Source: an uncultured bacterium (lineage in GTDB: Bacteria > CSSED10-310 > CAZUFC01). From it: a stretch of 64,000 bases of DNA. Below, one piece after another: positions 1 through 64,000 of the stretch (positions are counted from its first letter, which is position 1; the number at the start of each line of letters is the position of its first letter). A program made the position numbers and the translations under genes. Where the stretch lies: NCBI GenBank assembly GCA_964619725.1, contig CAZUFC010000006.1, forward strand, positions 32,001 to 96,000. The letters run 5' to 3'. The notes beneath the pieces are model-generated. The model saw only the letters and a program-made list of their open reading frames with translations, was not told the DNA's origin and searched no databases.

Positions 1-87
1 CCGATTCGGTTTGCCGCCTTTTGAACTATGGGTAGCGCTGTTGATTTTATGTTGCGGAAGAACGAGCGGAGAAGGAGGAATAAAGCC

Positions 88-549
88 TTGTTGAATATCT
101 TCGTGGACGCAGATGCCTGTCCTGTAAAGAAAGAAGTTTTTCGCGTCGCCGGACGTTATGGACTGAAGGTTATTTTGGCTGCGGCATCCTGGATGAGAAT
201 ACCGAAGGACCCGCTTATTACGCTTGAGGTTATTGAAGCTGGATTCGACGCGGTTGATGACTGGATTGTGAAGCATGTCGAAGAGGATGATATTGTGGTG
301 ACGGCCGATATTCTGCTTGCAGATCGCTGTTTAAAGAAGGGGGCTCGCTCCATAGGGACGACCGGGAAACCTTTCACCGAAGACAATATAGGCGCTGCCG
401 TCGCTATGCGCAATCTTCTGGCGGAATTCCGGAGCGCGGGTGAGATAACGGGCGGACCGTCGCCGATAAAAAAACGGGACAGATCACGTTTTCTGGAAAA
501 ACTGGATGAAACGGTTCGGTCGATTCGCCGCAAGCATGATATGGAATAG
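88..549 (+). CDS. yaiI: YaiI/YqxD (UPF0178) family protein
   Basis: IFVDADACPVK, DAVDDWI, DIVVTADILLA and GGP motifs; AGGAGG at 73-78 favours a TTG start at 88 (or 91) over 28. Confidence 0.85.
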   Translation: MLNIFVDADACPVKKEVFRVAGRYGLKVILAAASWMRIPKDPLITLEVIEAGFDAVDDWIVKHVEEDDIVVTADILLADRCLKKGARSIGTTGKPFTEDNIGAAVAMRNLLAEFRSAGEITGGPSPIKKRDRSRFLEKLDETVRSIRRKHDME

Positions 550-610
550 ACTGTAACCGCTGAAGAGCCGCTGTCGATGATATCAGAAAACAAGTCTCAA
601 GCAGGCGTTT

Positions 611-1393
611 TCATTTTTGCATTTTAAGTTTTAAATCTTTTTGAAGGATATTTTTGAATCGTGTTGCGCTGATGGGATGATCAGCCAGAAGCCGGCCTTC
701 ATAAATCAGGCAAAAAGTCCCGGAAGGCGAAGGCATTATTTGACGCGCTTCAGCCGGGGTTTTCAATTCAACGAGTTCGAGATGAACGCCGTGTTTTTCG
801 GCCATGGGCGGCAGCTCTCGGACGGCCTTACCGATATAGGGGCATTGACCGGCGTAAAGCAGCTTTAAACCGCTGAAACGGGACAGCCTCTCTTTCCAGT
901 TTTGAGGAAACGCCGGCGTTTTATAATTTCCCGTCCTTTTAACCAGCAATTGATAGTGCGGTTCTGCTTTATCGACCTGCTCGAAACCTGTTTTGACGAA
1001 AATATCCCCGGAAGCCATCCATGGACCGTCGCTGCTTACTACTGCTACGCCCTTTTTACCGGTCTTTTCAGCATCTTTAAAACAATCTTCCAGTAACACG
1101 GCTGCCAGGCCTTCTGTTTCGAATTTTTTCGATTTCGTCCATATGCAATGGATAATGAAGTAACCGGGTGCCTCAACGACTCGCCAGGAATATTCCGCAG
1201 GAACGTATTCCAAAAAACCAGTGGGCTTTCCTCCGGGATCGACGATTAATTTAATGCGCAGTCCCTCTTCAAAGCGTGTCTTCAACCATTCCGCCTTGGT
1301 CGTGTAACCGGGATGTTTTTTGTTTTTAACGCAGAATAATCCCAGTTTCTCGAAATTGGAAGAATCAACCCTCATTATTTTAAATTCAGCCAT
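611..1393 (-). CDS. GNAT-family acetyltransferase with YoaP-like C-terminal domain
   Basis: WLK.RF.EGL, GFLEYVPAEYSWR, IHCIW, QCPY, then ARQIMPSP.GTFCLIYEGR. Confidence 0.8.
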   Translation of the reverse strand: MAEFKIMRVDSSNFEKLGLFCVKNKKHPGYTTKAEWLKTRFEEGLRIKLIVDPGGKPTGFLEYVPAEYSWRVVEAPGYFIIHCIWTKSKKFETEGLAAVLLEDCFKDAEKTGKKGVAVVSSDGPWMASGDIFVKTGFEQVDKAEPHYQLLVKRTGNYKTPAFPQNWKERLSRFSGLKLLYAGQCPYIGKAVRELPPMAEKHGVHLELVELKTPAEARQIMPSPSGTFCLIYEGRLLADHPISATRFKNILQKDLKLKMQK

Positions 1394-1696
1394 AGTCCTT
1401 CTTCAAGTTAAAAGGAATCATACTCCATCCAAACATTAACTTCAAATTTTCAGCAACTTTGGCGTAAATCAGGATCGCCGAACGTTAAAGGTACAAACGA
1501 TGAAGGTTCCGTCTTTAAAAGGCTTTGAGCCTTGCGTCGCCTGGAGGGCGAAAACCAATACATTGATAAGGATTGGAGGGGCGCTGAACGCAGTAACAGG
1601 CCAATTCCTCTACAGAATAGGGCTCCGCTTGACTGGTTTTTTAATAGTGCAGTAGAAATCCTCCGATATGTGGAATTATGTCCTGCCCAATTATTC

Positions 1697-1862
1697 GGGA
1701 CTGATCAAGCCGGGGTTACAATTCTTTCAAAACTTTTGACAATTTGTGTCGACATCGCAATCGGTATCGGGGTCGGTATCGCAATCGTGATCGAAATCGA
1801 AACAAAATGACAGACGATTCTGTCGCATTGTAACCTCAAAAGAGGCTTTTTTGATCAATGCC
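1697..1862 (+). mobile_element. MITE copy 1 (166 bp) with 8-bp target-site duplication
   Basis: Ends GGGACTGATCAA ... TTGATCAATGCC; inner GGTTACAAT/ATTGTAACC inverted repeat; AATTATTC at 1689-1696 and 1863-1870; homologous to 6805-6965 and 19025-19177. Confidence 0.85.
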
Positions 1863-1892
1863 AATTATTCAACTACCAGAGAGGATTTGACT

Positions 1893-1926
1893 GATAATCA
1901 AATCAGTCCCCGTTGATTTGATTATC
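1893..1926. promoter_or_regulatory. Perfect 13-bp inverted repeat (operator or hairpin)
   Basis: GATAATCAAATCA-GTCCCCGT-TGATTTGATTATC, about 65 bp upstream of the 1993 start. Confidence 0.45.
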
Positions 1927-1992
1927 CGGGAGGAATAAGTTTAAATGAAAGAGAGTTCTGGCGCTTGAACTTTATCAGGAGATAAACGGCTG

Positions 1993-4155
1993 ATGATCAG
2001 AAAAAGCATCATATTATTTCTCTTTTTGTTGTTGAGTAGACCTGTCGATGTTTTCGCGGAATACGTCATAACGTATATCCGGGATGGGGCATTGTGGGTG
2101 CGGGGCGGAACGGGGGATTCGGTTCGTGTTGTGTGGCAGGATTATTATGGCGGAGACCGCAGCGTAAATTACATATATTTTCAGGGGCCAGACGGCAGCG
2201 TATTGGACAGGATATTCCTGGATTACAATGATCCCGGCGGTGAGGTGATTTACGATTTGAATGAGGGTTTTGGGGATTACCGGATCGAATTTCCAGGATA
2301 TTTTTACAGAATAGCGCAGGTGACGGCTCAAGGGGCTGCTCAGCTTGTTTTCGAGCCGGCATGCGGTCACAGAGCCTATCATCCTAACGGCGTTCCCCTG
2401 TATTTCAACGTTCCGTCGGGATTATTATCTTTTACATTGTGCGGCAAATACAATATCGGCACGACCGGGATCAGGCTTTACCGTCCTGACGGCGAGTATT
2501 ACGACACGTTGATGCTTGTCGATGATCCGGCGACGCTGTATTTCGACAGGATGGAAGTGAATGATCCGGAGGCTGGAACCTGGCGGATTGAATTTGAAGG
2601 CGACGGAAAAGTCGGGTTCTGGCTTGACGGAGCGCCGAATTATTTTGCGCCGGCGGCGGAAAGTTTGTTTGAGCCTGAACCGTCGCCGGGAACCGCGGTT
2701 TTTGAGGGCGAAGGAGAAACCGGAGAAATGGGACTAATCGGAGCGTCTCTCGTCAACCTCGGTTATCCCGATGAAATATTTGAGAACATCGAGTATATGG
2801 GCCTGGAAACATTTAACTACTACAACAACATATACTGGCGAGAACCTTACAATCCCTCATTTCCTTTCGGCGGAGACAATGATGATCCGCATCTGTTCGA
2901 CTGGTCCTGGTATGTCTGGGACGATGCACGCATTTCCTGGTACCGGGAGGACCTGGGAGCGCAGATCAGCAGCCTGTTCGATGCGAAAGAGAGTTGGCTG
3001 GGCCCGCCGTTAGAGTCCTGGCAGCAGGAGGAATTCGCAGAGTTTGCGCTGGCTTATCTCATTCACGCCAATGCAGACCAGCAATATGGGATGAAATGGT
3101 TTTCTCCCTGGGACGAACCCAATCTCAGCGTTTTCACTTATGAAGAATATGAAGCGCTCTTGTTGGAAATGGCCGGAAGAATCAAAGACCCGGCGAATCC
3201 TCCTGAAGTGATTAATACTCCATTAATGGCCGTCAGCAGTTCGGGATGGGAAAATTGCAATACCGGTCCGGAAAGGATAGGACGGCTCTGGGCGGAAAAC
3301 CTCTATTTCAATTATGATCACCTGGTGGACGGCATAGCCTTCGATCACTGGGAGTTTCGCGACCTGATCGAATCCTGGCGTTTCGGCAATTCCGTGAACA
3401 TCGCGGCTGACATCATCAGAGCCAACGACACGGACGGCGACGCGGACGAAGAAATCGTCATCAATCAAACCAGCATGAGTTCCGGGAGCGGCTCCAGCGC
3501 CTATGACGTAAATTCTCATTTCAGCGCTTTATGGCTTACGGGTGCGATCTGCAGTGCCTTCAGCAAAGCAGAACTGGATGCATTTCATTATTTCACGACC
3601 GTAGACGACAACCGGCATATGAAAGGTCTGATGTATTCAGAGAATCCGCCTGAACCCCTGCCCTATCGACCGCAGGCCCAACCTTACCAGTTGAAACCCA
3701 TGGGGCATGCCATGGCCATGATAAATGAAGCAGTTCTAGATGAAATACTCATTACGGAATCGGATTCAGTGGAAGTCAATGCCCTGCTTACGACCGATGA
3801 AACAAATACTTCCGCCGCGCTCATAGCCGTCAACAAATTTCCGCGTATCAATCTGCTCATTCTCGACGCTGTATTACCAGCGGAAATGAAGAACAAATGT
3901 TATAAGGTTACCGGAGAATGCCTGGGGCCTCAGGATGAATCCCCCGAACCTCTGCAGGATTCATTGGCAATCTGCGCTGACGATACGCTCCATTTTGAAT
4001 ATGAACTCAATCCGGAAACAGTTTACGCGTTCAGGTTTTCAATTTTTACGCCAGAATTGCCGGCAATGCGAAAAGAAGCGGCCATTCCGGTCATTATATG
4101 TTTTTCCATTGGAATAAGGACGTTCTGTCGGCGGCGAAAGACGATCAAGCCATAA
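1993..4155 (+). CDS. Secreted GH-A clan (GH39-like) glycoside hydrolase-like protein with C-terminal membrane anchor
   Basis: Signal peptide; WFSPWDEPN acid/base motif; DGIAFDHW; ALWL...AF; beta-sandwich-like C-terminal part; LPAM-hydrophobic-RRRK tail. Confidence 0.55.
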   Translation: MIRKSIILFLFLLLSRPVDVFAEYVITYIRDGALWVRGGTGDSVRVVWQDYYGGDRSVNYIYFQGPDGSVLDRIFLDYNDPGGEVIYDLNEGFGDYRIEFPGYFYRIAQVTAQGAAQLVFEPACGHRAYHPNGVPLYFNVPSGLLSFTLCGKYNIGTTGIRLYRPDGEYYDTLMLVDDPATLYFDRMEVNDPEAGTWRIEFEGDGKVGFWLDGAPNYFAPAAESLFEPEPSPGTAVFEGEGETGEMGLIGASLVNLGYPDEIFENIEYMGLETFNYYNNIYWREPYNPSFPFGGDNDDPHLFDWSWYVWDDARISWYREDLGAQISSLFDAKESWLGPPLESWQQEEFAEFALAYLIHANADQQYGMKWFSPWDEPNLSVFTYEEYEALLLEMAGRIKDPANPPEVINTPLMAVSSSGWENCNTGPERIGRLWAENLYFNYDHLVDGIAFDHWEFRDLIESWRFGNSVNIAADIIRANDTDGDADEEIVINQTSMSSGSGSSAYDVNSHFSALWLTGAICSAFSKAELDAFHYFTTVDDNRHMKGLMYSENPPEPLPYRPQAQPYQLKPMGHAMAMINEAVLDEILITESDSVEVNALLTTDETNTSAALIAVNKFPRINLLILDAVLPAEMKNKCYKVTGECLGPQDESPEPLQDSLAICADDTLHFEYELNPETVYAFRFSIFTPELPAMRKEAAIPVIICFSIGIRTFCRRRKTIKP

Positions 4156-4276
4156 TACATTAAGAAATAAGGAAAAAGTAACGGAAAAACAAAGATTTTC
4201 ATATCTGCTTAATCAAAGGCCGGCCGACTTTTTGACCGCACTTTTCAGACAAGTTTAAACATTGAAAACGACTATT

Positions 4277-4324
4277 TCCTTATCCGTATTCACTCAATCC
4301 TTATCCGTATTCACTCAATCCTTA
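4277..4324. repeat. 21-bp tandem duplication (2.3 copies)
   Basis: TCCTTATCCGTATTCACTCAA x2 plus TCCTTA, directly before TTGACA. Confidence 0.9.
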
Positions 4325-4483
4325 ATTTGACATTTCAATCCATTCGATTAAAAAGAAAAGAGTCGGTGAAAAGTATCCCGGCGATTATTGTTCTGCCTTT
4401 ATTGCGTTGAAGGTATGAAAAGCGGGATTTATTGGCCTGTATTCAAATGATTTTCTGGAAATTTTAATGAAAGGATTCAAAGA

Positions 4484-6766
4484 ATGAAACGATCTATTTT
4501 ATTTATCTGTGCGGCAGCAGCGCTGGCCTTTATTTCTGATGTGAGGGGCGCCGTGCCTCGTCAGATAAGTTATCAGGGTCATTTAACCGATTCGGTGAGC
4601 GGCGAGCCTCTGGACGGAACGTTCAATTTTCATTTTTCATTGTATGATGCGGATATCGGCGGGACGCTGTTGTGGAGTGAGACGCAGCCTGATGTCGATG
4701 TCGATCAGGGCGTATTTCATGTTATTTTAGGCGCTTCCGTGCCGTTTCCTTCGGAATTGCATTTTGACGAGACGTATTGGCTTGAGATAGGCATAGACGA
4801 CGGCGCGAATCCCGTGGAAATTTTAGAGCCGAGGCAACAACTGACCAGCGCGGGTCAGGCTTTGGAAGCTGCCGACGTTTATGACCAGGATATTCATCCG
4901 CGAAGCCTGGGTATAACGGGATATGAAAAAGGTATGGTAATAAATGAATACGGCGAATGGACAGGACCGCCGACAGGATTGACGGGTCCTACCGGTCCTG
5001 CAGGTCCGCAAGGCGATACAGGTCTCATAGGTCCTCAAGGATACACGGGACCCATCGGCCCGCAGGGGCAAACCGGTCCGACAGGTCCCCAGGGCGATAC
5101 AGGTGCAGCGGGAGCTGATGGCGAAACTGGTCCTGTCGGTCCGCAAGGGGATACAGGATTCATCGGTCCCCAAGGGTTCACTGGTCCTGCCGGTCCTCAA
5201 GGCGACACGGGTTACGTCGGCCCCCAGGGCGAAACCGGTCCCACCGGCCCTCAAGGTCAAACCGGTCCCGCCGGTCCTCAGGGCGATACCGGACCGACAG
5301 GCGCCGTCGGCGACACTGGCCCTGTCGGTCCACGAGGGGACACGGGGCAAACAGGCCCTCATGGCGAAACCGGCCCCACCGGCCCTCAAGGTCAAACCGG
5401 TCCCGTCGGTCCTCAAGGCGACACGGGGCCTGTCGGCGGTAATGACGGGCAGTTAATTTATAACGACGCCGGCAACGCCGCCGGAGCCGAAATATACTAC
5501 GACAAGACGACCGGATATGTGGGAGTGGGAACGACTAATCCTCTTGAGCTTTTGCATGTTGGCGGTTCGATAGAGGCTGCCGGGCGTCTGACTTTATTGG
5601 AAGGCGGTTTCAGCAATCCGTCCGTCCGTTTCGTCGATGCAACCGACGGCACAGGCGGAGTCGTCGGAATGAGCGATTCGGATAATGCGCTTCGACTGGA
5701 AGGGGGCAGCGACACGACGAACGGGGCCTGGATCAGTCTTTACGGATCGGAAGTCGTCACTCCTGCAGATATGGCGGGCGGCATACTTTTCAACGGAACG
5801 GAAGAAGACAGTAAATTTGTTTTCCGGATGAACGGCGATACGGACGATTACCTTCAATTTTCAGTCGAGAGCGGATTGCCGCACATCAGGGCGATCGGAC
5901 TGGGGACCTCATCATCGCACCGTTTGACTTTCGGATTTGATGTTCACGAAGCCTTCATGGGTTTGAGACCGACTTCAACCGACGGCATCCAGCTTAGATT
6001 AGGGACTGCAGAGGACGGCATAACCGGCGGCAGCTCCTGTGCCTTAATGCTGTGGGCGCACGGCGACGAAAGTACGACCCGACCAGGAGAAGTGGATATC
6101 TACGGCAGCGGCGTTCCGGTAAACATCATCGCAAACGGCGATCAGAGCGATTATTTCCAGTTCAGGCAGGACAGTGAAGGATTGCCCAGCATAAAGGTGC
6201 ATTCTCACACCAGCGCAGAACAAATGTCGATTGAATCCGTCAGCGGAAGCATGTACCTGAAATTAAAATCCGCCGCGCCGACAGGATTCGCTTCCATTTC
6301 ATTCTGGGACGGCGACGGCAATACCTCAAGCATAGGACAGAATTCTGTCGATTCAATGTATGTTAACTCTTTCAGCAATATAATAATCAAAACAAACGGC
6401 GGAACCGACCGCTGGCTGTTTGAGACCGACGGAGATTTTATCCCTTATCTGAACAGGGAATACGACATAGGATCGTCTGGTGCGCGCGTCGACAATATAT
6501 ATTGCGATGAAATATACGCCAATACCTGCTGCGATTATGTTTTCGATGACGATTACGAACTGAGGAGCCTGGCGGAAGTGAAAGAACACATCCTGTCGAA
6601 TGGAAGACTACCGGAAATCGACGATGATGTGTCGATAAACGATTTGCTGAAAAAGGTTGAAGAACTGACTCTTTATACTTTGCAGCAGAGTGAGAAAATA
6701 GATGAACTGGTACGGGACAGGGATGAATTGAGGTTGCGGATTAGAGAGCTTGAAAGACGGATGTGA
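4484..6766 (+). CDS. Secreted collagen-like fibre protein with tail-fibre/S74-chaperone-like C-terminus
   Basis: Signal peptide; ISYQG.LTD...LWSE...PRQQLTS N-domain; about 51 Gly-X-Y triplets; [18 protein letters not shown]...[11 protein letters not shown] and a terminal coiled coil. Confidence 0.8.
4976..5430 (+). repeat. Collagen Gly-X-Y repeat (nonapeptide GPQ-GxT-Gxx periodicity)
   Basis: Uninterrupted G-X-Y from GLT to GPV in the translation. Confidence 0.95.
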
Positions 6767-6804
6767 AAAGCCGTTCAGGGATGACGACATAATTAATCTT
6801 TAAT

Positions 6805-6965
6805 GGAACCGATCAACCCGGCGTTACGCTTTTTTCAAAATTTTCGTCAGTTTGTTTCAGTAATCGGGATCGGGATTTGTATCTGGATAGCAATCGCAAT
6901 CGAAACAAAATGCTGGGATATTCTGAAAAAGTGTAACCTCAAAAGACGCAGTTTTGATGAATGCC
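6805..6965 (+). mobile_element. MITE copy 2 (161 bp, diverged)
   Basis: GGAACCGATCAA ... TGTAACCTCAAAAGA ... TTGATGAATGCC; 7 hexamer units; no target-site duplication retained. Confidence 0.8.
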
Positions 6966-7057
6966 GAGAATTTTGTTAGAATGAATATCGTGAATCGACT
7001 TTTGTCCCGGAAGGCAATGCCGAGAATTCACGAATCAGCCGTTATTGGGGCAGGAAA

Positions 7058-7258
7058 ATGATGGAAGAGAAAATGCGGAAAGACAGGTTGGATGTAGTTG
7101 ATCTGAAGGACGCTGACGGTTCTGATTACTGGCTCGAAAGGCCTCCTATTGAAAGAATAGAGGCGATTGAGTTTATGAGAAGGGTTATGTACGGTCATGA
7201 TCGAGTTTCCCGAAGACTTCAGAGAGTTCTTACAGTTGTTGAACTCAAAAGAAATTGA
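7058..7258 (+). CDS. Small protein overlapping the nucleotidyltransferase (putative TA-like partner)
   Basis: YWL.RPP.ERIEAIE.MR...RLQRV pattern, recognised as the short gene usually found before this NTase family; AGGA SD. Confidence 0.6.
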   Translation: MMEEKMRKDRLDVVDLKDADGSDYWLERPPIERIEAIEFMRRVMYGHDRVSRRLQRVLTVVELKRN

Positions 7259-7661
7259 ATATCTGGTCATCGGAGGATATGCCGTCGGATATCACGGATA
7301 CCCGCGATCTACCGGCGACCTGGATATCTGGACCGCCGTGAGCGACTCGAATGCCGGAAAATTGGTTAAGGCGTTAAAAGAATTCGGATTCAGCGTCCCG
7401 GAACTCCGAAAGGAATTGTTTTTGGAGGAACGAAAAATAATAAGAATGGGTATACCGCCTATGCGCCTGGAAATCGTCACGGGTATAGACGGGATAACCT
7501 TTGAACAAAGTTATAAAAATCGGGTAATTGCGGATTTCGGAACTTTTAAGGTAAATTTTATTTCAAAGCCGGATTTGATGAAAAATAAGCGTGCGAGCGG
7601 CCGTCCCCAGGACCTTGTCGATTATGAGAAGCTGAGGGGTAAAGGAAAGAAATCGTCGTAA
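7197..7661 (+). CDS. Nucleotidyltransferase (minimal NTase / AbiEii-like fold)
   Basis: YLVIGGYAV..HGYPRSTGDLDIW and KRASGRPQDLVD motifs. Confidence 0.85.
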   Translation: MIEFPEDFREFLQLLNSKEIEYLVIGGYAVGYHGYPRSTGDLDIWTAVSDSNAGKLVKALKEFGFSVPELRKELFLEERKIIRMGIPPMRLEIVTGIDGITFEQSYKNRVIADFGTFKVNFISKPDLMKNKRASGRPQDLVDYEKLRGKGKKSS

Positions 7662-7752
7662 AGTTATTCAAGTTCAGGCGGTGATAAAAATATCCGGTTA
7701 TTTGAAAACAAAGACAGAGAATTATCAACCACGGATTCAATTCACCCATTTC

Positions 7753-8018
7753 TTATTCAGCAAAGACCTCAATGCGGAAGGAATAGCCCAATCTTCTGAG
7801 GAACCTCTCATAATCTTCCCAGGTTAACCCGAAGGCTTTCACATCAGCAACGCCGGACGACTTACGATATCGCGGATAGTCTCATAATTTTCGTCAGCGA
7901 ATTCTCCCTCCATCATAGCCTGCTCCGCCCAGTCAGTTAATTCGGAAATGGATAATTCATGGCGTAAATACCCCGTCAGCATGTCCGCCAGACTACGTGA
8001 CGTTATCTTTTTCATCAT
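7753..8018 (-). pseudogene. Frameshifted small hypothetical gene
   Basis: MMKKITSRSLADMLTGYLRHELSISELTDWAEQAMMEGEF...IVSR, then after a 1-nt loss near 7855 GVADVKAFGLTWEDYERFLRRLGY...; span 266 nt (3n+2); AGGAG SD. Confidence 0.7.
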
Positions 8019-8239
8019 TTCTCCTTGTTTATGCGCTTATGTCCCTTGTCTTCGGGATATTTCTGATGAAATTCGACTAATTCGCCATGATCGTCGTAAA
8101 TTTCCTGAAGGAAACGCACAGTCCGCTCATCTTCATCGACTTCTTTAACATAACGCTCTGTTCAATGCAAACGACCTTTTACATCATACCAGTAGCTTCT
8201 TCCCCCCTCAGGCAACTCAATCCAATGATCAAATTTCAC
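8015..8239 (-). pseudogene. Small hypothetical gene with internal stop, coupled to 7753-8018
   Basis: KFDHWIELPEGGRSYWYDVKGRLH*TERYVKEVDEDERTVRFLQEIYD...KYPEDKGH; TGA at 8162-8164; ATGA overlap with the next gene. Confidence 0.65.
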
Positions 8240-8411
8240 ATCTCCTGATATCGACTGACAAAAAATTGTGATATGAAATTGAAATCCCCGTCACACTTTG
8301 TTGTTTTTATCATCTTAGACAATTGAAGGTTGCTTTACTCGTTGATGGCGATAAAAAGAATTTTTCTCTTTTTTATCCCCTTGATATCATGTAAAAAAGG
8401 AGAGGAGGTTA

Positions 8412-10157
8412 GTGATGAAAAATTTTTTGAGAGAAAGAATAATGATTAAACATTTTTGGTTAGTGATGTTTCCGCTATCCTTGTCGATCGTTTTATTGTC
8501 TCCATCCGGCGAGTCTGAGATTATACGTATCCCTTTTGATTATCCTACAATTCAAGAGGGGATCAATGCTTCTGAAGAAGGCGATACTGTTCTTATCACC
8601 GAGGGTATATATACAGGACAGGGAAACAGGGATATCACTTTTAATGGGAAAGCCATTAAAGTAACTTCAGAAAGTGGAGCAGAAAAAACTATAATTGAAC
8701 CGAATGGAAATGAACAAGAGCCTTATTGTGGGTTCATTTTCAATAACGGGGAAAATGAAAACTCGGTACTTGATGGATTTACAATTAGAAAAGGGGCCAG
8801 ATTCGGAAATCCGGGAGGTGGGGGAATTGAAATCAACAGCTCTTCACCAAGCATAGAAAATTGCATAATCGAAAACAATAAAGGAGGCGGCATCGGTGTC
8901 TGCTCTCAGGGTTCCGTCAACGCGTCTCCGTTAATTGCCAATTGTCAAATATCAGGTAATGATGATTGGGGAGGCATGGCTGGAGGAATAGCTTGTTGTG
9001 CCAGTACTGCACCCTATATTGTAGATTGTACAATTAGCGACAATTCTGGTTCCGGGTTGCATTGTTATAATTCGTATTCTTCTCCAACCATAGTAAATAC
9101 TAGAATAATGTGTAATTCTGCAAACAAAGGAGCTGGAATACATGCAATCGTCCATACTTTTCCCACAATAAGTAACTGTTTGATCATATCGAACAGTGCC
9201 GCATACGCAGGAGGAGGAATATATTTTGAACACCCTCTGGGTCCCTCTGTTAAAATTGAAAACTGTACTATTTCAGAAAACAGCGCCGATTATGGAGGGG
9301 GCATTTATTGTCTTGAATGTGAAAATTCCATTGAAATTTTAAACAGTATCCTTTGGGATAATAGCGCGGATCACGGGTCTGAAATTTATATGGATCGATT
9401 GGATATCATAAGCATCAGCTACAGCGATGTATACGGCGGACAACAAAATATTCATATTTGCGACAATTGCACCCTTCAGTGGGGATCAGGCATGATCAAC
9501 CAAGACCCTCTATTTTCATCAGGATACTGGGGAAGCCATTATCTAAGTCATATTGCCGCTGGTCAGTTAATGGACAGTCCTTGTATCGATACTGGCAGTG
9601 AACTGGCAAAGGATATTTTTTACTTGAGTTTGAATGAAACAATTTACATGGATGAAATGACAACCAGAAGGGATCATGTCGAAGACAGCGGCTTCGTCGA
9701 TATAGGATATCATTGTTCGATAAACATTCCAACACGGTCCCCTACACCAACTGGGACTTGGTTTTCTCCCACTCAAACGCCTACATTTCCTTGTATTTCC
9801 ACAGGAATAAAGCTGGAAATGCCGTCTCACACATTTAAAACAGGCGACTTATGTTATCTTTGGATGTTTGTCTGCAACTTAAATGGCGATCCAATGACAC
9901 AATATCCTTTATTCTTAATCCTTGATGTATATGGCGATTACTGGTTCGCTCCTTCATGGAAATCTAACCAGGAGGGTTTTGATTATTATATTTCAAACTG
10001 GCCGGAAGGACTCACGGAATTCGTCGTAATTGATGCCTTCGTCTGGCCCGGAGATATTGGCGAAGCTTCCGGAATAACATTCCATGCCGCCTTCACAGAT
10101 CCACAAATGACAAGGATTTTGGGAGAAACGGATTCGTGGACTTTCGGATGGGAGTAG
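8412..10157 (+). CDS. Secreted right-handed parallel beta-helix (pectin-lyase-like) protein with shared C-terminal domain
   Basis: YPTIQEGI..A..GDTVLI..G.Y.G.GN; repeated I.NC.IS.NSA..GGGI; P/T linker; ILDVYG domain; visibly AT-richer than neighbours. Confidence 0.85.
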   Translation: MMKNFLRERIMIKHFWLVMFPLSLSIVLLSPSGESEIIRIPFDYPTIQEGINASEEGDTVLITEGIYTGQGNRDITFNGKAIKVTSESGAEKTIIEPNGNEQEPYCGFIFNNGENENSVLDGFTIRKGARFGNPGGGGIEINSSSPSIENCIIENNKGGGIGVCSQGSVNASPLIANCQISGNDDWGGMAGGIACCASTAPYIVDCTISDNSGSGLHCYNSYSSPTIVNTRIMCNSANKGAGIHAIVHTFPTISNCLIISNSAAYAGGGIYFEHPLGPSVKIENCTISENSADYGGGIYCLECENSIEILNSILWDNSADHGSEIYMDRLDIISISYSDVYGGQQNIHICDNCTLQWGSGMINQDPLFSSGYWGSHYLSHIAAGQLMDSPCIDTGSELAKDIFYLSLNETIYMDEMTTRRDHVEDSGFVDIGYHCSINIPTRSPTPTGTWFSPTQTPTFPCISTGIKLEMPSHTFKTGDLCYLWMFVCNLNGDPMTQYPLFLILDVYGDYWFAPSWKSNQEGFDYYISNWPEGLTEFVVIDAFVWPGDIGEASGITFHAAFTDPQMTRILGETDSWTFGWE

Positions 10158-10164
10158 CTGGTTT

Positions 10165-10211
10165 AACTCAAAAGCAATTGAATATATGGTCATCGGAGGA
10201 TATGCCGTTGG
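10165..10211 (+). repeat. 47-bp remnant of the nucleotidyltransferase gene (direct repeat of 7242-7288)
   Basis: 44 of 47 positions identical to 7242-7288. Confidence 0.85.
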
Positions 10212-10386
10212 TTTGCTGCTTGACGGTCGCTGGGGAGTATGATCGGGTCCCATTTTTTGACTTCCAGATGGTGAGGTAATAAAAAGGAAATGTTTCCGGT
10301 TGCGCGGCGGGAAGAGTAGAAGCGGACGCGTGACGGGAAAATGAGCGCTGATAGTTGATCATTAAATACTGCGGAAAGGGTAACAG

Positions 10387-13300
10387 ATGAAAATATCACG
10401 GAATTGTTCTGCGATTTTTGTATTTTTGATTATATTATTTTTTTCAGTGGTTTCGGGAGAGTTTTCGACATCGGCTGCCGGCTGGTTTTCGTTTGCTGAT
10501 GCGGATGAATCTTCTTCGATTGAGGTTAAAAACCTGAATATGGGGCCCGACGGCCTGGAATTTGAGATCGAATTTCCCGGCATGTTTTTTCAGGAGGTTC
10601 AGATCAGGAATCGACGGTTCGTTGAGGTTGATATGCCGGGAGCGGGACGTTGCGGGGAGACGGGACATCCATCTTTGCCTGCTTTCAGGCGTTTTATTCA
10701 TATACCTTTTTGCGAGGGTTTTTCGATTGAAACGGAAATACTGGAGAAGGGAACCGTGACTTTGGCTCAAGTCGGTTACGGTCTGGAAATATCTCCTGTG
10801 CAGCCGCCGCTGGATAAAATACCCGGAGCCTATGAATCAATGAGGGTGGAGTATGATGAAAGCGCTTATCGCAGGGATGGTTACAGTCCTGAAATTTCGG
10901 CTTCGGTCGGTTATCCCGGCATGGCCAGGGGGCATCGGACGGTTCTGTTGGAAGCTTTTCCCGTGTCTTACAATGCTGTTGAAAGGGCTGTCGAATACTG
11001 TTCCGGAATGCGGATAAAAATAACTTTCCAGAATGCGGACATAATGAGGACGAAGAAATGCCTGAAGCGGTACCGGAATGTGTTGTTCGACCGGCTGGTA
11101 TCGAGTTTTTTAATCAACCCGGAGTTTATGTATTTTTTGACTGATTATCCGCCGCTTCCGCCGCCCTCCTTTTTAATTATCGTTCACGACGAATTTGAAT
11201 CGGCCGTTTATCCTTTCGCTCAGGTGAAGCAAAGCCTGGGTTATGACGTTTCTATAGCGAATACGAGTGAAACGGGCGATACGGCTTCAGAAATAAAAGA
11301 GTATATTTCAGAAGCCTATGATACCTGGCCCAATCCTCCGGTTTATGTCTTGCTGGTAGGGGATACGGATTACATACCGGCGTGGTGGGGAAGCCACAGT
11401 TATTCAGAAACGGATATCGATTATTCATTGCTTCAGGACGGCGATTATCTTCCTGACGTAGCGTTGGGTCGATGGCCTGTCAATAGCCTGTTGCAGACGG
11501 CGATCATAGTGGAAAAGACGCTGGCGTATGAATTGGCGGAAATGGAGGAGGATTCGTTTTACGGTCAGGGCGTCTTTATTGCCTCATCCGATGCCGGGGG
11601 AATGGCGGAGGATACGCATAACTGGGTGATCAGCAATTACCTGGAGCCTGACGGTCATATGGCTCACAGGGTCTGGGAATCCCAGGGCGGCAATACGAGC
11701 GACGTCATCGAGAATTTGAACGAGGGGCGCGGGTGGTGCGTTTATTCGGGGCATGGATCGCCGTCCGGATGGTTATGCGTTTACTTTCAGAAAGGCCATA
11801 TCAAAAACGACCTGACGAATTACGAAAAGTATCCGCTGGTGAGTTCTCACGCTTGTTCGACAAACACCTATGAGGATGCGGAATGTTTCGGGGAAACCTG
11901 GCTGGTGGAGGAGGAGACGGGCGGCATAGCGTTCTGGGGAGCATCGGCTACGACTCAATGGGACGAGGATGATATAATCGAGAAGGGGCAGTTCAGGGGA
12001 TTAGTGGAGGATAAAATATATGCGTATTCCATGACGACGGATTACGGCAAGTATGATCTTGTGTTGGAGTATGGCTGGTCAGGCAGCGTCTATGATTATT
12101 ATGAGAAGTATGTGGTGCACGGTGATCCTTCAATCGACCCGTTTACGGATGTGCCGGAGGAATTGACGGTGGTTCATGATCCGACGGCTCCGGTAGGCGA
12201 GTATGATTACGAGGTATATGTAGAAGGAGCGGGAGGAGCTGTGGAAGGGGCATTGGTGAATTTGATGCTGGATGAGGTAGCATTGGCGACAGGTTACACG
12301 GATTCGTCGGGCAGCGTCGCTTTAACGATATATCCGCAAGCAGCCGGCGAGATGTCGGTCAACGTATCGGCTCATAATGCAGCGCCGTATTTTGGGATAT
12401 GCATGGTTACGCCGCAGGGTTGCGGATTCATTGATTTGGACCGCGAAATATACGCATGCGGTATGGAAGCGGAAATAGCCGCCTGGGACACTGACCTTAA
12501 TAGTGATCCGGGAGTCGTCGATACGGCGGAGGTTTTTCTTTGGAGCGACTCGGAGCCTGACCCGGAGACGCTGACGATAACGGAGACGGGGAACGATACG
12601 AATGAATTCCGGGGAACCATACTGCTGTCAGGCAGTCAGGGCGGACCGGGATATTTGCTTGTTTCTCACGGCGATACGGTAACCCTGAATTATTACGATG
12701 AAGATTGCGAGGGTGAGCCTGCGGACGTATATGATTATGCGGTCATGGATTGTGCCGGTCCGGTTATAACGGGAATATCTTCGAGTGAAATAACGGATGA
12801 TGGAGCGTTGATAAGCTGGATCACGGATGAACTATCTGACAGCATTGTTGATTATGGCCCGACCTTGCCGCCGGAAAGGAGCGTTTCCGATTCGAGTATG
12901 ACGACGGAACACAGCATGAGGTTAAGCGCACTGGAGTGTTGCGAGGAATATTATTTCCGTGTGACTTCGACCGATTCGCTGGGCAATACGACGATAGACG
13001 ACAATGGAGGCGATTATTACGTTTTTTCTACTTTGGGGCGCTTTTTGGTGATGAACGCTGAGATGAACAGCGATCCGGTATGGGCCATTTCCGGAGGCGA
13101 TTGGGAATACGGCATACCGTTGGGGGAAGGGGGTTTCGCCGGTTCTCCCGACCCTGAATCGGGGCATACGGGCGATCACGTCTACGGTTACAACCTGGAA
13201 GGCGATTACGACAACAGCGTGCCGGCATATCATCTGACGACGCTGCCGGTCGATTGTTCTGCAGCAGGCGCAACGATCCTGAGTTTCTACAGGTGGCTGG

Positions 13301-15345
13301 GAGCTTCTTATTCCGACCAGGCCCTGTTGTCGGCATCAAACGACGGAGAAAATTGGGATGAATACTATCGCAGCAGTTCTTACATCTCTGATGATGAATG
13401 GGTAGAATGCACGTACGATATCTCGGAAACGGCCAACGGACATTCCGAAGTATATGTTCGTTGGACGATGGGACCGACCACACAGAGCGTAACATCGTGC
13501 GGATGGAATATCGACGACGTGCAAATTTCTATGCTGGCGTCCTGCAACGCGCCGGTTCTGGGCTATGTCGAGCACGGCATTGACGATTCTTTCGGAAACG
13601 GCGACAGTGAACCGAATCCCGGCGAGATAATCGAATCATGTATAACGCTTCACAACCATTCTGCAACAACGGCGACGGGGCTCCAGGCATTCGTTACTGA
13701 AGATGGAGATGCGATTACGGTCCTCAACGGAGATATCGTTTTTCCGGATATTCCACCTGAAAGCGAGGGAATTTCGATTCCGCCCGGTTTGATCATACAG
13801 ATCAGTCCGCAGGCGCAGGATGGAGACGTCGTCAGATTCGACATGGAATGGACGTCGGCCGAGACGTCTGGAACGGTTTATTTCTCCGAAAGGGTTGTGG
13901 CTCCTGTAATTGAATTCAGGGATTTCACCATAGACGATTCAGCAGGAAACAATGATCTTAAAATAGACCCTGGTGAATTCATCCGCCTGCCCGTTCTGTT
14001 GAAAAACGCCGGCCATGGAACCGCTGCAGTAATAACCGGCTTATTGAGCTCAGATTCTGCTTATATAGAGATAAACGACGAGACCGCCTCCTGGGAAAGT
14101 ATGGAGTCGCAGGAAGCTTGTTGGAGTTCGGAACATTTCGGCTTTACTGTCGATGATGCAGCGCCCATCGGCGAAATCGTTACTTTTCGTCTGGACATAG
14201 AGACGCAATATTTTTCCGGCATTTTTTATTTTAAAACTCACATCGGAGCGCGTCCGGTCCTGGTTATTGATGATGATGCAGGTCCGTTCGCTGAATTGTT
14301 CGTTTCAATTCTGACCGATGCAGGATTCGCTGTTTCGCTGCAGACTGCCGCAGAAACTCAGGCGTCGGAATGGCCGGATTATTTGTTCATCGTCTGGAGC
14401 GCCGGGGCCTGCATTAATCCTTTGATTGAAGATGAGTGGAGAGAGAATCTGGTAAATTACGTCAATGAAGGCGGCCGATTGCTGATCGAAGGGGGTGAAA
14501 TATGCCGCGACTTCGAATACGGAGATTGGGATTTTCTTTACACGGTATGTCATGTTGACGACTGGAATGCGAACAGTTCAGGAAATCTTCATCTAAACGA
14601 ACCCGGTCACCCTCTGGCCAATTCACCTTATGTCTTGCCTTCAGAAATTCAACATAACGACCTTAACGCGGGGGATGAGGATGCGTGCGAGGTCGCAGAC
14701 GGAGCCGATCTGATTTACCGGTGGACTGCCGAACCGGGCGGAGGCGTAATTGCATACGACGATGACGACGATGCTGAAAATGGCGGACAGACAGTCTTTT
14801 ACTCCTTTACCCTGGGCCGAATCCCCAATGCGGACGTCAGGGCAAGATTGTTGAAAAATACGGCAGGATGGCTACTGGGCATTCCCGACGCACCCTTCAC
14901 GCCTACTCCGGACCCGACGACAACGCCGACCGGCATGCCCACCTGTATTCCGACGCCGACTACCGTCCCTACTTCACTTCCCACGATATCCCCCACGCCT
15001 TCCAGCGTCATTTTCAAACTTATCCTGAACAAAAACAGATTCCGTGCCGGCGATGATTTTATTCTGGACAGACGATTGAGTAATCCCGGCGAGTCCTTGG
15101 CGGCCTATGAATTCATTATTCTCGACATTTACGGAGAATACTGGTTTTACGATGACTGGACGCGGCAAATCGACTGGCTTGATATCCTGGTCCCAGCTCG
15201 CTCGGATCAGACGAAAAATATACTGTCCTTCATTTGGCCGGATGCCGCCGGTTCCAGTCAGGGCTTGAAATTCTGGGGAGCATTGCTCGACGATCAATCC
15301 AACCTGATCAGCAATATCGATTCGTTTGAATGGAGTTTTGAGTAA
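10387..15345 (+). CDS. C25 (gingipain-type) cysteine peptidase, multidomain, with shared C-terminal domain
   Basis: Propeptide (G.P.LPAFRRFI.IP), YVLLVGD, PDVALGRWPV, catalytic YSGHGS and SHACST; Ig/FN3-like modules; P/T linker; ILDIYG domain. Confidence 0.9.
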   Translation: MKISRNCSAIFVFLIILFFSVVSGEFSTSAAGWFSFADADESSSIEVKNLNMGPDGLEFEIEFPGMFFQEVQIRNRRFVEVDMPGAGRCGETGHPSLPAFRRFIHIPFCEGFSIETEILEKGTVTLAQVGYGLEISPVQPPLDKIPGAYESMRVEYDESAYRRDGYSPEISASVGYPGMARGHRTVLLEAFPVSYNAVERAVEYCSGMRIKITFQNADIMRTKKCLKRYRNVLFDRLVSSFLINPEFMYFLTDYPPLPPPSFLIIVHDEFESAVYPFAQVKQSLGYDVSIANTSETGDTASEIKEYISEAYDTWPNPPVYVLLVGDTDYIPAWWGSHSYSETDIDYSLLQDGDYLPDVALGRWPVNSLLQTAIIVEKTLAYELAEMEEDSFYGQGVFIASSDAGGMAEDTHNWVISNYLEPDGHMAHRVWESQGGNTSDVIENLNEGRGWCVYSGHGSPSGWLCVYFQKGHIKNDLTNYEKYPLVSSHACSTNTYEDAECFGETWLVEEETGGIAFWGASATTQWDEDDIIEKGQFRGLVEDKIYAYSMTTDYGKYDLVLEYGWSGSVYDYYEKYVVHGDPSIDPFTDVPEELTVVHDPTAPVGEYDYEVYVEGAGGAVEGALVNLMLDEVALATGYTDSSGSVALTIYPQAAGEMSVNVSAHNAAPYFGICMVTPQGCGFIDLDREIYACGMEAEIAAWDTDLNSDPGVVDTAEVFLWSDSEPDPETLTITETGNDTNEFRGTILLSGSQGGPGYLLVSHGDTVTLNYYDEDCEGEPADVYDYAVMDCAGPVITGISSSEITDDGALISWITDELSDSIVDYGPTLPPERSVSDSSMTTEHSMRLSALECCEEYYFRVTSTDSLGNTTIDDNGGDYYVFSTLGRFLVMNAEMNSDPVWAISGGDWEYGIPLGEGGFAGSPDPESGHTGDHVYGYNLEGDYDNSVPAYHLTTLPVDCSAAGATILSFYRWLGASYSDQALLSASNDGENWDEYYRSSSYISDDEWVECTYDISETANGHSEVYVRWTMGPTTQSVTSCGWNIDDVQISMLASCNAPVLGYVEHGIDDSFGNGDSEPNPGEIIESCITLHNHSATTATGLQAFVTEDGDAITVLNGDIVFPDIPPESEGISIPPGLIIQISPQAQDGDVVRFDMEWTSAETSGTVYFSERVVAPVIEFRDFTIDDSAGNNDLKIDPGEFIRLPVLLKNAGHGTAAVITGLLSSDSAYIEINDETASWESMESQEACWSSEHFGFTVDDAAPIGEIVTFRLDIETQYFSGIFYFKTHIGARPVLVIDDDAGPFAELFVSILTDAGFAVSLQTAAETQASEWPDYLFIVWSAGACINPLIEDEWRENLVNYVNEGGRLLIEGGEICRDFEYGDWDFLYTVCHVDDWNANSSGNLHLNEPGHPLANSPYVLPSEIQHNDLNAGDEDACEVADGADLIYRWTAEPGGGVIAYDDDDDAENGGQTVFYSFTLGRIPNADVRARLLKNTAGWLLGIPDAPFTPTPDPTTTPTGMPTCIPTPTTVPTSLPTISPTPSSVIFKLILNKNRFRAGDDFILDRRLSNPGESLAAYEFIILDIYGEYWFYDDWTRQIDWLDILVPARSDQTKNILSFIWPDAAGSSQGLKFWGALLDDQSNLISNIDSFEWSFE

Positions 15346-15636
15346 AATCAATCAATTTTTAATCGTTGCTGAGTCATTATTTATGCAGGTCGTTTTTACG
15401 GCAGCAAATAAATCTATTTCGCTCCCCATAAATTCTTGACATCAGTCGAATTTTCCTTAATATGAAAATGTTAAGCGGTTAGTATCGCGTGTGACGCCGC
15501 TTCAACACTCCACAATAAACCCACCCAAAAAGAAACATTATTTCATTTGTAATATTGACTTAAGGATTTTTATTCTAACGTTATTTTTTCTTAATGAATA
15601 TCTTTCCCAACGATGACGCGGGAAAAGTACTAAAGC

Positions 15637-15660
15637 AAAACGGGTACAAAAACGGGTACA
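15637..15660. repeat. 12-bp direct repeat just upstream of the kinase start
   Basis: AAAACGGGTACA x2. Confidence 0.8.
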
Positions 15661-15665
15661 ATTGA

Positions 15666-18600
15666 ATGAGTGCAGGAAAAAGCATTGATCCGGAACAAAA
15701 AGAACGAGCAGCAGAAGACAATGCTGGTGATAGTTCTGAAGAGAATATTGAAGCCTTGCTGGAAGAATTTTTCGAGCAGGAAAAAGATAATGTTCCTGAA
15801 AAGCGGCGACGAATAATCGAAGCTTTTCGAAGAAGCGAAGCCCGGTACAGAAATCTTTTCGACAATGCTCAGGTGGGTCTTTTTCGAACAAGGTTAAGCG
15901 ACGGAAAGGCTTTGGAATGTAACCAACTGATGGCGGAGATGCTGGGATATGAGAACATTGAGGAATGCAAGGAGCACATAGTTGCATCAGAAATGTATGC
16001 GGACCCGGGGCGTCGAGATGAGATGCTGAGGGAATTAGAGAGGAAAGGGCGAGTAAGAAATTTTGAGGTAAAGGGAAGGCACAAGGACGGGTCGACGTTC
16101 TGGATGAGCTTTTCCGCAGCGATGTTCAAGGAATCAGGATATCTGGAAGGAGCTGTTATTGATATTACCGATAAGAAAGCAGCTGTTGAATCGCTTCGGG
16201 AGAGTGAACAGAATTACAGGATGCTTACGGAAGGGTTGCATGACATCGTGTTTGTAATTTCTTCAACGGGTATTGTGGAATATTGCAGTCCGGCGGTCCG
16301 TGAATTCGGGGGATATGACCCGGAGGAAGAGGTCGGCAAACATGTCGGGAAATATTTCGCGAAAAAGCCGGAGTTGCTCAAAGCGCTGATGCTGATGAAG
16401 AAGGTTATCGTAAATAAGAAATCCGCGCAGATGGAAGTTATGTATCGGCCGAAAAGGGGGGATCCTTTTTACGTGGAGGTCACGGGCAAACCCTTGATAA
16501 GAAGCAACGGACGCGCCAATGTGCTTTGTCTTATGAGGGATATCAGGGAGCGAAAACGTAATGAGAATCTTCTGAAGATTCAAAGAGACATCGGTAATAT
16601 ATTGAGTTCTCAATGTAATTTGGAGGAAGCGCTGAGCCAGATATTAAAAGCGGTGTGTCGATTGGACGGAGTGGAATGCGGAGGAGTGTACAGGATAGAT
16701 AAGCGAACTGGGGAGATAAGACTGGTATCCCATCTGAACTTATCGAGAAATTTCGTCGAGAGAGTTACTTGTTTCGACCCAGACTCTTCCCAGGCAAGAT
16801 CCGCCAGGAAAGGTAAGCCGCTTTATTTTAACAGGACAGGCAAATATGCTTCAGTCAGCCGCAATGTCTCCAGGGAAGGGGTGCTCAGTTATGTATTGTT
16901 ACCGGTCAAAAAGGGTAAAGAGACTATAGCCGTTCTGAATTTAGGGTCCAGAACATATCATGAAATACCTGAATCTTCTCGCAATGCTCTGGAAATAATA
17001 GCCGCACAGGCGGGCGGCATTATCGCGAGAGTAGAAGCGGAGGATGCGCTGCTTGAAAGTGAGCGAAAATACAGAAATCTGTTTGAATCTTCCCGCGATG
17101 CAATAATGATGCTGGATAGGGAGCAAATTTTCGATTGTAATCAGGCTACGTTAGACCTTTATCGATATGCGACCAAAAGTGATTTTCTGAAAAAGAGTTT
17201 CAGCGATTTGACGGATTCTTCTCAAATGAAATGCGAGAATTTTCGTTTTGAACTGGAAAAGCATATCGATAGCGCTTACGAAACGGGCGGTGATTTTTTC
17301 GAATGGGTGCATAAACGGGCAGACGGAACCGAATTCAATTCAGAGATATCTATGACTCGTTTTGAGCTTGATGGCCGGGATGTCTTGCAGGTGATGGTCC
17401 GCGACATAACCGATCGAAAGTTAGTGGAACAGGAGCTGAACAAATTCAAAACAATAACGGACAGGGCCAATTACGGAGCGGCCATAATGAGTCTTGGGGG
17501 GAATTTTCTATATGTAAACGGGTGTTTTGCGAGTATGCACCGGTATGATGCGGATGACCTCATTAACAAACCGGGGAGTATACTTTATGATGATTTGCCT
17601 CGTAAGCGTTTCGCCCGACTGATGGAGAAGGTCAGAATACAGGGAGGCGTTGCAGCGGAGGAACTGGAGCACAAAAGGAGCGACGGGACCCGATTTACCG
17701 GGCTGAACAACATATATTTAATAAAGGACGAGGAGAATCTGCCGCTGTATATATCTGCGACGACGATCGACATATCGGACAAGAAGCGTCTGCAGGCGAG
17801 ATTGCAGCGCGCTCAGAAAATGGAAGCGATAGGAACGCTGGCAGGAGGAGTTGCGCATGATCTGAACAATATTTTAAGCGGTCTGGTGAGTTATCCTGAG
17901 CTTATTCTGATGGACCTGCCGGAAGAGAGCAATTTGCGGCAGCCTATCGCAACGATAAAGAAAGCGGGAGATAAAGCTGCGGCAGTGGTTCAGGATTTGC
18001 TGACGCTGGCCAGAAGAAATGTTGCCGTAACGGAAATAGTAAATTTGAACGACATCGTCACGGAATATTTCCATACGCCGGAATTCCAGAAACTCAAAAA
18101 TACATACCCGGAAATCGACTTCAAGCTTGACCTGAAGGAAGATTTAATGAATATAACCGGATCGCCGGTCCATTTATCGAAAACATTGATGAATCTGGTG
18201 ACGAATGCGGTTGAGGCTATTGAAGGAGAAGGCGCGGTTAAAATTTCAACGGACAACGGATACGTGGATCGAAATCTGAGGGGTTATGACAATATTAAAG
18301 AAGGAGATTATGCTGTATTGACGGTCGAAGACGACGGCATGGGCATATCGGACGAAGACAGGGATAAAATTTTTGAGCCGTTCTTCACGAAAAAGATTAT
18401 GGGAAGAAGCGGAACCGGACTGGGAATGTCGGTGGTCTGGGCCAGCGTCAAGGATCACAATGGATTCATTGATCTTCACACCTCGGTTAACCGGGGGACG
18501 GTCTTCAAATTATATTTTCCGACGACCCGAAAAGAAGCTAAAACCGAATCCGAGGCTTCATCGATAGAAGCATGTATGGGCTCCGGAGAAACTGTTCTGG

Positions 18601-19004
18601 TTGTGGATGATATTAAAGAGCAACGCGAAATTGCAGAACATATATTGAAAAAACTTGGCTACAAGGTCTTCACGGCAAAGTGCGGAGAAGATGCTGTCGA
18701 ATACATGCGAGAAAATAGTGCGGAGTTGCTTCTTCTTGATATGATCATGGACCCGGGCATGGACGGACTGGCGACATACAGGGAAATACTGAAATTGCAC
18801 CCCGGTCAGAAAGCCGTAATAGCCAGCGGTTTCAGCGAAACAACGAAGGTAAGGGAGGCGCAGAAGGCGGGTGCCGGACCATATTTGAGAAAACCCTACA
18901 GTTTGAGAAAACTGGGCATAGCCATAAAAAAAGAGTTGGAAAGAAGAGAAAAAAACCCGCCGCCTGACGTAAAGCGACGGGTCCGTTTGGATGCAGTGAA
19001 TTGA
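15666..19004 (+). CDS. Hybrid sensor histidine kinase (4 PAS, GAF, HisKA, HATPase, REC)
   Basis: AGGVAHDLNN H-box, NLVTNA, D.G.GI, FEPFFTKK, GTGLG; receiver VVDD, LLDM, KP. Confidence 0.95.
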   Translation: MSAGKSIDPEQKERAAEDNAGDSSEENIEALLEEFFEQEKDNVPEKRRRIIEAFRRSEARYRNLFDNAQVGLFRTRLSDGKALECNQLMAEMLGYENIEECKEHIVASEMYADPGRRDEMLRELERKGRVRNFEVKGRHKDGSTFWMSFSAAMFKESGYLEGAVIDITDKKAAVESLRESEQNYRMLTEGLHDIVFVISSTGIVEYCSPAVREFGGYDPEEEVGKHVGKYFAKKPELLKALMLMKKVIVNKKSAQMEVMYRPKRGDPFYVEVTGKPLIRSNGRANVLCLMRDIRERKRNENLLKIQRDIGNILSSQCNLEEALSQILKAVCRLDGVECGGVYRIDKRTGEIRLVSHLNLSRNFVERVTCFDPDSSQARSARKGKPLYFNRTGKYASVSRNVSREGVLSYVLLPVKKGKETIAVLNLGSRTYHEIPESSRNALEIIAAQAGGIIARVEAEDALLESERKYRNLFESSRDAIMMLDREQIFDCNQATLDLYRYATKSDFLKKSFSDLTDSSQMKCENFRFELEKHIDSAYETGGDFFEWVHKRADGTEFNSEISMTRFELDGRDVLQVMVRDITDRKLVEQELNKFKTITDRANYGAAIMSLGGNFLYVNGCFASMHRYDADDLINKPGSILYDDLPRKRFARLMEKVRIQGGVAAEELEHKRSDGTRFTGLNNIYLIKDEENLPLYISATTIDISDKKRLQARLQRAQKMEAIGTLAGGVAHDLNNILSGLVSYPELILMDLPEESNLRQPIATIKKAGDKAAAVVQDLLTLARRNVAVTEIVNLNDIVTEYFHTPEFQKLKNTYPEIDFKLDLKEDLMNITGSPVHLSKTLMNLVTNAVEAIEGEGAVKISTDNGYVDRNLRGYDNIKEGDYAVLTVEDDGMGISDEDRDKIFEPFFTKKIMGRSGTGLGMSVVWASVKDHNGFIDLHTSVNRGTVFKLYFPTTRKEAKTESEASSIEACMGSGETVLVVDDIKEQREIAEHILKKLGYKVFTAKCGEDAVEYMRENSAELLLLDMIMDPGMDGLATYREILKLHPGQKAVIASGFSETTKVREAQKAGAGPYLRKPYSLRKLGIAIKKELERREKNPPPDVKRRVRLDAVN

Positions 19005-19024
19005 TCGTTTGTGTTGTAACTTTT

Positions 19025-19177
19025 GGCATTGATCAAAAATGGGTCTTTTGAGGTTACAATTATTCCGAATTTCCCCCTTTAGTTTCGATTCCGATTGCGA
19101 TACCGACCCCGACCCCGATTACTGAAACAAACTGTCAAAAGTTTTGAAAAAAATGTAACCCCGGTTTGATCAGTCCC
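19025..19177 (-). mobile_element. MITE copy 3 (153 bp) with near-perfect 8-bp target-site duplication
   Basis: Reverse complement GGGACTGATCAAACCGGGGTTACA ... TTGATCAATGCC; flanks TAACTTTT (19017-19024) and TGACTTTT (19178-19185). Confidence 0.85.
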
Positions 19178-19231
19178 TGACTTTTCTTTCTCTTCTTCTT
19201 CCTTTGATCCTAAGTGGAGCGAACTACAGAT

Positions 19232-20392
19232 TTACTTCCTCCGCCTTTTTTTTCTGATCATAAGAAGCGGAAAACCGGCCAAAAGAAGGAAAATTCCGAT
19301 GAAAGAGAGTGCCGGTGTTTGGATTTCGTCTGTAGCGTAGGCCATAACCGAGTCTGGGGGGTACCAGTCAGGAGCGTAATAAGCCAGGTAAAGGATGTCG
19401 CCGTTTTGCGCATGGGGTTCATATGGCCTGTCGCCGTATTTAAAACAAAGGCTTGATACTCCTTCGGCGGCCGGATATAGATCGTCGAACAGCACATGAT
19501 CGCCGGTATTTTTATCGACCTGGTAAACGGCGGCGACGCGTGGAGTGACGAACCAGTCGACGGAAGAGACGAACAAATCTCCTTCGATGTCCTGCGTAAT
19601 GTCATAGCCTCCGCCCAGCGCTGAGGTCAGGGTGGTGATTTCTCCCGGATCGTCGATACAATCGCGGTCATCGTTGACGTCTTCCAATCTGTAGACGTAT
19701 CCGCCGGAATCATTGGCGTAAATCACGTTCGGGTCCGCATTGTCGACGACCACCCCGCCCATACAGGCGTAAAGCGATTCCAAATCCATGGCATATGCCT
19801 GCAGCTCACCGGTATCCTTGCAATCATGGTCATCGTTTAAATCTTCCAGCACATAGATGTTGGCGCCGCCGGCACAGGTTGAGTTCGTTGCAAATATCTT
19901 AACATGAGCCGATTCCGGGCATAAACAGATATCCTGTATATTATCCATGGCATCAATCGCAATGAATTCAATCCATTCCCCGACATCATCGAAATCATCG
20001 TCCTCATTTATATCCTCCAGCCGAACGATGTACCCTTCGCCGTCCGGAAAGGATTCTTCCAGCGGATTGTTGTCCGCTATGTAAAATACGGGAATCATCC
20101 CAGAGTCATCGATTGCTATTGAACTAATGCTGCCGAATCCGTCTGCTACCAATTCAGCCGTTCCGGAAAATTCATCCATTCGATAAACCGCATCGGACAT
20201 GCCGTAACCGGGGTCCATTACCCCGTCTGAATCATGCGAAAAATACAATACGCCAAATGAATTCGTCGCCAAAGCTCCGTTTTCCGCGACATCGGTTGAA
20301 TATTCGGTCCTTACGTAACCAGTCGGCGGCTCCGCCAGAGCCGATCCGGTCATTATTAAAAAAACGGCCAGCGCCGCTGTCATCATTTTCAT
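19232..20392 (-). CDS. Secreted acidic beta-propeller-like protein with IPTL-CTERM-like anchor
   Basis: Signal peptide; three LED.N.D.D..D..GE loops; TPALSFIGIFLLLAGFPLLMIRKKRRRK tail; AGGAGG SD. Confidence 0.7.
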   Translation of the reverse strand: MKMMTAALAVFLIMTGSALAEPPTGYVRTEYSTDVAENGALATNSFGVLYFSHDSDGVMDPGYGMSDAVYRMDEFSGTAELVADGFGSISSIAIDDSGMIPVFYIADNNPLEESFPDGEGYIVRLEDINEDDDFDDVGEWIEFIAIDAMDNIQDICLCPESAHVKIFATNSTCAGGANIYVLEDLNDDHDCKDTGELQAYAMDLESLYACMGGVVVDNADPNVIYANDSGGYVYRLEDVNDDRDCIDDPGEITTLTSALGGGYDITQDIEGDLFVSSVDWFVTPRVAAVYQVDKNTGDHVLFDDLYPAAEGVSSLCFKYGDRPYEPHAQNGDILYLAYYAPDWYPPDSVMAYATDEIQTPALSFIGIFLLLAGFPLLMIRKKRRRK

Positions 20393-20864
20393 CGTTACTC
20401 CTCCTTCTTCTGGTTAGTTTTTGTCCATAAACAGCGAATTTCCCCCAATGCTCCGTTAGGCTGCGGATTTGCTCAGTCAACGTACAATAAATACGACTCC
20501 TTTGCAAATGCTTGCCTTCCTTGCCTTAAGGAAAATTCGTTCGTTTATGGATCAAAAACCGCAGTGACTGTCCTGCATTAAATTTTGAATCGAGATTCGA
20601 GTTTGCGGACAGTCACTGGTTAACATTAGAAACATGAAATGCAATTCCCAGGATTGCCTGGTTTTATCCTTTCCCCGTTCATCACCTCCCCTGGGCTCGC
20701 TTTTCCGGCTTCCTGTGCACATAAGGACTCTCCGGCTGCAAAACAGGTTTTGCGTGCGAGCTGTAAAAATGTCGGGGCTGTTAATAAAATGAATAAGAGT
20801 CGAAATGGATGATCGACAAAACACAGCTTTCTCACCTCGCCCCTCGAAGGGTCAAAAGTCAGCA

Positions 20865-21049
20865 ATCGGTTGGGTTTCCTGGCTTCCGGATCATCCTACT
20901 TCCTGAGCCTTCCCGGCGTGCATCTTGAAGCGCCAGTGGCATAAGACAGGTTTCGTCCCCGGTTACAGTTGCGGGTCAGCGCCGGCTTTTCACCGGCTTC
21001 CCCGATTCCCTGGCGGGACTCCCGACTGCAGTAAGGAATCATTGCCGAT
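20865..21049 (-). ncRNA. Cobalamin (AdoCbl) riboswitch
   Basis: Minus strand GGGAAGCCGGTGAAAAGCCGGCGCTGACCCGCAACTGTAA, GCCACTG, GGGAAGG, AAGCCAGGAAACC (B12 box); P1 ATCGG/CCGAT. Confidence 0.93.
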
Positions 21050-21052
21050 AAT

Positions 21053-21081
21053 GTTATAATGATGAAAAGACCGTTTGTCAA
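21053..21081 (-). promoter_or_regulatory. Sigma70 promoter of the riboswitch leader
   Basis: TTGACA-N17-TATAAC directly upstream of P1. Confidence 0.75.
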
Positions 21082-21262
21082 TCGGCAGATTTCCTGCTTC
21101 TTCCTGCAGGCTTTGTTTTACTTTTTCCGAAATTATGAAAATGATGAATAGATTAAAATTGCAGATTCTTTCTTTTTAAAAACGTCATTAACTTAACGGC
21201 GCCTGTCGACAAAGTCATTTATAGTTTGAGATGCTATGGAGTACAGGCGAGGTTCAGAATAA

Positions 21263-21475
21263 TTACGAGGGAGCGGAGGGAGTAGCTGTTCTTTCAACCG
21301 CAGGAGATGGCGTCCCTTCCGGCGCTGCCTCCTGTTTTCCCATGAGCTTGCCGGTCAATATCACATAAATGAAAGCGATCAGGATAGCTCCGCCCAGCAT
21401 AACGTATTCCCAGGTCTTGATTCGTTCGCTGGGTTTCTTTTTTTTCTTTCCTTTATAAGGTTTAACTCTTGCCAT
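21263..21475 (-). CDS. Small single-pass membrane protein
   Basis: Lys-rich N-terminus, one hydrophobic helix, P/A/T-rich tail. Confidence 0.6.
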   Translation of the reverse strand: MARVKPYKGKKKKKPSERIKTWEYVMLGGAILIAFIYVILTGKLMGKQEAAPEGTPSPAVERTATPSAPS

Positions 21476-21691
21476 TGATTAAATCGGGCCCCCTTTCTCA
21501 ATCGTCTGAAAATCAAGAATCAAACGGTATTCTCACCGATTACGTCCGATATGCGATAGTCAAAATAAGTCAACCTTGGAAGCCGGCGGTCAGTCCGGCA
21601 TCAGGACTTCGGTTTCATGATGCCTAAAAAGGAGGGAAGAATGCAAGTGTTTGACCGGTCCCCATTTTTCAGTGATGAAAATTTGCTCATC

Positions 21692-21720
21692 TTGACAATC
21701 GCTGGAGGATTTTTTACCCT
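21692..21720 (+). promoter_or_regulatory. Candidate sigma70 promoter of smpB
   Basis: TTGACA-N17-TACCCT. Confidence 0.5.
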
Positions 21721-21786
21721 TCTTTGAGGCATTGAACGGCAATAAACATGAGATTTAACGAAAAAAAAACGAAATAAGCAAGAATC

Positions 21787-22257
21787 ATGGGCATCAAAAT
21801 AGTTTCAAAAAATAAAAAAGCTTACGCTGATTTCCAGATTGACGAAAAATATGAGGCGGGTCTGGTGTTACAGGGAACCGAGGTGAAATCGTTGCGTGAG
21901 GGCAGAATCAGTTTAAAAGAGAGTTATGCGGGATTCAATCAGGACGGAGAAGTATATCTGTATCACTGTCATATTCCCGAATACCGTTTCGGCAACAGGG
22001 CGAATCACGAACCGTTAAGACCGAGAAAGTTGCTTTTGAAAAAGGAAGAAATAAGAAGATTGAACGGCAAAGTAAAAGAACGGGGCTACACGCTGATTCC
22101 TCTCAGCATTTACTTCAATGAAAAGGGACTGGTCAAGGCGGAAATCGGATTAGCCAGAGGAAAACGGAAGTATGACAAGCGGGCGGCCATAAAGGAGCGG
22201 GATTTGAAACGGGAAGAGGAGAGGGAATTGAAAGAGATGCGCACTCGCTACAGTTGA
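21787..22257 (+). CDS. smpB: SsrA-binding protein SmpB
   Basis: NKKA, YEAGLVLQGTEVKSLR, NHEPLRPRKLLL, GKRKYDKR. Confidence 0.98.
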   Translation: MGIKIVSKNKKAYADFQIDEKYEAGLVLQGTEVKSLREGRISLKESYAGFNQDGEVYLYHCHIPEYRFGNRANHEPLRPRKLLLKKEEIRRLNGKVKERGYTLIPLSIYFNEKGLVKAEIGLARGKRKYDKRAAIKERDLKREEERELKEMRTRYS

Positions 22258-22349
22258 TGAACTGGAAGAGACGATATGAACTGAATACGATCTGAGATCG
22301 TCAATTTGAGGGACAATTGCTGTTAGTTTCAGATGAAAGGATGCGCAGC

Positions 22350-23246
22350 ATGAGAAAAATAAAAATTTTAATGCTGACCGGTTTTATTTTTCTGACAGGA
22401 GAAATTTTCAATCATCAGACTGTCGTCGCAGCGGATTTTTCCATCGGTGTGAAGTACTGGATGTCAGCCTGGGAAATATCCGGAATGCCGCTGTATTTTC
22501 CGGTCAATCTGGAAATATCGTACGGCGGGGAATCTTACAGCATAAGCCCTCATTGGGTGTATGCGGACCAAATGGAAATCGAGGGACCGGGATTGCCGGG
22601 GGTAACGGCCCTGTTCAAACCGGCTGCTGATTGGGCGCTGGCGGTCAGTTTTCTTCAGGGCAATTATGATTTCGACATCGATCAGACGTTTATGGAAGAG
22701 TTTGAAGGCGCTGCCGCGGAAACCCGTATAGAAAAAAGATTCAACGTGGAGCGCCGTGATATTGATATAACCCTGAGTTATATCATGACGCCCAGCGTAT
22801 CCTTTTTCGCGGGTTTAAAATATTTAAGCTATTCGTACGGCCGACAGATCAAGGAGACGTTCACAGAGGGCTCCATCGGTCCCTTTACTCAAAGGTCTCA
22901 GGTCTATCCCGTAGAATTTCCTTCGTATAAAGCCGAATACCGGGGAGGCGGAGCCGGCGCCACTTTTTTCAAGGTACTGGGTAATTCACGGTTCAGTTTC
23001 TTTTCGGCGGTATCAGCTATGCCCTGGTTCATAGTTTCAACGTCCGGCGATGACAGGTTCGACGATTCGCAGGGTTGGGCCGCCACAGGAGAAGCCGGTT
23101 TCGGCTATACGCTGGGTCGCCTGCCGCTGTCGTTGAAATTGTCCTATAAGTACCAGAAATTCGATGGTTTTGAATTGAAAGAAGTGGATGAAACAGAAGA
23201 CAGCGCTTATTCCGGAGCAGTTCTTGCCGCAAGCTGGATGTTTTGA
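22350..23246 (+). CDS. Outer-membrane beta-barrel protein
   Basis: Signal peptide, amphipathic strands, C-terminal aromatic (ASWMF). Confidence 0.65.
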   Translation: MRKIKILMLTGFIFLTGEIFNHQTVVAADFSIGVKYWMSAWEISGMPLYFPVNLEISYGGESYSISPHWVYADQMEIEGPGLPGVTALFKPAADWALAVSFLQGNYDFDIDQTFMEEFEGAAAETRIEKRFNVERRDIDITLSYIMTPSVSFFAGLKYLSYSYGRQIKETFTEGSIGPFTQRSQVYPVEFPSYKAEYRGGGAGATFFKVLGNSRFSFFSAVSAMPWFIVSTSGDDRFDDSQGWAATGEAGFGYTLGRLPLSLKLSYKYQKFDGFELKEVDETEDSAYSGAVLAASWMF

Positions 23247-23353
23247 GGACTTCCGTAGAGAAGACATTAAGGGAACATTCGTTTTCGTCGTCAGGAAAGG
23301 GTTTTTGCGCAACAGGCGAACATGGAAAAATAAAGGATACATTGCAGTCAAAG

Positions 23354-24736
23354 ATGAAAAAGAAATATTCGATTTTTACAGTTTGGGCATTGATAAGCTT
23401 TTCCTGTTATTGGCCGGTTTTATGTCAGTCAGAGGATAAAGAACGACTCGAGCCTGTTTTCTCGACAACTGACGATTCCGGTGCAGGCATGGAAAAAGAA
23501 ATGAATCTTGAAGAAGTTATTGAGACAGCGTTGGCCAATAATCCGGAAATCGCTGCGAAGGAATGGGATGTAAAGGCTTCTCAGGCAAAGGCGGAACAGG
23601 TATACGGAAAGCGGTTTCCCCGTATAGGTATGGTCGGCGGATATTCTCATTCGCTTAAGCCGCAACGTCTTTTCGGGTCCGTGATGTCGGGCGATTCTGC
23701 GATTTTCAGCCGCGATATTGTCACAAGTGACCTGACATTTTCCCTGCCGCTGTTCACTGCGGGTCGATTGACGGACGAGCTAAAAGCGGCTCAACTGCTT
23801 AAGGATGCATCCGCATATAGATTGGCTCGGAACAGGAGGGAACTGGAATTCAATATAACCAGCGTATTTTTCGGAATTCTCGTGCAGAAGCGCGTTATAA
23901 GATCGCTTGAGTTTTCCTACCAGGCGCTGGAGGAGCATCTGAACCGGATTGATGAACTGGTAAAAGCGGAAAAGGCTGCTCGAGTGGATCGGATGCGGGT
24001 GGAGGTGCGTCTTGCGAATATCCGGCAGGAAAAGGTTCGGGCTGAAAATTTAATGGTTGTTCAATGTCGTGTTCTGGCAAGTCTGGCAGGGTTGGAAAAC
24101 CCTTCGGAAAATATATATCCACGAGGCAATCTGGAGGAAGCAACGATCAGTCCGTTGCCTGATTTGGAGGATGCGCTCTCAACAGCGAGGAATAATCGAA
24201 AAGATTATCTCGCGGCGAAGGCAGAAAAGGCGGCACAGGTATCGAATCTGGAAGCGGCAGCGTCAGAACGTTATCCTATGTTTTCTGTTAAGGGGACTTA
24301 CGGCGGTCGATGGGCTTTGGGCGCGATAAACGGATCGGGTGACAGGGAAGGGGATGTTGGACAAATTGCCATGGTGATGGAAATACCAATATTTGAAGGC
24401 GGAAGCCTAAGCGGGAGAATCCGTGAAATGCGTTTCCGTGTTGCGGCTGCCGGGGAACGGCTTCGGGCCTTGGATTATGAATTGAGACTGGAAGTGGAAA
24501 CAGCGTTGCTTAATGTGGAGTCACAGCGTGAGCGGGCGAAAGCTATTCATAAGTCCATAGAGCAGGCGAGGGAGAATCTGAGTATCGAGAAACAGAAATA
24601 TGAATTAGGCAGTGGTGCGGTAGTGGATGTGCTGGATGCCCAGGCCGACCTTTTGGAGATAGAAACGACTTATAGCCGGGTGTTGGCTGAGCTTCAAACA
24701 TCACTGGCTCAACTGAGACTGGCGACAGGTGAATGA
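23354..24736 (+). CDS. TolC-family outer-membrane efflux protein
   Basis: LEEVIETALANNP, SLPLFTAG, IPIFEGG, YELG...VDVLDAQ. Confidence 0.9.
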   Translation: MKKKYSIFTVWALISFSCYWPVLCQSEDKERLEPVFSTTDDSGAGMEKEMNLEEVIETALANNPEIAAKEWDVKASQAKAEQVYGKRFPRIGMVGGYSHSLKPQRLFGSVMSGDSAIFSRDIVTSDLTFSLPLFTAGRLTDELKAAQLLKDASAYRLARNRRELEFNITSVFFGILVQKRVIRSLEFSYQALEEHLNRIDELVKAEKAARVDRMRVEVRLANIRQEKVRAENLMVVQCRVLASLAGLENPSENIYPRGNLEEATISPLPDLEDALSTARNNRKDYLAAKAEKAAQVSNLEAAASERYPMFSVKGTYGGRWALGAINGSGDREGDVGQIAMVMEIPIFEGGSLSGRIREMRFRVAAAGERLRALDYELRLEVETALLNVESQRERAKAIHKSIEQARENLSIEKQKYELGSGAVVDVLDAQADLLEIETTYSRVLAELQTSLAQLRLATGE

Positions 24737-25878
24737 TGGAATTGCAGACAATGCTGATCAGATGGCTATCGCTAACTATTATAGCGGGAATGTTGACGTC
24801 ATGCGGCGGTCCGCCGGGAAAGCCTGAAGCGAAACGTTCCCAGGAAGAAAAAAAACGTTTCCAGGCAGTGGAAGTGATTACGGCAGCAGTAGCGAGCATA
24901 TCGCAATATCTGGAGCTGACGGGTTCGGTGGAGCCATATAGGACCGCCAGACTGGCATCGCCCGCAGAAGGTCCTGTTTCACATATCTGGGTAAGGGAAG
25001 GGGACCCGGTGAAAGCCGGTGATTCGCTTCTTTCCATTGGTCGAAAGGAAGGCATTGAGGCGCTGATAGCATCACTCCAGAAAGATATTAAAAAGGAGCA
25101 GGAGAATCTGGAAAGAACCAGGCGTTTAGTGCAAAGCGAGGCGCTTCCCGGCGAACGATTGGACGAAGTTCGTTCTGCAGTGGAGAGAATTCGCGCTCAA
25201 TTGGTCAAAGCGAAGGAAACTGCCGGTGATTATTCCATAACAGCGCCTTGGGACGGGATAGTCTCCGATGTGCTGGTAAGGGAAGGCGAATTCACGGCGC
25301 CTCGAACGAATTTAATGGAGTTATATGATCCTTCAAGTTTGGTCATTCGCTGCGGAATACCGGAACAGCATGCCGTTGAGATAAAAGTGGGCATGCGTGT
25401 TGAAGCGCGATTGGATGCCTATCCGCGAGATATTCTGCAAGCCCGCGTGACGCGAGTTTTTCCATATTTAGACCCGCATTTTCGAACCCGGCCCGTTGAA
25501 ATCGTGCCTGACAAGGCAGTCGATCTTCTTCCAGGGATGTTCGCCAGGTTGAAAATATTGATTAAAAAAGAAGAAGACGCACTTGTCTTGCCCTTGGATG
25601 CAGTCATAACGACAGCAGAAGGACCGATGGTGTTTATCGTTGAGGACGGCAGGGCGGTTGTGCGTATGGTAGAAACCGGAATTGAAGATGCCGACAGGAT
25701 TCAGATTCTCACCAATGTGGAACCGGGCGAAAAGGTGATAGTATCCGGCAATGTAAATCTGAAAAACGGCGTTCCTGTGCGGCCTGCAGGAAAAGAATCT
25801 TCAGGTAATAACAAGCAGTCCGAAAGACCGGTTTTGCCCATGAAAAAGCAATCCGGCATGACCGGTGAGAAGAAATGA
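24733..25878 (+). CDS. RND efflux periplasmic adaptor (MFP), lipoprotein
   Basis: LTSC lipobox, VREGDPVKAG, ITAPWDG, LLPGMFA. Confidence 0.92.
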   Translation: MMELQTMLIRWLSLTIIAGMLTSCGGPPGKPEAKRSQEEKKRFQAVEVITAAVASISQYLELTGSVEPYRTARLASPAEGPVSHIWVREGDPVKAGDSLLSIGRKEGIEALIASLQKDIKKEQENLERTRRLVQSEALPGERLDEVRSAVERIRAQLVKAKETAGDYSITAPWDGIVSDVLVREGEFTAPRTNLMELYDPSSLVIRCGIPEQHAVEIKVGMRVEARLDAYPRDILQARVTRVFPYLDPHFRTRPVEIVPDKAVDLLPGMFARLKILIKKEEDALVLPLDAVITTAEGPMVFIVEDGRAVVRMVETGIEDADRIQILTNVEPGEKVIVSGNVNLKNGVPVRPAGKESSGNNKQSERPVLPMKKQSGMTGEKK

Positions 25879-28800
25879 AAATAACTCATTATGCCATCAA
25901 TCGCCGCCTGGCTGCCGCCGCTATACTCGTCGTTTTAATTGTCCTCGGAATTTACGGATATCGAAGAATCTCTGTGGATTATCTGCCGGCGATAACTTAT
26001 CCTCTCATAAAGCTGCAGATCAGGTGGCCTGCAGCTACGCCGGAGGAAATCGATGCGGATATAGCTGAACCCGTTGAAAGAATTATGGCTACAATTGACC
26101 GACTGGACTATATTGAATCCTCAGCTTTGGAAGGATTGTATTCTCTGGACGTTCATTTTGAATACGGTACGAATATCGATGTGGCTTTCCAGGATGTGCT
26201 GGCCGCATTAACTCGCGCCCAGCGAGGACTTCCCCCGGACATCGAACCGCCCTTCGTGTTTAAAGCCGACCCTTCTCAGCTTCCGGTAATGAGGTTGACG
26301 GTCAGTTCTGAAACCTGGAACGTCGTTGAGCTCAGAGAGTGGGCTGATAACTGGTCGCAGGATCGAATTCTTGCTGTTGCGGGTGTGGCCGGCGTTGAGA
26401 TCATCGGCGGCCTGGCGCGTGAAATAAGAATTCAAATAGACCCGGAAACGCTTGAAAAATATTCTTTCACACTCGATTCTGTAATCAGTCGGATATCGAA
26501 GGAAAACATAGATTTGACAGCCGGACGCGTGACTGTGGGTTCCCGTGAAATTATCGCCCGTACCATAGGAGAATTTACGAGTCTGGAGGATATCCGCAAT
26601 ATTGTGCTCTCGGATGAAGGACATAAAAAAGTCTATCTTCGCGATATCGCTGATGTAGTTGATAGTCATGAAGAAGCGCGAATCATCACCCGCTTTAACC
26701 AAGAGACGTGTGTAACCTTATCGGTACTCAAACAGGCCGAAGCGAATACGGTCGAAACGGCCAATGCCGTCGATCTGGCCCTGAAAGAATTGCAGCCTGC
26801 TCTGCCTGCAGGTATTCAGCTCGATTACGTGGAAAATCAGGCGGTCTATGTGACGCAGGCTCTGGCGGGAGTGCGTAATGCCGCAATCGCAGCCGCTGTG
26901 CTCTTGATATTGGTGATTTATTTCTTCCTGGGCAGCGTAAGACAAGTATTGGTAATGATCATTGCTCTTCCGTCAACTTTGATTGTGAATTTCGGGTTCA
27001 TGAAACTGGCCGGCTTTTCGCTTAATATCTTCTCTCTCGGCGGATTAGTCGTAGCCATCGGCGTAGTGCTGGACAATTCCACTGTCGTGCTTGAAAACAT
27101 TACTCGAATGAAACGGAAAAAAACAGATCAGAAGCTTGTGGTAACCGCAGAGGAAGCGACAGGTGATGTGGGTCCTGCTCTTGTCGCTGCAACTCTTTCT
27201 TTTTTGGCGCTGTTCATGCCGTTTCTCATCGTTCCGGGACTGATCAGCCTTCTCTTTCGGGAGCTGATCTTCGTTATCGCAGGTATTGTGGTAATAAGCC
27301 TTGCAGTAGCTGCTACAACGACTCCGATGCTCGCAGCAATACTTTTAGGTGAAGGCCGGTCTGACATAGGGACAGGATGGTTCGAACGCTTCTTTGCACG
27401 GATTACGGCGGATTACGGCAAAGGGCTGAACAGGATTATCCGCCGGCGATGGGGAGTCATAGCGATCTTTATAATCGCATTAGCGGCAGCATATGCTTTG
27501 CTTGGAAGCCTGGGAGGAGAATTCCTTCCCCTGATTGATGACGGTCGGATTATGATCAAAACCAGAATGGCTACCGGTTCCTCGCTGAAGAAAACAGACG
27601 CCGTTCTTCGCAGGATAGAAAAGAAAATCGCTGAGGAGCCGCTTATTCAGAGTATATTCACGCTGGCTGGAGGACGATTGCAGGGATTGACCATTTTAGA
27701 AATCGCCGCTGAAGGTGAAATTAACCTTCAGCTTATACCTCTCAACGAGCGAAACGTCTCCACAAGCGAATATGTCCTCCGCTTGCGTCGGATCATAGGC
27801 AATATTCGGGTGCCCGGCGGAAAGATAATGGTCAGACAGATGCCCATCCGAGGCATACCGGGTATGCGGCAATCGGATATAATTTTGTATGTTCGCGGAC
27901 AAAAAACGGACGTGTTGTCCGGCATTGCAGAACAGGCTGCGCAAACCCTTTCCGATTTGGATTCATTCCAGAACGTGATCGTTTCCATGGATATCTCCAA
28001 ACCCGAATTCCAGGTGAGAATGGATCGGGCAAAAGCAACGGACCGGGGGCTCTCGGCATCAGAAGCAGCAAGATCGTTGCGCACGCTTATTACCGGAAAC
28101 GTCGTCACTCGATACCGTGACGGAACAGAATATTTCAATGTAAGAGTAATAGTTCCGGCAGAACGCCTCCGTTCACGTGAGGATGTTGCGAACCTTCCCG
28201 TCACGGGCTCCCGGGTGCCTCCCGTCAGGGTGAGAGATATCGCTTCCGTGGTCAGATCATACGGTCCCGTTGAAATTATAAGAAATAACCAGATAAAACA
28301 AATAACTGTGGAAGCGGACATCACAGGAGCGAATCTGGCCGGCGCCGTGAATAAATTGAAACAAACTTTTGCCGGAATAGACCTTCCCACGGGATATGAA
28401 TTCGATGTCGGCGGTCAGGCTGAACTTATGACGGAGATGAAAGAAACCATCCTGGCTGTTCTCGCATTCGCTTTGTTCTTTGCTTTTGTCGTTCTGACCG
28501 TTCAGTTCAACAGCCTTAAACTCCCCCTGCTGATTTTGGGCAGCATACCCTTCTGTCTGGCTGGAGTCGTCTTCGGCATGTACCTGGTAAATTTGCCGTT
28601 AGGAGCCACGGTGATCATCGGCGTTCTGGTTGTTGTTGCAGCAACCGTCAATGACGGCGTACTGCTTTTGACTTCAGCAGGCGAATTGCAGAAACGTCAG
28701 AGTTATCCTCCGCGCAAAGCCGTCGTCGAAGCTGCAAGCATACGCCTGCGTCCCAGAATCATGACCTCCATGACGACAATGGTTGGGTTCCTGCCGCTCG

Positions 28801-28958
28801 CCCTCAACCTGGAAGAGGGAGGCGATATGCTGCAGCCTATGGCTGTCGCCGCCATCGGCGGTATGATGATGGAAATCCTTGTGGCACTCATTCTGATTCC
28901 CTCTCTCTACGTCATCTTTTCCCGCACGCTGCTTTCTTCTGAATCCATTGGAGAATAA
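25875..28958 (+). CDS. RND efflux permease (AcrB/AcrD/AcrF family)
   Basis: LNIFSLGGL..AIG.VLDN, RLRPRIMT, PMAVAAIGG; about 1030 aa. Confidence 0.95.
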   Translation: MKITHYAINRRLAAAAILVVLIVLGIYGYRRISVDYLPAITYPLIKLQIRWPAATPEEIDADIAEPVERIMATIDRLDYIESSALEGLYSLDVHFEYGTNIDVAFQDVLAALTRAQRGLPPDIEPPFVFKADPSQLPVMRLTVSSETWNVVELREWADNWSQDRILAVAGVAGVEIIGGLAREIRIQIDPETLEKYSFTLDSVISRISKENIDLTAGRVTVGSREIIARTIGEFTSLEDIRNIVLSDEGHKKVYLRDIADVVDSHEEARIITRFNQETCVTLSVLKQAEANTVETANAVDLALKELQPALPAGIQLDYVENQAVYVTQALAGVRNAAIAAAVLLILVIYFFLGSVRQVLVMIIALPSTLIVNFGFMKLAGFSLNIFSLGGLVVAIGVVLDNSTVVLENITRMKRKKTDQKLVVTAEEATGDVGPALVAATLSFLALFMPFLIVPGLISLLFRELIFVIAGIVVISLAVAATTTPMLAAILLGEGRSDIGTGWFERFFARITADYGKGLNRIIRRRWGVIAIFIIALAAAYALLGSLGGEFLPLIDDGRIMIKTRMATGSSLKKTDAVLRRIEKKIAEEPLIQSIFTLAGGRLQGLTILEIAAEGEINLQLIPLNERNVSTSEYVLRLRRIIGNIRVPGGKIMVRQMPIRGIPGMRQSDIILYVRGQKTDVLSGIAEQAAQTLSDLDSFQNVIVSMDISKPEFQVRMDRAKATDRGLSASEAARSLRTLITGNVVTRYRDGTEYFNVRVIVPAERLRSREDVANLPVTGSRVPPVRVRDIASVVRSYGPVEIIRNNQIKQITVEADITGANLAGAVNKLKQTFAGIDLPTGYEFDVGGQAELMTEMKETILAVLAFALFFAFVVLTVQFNSLKLPLLILGSIPFCLAGVVFGMYLVNLPLGATVIIGVLVVVAATVNDGVLLLTSAGELQKRQSYPPRKAVVEAASIRLRPRIMTSMTTMVGFLPLALNLEEGGDMLQPMAVAAIGGMMMEILVALILIPSLYVIFSRTLLSSESIGE

Positions 28959-29008
28959 TGTATACCTGAAATTCTTTGTAACTTAGCTCCATCAAATAAA
29001 CAAAAGCA

Positions 29009-29623
29009 TCATATGAATGAAAGTTGCTTACCTTTTACAGGATCATAGTCTTTTTCGTCAGAAACGCCCTCAGACAACTCATCTCCCCATTGATACCAGC
29101 CTTTCCTTTTATGTCTGGCGAACAACTCCAGAAAAGGCCCAGGGCTGCACTCTTCGATGATTTTGTATATTTCTTCAGGCTTTCTAGAATGTTCTCTTTT
29201 CCGTGACCGTATTATATTGACTTGTCTTCGTCCCGGTGGTTTTGTTCTTTTTTTTCCACGAATTCCAAAAAGCACCAGCTCTGTAACGTTTCGAAAGTAA
29301 AAACCGACTCCTCTGCCGTCGGGACCCCCATCTTTACGGATTTTATACCAGACTAAATTGGTTTTATAATTAAATCCCCAAGCATCTATGACTTCGAGCC
29401 CCCATTTCAGAAGCGCGTTCGGGACCCACAGATACAGATGGGACTCCTCCGCTACTATTTCTGGAATAGGTAATTGTTTTATTTCTTTTAAAGTCAGCGT
29501 TTGATACCGATGTAACCTTCGATGTTCAGGCGCCATTTTACCCGTTCTGTTTTGGAAGCGCCAAGGCGGATCAGCCAGGACAGCGCCGAATTTTATGTCC
29601 CAATACTTTTTCAAATCATTCAT
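29009..29623 (-). CDS. MT-A70 family adenine methyltransferase
   Basis: LADPPW, SHLYLWVPN, WGFNYKTN.VW.K, REHSRKP, LELFAR. Confidence 0.92.
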   Translation of the reverse strand: MNDLKKYWDIKFGAVLADPPWRFQNRTGKMAPEHRRLHRYQTLTLKEIKQLPIPEIVAEESHLYLWVPNALLKWGLEVIDAWGFNYKTNLVWYKIRKDGGPDGRGVGFYFRNVTELVLFGIRGKKRTKPPGRRQVNIIRSRKREHSRKPEEIYKIIEECSPGPFLELFARHKRKGWYQWGDELSEGVSDEKDYDPVKGKQLSFI

Positions 29624-30221
29624 TTTTGTTTACGTAATCCTTTATATATAATTTTTTGGTGATTCCAAATGCAAGTATAGGACATCCGCCCCCACCGCCT
29701 CCTTCTATTTTTGGAAGCAGTTTACTCATATGAGTGGTAGAAGCTCCATACGATTTTCCTTTTTTCAGTATATTAAAAATTTGCTGTAATTCATCTGATC
29801 GAGTAATAAATACTCCCACACTCACAACATCCAATTGGTGAAGTAATCTAAAATTATTCAAGTCTCTGTCATAAAAAGGGTCTTTGTTGTTCCATTCCAT
29901 TTCAATGGCTATACGGTTTTTAAAGTAGTCGACATTATGAGTGGGCGATTCGTGCGGAACGTCGTCAACCACTACAGACACATCAAATTTTTTTTCGCTC
30001 CAACCCAAGCTCTGAAACATTCCGTTGACATTGACGGCAATAGGAGATTTCCTGCCGCCTGGCCTCAAAATGGAGGAGCTGAGTAATCTGAATCGACGGA
30101 GAACTGAGATAATGTCATTCCATTCTTCAGGAAAATCGTATTTTAAAATGGCGACGGCATGTTTCCACTCGTAAATTTCGTAGCTGGTTCTGATGTCTTG
30201 AGGAACATTTTTTAGTCCCAT
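29616..30221 (-). CDS. BglII/BstYI-family restriction endonuclease-like protein
   Basis: PGGRKS, TH.VD.FK...AIEMEWNNKDPFYDRDLNNFR, YGASTTH; 8-nt overlap with the MTase. Confidence 0.85.
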   Translation of the reverse strand: MGLKNVPQDIRTSYEIYEWKHAVAILKYDFPEEWNDIISVLRRFRLLSSSILRPGGRKSPIAVNVNGMFQSLGWSEKKFDVSVVVDDVPHESPTHNVDYFKNRIAIEMEWNNKDPFYDRDLNNFRLLHQLDVVSVGVFITRSDELQQIFNILKKGKSYGASTTHMSKLLPKIEGGGGGGCPILAFGITKKLYIKDYVNKNE

Positions 30222-30321
30222 TTTCTTGGAATTCGTCCTTTCCAACCAGTTCTTCGGTCATATCGGCAAGGTTCACTGCAAACCGTTTTTATAATACAAT
30301 GAAAGCAGAGGATATTTCAAT

Positions 30322-30349
30322 GGAACTTTTCCGAATCGGTCATGTCTAA
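30322..30349 (+). promoter_or_regulatory. ECF (sigmaE/AlgU-type) promoter
   Basis: GGAACTT-N16-TCTAA upstream of the VIT/VWA gene. Confidence 0.65.
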
Positions 30350-30403
30350 AGTATGTGCGCAATGATTTGGTTTTAACCGTCAATCCCAGGAAGGAGAGTG
30401 ACG

Positions 30404-32581
30404 ATGAAACGGAAGGTTCTGTTTGTTGTTTTCGTGATGTTTTCAGTGATTTTCAGCGGCTGGAGCGGAATGGACCCGGTTATGGCCGACGGATTCATTA
30501 TTATTCCGCCGCCGCATCCCCGTCCTCCGCGACCGGTGACGCCTCTGGCGATTCGTTATCACCGCGTGTCAGTGACGGTTCGGGACCAGGCTGTGGAGGT
30601 GAATATCGATCAATCGTTTTATAATCCTAATCCCATGGAGTTGGAAGGGGAGTATATTTTTCCGTTGCCGCCGGATGCATCGATATCGAAGTTTTCGCTG
30701 TATATTGAGGGAAAAGAGACGGAAGGGGAGTTGCTGGACAAGGAGAAGGCGGCGAGGATATACGAAGAGATCGTACGCCGGATGAAGGACCCGGCCTTAT
30801 TGGAGTATATGGGCCGCAACATGTTCCGGGCAAGGGTTTATCCGCTCCCTGCGCATGGGGAAAGGCGCGTCAAGTTGAGTTACGAGCAGGTTCTGACCCT
30901 GGAGGAGGGTATGCTTGAGCTGGTTTATCCTCTGGACACCGAGCGTTTTTCATCAGAACCGCTTCGGGACGTTTCCGTGCATGTGGACTTGAAGGCTTCT
31001 TCGCCGCTGAAATTGATATATTCGCCGTCCCATGAAATTGACGTGCAGCGAAAAGGTTCAAGCAGGGCAGATGTATCGTATGAAGAGACGAATGTCTTGC
31101 CTGACCGGGACTTCAAACTTATCTGGACCGTGAATCCTGACGATGTGGACATTAATCTGCTGACTCATAAATCGGACGGAGAGGACGGCTGGTATCTTCT
31201 CTTCATCACACCGGCGACCGAACTGGCTGAGGAAAAGGTCATACCGAAGGACATCGTGCTGGTCCTGGACACTTCCGGAAGCATGGCAGGGGAAAAATTG
31301 AACCAGGCGCTGGCGGCATTGAAATTCTGTATTCACAATTTGAATCCCAGGGACCGGTTCGGTCTCATTCGATTCAGCACAGAAGCGGAATTATTCTCCG
31401 ACTCCTTAAGGGAGATGTCGGATGAGAACAAGGAAAAGGCGCTGCAATTCGTGGAATCCATGAAAGCGCGTGGAGGAACCAATATATATGAGGCATTGCA
31501 TTCGGCGGTAGAGCTTTTCGATAATGCTGAACGTCCCAAAATGATATTTTTCCTGACTGACGGACGTCCTACCGTGGGAAAGGTGGAAATAGGGGAGATA
31601 CTGAAAGCGGTGGAATCCGATCTTGAAGGAAAACGCGTATTCACTTTCGGGCTGGGTTTCGACGTAAATACTATCCTGCTCGACAAGCTTGCGGAGGAAT
31701 CCAACGGCGACAACGAGTATGTAACCCCGGACGAGGACATTGAAATAAAAGTCAGTCGCCTTTATTCCAAGGTCAGTTCCCCCGCGCTTTCCGATACGTC
31801 CCTCCACGGACTGGACAGAATCGGCTCGTACGACCGGTATCCCAAAAAATTGCCCGATCTTTTCAAAGGTTCACAGTTAATGGCGGCAGGCCGTTACAAA
31901 AATGGCGGTCACGCTGCGGTCAAACTCCAGGGCAAACTTCAAAATACCGCGACACAATACGTTTATGAAGCCGTTTTCCCGCACAGAAACGAAGATAATT
32001 CCTTTATTCCGCATATCTGGGCCTCCCGGAAAATCGGTTACCTCATGGACCAGATTAGACTGCATGGAGAAAATCAGGAGTTGAAAAACGAAATAGTCAG
32101 ACTCAGTAAAAAATATGGAGTCATGACCCCTTACACCTCTTTCCTGGTCCTGGAAGACGAAAAACGGACAGAGGCTCCTCATCCCGCATTTGAACAAACA
32201 CTTCGCCGCGACAGAGAACTGGACCAGTTGCAGATTTACGGCGCTGCTCCCAAAGCCTCCGGCAAGTTAGCCGTTAAACAGAGTATGGAAGCAGGAAGAA
32301 TGAGACAAGCGAATGTTTCAGCTCCCGGAAGAAAGCAATATGAGGAAACGAAATTTATACCGGAAATCAGGAGCGTTGGTACCCGAACCTTCTACAAATC
32401 GGATGACGGCGTTTGGTATCAGAGCGATTATGAGACGGGAACGGAAACTGAGAAAATAAAATTCAACAGCAACGCATATTTCAAATTGCTGAAAGGCGAG
32501 TCCGAGGTGGGGAAAATCCTGGCCCTGGGCGCCCGAATTATCTTCGAATGGGAAGATCGTTACATCGAAATAATTGAATGA
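30404..32581 (+). CDS. Secreted VIT + von Willebrand A domain protein
   Basis: Signal peptide; LEGEYIFPLP, DPALLE (VIT); DTSGS MIDAS, GGTN, LTDG; TPYTSFLV. Confidence 0.92.
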   Translation: MKRKVLFVVFVMFSVIFSGWSGMDPVMADGFIIIPPPHPRPPRPVTPLAIRYHRVSVTVRDQAVEVNIDQSFYNPNPMELEGEYIFPLPPDASISKFSLYIEGKETEGELLDKEKAARIYEEIVRRMKDPALLEYMGRNMFRARVYPLPAHGERRVKLSYEQVLTLEEGMLELVYPLDTERFSSEPLRDVSVHVDLKASSPLKLIYSPSHEIDVQRKGSSRADVSYEETNVLPDRDFKLIWTVNPDDVDINLLTHKSDGEDGWYLLFITPATELAEEKVIPKDIVLVLDTSGSMAGEKLNQALAALKFCIHNLNPRDRFGLIRFSTEAELFSDSLREMSDENKEKALQFVESMKARGGTNIYEALHSAVELFDNAERPKMIFFLTDGRPTVGKVEIGEILKAVESDLEGKRVFTFGLGFDVNTILLDKLAEESNGDNEYVTPDEDIEIKVSRLYSKVSSPALSDTSLHGLDRIGSYDRYPKKLPDLFKGSQLMAAGRYKNGGHAAVKLQGKLQNTATQYVYEAVFPHRNEDNSFIPHIWASRKIGYLMDQIRLHGENQELKNEIVRLSKKYGVMTPYTSFLVLEDEKRTEAPHPAFEQTLRRDRELDQLQIYGAAPKASGKLAVKQSMEAGRMRQANVSAPGRKQYEETKFIPEIRSVGTRTFYKSDDGVWYQSDYETGTETEKIKFNSNAYFKLLKGESEVGKILALGARIIFEWEDRYIEIIE

Positions 32582-32617
32582 TGTTGCTGCATTGACGGCC
32601 CGCTTGATCTTGCAGCA

Positions 32618-32680
32618 CAAATCCGCCGCCTTTTTTCGGAGTGTGACCCGACGAATCAGGCGGCGGATTTGAACTCTTTT
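32618..32680 (+). terminator. Long GC-rich hairpin after the VIT gene (terminator or REP-like)
   Basis: CAAATCCGCCGCCT / AGGCGGCGGATTTG 14-bp stem, then a CTTTTT tract. Confidence 0.5.
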
Positions 32681-32738
32681 TCGCTTGTTGACTTGTTTGA
32701 ATATTCCTTTTAGAATGGTCTGATGTTTCAGGAGCTAC

Positions 32739-33620
32739 ATGATGCGGATCGAGCGATCGGGAAAAAATATAACCGTAAGGTACAAAAATAAAATTATTCA
32801 GGGAAAATATGAGAAAATCAGCGATTCGATCGGCAGGGTTAGTACGGTCCATGATTCTTTGAATTCTCAACGAAAACGTATTTTCATGATTTTCAAGGGG
32901 AAAAACGGCACGCGTTACCTGACGCATAATAATTTTATTCCCGTCGTCAAAGAAGTAACACATCGCGAGCTAAATAATTCTGAAACAAAGAAAAAAGATT
33001 ATTTCTACGGCGTTCGGATGCTGAGACAGAAATACTTCAATGCGATCCATCCGCATCATGAAGGCCAGAGAGGCGCCTATTCCGCTTATACCGGCGTTTG
33101 CGACGTCGTTCTTGACCATCCTTTTTTTCGCACGCCTGTCCATTCCAAAAAGGAAAGGCTTGTAAAATCCACTCTGGCCCATGAATTTTCCCATAAGTTG
33201 TTTGATGAAGCGACTCCTGAATTTCGTCGCCTGATCAGGCAGAAATTGACTGAGAATGCCGATTTATGGCTTGAAGCGGTAGCAGGATTCATCTATTTCT
33301 GGGGACAAAACATGTTGAAGTCAAAAACCGTGTTCGACCCTTTTTCAAAGACTCCCTGGAGATCGCTGATTCCTCATCTGAAGGATATTAACGACTGCGA
33401 CCGAACGGAGATGTTTTCCGTTGACCTGATAATCGATGAACTGCTCGCAAAAAAAACGGCTTACATCTTCAGGCCTTCTCATGCGTCGGATTTCATGGAC
33501 TACCTGGACATCAAACTGCTTGACCATCATGAAGAGATAACGCAATTCGTGAACAAAGCCATAAGGTTGACCGAAAAATATTTCACTCTTGAGTTTGTCG
33601 TCCCGGAAACCCCGCCCTGA
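32739..33620 (+). CDS. Hypothetical protein with HExxH metallopeptidase-like motif
   Basis: TLAHEFSH and downstream IIDELLA; AGGAG SD. Confidence 0.5.
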   Translation: MMRIERSGKNITVRYKNKIIQGKYEKISDSIGRVSTVHDSLNSQRKRIFMIFKGKNGTRYLTHNNFIPVVKEVTHRELNNSETKKKDYFYGVRMLRQKYFNAIHPHHEGQRGAYSAYTGVCDVVLDHPFFRTPVHSKKERLVKSTLAHEFSHKLFDEATPEFRRLIRQKLTENADLWLEAVAGFIYFWGQNMLKSKTVFDPFSKTPWRSLIPHLKDINDCDRTEMFSVDLIIDELLAKKTAYIFRPSHASDFMDYLDIKLLDHHEEITQFVNKAIRLTEKYFTLEFVVPETPP

Positions 33621-33650
33621 AGATGACTCTGCGGAAAGGTCTTACACTGA

Positions 33651-34181
33651 TTATTCCTGAAATTCAGGCTCGATTTTCAGGGCTAATACCCTGTAACCTG
33701 TTTCCGGGGACGTATCAGCAGGATCAAGAGACTTATCGCCGGGACGAAGAGCATAACCGATAATCACACGATTATTTCCGGCAATTTGAGCGTCGACCGG
33801 CCACCAAATTTCTCCGTCGTCGAATGGGTTTTTCATTTCGCCCTTCGATGAGCCGCCGTTGTGCCTGATGTAAAACTTCCACGTCGCATCGGAATCAGGT
33901 TGAAGTATTATCGAAAACTCGTGTTTTTTGGGATCAAGCCTGTTCATATTATCAGTGGTTCGGTCTCCAACGATACTTTTTTCGCCCTCCTTATAGACCG
34001 CCATATAATATTTCATGCTTTTGACGGGCTTTTCGTATTGTAATGTGAAGGAGAACATTTTCAGGCCCAGAAAGGAAGCCAAATCATTAACCTCCGGGTT
34101 TATCGGCGTCAGTTCCACTGGTTGACCAAAAACGGCGGACGATGTGATGATTACCGCCAACAGAAGGATGATATTTTTCAT
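33651..34181 (-). CDS. Hypothetical secreted protein
   Basis: Signal peptide MKNIILLLAV...AVFG; AAGGAG SD. Confidence 0.65.
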   Translation of the reverse strand: MKNIILLLAVIITSSAVFGQPVELTPINPEVNDLASFLGLKMFSFTLQYEKPVKSMKYYMAVYKEGEKSIVGDRTTDNMNRLDPKKHEFSIILQPDSDATWKFYIRHNGGSSKGEMKNPFDDGEIWWPVDAQIAGNNRVIIGYALRPGDKSLDPADTSPETGYRVLALKIEPEFQE

Positions 34182-34217
34182 TATTACTCCTTTCTTGCGT
34201 AAAGATTAACCGAAAGA

Positions 34218-34250
34218 CAAAAGAAAAACAAAAGAAAAACAAAAGAAAAA
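34218..34250. repeat. 11-bp A-tract repeat x3
   Basis: CAAAAGAAAAA x3 between divergent genes. Confidence 0.85.
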
Positions 34251-34330
34251 GCTCTGTGGACACTTTTATTTTGAATTCAATGATTTCTTGTGTTATAATG
34301 AACAGCTTTGTTGATTTTGGGAGGATTGAA

Positions 34331-35887
34331 ATGAAGTCGAACTGGAAAGAATATTTTAAAATGGTATGCGATTACAACGACATACCGGATGAAAAAGTCG
34401 AAACGCTTTCGAAGGCATCGTTGCTGGACATCCGCAATCCTTTTGGGATTGAGGGGATAGAAGAATTTTTGCAATTGCTGGAGGAATCGCGAGAGAAGAA
34501 GAGCCGTATATTGATTTTCGGAGATTACGATACGGACGGAGTATGTGCGGCATCGATTTTGTATAAAGCGCTCAACAGTGTGCACGGCGGGTATGTTTCA
34601 TATTACAATCCTTTGTATACAGAAGGGTATGGAATACAGAAGAAGCATGTGGAGCGATTTCTGGACGAAGGAATAGACGTGTTTATTACCGTTGACAATG
34701 GAGTTTCTGCGCATGCAGCGTTTGATGCGATATCGAAGGCGGGGAAAAAAGGAGCGGTCATCGATCATCATCTTCGACTTGAGACGCTGCCGCCTGTTTC
34801 AGCAGATGTAATAATCAATCCTTCCGACAGCATTCTATGCGGAGCGCAATTGGCTTACCTGGTCAGCCGGGCGATCAAAAAGCGCTTTTTGAACGTGGAC
34901 GAGCATGACCTTCAGGACCTGACGTTGGCCGGCATAGCAGCCCAGTCGGATTACGTAAAGCTTGATACGCCGGAAACGCGCAGTTGGGTGAAGTGGGCTC
35001 ACTATTATGTGAATTATTCGAACGAGAGTCCGGCAGTGGTAAAGATGATCAAGTCATTAAAAGAAGAGACTTTCGTCACGAGCGACCTGAAGAGTGTCGG
35101 TTCTCTGTTGAATATGGCGAAGCGTCACACTCACGTGGACCCGAAAGTAATCGTAAGCGCAACATTATGCGAAACAGCGGACGATCCGCAATTGAAGGAT
35201 TTAAAATCACTGTTGCAAAAAAGCGAGTGGGTACGAGAAAAGACGGGGTCGCTTTTTGATCGTTTAAGGGAAGAAACGAATGCAGAGAGTGGATTCGTTA
35301 TACATAAATTCGAGACATACTCTGAGTTGGCTGAACCGGAGGGAGAAATAGCGGGCTGGTTGTCGAGTCATTATAAATGTCCGATAATCTTGTTCAGGGA
35401 ACACGGCGATTACATCAATTTGCAGGGGAGGAGTCCTGATTTTTTCAGTTTCAAAAAGTATATAGAAGAGCCGGAAATCAGGGAACTGGCCGTTAGCATA
35501 GGCGGTCATCCGCAGGCGATAGGCGGCACGATTTCTGCCTCCAGGATGGAACAATTTTCCAGAAAAACCCATGAATTAATGAAAAAATTTATCCCTGAAC
35601 CGATAAATTCCAAATCCAACGGCAAGGAACTCCATCTGCGAACGATAACGCCCAAGGAGGCTTTTTATTTATCACGGAAAAGCGCCCCTTTCGGAAATGC
35701 CTTTTTCCAGCCTGAATTCAAATCCACGTTAAAAACGAAGGATTCCCGTTCTTTCATCAACGGCATGAGGGTAATCACCGGTGATGCGGCAGAAGACGGC
35801 GTCTGGGATGTTACTTATAAGTTAGATGAAGAAATCTGCGACGGCGAGCAGATCGGTATAAAGATAACGCAAAAGTCGCCGGCGTAA
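34331..35887 (+). CDS. DHH/DHHA1 phosphoesterase, divergent RecJ-like
   Basis: GDYDTDG, EGYG, ITVDNG, IDHH, GRS, GGHPQAIG, APFG. Confidence 0.8.
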   Translation: MKSNWKEYFKMVCDYNDIPDEKVETLSKASLLDIRNPFGIEGIEEFLQLLEESREKKSRILIFGDYDTDGVCAASILYKALNSVHGGYVSYYNPLYTEGYGIQKKHVERFLDEGIDVFITVDNGVSAHAAFDAISKAGKKGAVIDHHLRLETLPPVSADVIINPSDSILCGAQLAYLVSRAIKKRFLNVDEHDLQDLTLAGIAAQSDYVKLDTPETRSWVKWAHYYVNYSNESPAVVKMIKSLKEETFVTSDLKSVGSLLNMAKRHTHVDPKVIVSATLCETADDPQLKDLKSLLQKSEWVREKTGSLFDRLREETNAESGFVIHKFETYSELAEPEGEIAGWLSSHYKCPIILFREHGDYINLQGRSPDFFSFKKYIEEPEIRELAVSIGGHPQAIGGTISASRMEQFSRKTHELMKKFIPEPINSKSNGKELHLRTITPKEAFYLSRKSAPFGNAFFQPEFKSTLKTKDSRSFINGMRVITGDAAEDGVWDVTYKLDEEICDGEQIGIKITQKSPA

Positions 35888-35974
35888 GTCTATTGCCGAT
35901 TGAGCGTTGAAGTATTGATCAGATAAGCGATTCAGGATTCTTCAATTATGAAGAATATCTTACTGACCGGCTGA

Positions 35975-37825
35975 TCATTTTTTCAGATGTTTATTCAGGA
36001 ACTCAAGCATAACGACGTTTGATTTCAGTCGGTTGTCTTTTTTGGTAAAGCCGTGTCCTTCGTCCGGGAACCAGAGGTATTCGACGTCGAGGCCTTTTTC
36101 TTTGAGTTTGTCGAATATCTGTTCCGATTCTTCATCGACCACCCTGGGATCATTGGCTCCCTGCATGATGAGCAGAGGAGCTTTAATATTATCGATATGG
36201 AAAATTGGAGACCTGTCTTCAAAGAGGTCTTTATGGTCTTGGGGATTGCCCAGGACGGCGTCGACAAAGGGTCGCCAGTTAGGTTGATTTGATTCGTAAA
36301 AGGTGAACAGATTACTGGGTCCGAAAGCGTCAATGCCGCATGCGAACGCATCGGGCGCTTTAGTCAGGCAGGTAAGTGCAGCGAAGCCTCCGTAACTGGC
36401 TCCATACACGGCGACTCTGCCGGGGTCGATCCATCCTTCATCCGCCAGGTATTTAACGCCGTAAAGCATATCCTGAAGATCGCCGCCGCCCCAGTCACGG
36501 TAAATTTTCTTTTGAAATGACTTGCCGAAACCCATGCTGCCCCGGAAATGAGGAACCAGAAAAACATATCCGTTGCGTACGAAAAATTGGAATTCGGATA
36601 TGAACGTATTGAATATCTGAGCTTCCGGACCGCCGTGCGGATATAATATGCAGGGCAGTGAATTGTCTTTTCGAGCTCCTTCGGGCAGATAAACGAAAGC
36701 ATGGATTCGTAATCCGTCGAATGATTCATAATAAACGGATTTCGGTTCCACAAGCTCTTCTTCTCTGACTCCGCCCACAAAGGAAAAAGTGAGCTGTTTG
36801 ATTTCCCTGGTTTTCAGGTCGGCAGTGTATATGTCTCGCGGCCGGGTGGGGCCGGAATATGTAAATGCAACGCGATCACCCGCATGACTGAAGATTAGAG
36901 CGCCGTAGACTCCCTCTTTCCAGTCGAAGGTGACTTCCTCTCCTGTTTTCCTGTCAATGATCACAGGTTTTATGTTTCCGTCATAATTGACCGTATACGC
37001 CATGAACCGCTGATCCCTGGAAAAGGTCAGACTTTCAATTTCATGTTCTATTTCAACGACCCAGGACAATTCGCCCGTATTCAAATCGATTTTCGCAATA
37101 TTCCTGAATTCCCTGTTCTTGTCTGATATGAAGTAAACGAACCGGTCGTCGTCGACGAATACAGCATTGGTGAAAAGCACATCTTCTTCATCGTCGTCGG
37201 AGCCTGTTAAATTTATTTCCTCGCCCGTCTCCAGGTCGAAAAGGAGTATATCCTGGTCCATGTTGTTGAAAAAGTGATGAATCAGCAGTTTTCTGTTATC
37301 CTTTGTAAAACAGGCCGGTCTGTCCGTGCAGATGATGTCTCGCCGGATTATCTTCCTGGTCTCATTCGTCCGGAAATCGTGAATGAAGCAATCGAATAAT
37401 TTCCTGTCGCGGTCATTGTTGGAAAAAGCGAAAAGCTTTCTGTCCTCAGAAAAACAGCCGTAATTGTTCTGAGCTTTCGGGGCATCAGTAATGTTCTTCA
37501 AATCAGTCCCCGATTCGCTGATCAACCAGCATTGCCAGTTTTCGTCTCCGTCATAATCTTTAATAAACATAATCTTATCGTCGAAGGCCCATTTGACGCC
37601 CATTTTGAAGGCGCCGTCGAATGTAACCTGATGAGGCCAGCCGCCGTCGGACGGGACAGTATAAACGTTGTACTGCCGCTCGAAATTGGTGATGAAAGCC
37701 AGGCGCTTATCGTCAAGAGACCAGGTGGGGCTGTAAGTGGCGCGGATGGAAAGATATCTGTGCAAAATATCAGGTATTTGAACCCTGGTTTTGTCGACCG
37801 TGGATTTATCGATTTTCTCGCTCAT
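35975..37825 (-). CDS. S9 family (acylaminoacyl/dipeptidyl) peptidase
   Basis: HGGP, GASYGG nucleophile, ND.RV, DEGHGF; N-terminal propeller. Confidence 0.93.
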   Translation of the reverse strand: MSEKIDKSTVDKTRVQIPDILHRYLSIRATYSPTWSLDDKRLAFITNFERQYNVYTVPSDGGWPHQVTFDGAFKMGVKWAFDDKIMFIKDYDGDENWQCWLISESGTDLKNITDAPKAQNNYGCFSEDRKLFAFSNNDRDRKLFDCFIHDFRTNETRKIIRRDIICTDRPACFTKDNRKLLIHHFFNNMDQDILLFDLETGEEINLTGSDDDEEDVLFTNAVFVDDDRFVYFISDKNREFRNIAKIDLNTGELSWVVEIEHEIESLTFSRDQRFMAYTVNYDGNIKPVIIDRKTGEEVTFDWKEGVYGALIFSHAGDRVAFTYSGPTRPRDIYTADLKTREIKQLTFSFVGGVREEELVEPKSVYYESFDGLRIHAFVYLPEGARKDNSLPCILYPHGGPEAQIFNTFISEFQFFVRNGYVFLVPHFRGSMGFGKSFQKKIYRDWGGGDLQDMLYGVKYLADEGWIDPGRVAVYGASYGGFAALTCLTKAPDAFACGIDAFGPSNLFTFYESNQPNWRPFVDAVLGNPQDHKDLFEDRSPIFHIDNIKAPLLIMQGANDPRVVDEESEQIFDKLKEKGLDVEYLWFPDEGHGFTKKDNRLKSNVVMLEFLNKHLKK

Positions 37826-38154
37826 TTTCTATCCTTTCAATACGGTTGCCGGGACCTCAATCCCTTTTATCGAACATCTGTACCGATGGAATAATCAAAA
37901 ACGGTATGATCCTTCCGATCAGATACCCATCTGCGAATTATCATAAAACCCCGACAAAAGCAATGCGATTGCTAGAGCGACTGAGCCTGTCAAAAATCGA
38001 ATCGAGATTCAAGTATAGGGACAAATCAATCTTGCCCCTATTTCTCATACAAAATAGTAGTGAGAACGTTCAGATTACCCTTCCCATAAGAAAAATCTAT
38101 GGGACGCGACGATAATTTATTTCAAAAGAAACGGATGATCGGGTAACTTTTGCT

Positions 38155-39108
38155 TTAGATGCGATTCCCGATCTTTTTCAGTCGTTCCAGCCTCTCCGGT
38201 TCATTTTCAGAAAGCCATTCGTCCTGGGAGAGGATCAAATAAGCTTTTTTAAAATACCTCATTGCTTCATCCTGACGACCAAGCAGAAGCAGAGACTCAG
38301 CAAGCTCTTCAAACACATAACCGTCGGAAGTAAGTCCATTTTCTTCTATTTCTTTTTCCAGCGCTCTCAGAAGATCAATCGCTTCATTAACGCGACCGGT
38401 CAGCCGGTAAGTGTGAGCGATGGTCCACTGGGCTATTCTTCTGCCTTGATCGTCGTTGATTTTTTTCCGCCACGCCAGTGATTTTTCGAATAATTCCAAT
38501 GCTTCATCGTACTGTTCCATGTCGTGATAAGTCCAGCCGATATTGTTGTACAACGGACCCAGCCATCCCTTGACGCTTTTTTCTTCCGACTTTTCCGCCA
38601 GTTCAAGCGCTTTTAAATTCCATGCGAGCTGTTTTTCAGGAGATTCAGCTATGCCGAGCATGTGAGCGGCATCCACAGCGAAATGATCAAGATCGTTAGA
38701 AACAGCAGTTTCCCAAGCTTCTTCGAACAATGGGACAGCTCGGTCTTTTCGGCCGGAAGAATTGTACACTCTTCCTTTTTCCAGCAAATACCGGATTCTT
38801 GTGGCCGTCGATGCCGATTTCAACAAACTTTTCGCACGGGACAACGTTTCATGAGCTTCCTCGAATTTTCCCTGAAGTCCCTGACTCCTCGCTATTTGCG
38901 TCAACAGTTGTCCGTAATGCGACGGATTGCCGCTGCTTTTCGCCTCCGGCAGCAACTCTTTAAAACGGCTTTCCGTTAATCCCGGATCGTTAAAATTCCA
39001 CATCGCATCGAAATCAATCAGTTTACTTTTTTCTTCGGGCGGACGTTCAGGTACGCTAGCGCAACCTGTCGCACAAATTAAAATTATGCTTGTCAGGAGA
39101 ATCCTCAT
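38155..39108 (-). CDS. TPR-repeat lipoprotein
   Basis: ATGC lipobox; TQIAR.QGLQ, LEKGR..NS, AVDAAHM, LYNNIGW. Confidence 0.8.
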   Translation of the reverse strand: MRILLTSIILICATGCASVPERPPEEKSKLIDFDAMWNFNDPGLTESRFKELLPEAKSSGNPSHYGQLLTQIARSQGLQGKFEEAHETLSRAKSLLKSASTATRIRYLLEKGRVYNSSGRKDRAVPLFEEAWETAVSNDLDHFAVDAAHMLGIAESPEKQLAWNLKALELAEKSEEKSVKGWLGPLYNNIGWTYHDMEQYDEALELFEKSLAWRKKINDDQGRRIAQWTIAHTYRLTGRVNEAIDLLRALEKEIEENGLTSDGYVFEELAESLLLLGRQDEAMRYFKKAYLILSQDEWLSENEPERLERLKKIGNRI

Positions 39109-39302
39109 TTTTCATGCCTTTGTGATTGTTGGTTCAAATTAAATCGCTGAATGTCCGGCAACCTCCATCAAAACGGGACTGATCAATTGATGGTTAAGCT
39201 TTTGCGAATCGCTTCTTCTCTTATACGCAGTCGCGGAATCTTTGCAATTGTTTTCAGAATCCCGCGTCTTTTGATTATCGCCAAAAAATCAAACCTTCAA
39301 AA

Positions 39303-39917
39303 CTAATCTGAATAAGGATAAAAGGGCGCCGGCGCTTCCACTTCCGTATTTTCCATTTTTTCATTGATAATTTCATAGTGAATATGATCTTCCCAATTGC
39401 CGTTTATTTTCAGGTATTTACGTGAGAATCCCGTTTTTTCAAAATTTAATTTTTCCAGCACCCGTATGGAAGGTTTATTGTGCGGCATAACGTTCGCTTC
39501 GACTCTGTGAAGCTTTAAATTGTCGAACATAAATTGAATGCAGCGTCTCAGTCCCTCGGTCGCATATCCCTGATTAATTTCATCCTGGTCGATTTTATAG
39601 CCCAGAAAACAGGACTGAAAAGCTCCCCGAATGATACTGGAAAACCTGATGTCCCCCAGTATTTCATCCTGACCTTTATGAAAGAGCCAAAACCGGACAG
39701 CCTTTCCTTGCCGCATCAAGATTTTATCTTCGCGTATGCGATTGCGCTGAAAACGGAAGGTAAATTCATCCTTTTCGTATTCGGGCTCCCAGGGCTCAAA
39801 AAATTCCCTGTTTCGCCGGACGTAATCGAATACTTCATAGATTTTAGCATCTGTAGTTATGGTCTGTAATAAAAGCCTTTTCGTTTGAAGTCTTACTTCA
39901 ATCGCCACAATGACCAC
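39303..39917 (-). CDS. RimJ/RimL-family N-acetyltransferase
   Basis: RNREFFEPWEP, SCFLGY, LHRVEANVMP.N..S, YLKING.WEDH; start uncertain. Confidence 0.88.
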   Translation of the reverse strand: MVIVAIEVRLQTKRLLLQTITTDAKIYEVFDYVRRNREFFEPWEPEYEKDEFTFRFQRNRIREDKILMRQGKAVRFWLFHKGQDEILGDIRFSSIIRGAFQSCFLGYKIDQDEINQGYATEGLRRCIQFMFDNLKLHRVEANVMPHNKPSIRVLEKLNFEKTGFSRKYLKINGNWEDHIHYEIINEKMENTEVEAPAPFYPYSD

Positions 39918-40118
39918 CTTTAAATTCTGGTGACTAGCCGGCTTTTATCCGTAAAGAGCAAAACCGATCTCCCTTATTAAAATAATTGAAAATTTCAGAA
40001 AGAACAAGATTATCTTCGTAAAAATTTTGAATTTGATGAAACAGCTCCGGTGTAATTTTTCATCAGAGCTTGATATTTAAACATTTACGGTAAAAATGAC
40101 GGGACTGAAAAAATGGTC

Positions 40119-40964
40119 TCATTTGTCCTGCTTCGTTTTCTGGACCATTCCGATGACGTTGGGAACGGCCGGCGCACGATTATCGTCGCTTTTTGTTTCG
40201 ATTCCCAGCTCGTATCCTCCATGGAGCTCTTTTTCAAACTCTTTATGTTTGAAATACAACGAAGCTGTAGGGCCGCCTTCGAGGTACATCGCATTGTATA
40301 GAGAAATGGGCAGGGCCAAAAGAATATTAATGAAATCGTGAACAGAATAAGGGGACCTGGAAAAAATAAAAAGAACGTTTCCCTGTTTGTCTATTCCCAT
40401 AGCGGCGATGCTCCATTGTTCCTCCTGCCGGCTCCAGACGTTTTTCTGTTTCACCGTGACCATCCTGATATTTTGAATCAGCGTGTGATACTTGTCTTTC
40501 AGCTTCTCAAAAGGCTGGAATTCTCTATCGATGATCTGAATATCGGGAAGCGAAGAATCGATGGGATTAAAGGCCAGTACGGCTTTATTTTTACTGAGCC
40601 TGGGGTTGTTGTAGTGATCGTAATTTTTCATCAGTGAGACATGCGTCAGTCTGTCTTTTTGAAACATGCCGGCGTTGATCGCGGCGATCAAACCGAATTT
40701 TTCGCACCATTGTTTTGTTGTTTTGGGTTTCTGGTCGTGTTCTGAGGAGCAGAGCACTTTAAAGCTGTAAAAATCAGGATTTATTTTAAGGACGGTTACC
40801 GCGGAATCGCCCAGGATTGATTTTTGAGGCGCTTCGAATATTCCTATGTGCAGACCCTGATCGATTTTTTTCCAGTTTTTGGGGCCGTTTTGCCGTCCGT
40901 GGGCAAGCCCGGCCAAAACAAAAACGAGAAACAAAAGGCAATATTTTTTCGCTGAAGAGGACAT
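40119..40964 (-). CDS. Secreted phosphodiester glycosidase (NAGPA-like) family protein
   Basis: AINAGMF, AMYLEGG, VPNVIG; signal peptide. Confidence 0.75.
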   Translation of the reverse strand: MSSSAKKYCLLFLVFVLAGLAHGRQNGPKNWKKIDQGLHIGIFEAPQKSILGDSAVTVLKINPDFYSFKVLCSSEHDQKPKTTKQWCEKFGLIAAINAGMFQKDRLTHVSLMKNYDHYNNPRLSKNKAVLAFNPIDSSLPDIQIIDREFQPFEKLKDKYHTLIQNIRMVTVKQKNVWSRQEEQWSIAAMGIDKQGNVLFIFSRSPYSVHDFINILLALPISLYNAMYLEGGPTASLYFKHKEFEKELHGGYELGIETKSDDNRAPAVPNVIGMVQKTKQDK

Positions 40965-41017
40965 AAGGATATTGCGGAAAGAAAAGTCAAACCGCCCTCA
41001 TATTTAACTATACGGTT

Positions 41018-41506
41018 TTATTCTTCTTTTTCAAACGCCTCGAAGAGAGCATAAGAAGTTTCAATCATGCCGAGAGTCTTGTAAGTTTTTTGCGCTATGC
41101 GGTTAGATTTTTCGACGTAGAGGCGGAATCCGATGACCGTCAGATTCTGGTCAAAGGAATGCTTTTCAGCCGTTTTTTTAACGAACTGATAAAGCCTGCT
41201 GTACACTTTTTTTCTTCTGAATTCCGGAATCACATAAACGCTTTGTATCCACCAGAAAAGTCCGTTTCTCCAATCGCTCCATTCATAAGTAATCATGAGC
41301 GAGCCGACGATCTGACGGTTAGATTCAGCGACGATGTAGAAACCCCATTCGGGATGATTCATCAGGTTTTCGACGCCGGCTGAGATTGTTTTCCGGTCAA
41401 GGATTTTGTTTTCAGTTTCCTGGGCCATGCGGATATTGAAGTCGACGATTTTTTCGATTTCCCTCGAATTCTGTTTCGCTTTTCTGATGTTAAGTTCGGG
41501 CGGCAT
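41018..41506 (-). CDS. GNAT family N-acetyltransferase
   Basis: TYEWSDWRNG..WWIQSVYV..EFRR, RLYVEK.N..AQ.TY..LGM. Confidence 0.9.
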   Translation of the reverse strand: MPPELNIRKAKQNSREIEKIVDFNIRMAQETENKILDRKTISAGVENLMNHPEWGFYIVAESNRQIVGSLMITYEWSDWRNGLFWWIQSVYVIPEFRRKKVYSRLYQFVKKTAEKHSFDQNLTVIGFRLYVEKSNRIAQKTYKTLGMIETSYALFEAFEKEE

Positions 41507-41508
41507 GA

Positions 41509-41697
41509 TTAATTGAAGCAGGGATGTTTCAGTATGGGCGGATTAATGCTTCGAGCATCTGCCGGGAACATATCGAGTTCTTCAATACCGACGTCAGAAG
41601 AGACGATGGATATGTCCCTGCTCAATGAACAATACATCAAGGGCGACAAAGAAATTTTCTTCATGTTCCGAATTTTTATTTTCGTAATGAATTCCAT
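41509..41697 (-). CDS. Possible 62-aa hypothetical protein filling the operon gap
   Basis: GGAGGA SD in the end of the PHP gene; 2-4 nt spacing to both neighbours. Confidence 0.35.
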   Translation of the reverse strand: MEFITKIKIRNMKKISLSPLMYCSLSRDISIVSSDVGIEELDMFPADARSINPPILKHPCFN

Positions 41698-41701
41698 TGT
41701 C

Positions 41702-42373
41702 TTATTCCTCCAAATAACCCGCTTTTCTCAGGTAGTTCAGGCCGATGTTTCTTGCGTTCTGCAGTTCATATAGCGTATGCGCATCACTGTTGACCGTAAC
41801 TTGTTCGACCTTCGACAGCATAATCCGCAGGTTGTCCATGTCGGTCATGCCGTTGATGTAATAAGCGCAATTGAACTCCATGGGTATGCCGAATTCGTTG
41901 GCTGCTTCCGTAACCTTTTCTATATCCAGATATTCCTGGAAATAAACCGCACAGGGATGAGCCAGAAATTTTATTTTTCCGGCATGAAGGCGCATCGCAT
42001 TCAGATAGGCTTCGGTGATTGTGCGTTTATCGTCCTGGAAGGTGTTTTTATGAGCCGCCAGTATGACGAAATCCTGTATTCTGCCTTGAATGTCCATGGA
42101 AACCCGGCCTTGGGCGTTCAAAATATCCGCTTCCACACCGAAAATAATTTTTACGTCGTTGTATACGTTGCGCCAGCGGTCCAGCCCCCATCGATTGCAT
42201 TTTTTAGCGTAACCGTATGCATCCAGGTAGGCCTGAGAATGATCCGTTATCGCCAGCGTTTTTATTCTCATTTCTCCCGCAGCGCGAACAAGTTCGTCAA
42301 TGCCGTTGAAACCGTCGGAGAATGTAAATGAGTGACTGTGAAAATCTTCTTTTCCAGGATTGATGATAATCAT
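41702..42373 (-). CDS. PHP-domain phosphoesterase (YcdX-like)
   Basis: DFHSHS..SDG, AITDH, GVE, AHP, NSDAH. Confidence 0.88.
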   Translation of the reverse strand: MIIINPGKEDFHSHSFTFSDGFNGIDELVRAAGEMRIKTLAITDHSQAYLDAYGYAKKCNRWGLDRWRNVYNDVKIIFGVEADILNAQGRVSMDIQGRIQDFVILAAHKNTFQDDKRTITEAYLNAMRLHAGKIKFLAHPCAVYFQEYLDIEKVTEAANEFGIPMEFNCAYYINGMTDMDNLRIMLSKVEQVTVNSDAHTLYELQNARNIGLNYLRKAGYLEE

Positions 42374-44019
42374 CGATTCATAACCTCTTCATTTGTTATT
42401 TTATACTCTTTTTGCGCCTCTTTGTCTCCGGGACTGTATTTCAATGCCTTTTCGTAAGCATCGAGCGCCTTTTTCGTCATGCCCAAATGATACCTTATTC
42501 GTCCTAAATTAACCCAGGGATTCACATAGGGATCGGATAACAGCGGGTCCTCGTTCAACGCCTCTGTTAAATATTTCTCCGCTTTTTCCAACTCTCCTTT
42601 TTTTATGTAGGCCTTGGCCAAAGTATTCAGCGATCCTGCAGGATATTTTTTTCGAATGCCGCCGGGATCGGATATCCCCAGAGCAAAAAACAAAAGAAAA
42701 AATATCGCATAGACGGCTGTTTTTTTCTTTTCCGCCCGACGTATCATATCCTCAATAGAATCAAGAGCAAGTCCCGCAAAAATGAAGGCCGCCGGCATAC
42801 CGATCAATCGATACCGCGCCGTTACAAAAAAGAGTAGAAGCGTCGCTTCAGTCGAAATTATCATAATATAAACAGGACCCAAACTCCATTTTTTTCTGAA
42901 ACCCGCGCCTAACCCCAGGAGAGACAGCGGCAACACGAGAGCAGTAGTATTCAAAGTATGCTTCAGAATCCAGGAATAGCGTTCGGCGAAAAAGACATTG
43001 TCGCGATAATTCGTTATTTCAAAAGCATTAAGCGAATAAAGAAGTTTCATGAATTCGAGTTTCATCCAGTCCCAGGGATTGTTTTTGATGTAATGGAATG
43101 CCTTGCCGTACCAGAATGACGATATTTCCGAAGCCTTCATCTCACGTCCCGTTTCTTTTTCAGCCAGAATCTCCGCTGCAGCCAGCGTCATATCTTCATA
43201 TTGACCCTCTGTTCTGACGGATATGGGCGAGTGCGCCGAATGTCCGTCCGCATGCGGATTGTTTCCCAGATAAAAATTAATTCCTCCATGGGAAGATATG
43301 ATCACTATAGCGCCGCTTTTCACATAGTTCCTGATTGTAACCGGCAAAATCAGTAAAGAGAGTCCCAACCCATAAGCCAGGAACCGTTTTAATCGAATGG
43401 ACAAATTATTTCCACTGGAAGAGGAATATTTATTGAAAATGAGCCAGCAAGCGATCAGCGGAATTGCCGTCAGGACATTAGGCCGCCCGCATGCCGCAGC
43501 TCCGAAGCTCAAGCCCGCAATAAAGCAACGCATCGGCCCGGGTCGCCCGTCAGCTTTCAGAAGCATATACGTTCCCAGCATAACCAGCGGAAGGATAAAT
43601 CCTTCGATCAGCAATTCCCCTCCGATCATAATAAAAGCTCCATGTATGCCTGCCGCCAGTCCGGCCGACAGCGCCCATCTCCAGCGCATGAATTTCATAC
43701 TCGCCAAATACAGCAACACGGTCATGATCGATCCTAAAGTATGCTGTATTAATCGGGCTGCATTTGGCTGATGGCCGAATACACGGTAAACGCCCGCCAA
43801 AAAGTAGGGATAGACCGGTCCCCGTTCATACGGCGCTTCCGTCGGCCAATCTCCCTCCAATATCCCCATCGCTCGTGAATCATACCACAGGTCGTCCAAC
43901 TGAAATATCTCCATAAAAGGCGTATCGTGGGTCTGCCAGTGATAAGCTCCACGCCAGATCAGACTCCAAAAAAATATCAGAAGTCCTCCGTATAATATTT
44001 TTTTCTTCTTTCCGCTCAT
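42370..44019 (-). CDS. GT-C (PMT/GT39-like) membrane glycosyltransferase with C-terminal TPRs
   Basis: D..WYD..A, PVYPYFLA, RPN, GGINFYLGNNP, FFVTARYR, TPR tail. Confidence 0.85.
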   Translation of the reverse strand: MSGKKKKILYGGLLIFFWSLIWRGAYHWQTHDTPFMEIFQLDDLWYDSRAMGILEGDWPTEAPYERGPVYPYFLAGVYRVFGHQPNAARLIQHTLGSIMTVLLYLASMKFMRWRWALSAGLAAGIHGAFIMIGGELLIEGFILPLVMLGTYMLLKADGRPGPMRCFIAGLSFGAAACGRPNVLTAIPLIACWLIFNKYSSSSGNNLSIRLKRFLAYGLGLSLLILPVTIRNYVKSGAIVIISSHGGINFYLGNNPHADGHSAHSPISVRTEGQYEDMTLAAAEILAEKETGREMKASEISSFWYGKAFHYIKNNPWDWMKLEFMKLLYSLNAFEITNYRDNVFFAERYSWILKHTLNTTALVLPLSLLGLGAGFRKKWSLGPVYIMIISTEATLLLFFVTARYRLIGMPAAFIFAGLALDSIEDMIRRAEKKKTAVYAIFFLLFFALGISDPGGIRKKYPAGSLNTLAKAYIKKGELEKAEKYLTEALNEDPLLSDPYVNPWVNLGRIRYHLGMTKKALDAYEKALKYSPGDKEAQKEYKITNEEVMNR

Positions 44020-44308
44020 TGCCGTACTGCTTTCCCTGCCCGTCAAAGCATACCAGATAATGCCATGATCGCCAATATTAAACATGCCCAGGCCATTAGC
44101 ATCCTTTCGCACGTATATGCACAGCCATGCGTAAATCCGCATTCTGATGCAGTATTAAGGCAAATTAGCCGCTTGTGGACAGAAACTCGTCAGTGCCTGT
44201 CCGCAAATTAATTCCCGCACCGCGGGAATTAATAATAAATCAGTCCTGTATTTGTTTTGTTCAGCGTTTTTTTTTGGTAAATTATAAAATGAATTAAGGA
44301 GGGATACG

Positions 44309-44551
44309 TTGGAATTCAGCGAAACGTTAAAAATGAAGGCTGATAGAATATCGACGCTGATTCTGATGACTGAGATGCCGGAAAGCCTCATCATCAGAGA
44401 AATAAACAAGCTTCATGAATTCTGTTGCCGGCTTCATCCGGATAAAGCTGAACTGTTTGAGCTTATCTATGTGCGACGTTTCCTTCGTCTTTGGGAACAG
44501 TTCAGGGGAAAAGCGAATTTGTTGAAAATCCGGGTCGAGAGCGGCGTTTAA
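44309..44551 (+). CDS. Small hypothetical protein
   Basis: AGGAGG SD; ADRI..LIL...P...PDK.ELFELIY.RRF.RLWEQFR. Confidence 0.65.
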   Translation: MEFSETLKMKADRISTLILMTEMPESLIIREINKLHEFCCRLHPDKAELFELIYVRRFLRLWEQFRGKANLLKIRVESGV

Positions 44552-44670
44552 ACTGGCTTTGATGAAATGACGAGAGTTCTTTTTCGGCATTTTGATTTAA
44601 ACATTCGACCGGATTCGCCGATGAAAGCGCAGAGGAAGGCGAAACCCGTCAGTGAAAAGGAGGCGAAATA

Positions 44671-45510
44671 ATGATTAAGCCTGTTGCGTCAAAAAAAAGA
44701 GTACCGATATCGTGGCGAAAATTTCTTTCAGCATCTCTTTTGACCTTTATAATCATAGCATTAACGCCAGAAGGTTTGCAGTACCGGGTCGCGGCGGAAA
44801 ATACTTTAATCGTTCAGGGCGACTGTTACTGTAAATTTCTGCAGGATTCTATTACGGGAAAAGCGGAAAAGGAAAAAGCCGAAGGTGAAGCCGAATTCAA
44901 CCTTAAAGTAAATGGAAATGACCTGCAGGTAATGATTAGAACGGTTTCAGGGGAAGTAACCTGGGATTGGGACGTCGACAAGGAAAAACTCCGCGAAAGA
45001 ATCAGGGAATATTTTGAGAATGAAGGTATCTGCACGAGTTACGAGGTTATGACGTATGAAGTTGATTTTGACGACGGATCGGCTGAAGGAGAAGCGACGG
45101 TCAGAATTTCCGCTTTGGGGCTTTCGCAGGAACTGGAAATCGAAGATATAAGGATATACGGCGAAATAGAAGCGCTTGTACAACAGGCGGAAGAACAGGA
45201 AGATGAATTCACAGAAACCGACGTCAATGCCGATCAGATTGAATGGGATGAGGAAAGAATGTGTTCCGAAGCTTTACGCGTATTCCGTGAAAAAATTGAA
45301 GAATGCAATATCGAAACTTTCGAAAAGGATACGGCAGAGGGCGAAGTGAGAGTCAATCGATGTACGGGAAAAGTGACGGGGGATGTGAACATCACTCCCT
45401 GGGACGTTGAAATACGTTACGATAATATTCCCCTGACAGGCACGGTAAAATGGAATTGGAAAGAAGTCTGCGGAACAGAATTCTCTCAATATGCGATATG
45501 TAAGGAGTGA
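44671..45510 (+). CDS. Hypothetical exported acidic protein with internal repeats
   Basis: AGGAGG SD, N-terminal hydrophobic segment, three AEGE motifs. Confidence 0.65.
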   Translation: MIKPVASKKRVPISWRKFLSASLLTFIIIALTPEGLQYRVAAENTLIVQGDCYCKFLQDSITGKAEKEKAEGEAEFNLKVNGNDLQVMIRTVSGEVTWDWDVDKEKLRERIREYFENEGICTSYEVMTYEVDFDDGSAEGEATVRISALGLSQELEIEDIRIYGEIEALVQQAEEQEDEFTETDVNADQIEWDEERMCSEALRVFREKIEECNIETFEKDTAEGEVRVNRCTGKVTGDVNITPWDVEIRYDNIPLTGTVKWNWKEVCGTEFSQYAICKE

Positions 45511-45520
45511 CTTTTCTTTC

Positions 45521-47296
45521 TTATCTCCAGGGAACGTAGCTGAATGTAACGGAAGTGTAGGCGCCGAAAAGCCCCATTTCATCGGCATCGACCAACCCGG
45601 CATAGAATTTCAGTCCGTTGCCGGCGCCCGCATTCTCCGGCCAGTTGAATTCAAGGAGGATCAAGTCTTCAAGAGATTGCGGCTGGAGAATTTTGTATTC
45701 CGAATCAGGGGTGAGAGACCATTCGGGCCAGTAAAATAGCATGCCGTATACGTCCAGAATGACATAATCGTACACGGCCTTTGGAACGGAATGCGTATTC
45801 ACGGCTCTTTTTTGCAGCAGGAACAAGTCTTTCGGGTGAAACATGGTTTGATTTAAATTAAGGTAATTGCCGTCTTCATCCGGATAGACGGGTGTCGGCG
45901 TGAGTGTTCCCGGTCCCGGAGTGAAGGTATTGGACGGATAAGTGGGTGTACTTTGGCTTTGAGTCGGCGATGGAGTGGGAGTTCGGGTCGGCGTTTGAGT
46001 GTGCGCTCCAGTAGGGGTATCGGTTGGAGTGCGTGTAGGGGTTGAGCTTGGAACCGGAGTGTTGTCGCCATAGAATCCGTCGTCGAATCGGAGAACCCTG
46101 GAGCGTTTCATGTTGTTGCCGCCTGTAGTGAATCCTCTGTGACGATCTACAAAAGCCCCATACATGCAAGCTGCCGCCACGGAAATGGGGTCCCTGAACC
46201 AGGACGCACCTCCGTCGAGAGTGTGCAGAATCGCACATTGAACGTCAAAACCTCCCGCTCCGAATCCGAAAGCCCAGCCTTCATTCGGACCGACAAACAG
46301 AACATCCGATAATCCGTGTTGGTTGCTGGAGGGATAATAAACTTCCTGCCACGTTTGTCCCCCGTCGGTCGTATGCAGAAGCAAAGACGTCAGATCAGCC
46401 TCCGCAGAGACCCACCCGTTCTGTGAATTTTTAAAATACAAATCATTCAGATAAAAACGCCCGTAATCTTCATACTGCTGCTCCCAGCTCTGGCCGCCGT
46501 CCGTCGTATGCAATATGACCGCCTCATATTGTTCTGATTTATATCCGGGAATATACGCTTCAGCAGGCAAGCGCAAAGGTTCGGGGTCATTCTCGTATCT
46601 CTTGTATAAAGAATAAATGCTTCCGATTCCTTCCTCCTTCGTCTTTCGCTCTCCCTCAGCAGTCCCACAGGGAACAGGCGTAGGGTCCTCCGGCCACATA
46701 CCGCACGTCATCCATCCCTCATTCGCATTGATGAAATAAACATACCGCGGCGGAGGATAAGAAGAATCAACAGGATATCCATGCCATGAAATGCCTCCGT
46801 CAGTCGATCTCTTGACGCCGCTCTTGTTCACTAGTAATCCCCACGTGCCCACCATCCAGACATGCTGTGCATCCAGGGCATAAACCGATTGAAACACCGT
46901 GATCGTATGACTGAATTGAATCGGCAACCAGGTCGCTCCGCCGTCCGTTGTCCTCCCTCCAGCTCCTTCACTCGGAAAGCCTACCACCTTCGCTCCTGCT
47001 ACAAATCCCACCTGATCCGTTGCCATGTCCATGTCGACCAGGAATACCGATAAGTCCATCCCCGAATACTGCAGCGTGAAATTTTCGCCTCCGTCAGACG
47101 AAAAATGTATCTGATTGGTATTCGTCGCCTCATTCAATCCGCACAGCCATACCTTGTAGGGCGATGCGCAATCAATACTCAATGCGCTTAATCCCATTCC
47201 GAACTGATGCACTACCTGCCAGCCTTCCTGGGCATTGATACAGACGCCCCCCATTACGAGAAAAATACCTAAAACAGCGATTATGTGCCTGCTCAT
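45521..47296 (-). CDS. Secreted YCF48/BNR-repeat beta-propeller protein with shared C-terminal domain
   Basis: Six [ST].DGG..[WF] repeats; P/T linker; ILDVYG domain. Confidence 0.88.
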   Translation of the reverse strand: MSRHIIAVLGIFLVMGGVCINAQEGWQVVHQFGMGLSALSIDCASPYKVWLCGLNEATNTNQIHFSSDGGENFTLQYSGMDLSVFLVDMDMATDQVGFVAGAKVVGFPSEGAGGRTTDGGATWLPIQFSHTITVFQSVYALDAQHVWMVGTWGLLVNKSGVKRSTDGGISWHGYPVDSSYPPPRYVYFINANEGWMTCGMWPEDPTPVPCGTAEGERKTKEEGIGSIYSLYKRYENDPEPLRLPAEAYIPGYKSEQYEAVILHTTDGGQSWEQQYEDYGRFYLNDLYFKNSQNGWVSAEADLTSLLLHTTDGGQTWQEVYYPSSNQHGLSDVLFVGPNEGWAFGFGAGGFDVQCAILHTLDGGASWFRDPISVAAACMYGAFVDRHRGFTTGGNNMKRSRVLRFDDGFYGDNTPVPSSTPTRTPTDTPTGAHTQTPTRTPTPSPTQSQSTPTYPSNTFTPGPGTLTPTPVYPDEDGNYLNLNQTMFHPKDLFLLQKRAVNTHSVPKAVYDYVILDVYGMLFYWPEWSLTPDSEYKILQPQSLEDLILLEFNWPENAGAGNGLKFYAGLVDADEMGLFGAYTSVTFSYVPWR

Positions 47297-47513
47297 TTCT
47301 TCCGCCTCCCATTAATATTTCTTTCTTATTATAGTTACCCGTCTGCAAACCGTCAAACAAAAGCCTTCTTTTTCGATCCGGTTCGCCTGGCAGCGCCGAC
47401 GCTGTCGACCGCCGCCTAAAAGAGAAAATTTCGCCAAGCGCCCGGAAAATTAACGGATGGGAGCAATGTAATCATAAAAATTAAGGAACGGATCAGAAAT
47501 TTCGGAAACCATA

Positions 47514-47719
47514 TGACATTTTTTGTCAATATTGCGCAAAACGGCGAAACCAGTGACAATTATATTTCTCTTTAATTTCAGCAACTTAATTGAAACGGCA
47601 TGTAAAGACATGACAATTTACGTCACTCGGCCTGCCTCCCCGAAACAAGCCTAAATGGGTTAACCTACTGTATTTTCAATATATTGGTTCATTTGTTCGA
47701 AGCCGGCACAGTAATTGCT
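47514..47719 (+). promoter_or_regulatory. Sigma54 promoter with enhancer-like palindromes and IHF-like site
   Basis: GGCACAGTAATTGC (GG-N10-GC, 47705-47718); TGACA-N5-TGTCA 47514-47528; TGACA-N5-CGTCA 47611-47625; TTTCAATATATTG 47674-47686. Confidence 0.75.
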
Positions 47720-47781
47720 ATAAGTAAAGTCGCCTTTATCTTCCAAATGGCAGAATCAAAATAAAAAGGAGGTGACATTTA

Positions 47782-48255
47782 ATGAGAAGAGGCGACAAGG
47801 GTTTCACGTTGATCGAGTTATTGATCGTTGTAGCGATTATTGGAATTATTGCGGCGATAGCGATTCCCAGTCTTCTGAGGTCCCGTATGTCCGCAAATGA
47901 AGCGGCCGCAATGGGAGGCTTGAAGACCATCGCAGCCGGCGAGACCGACTACAACAACAACTCACTGCCCCACACGTTTACCGGCGAGCTGGCTTGCCTG
48001 GGATCCGGTAACGGAGCCGGCAGCGTAGCCTTCATCGATCCGGCGTTAAAAGCTGGTTTGAAATCAGGTTATACGTACGAGCTGACAGGCGGTACGCCGG
48101 TTGGCGGCAGCATTTGGACGTGGTCTGCGACGGCTTGGCCTGTTGTTTATCAGAGCACGGGAATCAGAACTTTCTACATTGACGAAAGTGGTGTGATTCG
48201 CGGTCAGGATATCGACGGAGTCATGGGCACAGTTGCATTACGTTCAGTAGAGTAG
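47782..48255 (+). CDS. pilA: Type IV pilin, probable major pilin
   Basis: KG/FTLIELLIVVAIIGIIAAIAIP prepilin motif; KSGY.Y, G.RTFYIDESGVIR; own promoter and terminator. Confidence 0.85.
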   Translation: MRRGDKGFTLIELLIVVAIIGIIAAIAIPSLLRSRMSANEAAAMGGLKTIAAGETDYNNNSLPHTFTGELACLGSGNGAGSVAFIDPALKAGLKSGYTYELTGGTPVGGSIWTWSATAWPVVYQSTGIRTFYIDESGVIRGQDIDGVMGTVALRSVE

Positions 48256-48274
48256 TCGTACCATTAATACCGGT

Positions 48275-48307
48275 AAAACGGCGACCGTCAGGTCGCCGTT
48301 TTTTTTT
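48275..48307 (+). terminator. Rho-independent terminator
   Basis: AAAACGGCGACC-GTCA-GGTCGCCG-T9. Confidence 0.9.
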
Positions 48308-48675
48308 GTCTAAAAATAATGAGCCGCTCGAAGAAAAGTAAAGGTTCTGGCGTGATAGATCGGACATGCGCCCAGCATCCGCTCTGCCGACATCAACGCC
48401 TGTCCTCAATGGCGTGTTCCGCGAACAAGTTTCAATCAGAAATTTCAAAAGCGGAACGTTTCATGATGAAACGCTTGATAAGGTATAATCATGCGAAGCG
48501 GCCGCTCTGCATCCAATTATAAATTATTGATAATAAAGTAAATTGGCGATATATTGAATTTTTTTTCAAGCCGTCGCCGGTTTTGTTTTGATTAAGGATG
48601 CGGTTTGAGGAAATAGCAGGAAACAATTTTTGTAGGGAAGTATAACAGGAACTTTTCAATGAAAGGAGTAACGCA

Positions 48676-48840
48676 ATGAGAAGATTATCAAGCGCGTTTT
48701 TACTGACGATTCTGCTGGGGTCGTCTGTGATGGCCGCGCCGGTGATTGAGCGTGCCGTAAATCAGGCTTGCAGTCAGAACGATTACGTCTTACAATTGGA
48801 ACCGGCTCGAACCGAAAAGCGTGTGCGAGCTATTGACTAA
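48676..48840 (+). CDS. 54-aa secreted small protein (below the ORF-track cutoff)
   Basis: AAAGGAG SD; MRRLSSAFLLTILLGSSVMA/APVIERAVNQACSQNDYVLQLEPARTEKRVRAID. Confidence 0.55.
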   Translation: MRRLSSAFLLTILLGSSVMAAPVIERAVNQACSQNDYVLQLEPARTEKRVRAID

Positions 48841-48864
48841 TGATTTATCTTAAAGGAGGGACAA

Positions 48865-49512
48865 ATGAAAATACTGCTTACGGGCTGCCTTATTTTTTCG
48901 ATGATGGGAACTTCAGCGGCATTCGGCTCAGAAGAGAATCCCGTCGTGGTCATCAAAACCAGCATGGGCGACATAACGGTCGAATTGAACAAGGAAAAAG
49001 CTCCTGTTACGGTAAAGAATTTTCTGCGCTATGTGGATGAGGATTTCTATGACGGTACGATTTTTCACCGGGTGATTCCGGGATTCATGATCCAGGGCGG
49101 CGGATTTGAAATCGACGAATCAGGTGAATTCGTGCAGAAGAAAACGCATGATCCCATAAAAAATGAGGCCGGGAATGGATTAACAAACGACAGGGGAACG
49201 ATCGCCATGGCGAGAACGTCGGTCGTCGACAGCGCCACCGCCCAATTTTTCATCAACGTGGTCGACAACGTTTTCCTGAATCATAAAAACGACACGCCCC
49301 GCGATTACGGTTATGCCGTATTCGGTAAAGTGATCGACGGGATGGATGTTGTGGATAAGATCAAAAGCGTTAAAACCGGCAGAAAAGGCCCGTTTCCTAA
49401 AGACGTTCCGCTTGAAACCGTGCTGATAAAGAGCATAAGCAGGAAAACAGCGGAGGCTGAACAAAAAGCCGGGGATAAAGAGAAGAAAATCAAAGAAACG
49501 AAAACGGAATAA
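48865..49512 (+). CDS. ppiA: Periplasmic cyclophilin-type peptidyl-prolyl isomerase
   Basis: [39 protein letters not shown]; signal peptide. Confidence 0.93.
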
Positions 49513-49527
49513 CAAAAAAATAGATAT

Positions 49528-49567
49528 AAAAAACCGGGAAAAGTCGTCGACTTTTCCCGGTTTTTTT
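49528..49567. terminator. Bidirectional Rho-independent terminator
   Basis: A6-CCGGGAAAAGTC-GTC-GACTTTTCCCGG-T7 between convergent genes. Confidence 0.9.
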
Positions 49568-49579
49568 GTATTCGTTCGC

Positions 49580-52408
49580 TTATTTAAGAAGTGAATCAAC
49601 GAAGTAATCGGAAGCGTAACGTATGCTCATGTCCGGGAATTCCGGTGCGTTGTTCATGGATGCGTCTGCTTTGGTGAAGTGGAAAATCATGAAGTTGCCG
49701 TAGTGTCCGTTTTCGAAAATCGGCAGGACCGTCCACAACCAGTATCCGGGTTCTATCAGGTCCCAACTGGACTGTGAGAGCGGAATTTCAGTAATGAAAT
49801 GAGGTATTTCACCTGAATAAACATCACCGAGGAACTCTCCGTCTTCACCGACCTGTGCCAGTCCTATAAGATAAGCTGCAGCGTTCAAATCCGGGTCCCA
49901 ACTGAAAATAGGCGGTTCTTCCGCTCCAATGACCGAAAAATCTTCCGGCGTTCTCAGGACGACGCAATCGGTCGGCGCCATTGTGAATTCGAACATTTCG
50001 CTGTAATCGGTTATCTCCTGACCGCCGGGATGATCAATGACCGCGACTTCCCACGCAATGGGACCCAGGTCTGAGATGACGTCCCAGGAGGGAAGCGGAA
50101 CAGGATAGACTAATGTAGCCATTCCGAAAACCCAGAAATAGTCGTCGGGCGAAAGGTCCAGAACCGTGGGCGCCGGTATTCCCTCCAAATAGAATTTAAG
50201 GCGGAAACAATTCTGGTGATTGTTGCTCGACCAACTGAATTTAACTGTGCCGTCCTCCAGGTAGTAGTTCATCCATGCGCCGTTGAAAGGATAAATCAAC
50301 GCAGGAGGAGCTGCAGGTCCAGGAGAAGTAAAGAAAGTCCATTCGAATGTGATGCAATTTTCATTATAATCGCAACCATGAACGATTACTATGTTCTCAC
50401 TGTCCGGCGGTAAATCTTCCGGCGGATTGTAAAACACGTGATAACCATGATCGTCGACTTCTTCCATTTCCAGGTTCGTGGCTTCCATCCCGTTAACCGT
50501 CATGACGATGGTTTCAGGATCAACCCCGACGCCTTCATCGATAATCATGAAATCTATCGGGGCATCAACAGGGACATCTGTCTGATTGGGCTCCGGATGA
50601 GGTTCAATAACAGCAGGAGGTTCCGTATCCTCTCCTCCTTCTCCAACGGTAAAGCTCCAGTGGAAAGGTTCCATGCAGTTGCCTGCGTTGTCGCAAGCTT
50701 CCAATCCTACTTCAATGACAGCTCCCAAATCAAACCCGTATTCGTTGTGATGAATTACGCGATATCCCATTTCGCCCAGTTCAAGCAGTTCAATATCAAC
50801 TTCCGCACCATTGACCGACATAACCACCGTGTCAGGATCGACTCCCGATACGCAGCCATATCCGTTTTCCTCGTGAAAATCAACGACATTAACAGCAATG
50901 TCGGCCATAACCGGCACATCTTCCGCTCCGTCCGGCGGCGTTTCAGCAAAAGCATAAGGCGGCCATTCGTCCTGTTGTCCTCCTTCTCCGGTTTTAAACC
51001 AGTATTCAAAGGGTTCCATGCAGTTGCCGGCGTTGTCGCAACCGTTAATGACCACTTCAATAACAGTATCTTCCGGAAACGGTTCATCATGGAAATAGGA
51101 GGCGATGAATCCGTTGCCGAAAGGTTCCAGTTCCAGGGGGACTTCGTTGCCGTTCAATCCAAGAGAAAGGCTGTCCGGATCGACTCCGGAGGCGCCATGG
51201 AGTTCCCATCCTGCGTCCACTATCTTGAAGTGGACCGGTGCATTGACGTCGACATGCGTATGTCCCGGCGGCGGATGAACGAATACAACTTCGGGCGGTA
51301 TCTCGTCCTCCGGCGGCTCATCGTCGGAAACAGTGAACGAAAATGCGAACGTCTCCATGCAGTTGCCGGCATTGTCGCACGCGTTAATGCCTACCCATAT
51401 CGTGCTTCCTGGTTCAAAAGGTTCGTGCTCATATATGATCAGAATCGAACCCATCTGATGCTGCTCTAAGTCAGGATCAACCTGTTCGTCGTTTACGTAT
51501 AACTCAATCGTATCCGGATCGACTCCCGACCATTCGCCGCCCCACACCATGTCGGAAATCAGCGCCATGATGGGATGCCCAGGATTCACGTCTGTCGCTC
51601 CGTCCGGAGGATGCGTCTCCATTACGAACGGAGGCGTCGTGTCGTCGCCGCCGCCTTCATGGATCGAAAACATGAACTCGTAAGTTTCCATGCAGTTCCC
51701 GGCCATATCGCAGGCATTCAGAGCCGCATAAACCGTACTGCCCTCTTCAAAGGGCGCTTCATGTTCGTAAAATACTTCAACGCTGCCATGATAATGTTCA
51801 AAAATTTCAACCTCTACAAGTTCCTCGTTAACAAAAAGCTCAACCGATTCAAGGTCTACGCCGCTCCATTCTCCGCCCCAAACCATGTCGCCGATTATCG
51901 CCGTGATAGGATGATCCGGGGGCACCCCGATTTGTCCGTCTTCGGGATGGGTCTCCAAAACGTACGGTGGAGTCGTATCATCACCGGGACCTCCATTCCC
52001 TACCTCAAACCAGTATTCATAAGGCTCCATGCAGTTGCCCGCATTGTCGCACGCCGAAACCGTCACATAAACCGGTCCCTCTTCAAACGGCTCATGCTCG
52101 TAATAAAGAAACAACGCGCCGAATCCATGTCCCTCCATCCACGGCTCTACTAAAGCCTCATTAATATAAAGCTCCACCGTTTCCGGGTTCACTCCGCTGC
52201 CGGGCTCCCCAGGCATGCTGTCCGATAAAAGCAGCATTACCGGCTCGCCAGGTGAGACTCCCGTCTGCTCAGCCTCCGGAATCGTGTAAACTACAAAAGG
52301 CGGTTCCTGGTCGTCGCCTCCGACTATTACTCCCGCAAACGCATTAACCGCCGTTAACATGATGAGAAGCGCCAGACAACCCAACCCTTTGGTGAAAAAT
52401 TGCTTCAT
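49580..52408 (-). CDS. Secreted highly acidic protein with six Ig-like (Big_5/SbsA-like) repeats
   Basis: D..PP.V....P...V....I...I.D...SGVD...CD.AGNC repeats (sixth diverged); AAGGAGG SD. Confidence 0.8.
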   Translation of the reverse strand: MKQFFTKGLGCLALLIMLTAVNAFAGVIVGGDDQEPPFVVYTIPEAEQTGVSPGEPVMLLLSDSMPGEPGSGVNPETVELYINEALVEPWMEGHGFGALFLYYEHEPFEEGPVYVTVSACDNAGNCMEPYEYWFEVGNGGPGDDTTPPYVLETHPEDGQIGVPPDHPITAIIGDMVWGGEWSGVDLESVELFVNEELVEVEIFEHYHGSVEVFYEHEAPFEEGSTVYAALNACDMAGNCMETYEFMFSIHEGGGDDTTPPFVMETHPPDGATDVNPGHPIMALISDMVWGGEWSGVDPDTIELYVNDEQVDPDLEQHQMGSILIIYEHEPFEPGSTIWVGINACDNAGNCMETFAFSFTVSDDEPPEDEIPPEVVFVHPPPGHTHVDVNAPVHFKIVDAGWELHGASGVDPDSLSLGLNGNEVPLELEPFGNGFIASYFHDEPFPEDTVIEVVINGCDNAGNCMEPFEYWFKTGEGGQQDEWPPYAFAETPPDGAEDVPVMADIAVNVVDFHEENGYGCVSGVDPDTVVMSVNGAEVDIELLELGEMGYRVIHHNEYGFDLGAVIEVGLEACDNAGNCMEPFHWSFTVGEGGEDTEPPAVIEPHPEPNQTDVPVDAPIDFMIIDEGVGVDPETIVMTVNGMEATNLEMEEVDDHGYHVFYNPPEDLPPDSENIVIVHGCDYNENCITFEWTFFTSPGPAAPPALIYPFNGAWMNYYLEDGTVKFSWSSNNHQNCFRLKFYLEGIPAPTVLDLSPDDYFWVFGMATLVYPVPLPSWDVISDLGPIAWEVAVIDHPGGQEITDYSEMFEFTMAPTDCVVLRTPEDFSVIGAEEPPIFSWDPDLNAAAYLIGLAQVGEDGEFLGDVYSGEIPHFITEIPLSQSSWDLIEPGYWLWTVLPIFENGHYGNFMIFHFTKADASMNNAPEFPDMSIRYASDYFVDSLLK

Positions 52409-52586
52409 TCTTTAACCTCCTTAATCGACATTTACTTTACCCCATTTTCATTATTATGAAAAACTTTCAAAAAAATCAAATCGCTGACTAAATAGCCCCT
52501 TACCCTATCCGATTCGTTTCCCGCAGTGATCTTTTTCTTGCTTGCATCACTCTCCTTTCTGTTTAAGATGTCGAAGACGGTTCTCA

Positions 52587-53678
52587 CTATTCATCCTCCG
52601 ACTTTCGAAATTGTCTCAACATATAAGATGAAAATTCCCCATCCATTCGCATTGAAATTACTGTCCATACCCATCTGCCCTCTGCTATTCCGCTCCAGTT
52701 CTGTATCGAGACAGGCAGTTCCGTTACGAATAAAGGCAGCATCGCCGAATAACTATTTCCCGTGAAGTCGCCGTTCTCATCTACCTGCGCCAGAGCGAAA
52801 ATATAACCCAAACTCCGGTTGTCTATCTCCCACCGGAACGTCGGCGCCTGACGGCTTGACAATAAAGCCCCGTCAGCCGGCAATATCAACGTTACAGCAT
52901 CGGTAGCCGCAAATACGAAATCCTGTTCCTCGGAATAAGGCTGCTGACTTTCGCCGCTTGCACAATCTGCAGACGTCACTCGCCAACTGTATCCCATCTC
53001 GTTCGTCAATTCGTTCCAGGTCGCCTCGCACAATCCGCCCACTTCAATCGTACATATCCCGAATGCTTCGTCATAATCCTCCTGTCCGATATCCCATAAA
53101 TATTCCATCTCACTCGCCTTATCAAGTAAAGACATTCGATAACACTCGCTCAACTTCGATTCCGTCCAACTGAACCTGATCACTCCCAATGCCGTACTAT
53201 AATCTATCCATGTTCCCTCCGTCGGAAAAATCGGCACCAACGCATAATCAGACTTCGAATCCGATATTCGAAACTTCCAACCGTCCATCATTAAATTGCC
53301 GGCATTGTCCGCCGCCGTCGTGCTTATCTCTATCCATTCCCCGCTTTCAAAATCCTCCGGCGGCTCATACACTATCTTCGCCTCACTGAAATCTTCCGAC
53401 ATCTCAATTATCGGCTCCACTACCGTCTCCTCTATCTCGATGTATATGCTCTCAGCATTCAATCCCTGACCGTCGTCAACTATCAATACCGTTATCGACG
53501 TATGAGGCGATATGTCCTCCGATTCCGGGGGAGGCAACGGCGATGCAAGATAAGGGGGAGCCTGATCCCTTCCCTGTACCGTCGCAGCTATGATAAAAAT
53601 GAAAAATAAAACGACAGCAAAAACTCCTGGCTGCCTGTGACTTCTTTTGATCTTCTGTTTTGTTTTTTCAGGATTCAT
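52587..53678 (-). CDS. Short paralogue of 49580-52408 (one Ig-like repeat plus shared C-terminal region)
   Basis: DQAPP...IVDDG.G...ADNAGN; C-terminal about 225 aa aligns by eye with the neighbour. Confidence 0.75.
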   Translation of the reverse strand: MNPEKTKQKIKRSHRQPGVFAVVLFFIFIIAATVQGRDQAPPYLASPLPPPESEDISPHTSITVLIVDDGQGLNAESIYIEIEETVVEPIIEMSEDFSEAKIVYEPPEDFESGEWIEISTTAADNAGNLMMDGWKFRISDSKSDYALVPIFPTEGTWIDYSTALGVIRFSWTESKLSECYRMSLLDKASEMEYLWDIGQEDYDEAFGICTIEVGGLCEATWNELTNEMGYSWRVTSADCASGESQQPYSEEQDFVFAATDAVTLILPADGALLSSRQAPTFRWEIDNRSLGYIFALAQVDENGDFTGNSYSAMLPLFVTELPVSIQNWSGIAEGRWVWTVISMRMDGEFSSYMLRQFRKSEDE

Positions 53679-53939
53679 ATTCTCATCCTTTCCCGGCTAT
53701 TCAAGTAGCAATTCGCATGCCGGCCCTTGTCTTACCTTGATTGAAGAACCGTCTCTTTTGTTGATGCTCTGTTTTTTTCGATTAAGCCTCTTGTTTTGTA
53801 AATATTTCGAACTTTCTTTTTCGCTATGATGACAAAAGGGCGCATAAGCCGTATAATAAACGTTCAAATGTTTTATTATTCTTTTATTTTATTTGTTTTA
53901 AGCATGACAATAAGCGTATAAAAAGCGAACTTTCTTTCG

Positions 53940-56900
53940 TTAATCCGAAATTAAAGCTTGAAATAAGGGAGGGACGGGGAGTTTATTCTTCAATGAAGTC
54001 AATTTGATCAGTCGGAGATCATCCTGATCGATCATACGTTTGATATAACCTTTTTTGTGTTTTGATTTTTTGATATTTTCGACGGCGGAATCCATTAATT
54101 TTATTGTTTTTTGAAGGAGGAGAAGGGCATCCTTCCAATTTTTTCTATCAGCGGCGAGTCTGAAGAGTTCCATAGAAATATCGGATTGAAGAGCGGCGAG
54201 ATTTTTATTTTCAGCTTGAGTGAGAGCGTGATTAAGGACGGGTAGGGCTTTTTGTATTCGGTTAGTTTTTCTGTAGAGTTTTCCGAGTGAAAAGAGAAAT
54301 TTCAACTGATCGTGGAGTGGGTATTTGTTAGAATCGAAAGCTTTTTTATTTTCAAGGAGGATTTTTTCAGCTTCATGAAATTTTTTCATATCGATAAGGA
54401 GTCTGGAGCGGTGGATATTCATGAGTGCGGCGCGAGCGGTCATATTTTTTTTGAGGAATAAGTCGACCATATTTTTCATGATGATTTCAGCCTGTTCGAT
54501 ATTTTGTTGTTCCATGAGGAGAAGGAGTCTGATTTTCATGAAGTCTTCGGTATTTTTTTCTTGAGGTTTAAGGATATTGGAGTGTTGCTGTAGGAGCGAT
54601 TCGACTTGTTGAGTATCTCCGAATTGAATAAGGCAATCCGACATGCCGGAGATAATGGAGGGATTAAGGAAGCTTTTACCGAGGTATAGAGTAGTATTGA
54701 AGGCTTCACGGAAGCGATCCAGGGCCAGTTGGATATTACCGAGGATAAGATTGAGTTTGCCCAGGTTTCTGAGCACGGCGATCTGACCTCTTCTGTCGCC
54801 GATTTTTTTTCTGATTTTCAGGGCTTTGATGAAGGTGTTTCTGGCTTGCCGATAATCGCCGGCGTTCATTTGAGCGCCGCCGAGGTTATTAAGGACATAA
54901 GCGGCGCCGTGGAGATCATCGGATGATTCCATGATGTCTGCGGCTTTTTGGAAGAGATTTTTAGCTTTGTCGGTCTGTTGAGAATAGAAGTAAATATTTC
55001 CTATATTATTAATGCTGAAGGCTTCGCCTCTGGAGTTTTCGGCCATTGCGAACATTCGTTGTGCGTCATGGTATGCCTTCAGGGCTTCGTTCTGTTTACC
55101 CAGCGTTTGATAGACGGCTCCCAGTCCGTTAAAGCTGCGCGCTTCACCGGCAAGGTTTTCAGCGTTACGATGAATTTGAGCGGCTTTTTGAAAGGCTTCG
55201 GCCGCCTGATTGGTTTTCTTTTGCCTGTAGTACATTTCTCCTAATTTTTGAGTAAGAAGAGCGGTTTCATCGTAGTTTTGGGTTTGTTCGGCAATCTGAA
55301 GAGCGTTTTTCCATTGCCGTTCAGCCGAGTCATATTCGCCCAATTGGAAGTAAATACTGCCGGTGTTTTTTAGAATTCGTCGCCGGATATTCAGTTTCTT
55401 CTGATTTTTTTTTTGCAGTATTTTTTCGCTGAAGCGTGTTCTGATGAGGTTCAGCGGCGGCGTTTCCGCAGTGAGCAGGATGCCGGAGGATGCAGCGGGT
55501 TCGATTTTCTTTTGAAGCAAGGCGTTGTCGTTTATTTCAAGGGCTTCCTGATAGAATTTCAAGGCTTCTTCATGAGAAAACTGTTTCAAGCGATTTTCTG
55601 CGGCTTTAATGAAAAAAGGAAGGGCTTTGCGAGGCATGCCGGCATTCCGGTAATGGCGCGCTTTCTGATCTGCGGAAGCGGCAGTGTTGAAGTGGGTTTC
55701 TGCGATCAATGTTTCTGCGGCTTTTCGATGTAAATTACGTTTAATGACCGGGTCCATATCGGCGATGATCCGATCTGAGACGGCGGCATCGGATAAAGTC
55801 AACAAGGAGGATGAGCTGCCGGCGTAGTCGATGTAATCATTATCCCAGAGTTCATTCAAGGCATCATAGAGTTTGTTTTCGTTCAATCCGGAAATCGATT
55901 TCAGGGCTGACAGGGGAATGCCTGCGCCCCAGACTGCGAAACCGCGAAGCGCCCATCTTGCCTCGGAGCTGAGCAAACCCTGCAAAGCATAGATTTCCAT
56001 CTCCTCTCGCTCCGGCATGTCAGCCTCTGCAGCTGATTGATCCAGTGACTCCAGGCTGAATTCGCCCCGTGAACTTCTCCAGCGCCACTCATTCCCTTTT
56101 TTCTGAATGATCCGCATAGCGATAAGGTTTCTCAGAATCCGTAAAGCTTTCTTAGGAATTCCTCGGCTTCTTTCGTAAATAAAGCGGCTCAATCCCGGCA
56201 AGGCATTTCGAATACCCATTACATGTTTTATAAGCCTTTCCGTCGCATTTATGTCGAAAGCTTTCAATTCAATAACTTCCGCGTCATTATTTTTCATCAT
56301 AATTTCGACGTTCTTCTTCAGAGCAGCCGGACTCTTTTCCTGGTTGTATGAAGAGACAATCAGGAAAGCTATATCGGACGGCAGATATTTTCCGCCTTCC
56401 CGGCGGGTATAAATCAGTCGTTCGGCAGCGTTTTTAATCATCTCACGGAACAACGCATGCGACAGATGAAGATTGTCCAATATGATCAGAAGCGGTTTAA
56501 TTTTGATAAGATGAAAAAGCAATTCCTTGAAAGAATCGAAGAGAGAATATTTTTCCGTTATATTTCCGGCATCGTCCATATCGGGTATCATGGATGAGCG
56601 GCCCTTCAAAAAATCAAACGTCCGTTTCAACTCGCTTTCTTCAGACAGCAGCTCCTTGAAGGAAAATTCCATCTTTTCCAACAAAGCCTGAAGAAGGCTT
56701 AAAGGCGAATCACGCGAAATCAGGGCATCGACTTTTATGACGTTGACCGTCGCATCGAACGCCATGGTTTCCAATTCTTTCAAGATGCGGGTTTTACCTG
56801 AACCTGAAGCTCCTTTCAGCCAGATGGCGCCGCCCTTGGAGCTTTTCAGATTAACGAGTTTCTCCTTCATCCTGGAAATCAAATTGTCGTTGTCAATGTA

Positions 56901-57785
56901 GGGGGCTTGCAAGAGACTGAGTTCGAGCGCTTCCCGCCGAACCGGGACCTGCGTTATTTTTCCGAAACGTTTATGAATTTCTTCCGCCAATTCTGCAGCG
57001 GATTGGAACCTTCCTTGAGGATTCCTGGCCGTCAATTTTGTACAAATGTCATTCCATTCATTCCACTCAGAACCCATGACGTCAGAGAGCGCAATCAAAT
57101 CACCTGTCAGATGGGAACGGATAACGGAATGCAAGCTTTCATCGTGAAAGGGCAGGCGCCCGGTAACGGCTTCAAAAAGAGTAATGCCCAGGGAGTAGAG
57201 ATCGCAACGTCTGTCCAGGGGGCGTTCTTCCAGTTGTTCCGGCGCCATGTAGGCGGGAGAGCCTGCGATGACGTTCGTTTGGGCTGCGAAACCGGCGGAA
57301 GGGGCTGCAGCGATGAGTCCGAAGTCCATAAGGCGAATGGCATCGTCTTTTTTCAGCGCCATAATATTCGAGGGTTTAATGTCCCGGTGAACGATGCGTC
57401 GGGAATGGATGTAGTTCAAAGAATCGGCTACATCGGCCAGCAATTGAGCCAACAGAGCGAAAAATTCTGTCAAAGCCGATGCGCCTTTTCTGCGGAATTT
57501 TTCGAATCTGTCTTTAAAATCCCGACCTTCCAGAAAATCCATAACGAAAAAAGGTCTGGATTCATGTATGCCCCATTCTTTAACTTTAACAATGGAGGGA
57601 TGGCCCAGCTTCAAGAGGGCCCGAAATTCGCGCCTGACGCGGGGAAGTTCTTCCACATAACTTTCATCAAAAAGTTTCAGGGCAAAAATATCGTTATTGT
57701 CATCCTGTGCTTTGTAAACCGATGCAAAAGAACCTTTGCCGATGAATTTTAAAATTCTGTATTTGCCTATCCGTTTTGGAGTCAT
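53940..57785 (-). CDS. Ser/Thr kinase - P-loop (AAA16/STAND-like) ATPase - TPR protein
   Basis: IGKGSFASVY, ALK, HRDIKPSN, DFG, YMAPE; GASGSGKT, IILDNLH; TPR array. Confidence 0.92.
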   Translation of the reverse strand: MTPKRIGKYRILKFIGKGSFASVYKAQDDNNDIFALKLFDESYVEELPRVRREFRALLKLGHPSIVKVKEWGIHESRPFFVMDFLEGRDFKDRFEKFRRKGASALTEFFALLAQLLADVADSLNYIHSRRIVHRDIKPSNIMALKKDDAIRLMDFGLIAAAPSAGFAAQTNVIAGSPAYMAPEQLEERPLDRRCDLYSLGITLFEAVTGRLPFHDESLHSVIRSHLTGDLIALSDVMGSEWNEWNDICTKLTARNPQGRFQSAAELAEEIHKRFGKITQVPVRREALELSLLQAPYIDNDNLISRMKEKLVNLKSSKGGAIWLKGASGSGKTRILKELETMAFDATVNVIKVDALISRDSPLSLLQALLEKMEFSFKELLSEESELKRTFDFLKGRSSMIPDMDDAGNITEKYSLFDSFKELLFHLIKIKPLLIILDNLHLSHALFREMIKNAAERLIYTRREGGKYLPSDIAFLIVSSYNQEKSPAALKKNVEIMMKNNDAEVIELKAFDINATERLIKHVMGIRNALPGLSRFIYERSRGIPKKALRILRNLIAMRIIQKKGNEWRWRSSRGEFSLESLDQSAAEADMPEREEMEIYALQGLLSSEARWALRGFAVWGAGIPLSALKSISGLNENKLYDALNELWDNDYIDYAGSSSSLLTLSDAAVSDRIIADMDPVIKRNLHRKAAETLIAETHFNTAASADQKARHYRNAGMPRKALPFFIKAAENRLKQFSHEEALKFYQEALEINDNALLQKKIEPAASSGILLTAETPPLNLIRTRFSEKILQKKNQKKLNIRRRILKNTGSIYFQLGEYDSAERQWKNALQIAEQTQNYDETALLTQKLGEMYYRQKKTNQAAEAFQKAAQIHRNAENLAGEARSFNGLGAVYQTLGKQNEALKAYHDAQRMFAMAENSRGEAFSINNIGNIYFYSQQTDKAKNLFQKAADIMESSDDLHGAAYVLNNLGGAQMNAGDYRQARNTFIKALKIRKKIGDRRGQIAVLRNLGKLNLILGNIQLALDRFREAFNTTLYLGKSFLNPSIISGMSDCLIQFGDTQQVESLLQQHSNILKPQEKNTEDFMKIRLLLLMEQQNIEQAEIIMKNMVDLFLKKNMTARAALMNIHRSRLLIDMKKFHEAEKILLENKKAFDSNKYPLHDQLKFLFSLGKLYRKTNRIQKALPVLNHALTQAENKNLAALQSDISMELFRLAADRKNWKDALLLLQKTIKLMDSAVENIKKSKHKKGYIKRMIDQDDLRLIKLTSLKNKLPVPPLFQALISD

Positions 57786-58741
57786 GAAAATCTGACGTTT
57801 CCGCCGACCTTTTTCAAACGTTCCATCACTTCCAAGGGCGTTTCCGATCGTTCTGCCGCATCCAGCGTCTGAACGACGGCACGCCATGAGCTCTCCGGCA
57901 ATACTATACCATTTTTCAGCGACAAAACGAAACGTCGGACGCCTGCGGTCGCATTACTCACTGCGACAGCGAGGCCTCCTGCGGCATCGACCGCGGAAAA
58001 CATCATCTGATCTGTTCCCGAATCTCCGACGGCGATGCAGGATTCCAGGGTTATCCCGTATGTCGAAGCCGCCAACGCCAAACCGATCGCTTTGGATATC
58101 GGAAAGGGCAGAAAATCGATCGATGTTTTCGAACGAAAAATAAAAAAATCGCAGGGAAATGACCGGATTTCTTTTTTAATTTTTTTCTGTTCGCCTTGAC
58201 CGATCATTTCAGCGATACGGTTCGTAGCTTGATAAGACAGCGGCTCTTCTCCGGTAAGAACAGAACGGTTCATTTTTTTCAAACGGTCTACAGCGACGCC
58301 ATACAATCTATCCATCGCTTCAGGGCAATCGACTCCGCACGATACGGAATATTCCTTCCCCCGTTCGATCTGCAACGCTGGAAAATCCTTTTTCAACGAG
58401 CGCACAAAAGCATTAAGCGCCCTCACCCTATTTTTAAGTCCCCATTTTTCCGCTGTATCCGCGTATTCTCTTTCTGCCCAGGACCTGTATCGAAATAAAA
58501 CGGCTCCATTTTCACAAACGTGCACTGCAGGTTTTTCCGTTTGAGTCCATCCCCAGGCTTCCGCGAATGCTTCCACATACGCCGCGGGTTTGCCCGTGGT
58601 TAAAATAGGAAGACAATACGATTTTTTCTTCAGGAGTCCGGGAATTCGCTTTTGAAACATCCCCGTCGCTTTCTGATTGAAAGGAGCGCTTTTAGGTCCG
58701 TAAAGGGTTCCGTCAATGTCTATGCCTATCAATAAAGCCAT
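57782..58741 (-). CDS. HAD-superfamily (Cof/IIB-like) phosphatase
   Basis: DIDGTL, TTGK, CENGA, SKA.GL, GDSGTD, SNA. Confidence 0.88.
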   Translation of the reverse strand: MALLIGIDIDGTLYGPKSAPFNQKATGMFQKRIPGLLKKKSYCLPILTTGKPAAYVEAFAEAWGWTQTEKPAVHVCENGAVLFRYRSWAEREYADTAEKWGLKNRVRALNAFVRSLKKDFPALQIERGKEYSVSCGVDCPEAMDRLYGVAVDRLKKMNRSVLTGEEPLSYQATNRIAEMIGQGEQKKIKKEIRSFPCDFFIFRSKTSIDFLPFPISKAIGLALAASTYGITLESCIAVGDSGTDQMMFSAVDAAGGLAVAVSNATAGVRRFVLSLKNGIVLPESSWRAVVQTLDAAERSETPLEVMERLKKVGGNVRFS

Positions 58742-58843
58742 AACGAGAACCTTAAAAGAGTGATGAAATGTTCATGAAAAATTCAGGAAATGAACCGCCC
58801 AAAACGCCTCGATTTGTATCTCCGCCGCTGCTTATATCCCGGT

Positions 58844-59686
58844 TCATGCTTTTGACAGCTTCTCAGGATTGAATTCCTTAACGCGGAATAAGACGAGTGC
58901 GCCGAACAAAAAGAACAAGCCGCTTAAAATCAAAACCGAGAGCGCCGCTAAAGTTGAAGCAGGTTCATGTACTATCTGGAACATTTTTTCAGCGGTCTTG
59001 GGAGGTATAGGCATAATGGATTGCAGATAATGAAGGACAGTCAGCTTATGAACGGTCCCCGGAACGTAAGATACGATCTTTTCCCATCCGAAAATAAAAA
59101 CCAGGCCGATGAACATCGAACGTCGCGTAATCTGAGACAGCAGTAAAAACAAGGAACCGTAGCTCCAAAGTCCTAATGCGACAATTACGACGTCTTTCCA
59201 GAGATAGCCCTGATAGTTCCAGCACTTGCTGATGCTTTCCGGCACGAAAAACGCCAGATAAGTCAGAATTAACGACAGATTTACAAGAATAACGACTCCC
59301 GTGAAGAATCCCAGGTGTTTTCCTGTAACGATAGCGTTTTTGTCTATCGGCCTTATCAAGAGATAAGGAAGCGTTTTACCTTCTATTTCCTCAGAGAGCA
59401 CAGAATTAGCCAGAGAGAGGGCGCTGAGGGGGACAAACAGATAGAGGAATCCGAACTCAAAGAAAATCCGAAAGTACTGGAAATTAGTTTTCTCAACATT
59501 AAGACCGAGTTCAGAGATTACATTGATCGCAGCGGCTCCGATAACGGGTAGAATCAGCAATAAAGCCGTTTTTCTGTTTCGGGGATTGGAGAGCGTATGG
59601 ATAATGTTGTAACGCGCTATAATCCAGATGGGGCGGAAAAAAGTCTCCCAAAGGTTCAGTTTGGTGATATCGGTTTCTTTGAGCAT
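58844..59686 (-). CDS. ABC-2 type permease
   Basis: EEIEGKTLPYLLIRP...GK; about 6 TM segments. Confidence 0.85.
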   Translation of the reverse strand: MLKETDITKLNLWETFFRPIWIIARYNIIHTLSNPRNRKTALLLILPVIGAAAINVISELGLNVEKTNFQYFRIFFEFGFLYLFVPLSALSLANSVLSEEIEGKTLPYLLIRPIDKNAIVTGKHLGFFTGVVILVNLSLILTYLAFFVPESISKCWNYQGYLWKDVVIVALGLWSYGSLFLLLSQITRRSMFIGLVFIFGWEKIVSYVPGTVHKLTVLHYLQSIMPIPPKTAEKMFQIVHEPASTLAALSVLILSGLFFLFGALVLFRVKEFNPEKLSKA

Positions 59687-59699
59687 GACCAAGGTCCTT

Positions 59700-60623
59700 T
59701 TATCGCACCAGGTACTCGAACACGGCCTGCAGGTCTTCATCAGGCGAAACAAGCCGTCTGATTTCAACATGATCTTTTACAACAGTTTCCGCCAGTCTGA
59801 GACAAAATTCATCGGGTCTGTCGGTTTCAATTGTAAGTCCATCCCTGGAGCGGTCGAATTTGATGGATAATATGTCGCCATGACTGATCAATCTGGAAGC
59901 CAGCTTGTGTATTTCGGGCGAAATTATGTGAAACTGCAGAGGATGGGACCTGATGAGCTCTCTTATTTCGAATATTTTTCCGGAGGCCAGTATTTTTCCA
60001 TGATTCATAAGCACGATGTTCTCCGTCATTGATTCGACTTCATGCAGAATATGGCTTGAAACCATGACGAATTTGTTTTCCAGACCGAATTTTCGGATCA
60101 GTTTAATGCACATTCGCCTGCCCAGCGGGTCCATACCGTTTAAAGGTTCATCTAGAAAAATTATTTGAGGATCATGTGCGATGCTTTGGGCCAGTTTTAA
60201 TCTTTGCCTCATTCCTTTACTGTAAGCGCCGACTTTACGATCTTTTTGATCGATCAGGCTGACGGTTTCCAGGGCAGCCAGCGCTTTTTCGGATGCCTGG
60301 GATACATTGAACCCCGACAAACGAAGCAGATATTCCAGAAATTGATACCCGGTCAAACGGTCGTAAAAAGCATCGAACTCCGGGCAGTAGCCGATGATCC
60401 TGTTTAATGAGGGATTATTCCAGATGCTCTGATTAAGGATTCTGATTTTTCCGAGTTTGGGTTTAAGTTGACCGGTAAGGAGACGAATCAGGGTCGTCTT
60501 TCCTGCTCCGTTGGGTCCCAGAAGTCCAACGACTCCCTCCCCCAGCTCAAAACTGACGTCATTGACGCCAATGACCTGTCCGTACCATTTGCTTAAATTT
60601 TCAACCGATATAATAGACGTCAT
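59700..60623 (-). CDS. ABC transporter ATP-binding protein
   Basis: GPNGAGKT, YSKGMRQR, FLDEP, SSH. Confidence 0.95.
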   Translation of the reverse strand: MTSIISVENLSKWYGQVIGVNDVSFELGEGVVGLLGPNGAGKTTLIRLLTGQLKPKLGKIRILNQSIWNNPSLNRIIGYCPEFDAFYDRLTGYQFLEYLLRLSGFNVSQASEKALAALETVSLIDQKDRKVGAYSKGMRQRLKLAQSIAHDPQIIFLDEPLNGMDPLGRRMCIKLIRKFGLENKFVMVSSHILHEVESMTENIVLMNHGKILASGKIFEIRELIRSHPLQFHIISPEIHKLASRLISHGDILSIKFDRSRDGLTIETDRPDEFCLRLAETVVKDHVEIRRLVSPDEDLQAVFEYLVR

Positions 60624-61486
60624 TTGATGATTTCCGTCGGTTTAACTTTAATTCTGAGTATTGCCGCGCAGACCAGGGCGAATGCCGAAAGATAAATTGC
60701 GGAGACGAACATATCTGCTGAGCCTCTTGAGGATTCAAGCATAAAAAGACCGTTTCCTATGGCTCTTAATGCGTCGAGCATCGACAGCGCTCCAGTCCAC
60801 TTGTTCGGGAAAAAACTGTAAAGAAAGCCCTGCAATAAACCTGAACCGAAAACGACAAAAAGTGCACCTAAAACCGCATGCCGCCGTCGCGAACTCAGTG
60901 CGGATACGGCTAAAATCATCAGCCCCAGACTTATAGTCAGCGTCAGGTAATACCCGGTTATGGGCAGGAAAATCCAGTAATAGGCCTTGAGAAATTCAGG
61001 CGAAACAAGACAGGCTAAGGCAAAGCTGCCTAATCCCGGCAGCAGGCTTACGAAAGCCAGGTATCCGCCGACGATCATGAGTTTTCCCAGGAAATAATCC
61101 AGGCGAGTGATGGGTTTGGAAAAATAAAGTTCCAGGGCTTTATTTCGCTGATCGTCGCAGATCAGGCTGTGACCGGCAACCAGGCTAAGAAAGAAATATA
61201 TGATGGTTTGCACGTCCAGAGCCTTGGCGAAAAAAACGGGCTTGATTCCTTCCACTTCAAACATATCTTTAACCATTTTCATTATTTCCGGGGATTCCTG
61301 CAGTCTGGCGAAGGCGATAATCCCGCCGGTAAAAAACAACCAACTGACGGCCGATGAGAAAAGAATGAATTTCACCAGTTTCCCGAATTGACTCCGTATG
61401 CCCGTGACGCTTATTACCAGCCAACGAAAACGGCCGGCGGTCCTTTTGCCTTCCCATCGTCTGTATGTTTGTTCAAAAATCGGCAC
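60620..61486 (-). CDS. ABC-2 type permease
   Basis: MPIFEQTYRRWEG, D.RNKALELYFSKPITRLDY..GK. Confidence 0.85.
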   Translation of the reverse strand: MPIFEQTYRRWEGKRTAGRFRWLVISVTGIRSQFGKLVKFILFSSAVSWLFFTGGIIAFARLQESPEIMKMVKDMFEVEGIKPVFFAKALDVQTIIYFFLSLVAGHSLICDDQRNKALELYFSKPITRLDYFLGKLMIVGGYLAFVSLLPGLGSFALACLVSPEFLKAYYWIFLPITGYYLTLTISLGLMILAVSALSSRRRHAVLGALFVVFGSGLLQGFLYSFFPNKWTGALSMLDALRAIGNGLFMLESSRGSADMFVSAIYLSAFALVCAAILRIKVKPTEIIK

Positions 61487-61500
61487 GGTTTTTCCTGTCC

Positions 61501-62412
61501 CTACGTCAATGCCTCGGCAAAAACATCCTCCAGGGTCATTCGTCCCGTATCGAGCTGCCTTATGGGGCTTTTCGTCCGCAATGAAACTTCAAAGAAAAGT
61601 TCCGTATTTGCGTTTTCCGGGAGTTCTACGGTAAAAGATTCTCTGTCTTCCGAAGTGGAAACCAGGCAGTTTTTTTGCTTTAATAATGAAATAAAGGATT
61701 CTTTGTTATCACGGACTCTGACGATGTAAGTTTTGAATTTATCGCCGCGGAGGTCGTCAATTCTTCCGGTAAGTTTGATCCGGCCGTGATCGAGTATAAT
61801 AATGTCGTTGCATACGTATTGAACGTCGGGGAGCAGGTGCGACGAAAAAATAATGCTGATGCCTTTATTGCGGCCTATGTCGCGGATAAGGTCCAGCATC
61901 TCCTGTCGTCCCCTGGGGTCCATGCCGTTTGTCGGTTCGTCCAGGAACATGAGCTGAGGATCATGCACAAGCGCTTGAGCGAGTTTAATGCGTTGGATCA
62001 TCCCCGATGAATAGGTTTCAAGATTGCGGTATTTTGCTTCACCCAATCCGACATACAGGAGCGCTTCGTGAGCCCTCTGCATGGCATCGCGCGAGGGCAA
62101 TCCGCATAATTTTCCGAAATAAGAAGTGAATGTCACAGCGTTCAAAGACGGCAGAAAAGTTTCGTTTTCCGGGAAGTATCCGATTTCCAGCCTGAGGTCT
62201 CTGTCTCCTTTTGCGATGGAGCGTCCCAGCAGTTCTGCATGACCTTCAGAGGGAATCAATCCCAGCAGGGCTTTGATTAAACTGCTTTTGCCGGCTCCGT
62301 TGGGACCGAGCAATCCAATGGGTCCCGGGGGCACATCCAGGGAAATGCCGTCAATAGCTTTAATTTTTCCGTATTTGACCGAAAAATTTTCCAGCCGAAT
62401 AACTGCTTCCAT
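61501..62412 (-). CDS. ABC transporter ATP-binding protein
   Basis: GPNGAGKS, YSSGMIQR, FLDEPT, SSH. Confidence 0.95.
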   Translation of the reverse strand: MEAVIRLENFSVKYGKIKAIDGISLDVPPGPIGLLGPNGAGKSSLIKALLGLIPSEGHAELLGRSIAKGDRDLRLEIGYFPENETFLPSLNAVTFTSYFGKLCGLPSRDAMQRAHEALLYVGLGEAKYRNLETYSSGMIQRIKLAQALVHDPQLMFLDEPTNGMDPRGRQEMLDLIRDIGRNKGISIIFSSHLLPDVQYVCNDIIILDHGRIKLTGRIDDLRGDKFKTYIVRVRDNKESFISLLKQKNCLVSTSEDRESFTVELPENANTELFFEVSLRTKSPIRQLDTGRMTLEDVFAEALT

Positions 62413-62658
62413 AATGCAGGTCCTGTTCTCAATGGTCTGCAACTTAAACCTGAATTCGACTATAAGCCTTTGAATGGCCAAGGTCAAATAAAAATTTGCA
62501 GCTTTTCATTTGACATTTATCCCTCGAATGAATACATCTGAATTGTAGAATGTTTGGGTCCGAGGCAAAACTTCGACCTGAGTTCAAACATTTTTCAAGT
62601 GAAGGGTTGGGAGAAATCATTAATTTTATAGCGCATTTTTGAAGGAGGTTTTTCAAAG

Positions 62659-63975
62659 ATGATGAAACGAAAGATAGCGGGATGGTTAACGGCGAGTTTG
62701 ATGATTTTAAGTCTGGCGGGGTTTGTCTGTGCGGCTGAAGTCCAGCATTCGGAGCTGGCGGAGATACAGAAGGCCATAAAGGAATCCGGTGCTGATTGGA
62801 CGGCGGGGATGACATCCATGGCAAAATTAGGCAAAGAAGAATTCAAGACGAGATTAGGCGCAGTGGTTCCTTTCGAGATGCAGAAGAAACCCGGCGACAT
62901 AATTCATCATGAAAGCGAAAGCAAGGATTTGACGCCCAGCAATTATGACTGGCGAAACTACAACGGTATGGATTGGACGACGCCGATAAAAGATCAGGCG
63001 CAGTGCGGAAGCTGCACGGCATTCGGTTCGCTGGCGGCATTCGAATCTCTGTGGAAAATTCACAACAATGCTCCGTTAATGGAAATAGATTTATCCGAGC
63101 AGCATTTATTCATGTGTTCCGGAGGAGGTTGTTCAACCGGAGCGACGCTTCAGTCGCCGGCCATGTATATCGTCAACAACGGCGTTCCGGATGAGGCATG
63201 TTTTCCGTATACGGCTACGGATCAGCCTTGTTCGAACACCTGCCCTGACTGGCAGGAACGAGCGATTCAGGCCGGGAGCTGGAGGCAATTATTCGGCGGC
63301 GAATCAGCCGTAAAAGAAGCTGTCGCTGAAGCGCCAGTTCTGACTTCCTTTACGGTTTACGAAGATTTCCGTTATTACGAAGGCGGCGTTTATGAACACG
63401 TTTCCGGCGGCATGCTCGGCGGACATGCCGTATGCATCGTCGGATGGAACGACTCTGAAAACTCCTGGATCGTTAAGAACTCCTGGGGAACAGAATGGGG
63501 TGAAGAAGGCTGGTTCAGAATTAAACGGGGCGATTGCGGCATAGGAATGAATACCATCGCTTTCTCCATGGAACCGGGCGGTTGTATGGCCAATGAAACG
63601 GCAAAAGATACGGACGTGTGGTCTCAGTTGGAAGTTTTAAGGACGTTCAGAGATGAATTCCTGGCCGACAGCGATATGGGTCGGAACCTGATAACGCTGT
63701 ATGAAGCTTTCAGCCCGGAAATAGCCTGGCGATGCTCTTTGAACGACTATACGCGCTATTCGGTGCTTAAAGCCGTTGAAGCCGCCGCTTCAATAGCGCA
63801 GAACTATCTCGAAACCGGCGAAGTTCAATTTTCAAAACAGGAAGTGAAAGTCATCCAGGCGGCTGCAGATCATCTTAAAGGCAATGCCTCACCGCCGTTG
63901 CGCTTCTTCATCAACATCGTCCAGGGATATCTGCACGACCTCTATTCGCCGAAACCGATCAAAGCCGTGCAATAA
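62659..63975 (+). CDS. Secreted papain-family (C1A) cysteine peptidase with CFI-box-CTERM-like tail
   Basis: YDWR, DQAQCGSC, LSEQ, GGHAV, KNSWG..WGE.G; GGC....LEVLRTFRDEFL....GR..I.LY...SP.IA. Confidence 0.92.
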   Translation: MMKRKIAGWLTASLMILSLAGFVCAAEVQHSELAEIQKAIKESGADWTAGMTSMAKLGKEEFKTRLGAVVPFEMQKKPGDIIHHESESKDLTPSNYDWRNYNGMDWTTPIKDQAQCGSCTAFGSLAAFESLWKIHNNAPLMEIDLSEQHLFMCSGGGCSTGATLQSPAMYIVNNGVPDEACFPYTATDQPCSNTCPDWQERAIQAGSWRQLFGGESAVKEAVAEAPVLTSFTVYEDFRYYEGGVYEHVSGGMLGGHAVCIVGWNDSENSWIVKNSWGTEWGEEGWFRIKRGDCGIGMNTIAFSMEPGGCMANETAKDTDVWSQLEVLRTFRDEFLADSDMGRNLITLYEAFSPEIAWRCSLNDYTRYSVLKAVEAAASIAQNYLETGEVQFSKQEVKVIQAAADHLKGNASPPLRFFINIVQGYLHDLYSPKPIKAVQ

Positions 63976-64000
63976 AGCATTAAAAAATTGACGTTTTAAA

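Follow-up and report, generated by a model that had tools for sequence, protein, structure and literature searches.

A C-terminal Ig-like domain takes the place of the membrane-anchor signal on more than 200 exported proteins of a CSSED10-310 bacterium

Introduction

The C-terminal domain (CTD) of the type IX secretion machinery (T9SS) is a beta-sandwich that ends numerous Sec-exported proteins, gingipain-family proteases among them; a genome has tens to hundreds of copies. Dockerins, SLH domains and other non-covalent anchors are portable, mostly terminal modules, separated by linkers from the unrelated exoenzymes that they serve.

A further class comprises the IPTL-CTERM/exosortase H and GlyGly-CTERM/rhombosortase signals, in which a short motif is followed by a transmembrane helix and a basic tail and is cut by a membrane protease. 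The sections of one study that concern GlyGly-CTERM describe its cargo as reaching the surface via the type II secretion machinery (T2SS), and the signal as one for anchoring and not for secretion, since the T2SS goes on secreting VesB that lacks it (PMC6219818). The passages of another study on VesB of Vibrio cholerae report that its Ig fold renders beta-lactamase T2SS-secreted, in a manner dependent on the EpsC PDZ domain (PMC12369372). In the relevant part of a third, the S-layer protein of a diderm is identified as an IPTL-CTERM protein (PMC8671808).

Here we describe a terminal domain of about 118 aa from an uncultured CSSED10-310 bacterium, and compare it with these systems.

Results

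The window is a stretch of 64,000 nt from a genome (G000) that is 91% complete, with 6.5% contamination, in 344 contigs. Three of its proteins carry the domain. An exported, right-handed beta-helix protein of 581 aa (8412..10157, plus strand; PF13229, Beta_helix, E 6e-18) probably starts at a later Met, at 8442. Its Pro/Thr linker (9729..9791, taken from the translation, as are the other two) leads into copy 1 of the domain (9792..10154, 121 aa, ending WTFGWE), which we used for the structure model. On the same strand lies an exported gingipain-family protease of 1652 aa (10387..15345; PF01364, E 3e-55). It is composed of Propeptide_C25, Peptidase_C25 at aa 262-583, accessory domains, a linker with the approximate limits 14884..15000 and copy 2 (15001..15342, ending FEWSFE; domain HMM iE 7e-41). 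It scores 32 bits against the PorU model, far below the cut-off of 420. The third protein, on the minus strand, is an exported BNR/Ycf48-like beta-propeller of 591 aa (45521..47296; Pfam PSII_BNR/BNR), with a linker at approximately 45890..46063 and copy 3 at 45524..45889, ending VTFSYVPWR (domain HMM iE 1e-29).

An earlier note, made from the letters of the window, had suggested that three unrelated secreted proteins share one terminal domain. Each does begin with a hydrophobic stretch and end in a Pro/Thr linker plus the domain, and the Pfam matches bear out the beta-helix, C25 and BNR assignments. The aromatic ends that it quoted need one correction: the shared terminal domain stands, but the FSY of the third protein is followed by four residues, so that the end is FSYVPWR. 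Copies 2 and 3 are 32% and 29% identical to copy 1, and 23 columns are invariant across the three; in ILDVYG these include L, D and YG, and in FxWP..G they include F, WP and G. The window also holds an exported protein of the other kind (19232..20392, minus strand), which lacks the domain and ends in an IPTL-CTERM-like motif, a transmembrane helix and a basic tail.

The three copies were predicted to be a sample of many, and this proved correct. An HMM built on them found 213 G000 proteins at iE<1e-3, and only 9 domains between 1e-3 and 1, so that chance cannot account for the likeness; the scores are bimodal. In total G000 has 224 copies, almost always one per protein, of which 212 stop no more than 10 aa before the C-terminus and 5 are N-terminal or internal. 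Proteins with the domain account for about 6% of the coding residues of G000. By heuristic criteria, 185 of 219 carrier proteins have a signal-peptide-like start, compared with 2074 of 5640 other proteins; 4 of the 219 have a lipobox-like motif, none has a Tat motif and 200 have no hydrophobic segment past residue 70. The copies are almost always C-terminal and are signal-peptide-associated, as the note had expected. The linkers contain at least 25% Pro+Thr in 147 of 210 copies.

Among 13 related genomes, 10 carry the domain, with 57 to 150+ copies each, and 3 have none; a broader alignment that included divergent copies likewise gave no match in these three (G011-G013; best E 0.8). In a library search, 2159 representatives matched at E<=1e-10 and 339 more between E 1e-10 and 1e-3; 4 of the best 150 matches are N-terminal or internal copies. 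The named carriers among the matches listed are CSSED10-310 or plain 'bacterium', in keeping with the lineage-specific distribution that had been proposed.

The domain is absent from the catalogues that we searched. The best Pfam match of any of 63 members was to an unrelated family at E 0.011, NCBIfam and PHROGs gave no match, and the best to PDB sequences had E 1.1. The note had judged the domain unlike the T9SS CTD, FlgD-Ig, SLH and dockerin modules. None of the 63 members matches Pfam models of dockerins, SLH domains or catalogued carbohydrate-binding modules (CBMs), or FlgD-Ig (PF13860), whose 12 matches in G000 are located elsewhere. Phage records and viral contigs gave nothing meaningful, and viral folds gave no match at E<=0.001. 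A search of literature that takes in few subscription journals listed no description of the domain. The findings that the note had named as telling against it were a match to a characterised domain and hits that were few, internal or on cytoplasmic proteins; the searches gave neither.

The model of copy 1 predicts a generic Ig-like beta-sandwich (pLDDT 97). It is all-beta, in agreement with the claim that the domain has no transmembrane helix. Such a predicted fold by itself points to no function. The structures nearest to it are accessory domains from dextranases and GH2 enzymes (Z 9.2, rmsd 3.6 A over 102 residues), followed by RbmA (Z 8.0), CARDB (7.7) and the carbohydrate-binding domain of Wzt (7.2). 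The broad fold is thus that of Ig-like accessory domains (e.g. the GH66 dextranase N-domain 5axg, CARDB 3idu, Wzt-CBD 6o14 and macroglobulin; Z 7-9), but identities are 5-17%, the rmsd is about 3-5 A and no match stands out. A likeness to RhoGDI (Foldseek TM about 0.5) was taken as generic to Ig folds and not as a sign of lipid binding. Look-alike clusters without names in the ESM Atlas (0.92-0.95) include a few members from other phyla, but their recognition scores fall under the reliable range, which makes them a lead only. The domain has a conserved aromatic cluster and keeps an aromatic-x-aromatic pattern in its last strand. Its composition is acidic (D+E 13.5%, K+R 2.6%), and the cargo is about as acidic.

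Is this a T9SS CTD? By sequence it is not. The note had drawn this analogy, which fits in position alone; type A CTDs, too, are folded beta-sandwiches in high copy number on Sec-exported cargo that includes gingipain-family proteases. The domain is longer than the 72-75-position model, a handful of its copies lie internally or at the N-terminus, and profile similarity is absent (hhalign probability of 1.3% against four T9SS CTDs). TIGR04183 and PF18962 (Por_Secre_tail) matched none of the 63 members and nothing in G000, and TIGR04183 was positive in genomes G009 and G006. No T9SS CTD is among the structural matches listed. PorV (PF19572) was found in 0/5 genomes, with a matching control in Bacteroides thetaiotaomicron; SprA_N and GldN were also found in 0/5, without any matching control, and PorP gave one borderline G000 match of 22 bits. 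Because of the N-terminal and internal copies, a free C-terminus is not strictly required by the domain, and a binding module fits these copies better than a terminal signal that is cut off.

About 223 G000 proteins have an IPTL-like tail, as counted with an HMM trained on motif hits from G000 itself; with the curated model TIGR04174, only 2 matches in G000 pass. IPTL-like tails sit in the same place and on cargo from the same families, yet their overlap with the domain is zero: none of the roughly 220 G000 carrier proteins has one, nor do any of 101 carriers from fetched loci and library matches. Unlike IPTL-CTERM and PEP-CTERM-type signals, the domain is soluble, folded and without a helix. 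Of 86 homologues of the same cargo that lack the domain, 56 have an IPTL-like tail and 27 have neither. In one pair with 61% identity over 959 aa, the tail type is the sole difference, and the nearest cargo paralogue among tailed proteins of the window's beta-helix protein (37% over 437 aa) has an IPTL-like tail. The 24 G000 C25 proteases that we examined comprise 14 with the domain and 1 weak case, 5 with IPTL-like tails, 3 with a third tail and 1 with none; in G012, which lacks the domain, IPTL-like tails occur on 9 of 12 complete C25 proteases. The third tail class (31 G000 proteins) also has zero overlap with the domain, and a relationship between the two was rejected (hhalign 3.9%). Dockerin-like motifs, in 13 G000 proteins, are likewise separate from it.

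The cargo belongs to chemically unrelated kinds (C25, S8, astacin, M6, amidase, phosphoesterase, vWA and propellers) and its modules are shuffled: cargo homology accompanies the nearest domain copy in merely 59 of 206 cases. One of 215 carrier proteins is longer than 2000 aa; among proteins with IPTL-like tails, 29 of 216 are. On more than 200 exported proteins, both enzymes and adhesin-like ones, the domain stands in for the membrane-anchor signal.

Regarding the envelope, LpxC was found in 4/5 genomes and Omp85 in 5/5. A short exosortase is present in 14/14; that of G000 scores 76.6 bits, below the XrtH cut-off of 86, and its G011 orthologue 86.5. A full gspE-M,D operon was found in 9 carrier genomes, and the gspD end of the operon in two non-carriers. 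A T2SS exclusive to carriers was thus rejected, the orthologous operon being present in G011 and G012. In all 9 carrier genomes examined, the gene directly after the operon bears the domain, against a genome baseline of 179/4977 (3.6%) for a next gene. Since the genomes are kin, this adjacency reflects about two ancestral placements, one of a co-oriented beta-helix gene (5 genomes) and one of a gene that is convergent and M6-peptidase-like (7 genomes). The gspC gene lies between gspM and gspD in 2/2 non-carriers examined and elsewhere in 9/9 carrier operons, where it sits behind an exported beta-propeller gene. The gspC-linked propeller was found in 9/11 carriers, these matches being the model's own seed sequences, and in 0/3 non-carriers; it was not found in G010 (86% complete) and G004 (60%), and the G000 member is weakly related to the others (leave-out iE 2e-5). 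The GspC proteins have no further folded domain beyond the HR region, so that an added receptor domain was rejected, and the conserved operon's GspC lacks a PDZ match.

Discussion

A domain that replaces a membrane-anchor signal is probably a cell-surface address or tether, by a route not yet described. We tentatively prefer, with a probability of about 0.45, that the cargo exits by Sec and the conserved T2SS, and that the domain then anchors it non-covalently at the surface in place of the exosortase anchor. A signal peptide would bring the protein to the periplasm of a diderm cell, as its sequence suggests, and the folded protein would then cross the outer membrane via the T2SS, a route proposed because no T9SS was found and the cargo itself lacks a membrane segment. 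On its Pro/Thr linker, the domain may bind a putative surface partner, a glycan or a surface protein, non-covalently. Such binding would keep the proteases, the beta-helix enzymes and the propellers attached to the cell, where members of these cargo families otherwise have the covalent exosortase/IPTL-CTERM anchor. What this reading builds on directly is the position of the domain, its copy number and fold, the mutual exclusion, the shared cargo and the phyletic range. Mutual exclusion would be just as compatible with a tag for secretion or a 'release' label.

Like dockerins and SLH domains, this one is portable, mostly terminal and linker-separated; it has no sequence match to them, however, and no scaffoldin was found in G000. 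A tandem scaffoldin-like receptor was rejected after a self-repeat scan of G000, which detects fairly similar repeats only, came back empty. The acidic domain counts against direct binding to anionic LPS, though the cargo is similarly acidic. The 27 cargo homologues with neither tail also weigh against the anchor reading, as do the self-trained HMM behind the IPTL-like count and the G000 exosortase score below the XrtH cut-off.

For a little-known anaerobic lineage, the domain defines a large part of the exoproteome, and it may be a sorting route for gingipain-like proteases in cells without a detected T9SS. If it is an anchor, it would be a new non-covalent surface-display module, freely interchangeable with the exosortase signal.

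A possible but doubtful alternative makes the domain a dedicated and transplantable tag, by which the T2SS would recognise soluble (non-lipidated) cargo. Its periplasmic reader would be GspC/GspD, possibly via a clade-specific beta-propeller adaptor beside gspC, and IPTL-anchored cargo would arrive at the same machine by its membrane anchor. The carriers' Sec-like starts, and the operon with a separate gspC in G000, are as expected of T2SS substrates. The domain gene beside the operon, the relocated gspC and its propeller, and the scarcity of very large carriers all favour a tag, but a clade-specific gene of any kind would be expected to show such a pattern among kin genomes, non-carriers have the same operon, and the propeller evidence has the weaknesses given above. 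GspC has gained no folded reader, and the same cargo also occurs without the domain. The Ig fold of VesB, according to the passages cited above, carries transplantable T2SS information via GspC, for which our domain is a candidate; there, however, one substrate needs the EpsC PDZ domain, and here about 220 substrates face a GspC with no PDZ match (PMC12369372).

That one CSSED10-310 clade evolved a universal modular T2SS tag, with the propeller adaptor and relocated GspC as readers, we consider unlikely. It would place a single Ig-like domain on 60-220 unrelated proteins per genome, i.e. T9SS-style sorting with a type II machine. The T2SS is not otherwise known to have a universal signal. If there is a tag, the long-standing question of how this system picks substrates without a shared signal becomes testable with the 118-aa domain and a reporter, and the domain would be usable as a secretion tag.

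The accessory-like fold with carbohydrate-binding neighbours, the aromatic cluster, Pro/Thr linkers typical of modular enzymes and the existence of internal copies would also suit an ordinary binding module (CBM/CARDB-like, for carbohydrate or substrate), expanded in the clade, which aims enzymes at food or matrix and not at the cell. We find this improbable: such a module should often precede an IPTL anchor, as other modules do, but this one never does so among the G000 or the 101 further carriers, and it is nearly always a single copy on chemically unrelated cargo. Distinctly improbable, in our view, is the signal of an undescribed translocon with T9SS-like logic, i.e. terminal-strand recognition, a novel barrel and cleavage or conjugation by a gingipain-like sortase. 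The cargo, position and aromatic last strand recall T9SS CTDs, and a C25 protease of about 2000 aa with the domain is conserved (63% identity between two families). Against this, T9SS parts were not found (a control matched for PorV only), a comparison narrower than whole proteomes identified no clade-specific barrel, and N-terminal copies exist. The accessory domains of the conserved C25 protein are common to many paralogues, and nothing sets it apart as a PorU-like sortase. A conserved carrier of about 1560 aa was likewise rejected as a core component, G000 having no full-length orthologue. The contamination and fragmentation of G000 could suggest a low-complexity or binning artefact, a chance that we regard as negligible, given the bimodal scores, the confident fold, the 2159 library representatives and the copies spread over many contigs of 11 genomes.

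An uncatalogued tail domain

Three exported proteins in the window end in a common domain of about 118 residues, here called the tail domain. ORF translation and Pfam searches identify these as a beta-helix protein (8412-10157, plus strand), a C25 protease (10387-15345, plus strand) and a BNR propeller (45521-47296, minus strand), at the positions given in an earlier note. The exported-type N-terminus and Pro/Thr linker claimed there are borne out, with a hydrophobic N-terminus and a linker in 3/3. The tails share 29-32% identity and 23 invariant columns. Neither Pfam nor NCBIfam holds a model covering them, or any of 63 aligned copies of the domain, and a literature search, with supplements and most subscription journals outside its reach, found no published description. 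That C-terminal sorting can be carried by a portable module is already known; the tail-domain family itself has no entry in the libraries searched.

Conservation across 373 copies is strongest at the F, G and D of FxxGD, at an Asn following strand 2, at L-D-V-Y-G-x-Y-[FW]-F-x-P-x-W, at F-x-W-P and at a terminal F-x-W. AlphaFold2 predicts an eight-strand Ig-like sandwich (pLDDT 96.9). Among structural matches, a dextranase N-terminal domain (Z 9.2, rmsd 3.6 A over 102 residues, 5% identity) shares first place with GH2 accessory domains; RbmA, CARDB and macroglobulin domains rank next. This is a widespread fold that assigns the domain to no family.

Copy number, cargo and range

The genome holding the window (G000; 9.17 Mb in 344 contigs, completeness 91%, contamination 6.5%) yielded 213 proteins in the first round with an HMM built from the three window tails. 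After two iterations there were 224 tail domains in 223 proteins, in line with the earlier note's suggestion, from three copies in 64 kb, of many genome-wide. The proposed C-terminal position also holds, with 212/224 copies ending within 10 residues of the stop. N-terminal or internal placement is seen in 5/224 copies and in 4 of the best 150 of 2498 library matches, and one library protein hosts more than one copy. By simple heuristics, a Sec signal-peptide-like start is found in 185/219 carriers vs 2074/5640 other proteins, in agreement with the suggested signal-peptide association. The same heuristics find a lipobox-like motif in 4/219 carriers, a Tat motif in 0/219 and no later hydrophobic segment in 200/219. 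A Pro/Thr-rich stretch precedes the domain in 147/210 copies.

The cargo, judged from 66 sampled library matches plus the window and locus proteins, includes proteases (C25, S8, astacin and M6), beta-helices, several propellers, vWA, amidase and phosphoesterase. The domain is shuffled as a module, because a copy and its closest counterpart sit on homologous cargo in just 59/206 cases, and copies more than 60% identical are found on unrelated cargo.

CSSED10-310 is described as a Gram-negative, anaerobic sister of Acidobacteriota (PMC8248873). Tail domains occur in 11/14 genomes of the phylum, with 57 to at least 150 scored matches each; profile searches of the 14 genomes, a more divergent alignment included, found none in the genomes of three families. 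A 50%-identity protein library gave 2498 matches at E<=1e-3, 2159 of them at E<=1e-10. Atlas searches gave look-alikes from other taxa, a weak lead.

Exchange with other C-terminal tails

About 223 G000 proteins end in a membrane tail, i.e. an IPTL-CTERM-like [IV]P[AST]-like motif, a transmembrane helix and a basic tail, a partly circular count from an HMM built on G000 itself; the curated IPTL-CTERM model has 2 passing matches there. Two window proteins of this type are exported and lack Pfam matches, one at 1993-4155 (plus strand), divergent and missed by our own HMM, the other at 19232-20392 (minus strand). A short XrtH-like exosortase is present in 14/14 genomes; it passes the XrtH cut-off in the non-carrier G011 and falls below it in G000 and its relative G005. 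Directly downstream, in most carrier loci examined (e.g. L162:840-1481; L156-L166), lies a conserved membrane protein of ~215-250 residues with no Pfam or NCBIfam match, possibly an accessory subunit.

The tail domain takes the place of this membrane anchor. The two were found together in no G000 protein, in none of 101 carriers from fetched loci and in none of the best 150 of 2498 library matches. Non-carrier homologues of the cargo have a membrane tail in 56/86 cases, and such a protein is the best cargo match for 28/130 carriers with a cargo match, at up to 61% identity over 959 aa. Among the C25 proteases of the non-carrier G012 (13/15 matches fetched), 9/12 complete genes have the membrane tail. 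The 24 examined of 26 in G000 comprise 14 with the tail domain, one with a weak copy, five with the membrane tail, three with a third tail and one with none. Giant proteins use the membrane tail: 29/216 membrane-tail proteins exceed 2000 aa vs 1/215 carriers, although paralogues are not independent.

The third tail is a choice-of-anchor X-like domain of ~120 aa ending WPxLx[VI], often a tandem pair, on 31 exported G000 proteins (e.g. C70:1692-4958, C69:23988-27278 and C93:18232-19656; also L152:1668-3839). No protein combines it with either of the other tails. A further type of C-terminal signal may occur on a papain-family protease (window 62659-63975, plus strand), where a CFI-box-CTERM match lies just below the cut-off (36 vs 40 bits).

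Secretion genes

The earlier note likened the domain to the T9SS CTD. This analogy fits its position only, and the domain is not a T9SS CTD: profile searches found no match to TIGR04183 or PF18962 in G000, PorV in 0/5 genomes (control positive), SprA_N and GldN in 0/5 each (no positive control) and one borderline match for PorP. True T9SS-type CTDs do lie on short contigs (L252-L255) of two fragmented relatives, G009 and G006, with 10 and 1 matches; these are either binning contamination or real, and align to the tail domain with 1.3% probability.

The cells are diderm (Omp85 5/5 genomes, LpxC 4/5), therefore soluble cargo needs an outer-membrane route. Secretins are found in 14/14 genomes, and 9/9 carriers examined share one type II secretion (T2SS) operon, made up of gspE-F-G-H-I-J-K-L-M-D and a Big_1 lipoprotein; the contigs of G004 and G009 stop inside the lipoprotein gene. 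Of this operon, the orthologous gspD end is present in the two non-carriers examined. The gene that comes next is domain-bearing in 9/9 carriers, with a second lipoprotein and a short ORF intervening in G000, against a baseline of 3.6% for a next gene, but this adjacency goes back to about two ancestral placements.

Only in the non-carriers G011 and G012 does a gspC-like gene lie between gspM and gspD. In carriers, where it was found in 10/11, it is relocated behind an exported beta-propeller, among membrane genes resembling glycosyltransferases, without Pfam confirmation. The relocated GspC-like proteins (L193:5204-7281, G000 C4:13204-15284; further L197-L205) mostly have a lipoprotein-like N-terminus and a Cys-Gly-[RNF] end. 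The propeller, of generic WD40-like fold (pLDDT 88), is in 9/11 carriers vs 0/3 non-carriers by a profile whose matches are its own seeds; G010 lacks it and the G000 copy is weakly related. Any clade marker would show this pattern. The genomes showing the operon adjacency and the gspC-propeller unit are kin. T2SS is the likely export route of the cargo.

Possible functions

It is very probable that the tail domain is an address or an anchor. The simplest reading, to which we give a probability of roughly 0.45, is a non-covalent surface anchor, because the domain swaps one-for-one with the membrane tail, N-terminal placement is tolerated and the cargo also exists without it. Published tripartite tails are anchors. 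VesB without its GlyGly-CTERM is still secreted by T2SS but is released (PMC6219818), MYXO-CTERM cargo also needs T2SS (bioRxiv 2023.06.07.544157) and the S-layer protein of Methylomirabilis has been identified as an IPTL-CTERM protein (PMC8671808).

The main rival, a recognition tag for T2SS, is less probable. PMC12369372 offers a precedent in the transplantable Ig fold of VesB, and describes T2SS as having no universal signal. That the domain binds substrate is improbable, as this leaves the mutual exclusion of tails unexplained, and a signal for a dedicated new translocon, for which there is no candidate gene, is quite improbable too.

Other observations

Cohesin-like plus dockerin-like tails were read by eye on exported proteins, and a secretin has a weak C-terminal cohesin match (G000 C64:27584-33550, C122:13844-17086 and C86:30045-33221; L152:8044-10578). 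In several relatives (L105-L109) a conserved carrier of ~1560 aa, with no full-length orthologue in G000, has a NAGPA-like gene and two exported TonB_C-domain proteins as neighbours. The window also hosts an exported collagen-repeat protein (PF01391; 4484-6766, plus strand), with several further collagen-like proteins in the genome, and a lone type IV pilin-like gene (47782-48255, plus strand). Two ORFs are without Pfam matches, at 44671-45510 (plus strand; Cys-rich, with a hydrophobic N-terminus) and 52587-53678 (minus strand). A BglII-family endonuclease beside an MT-A70 methyltransferase (29009-30245, minus strand) is likely a restriction-modification pair.
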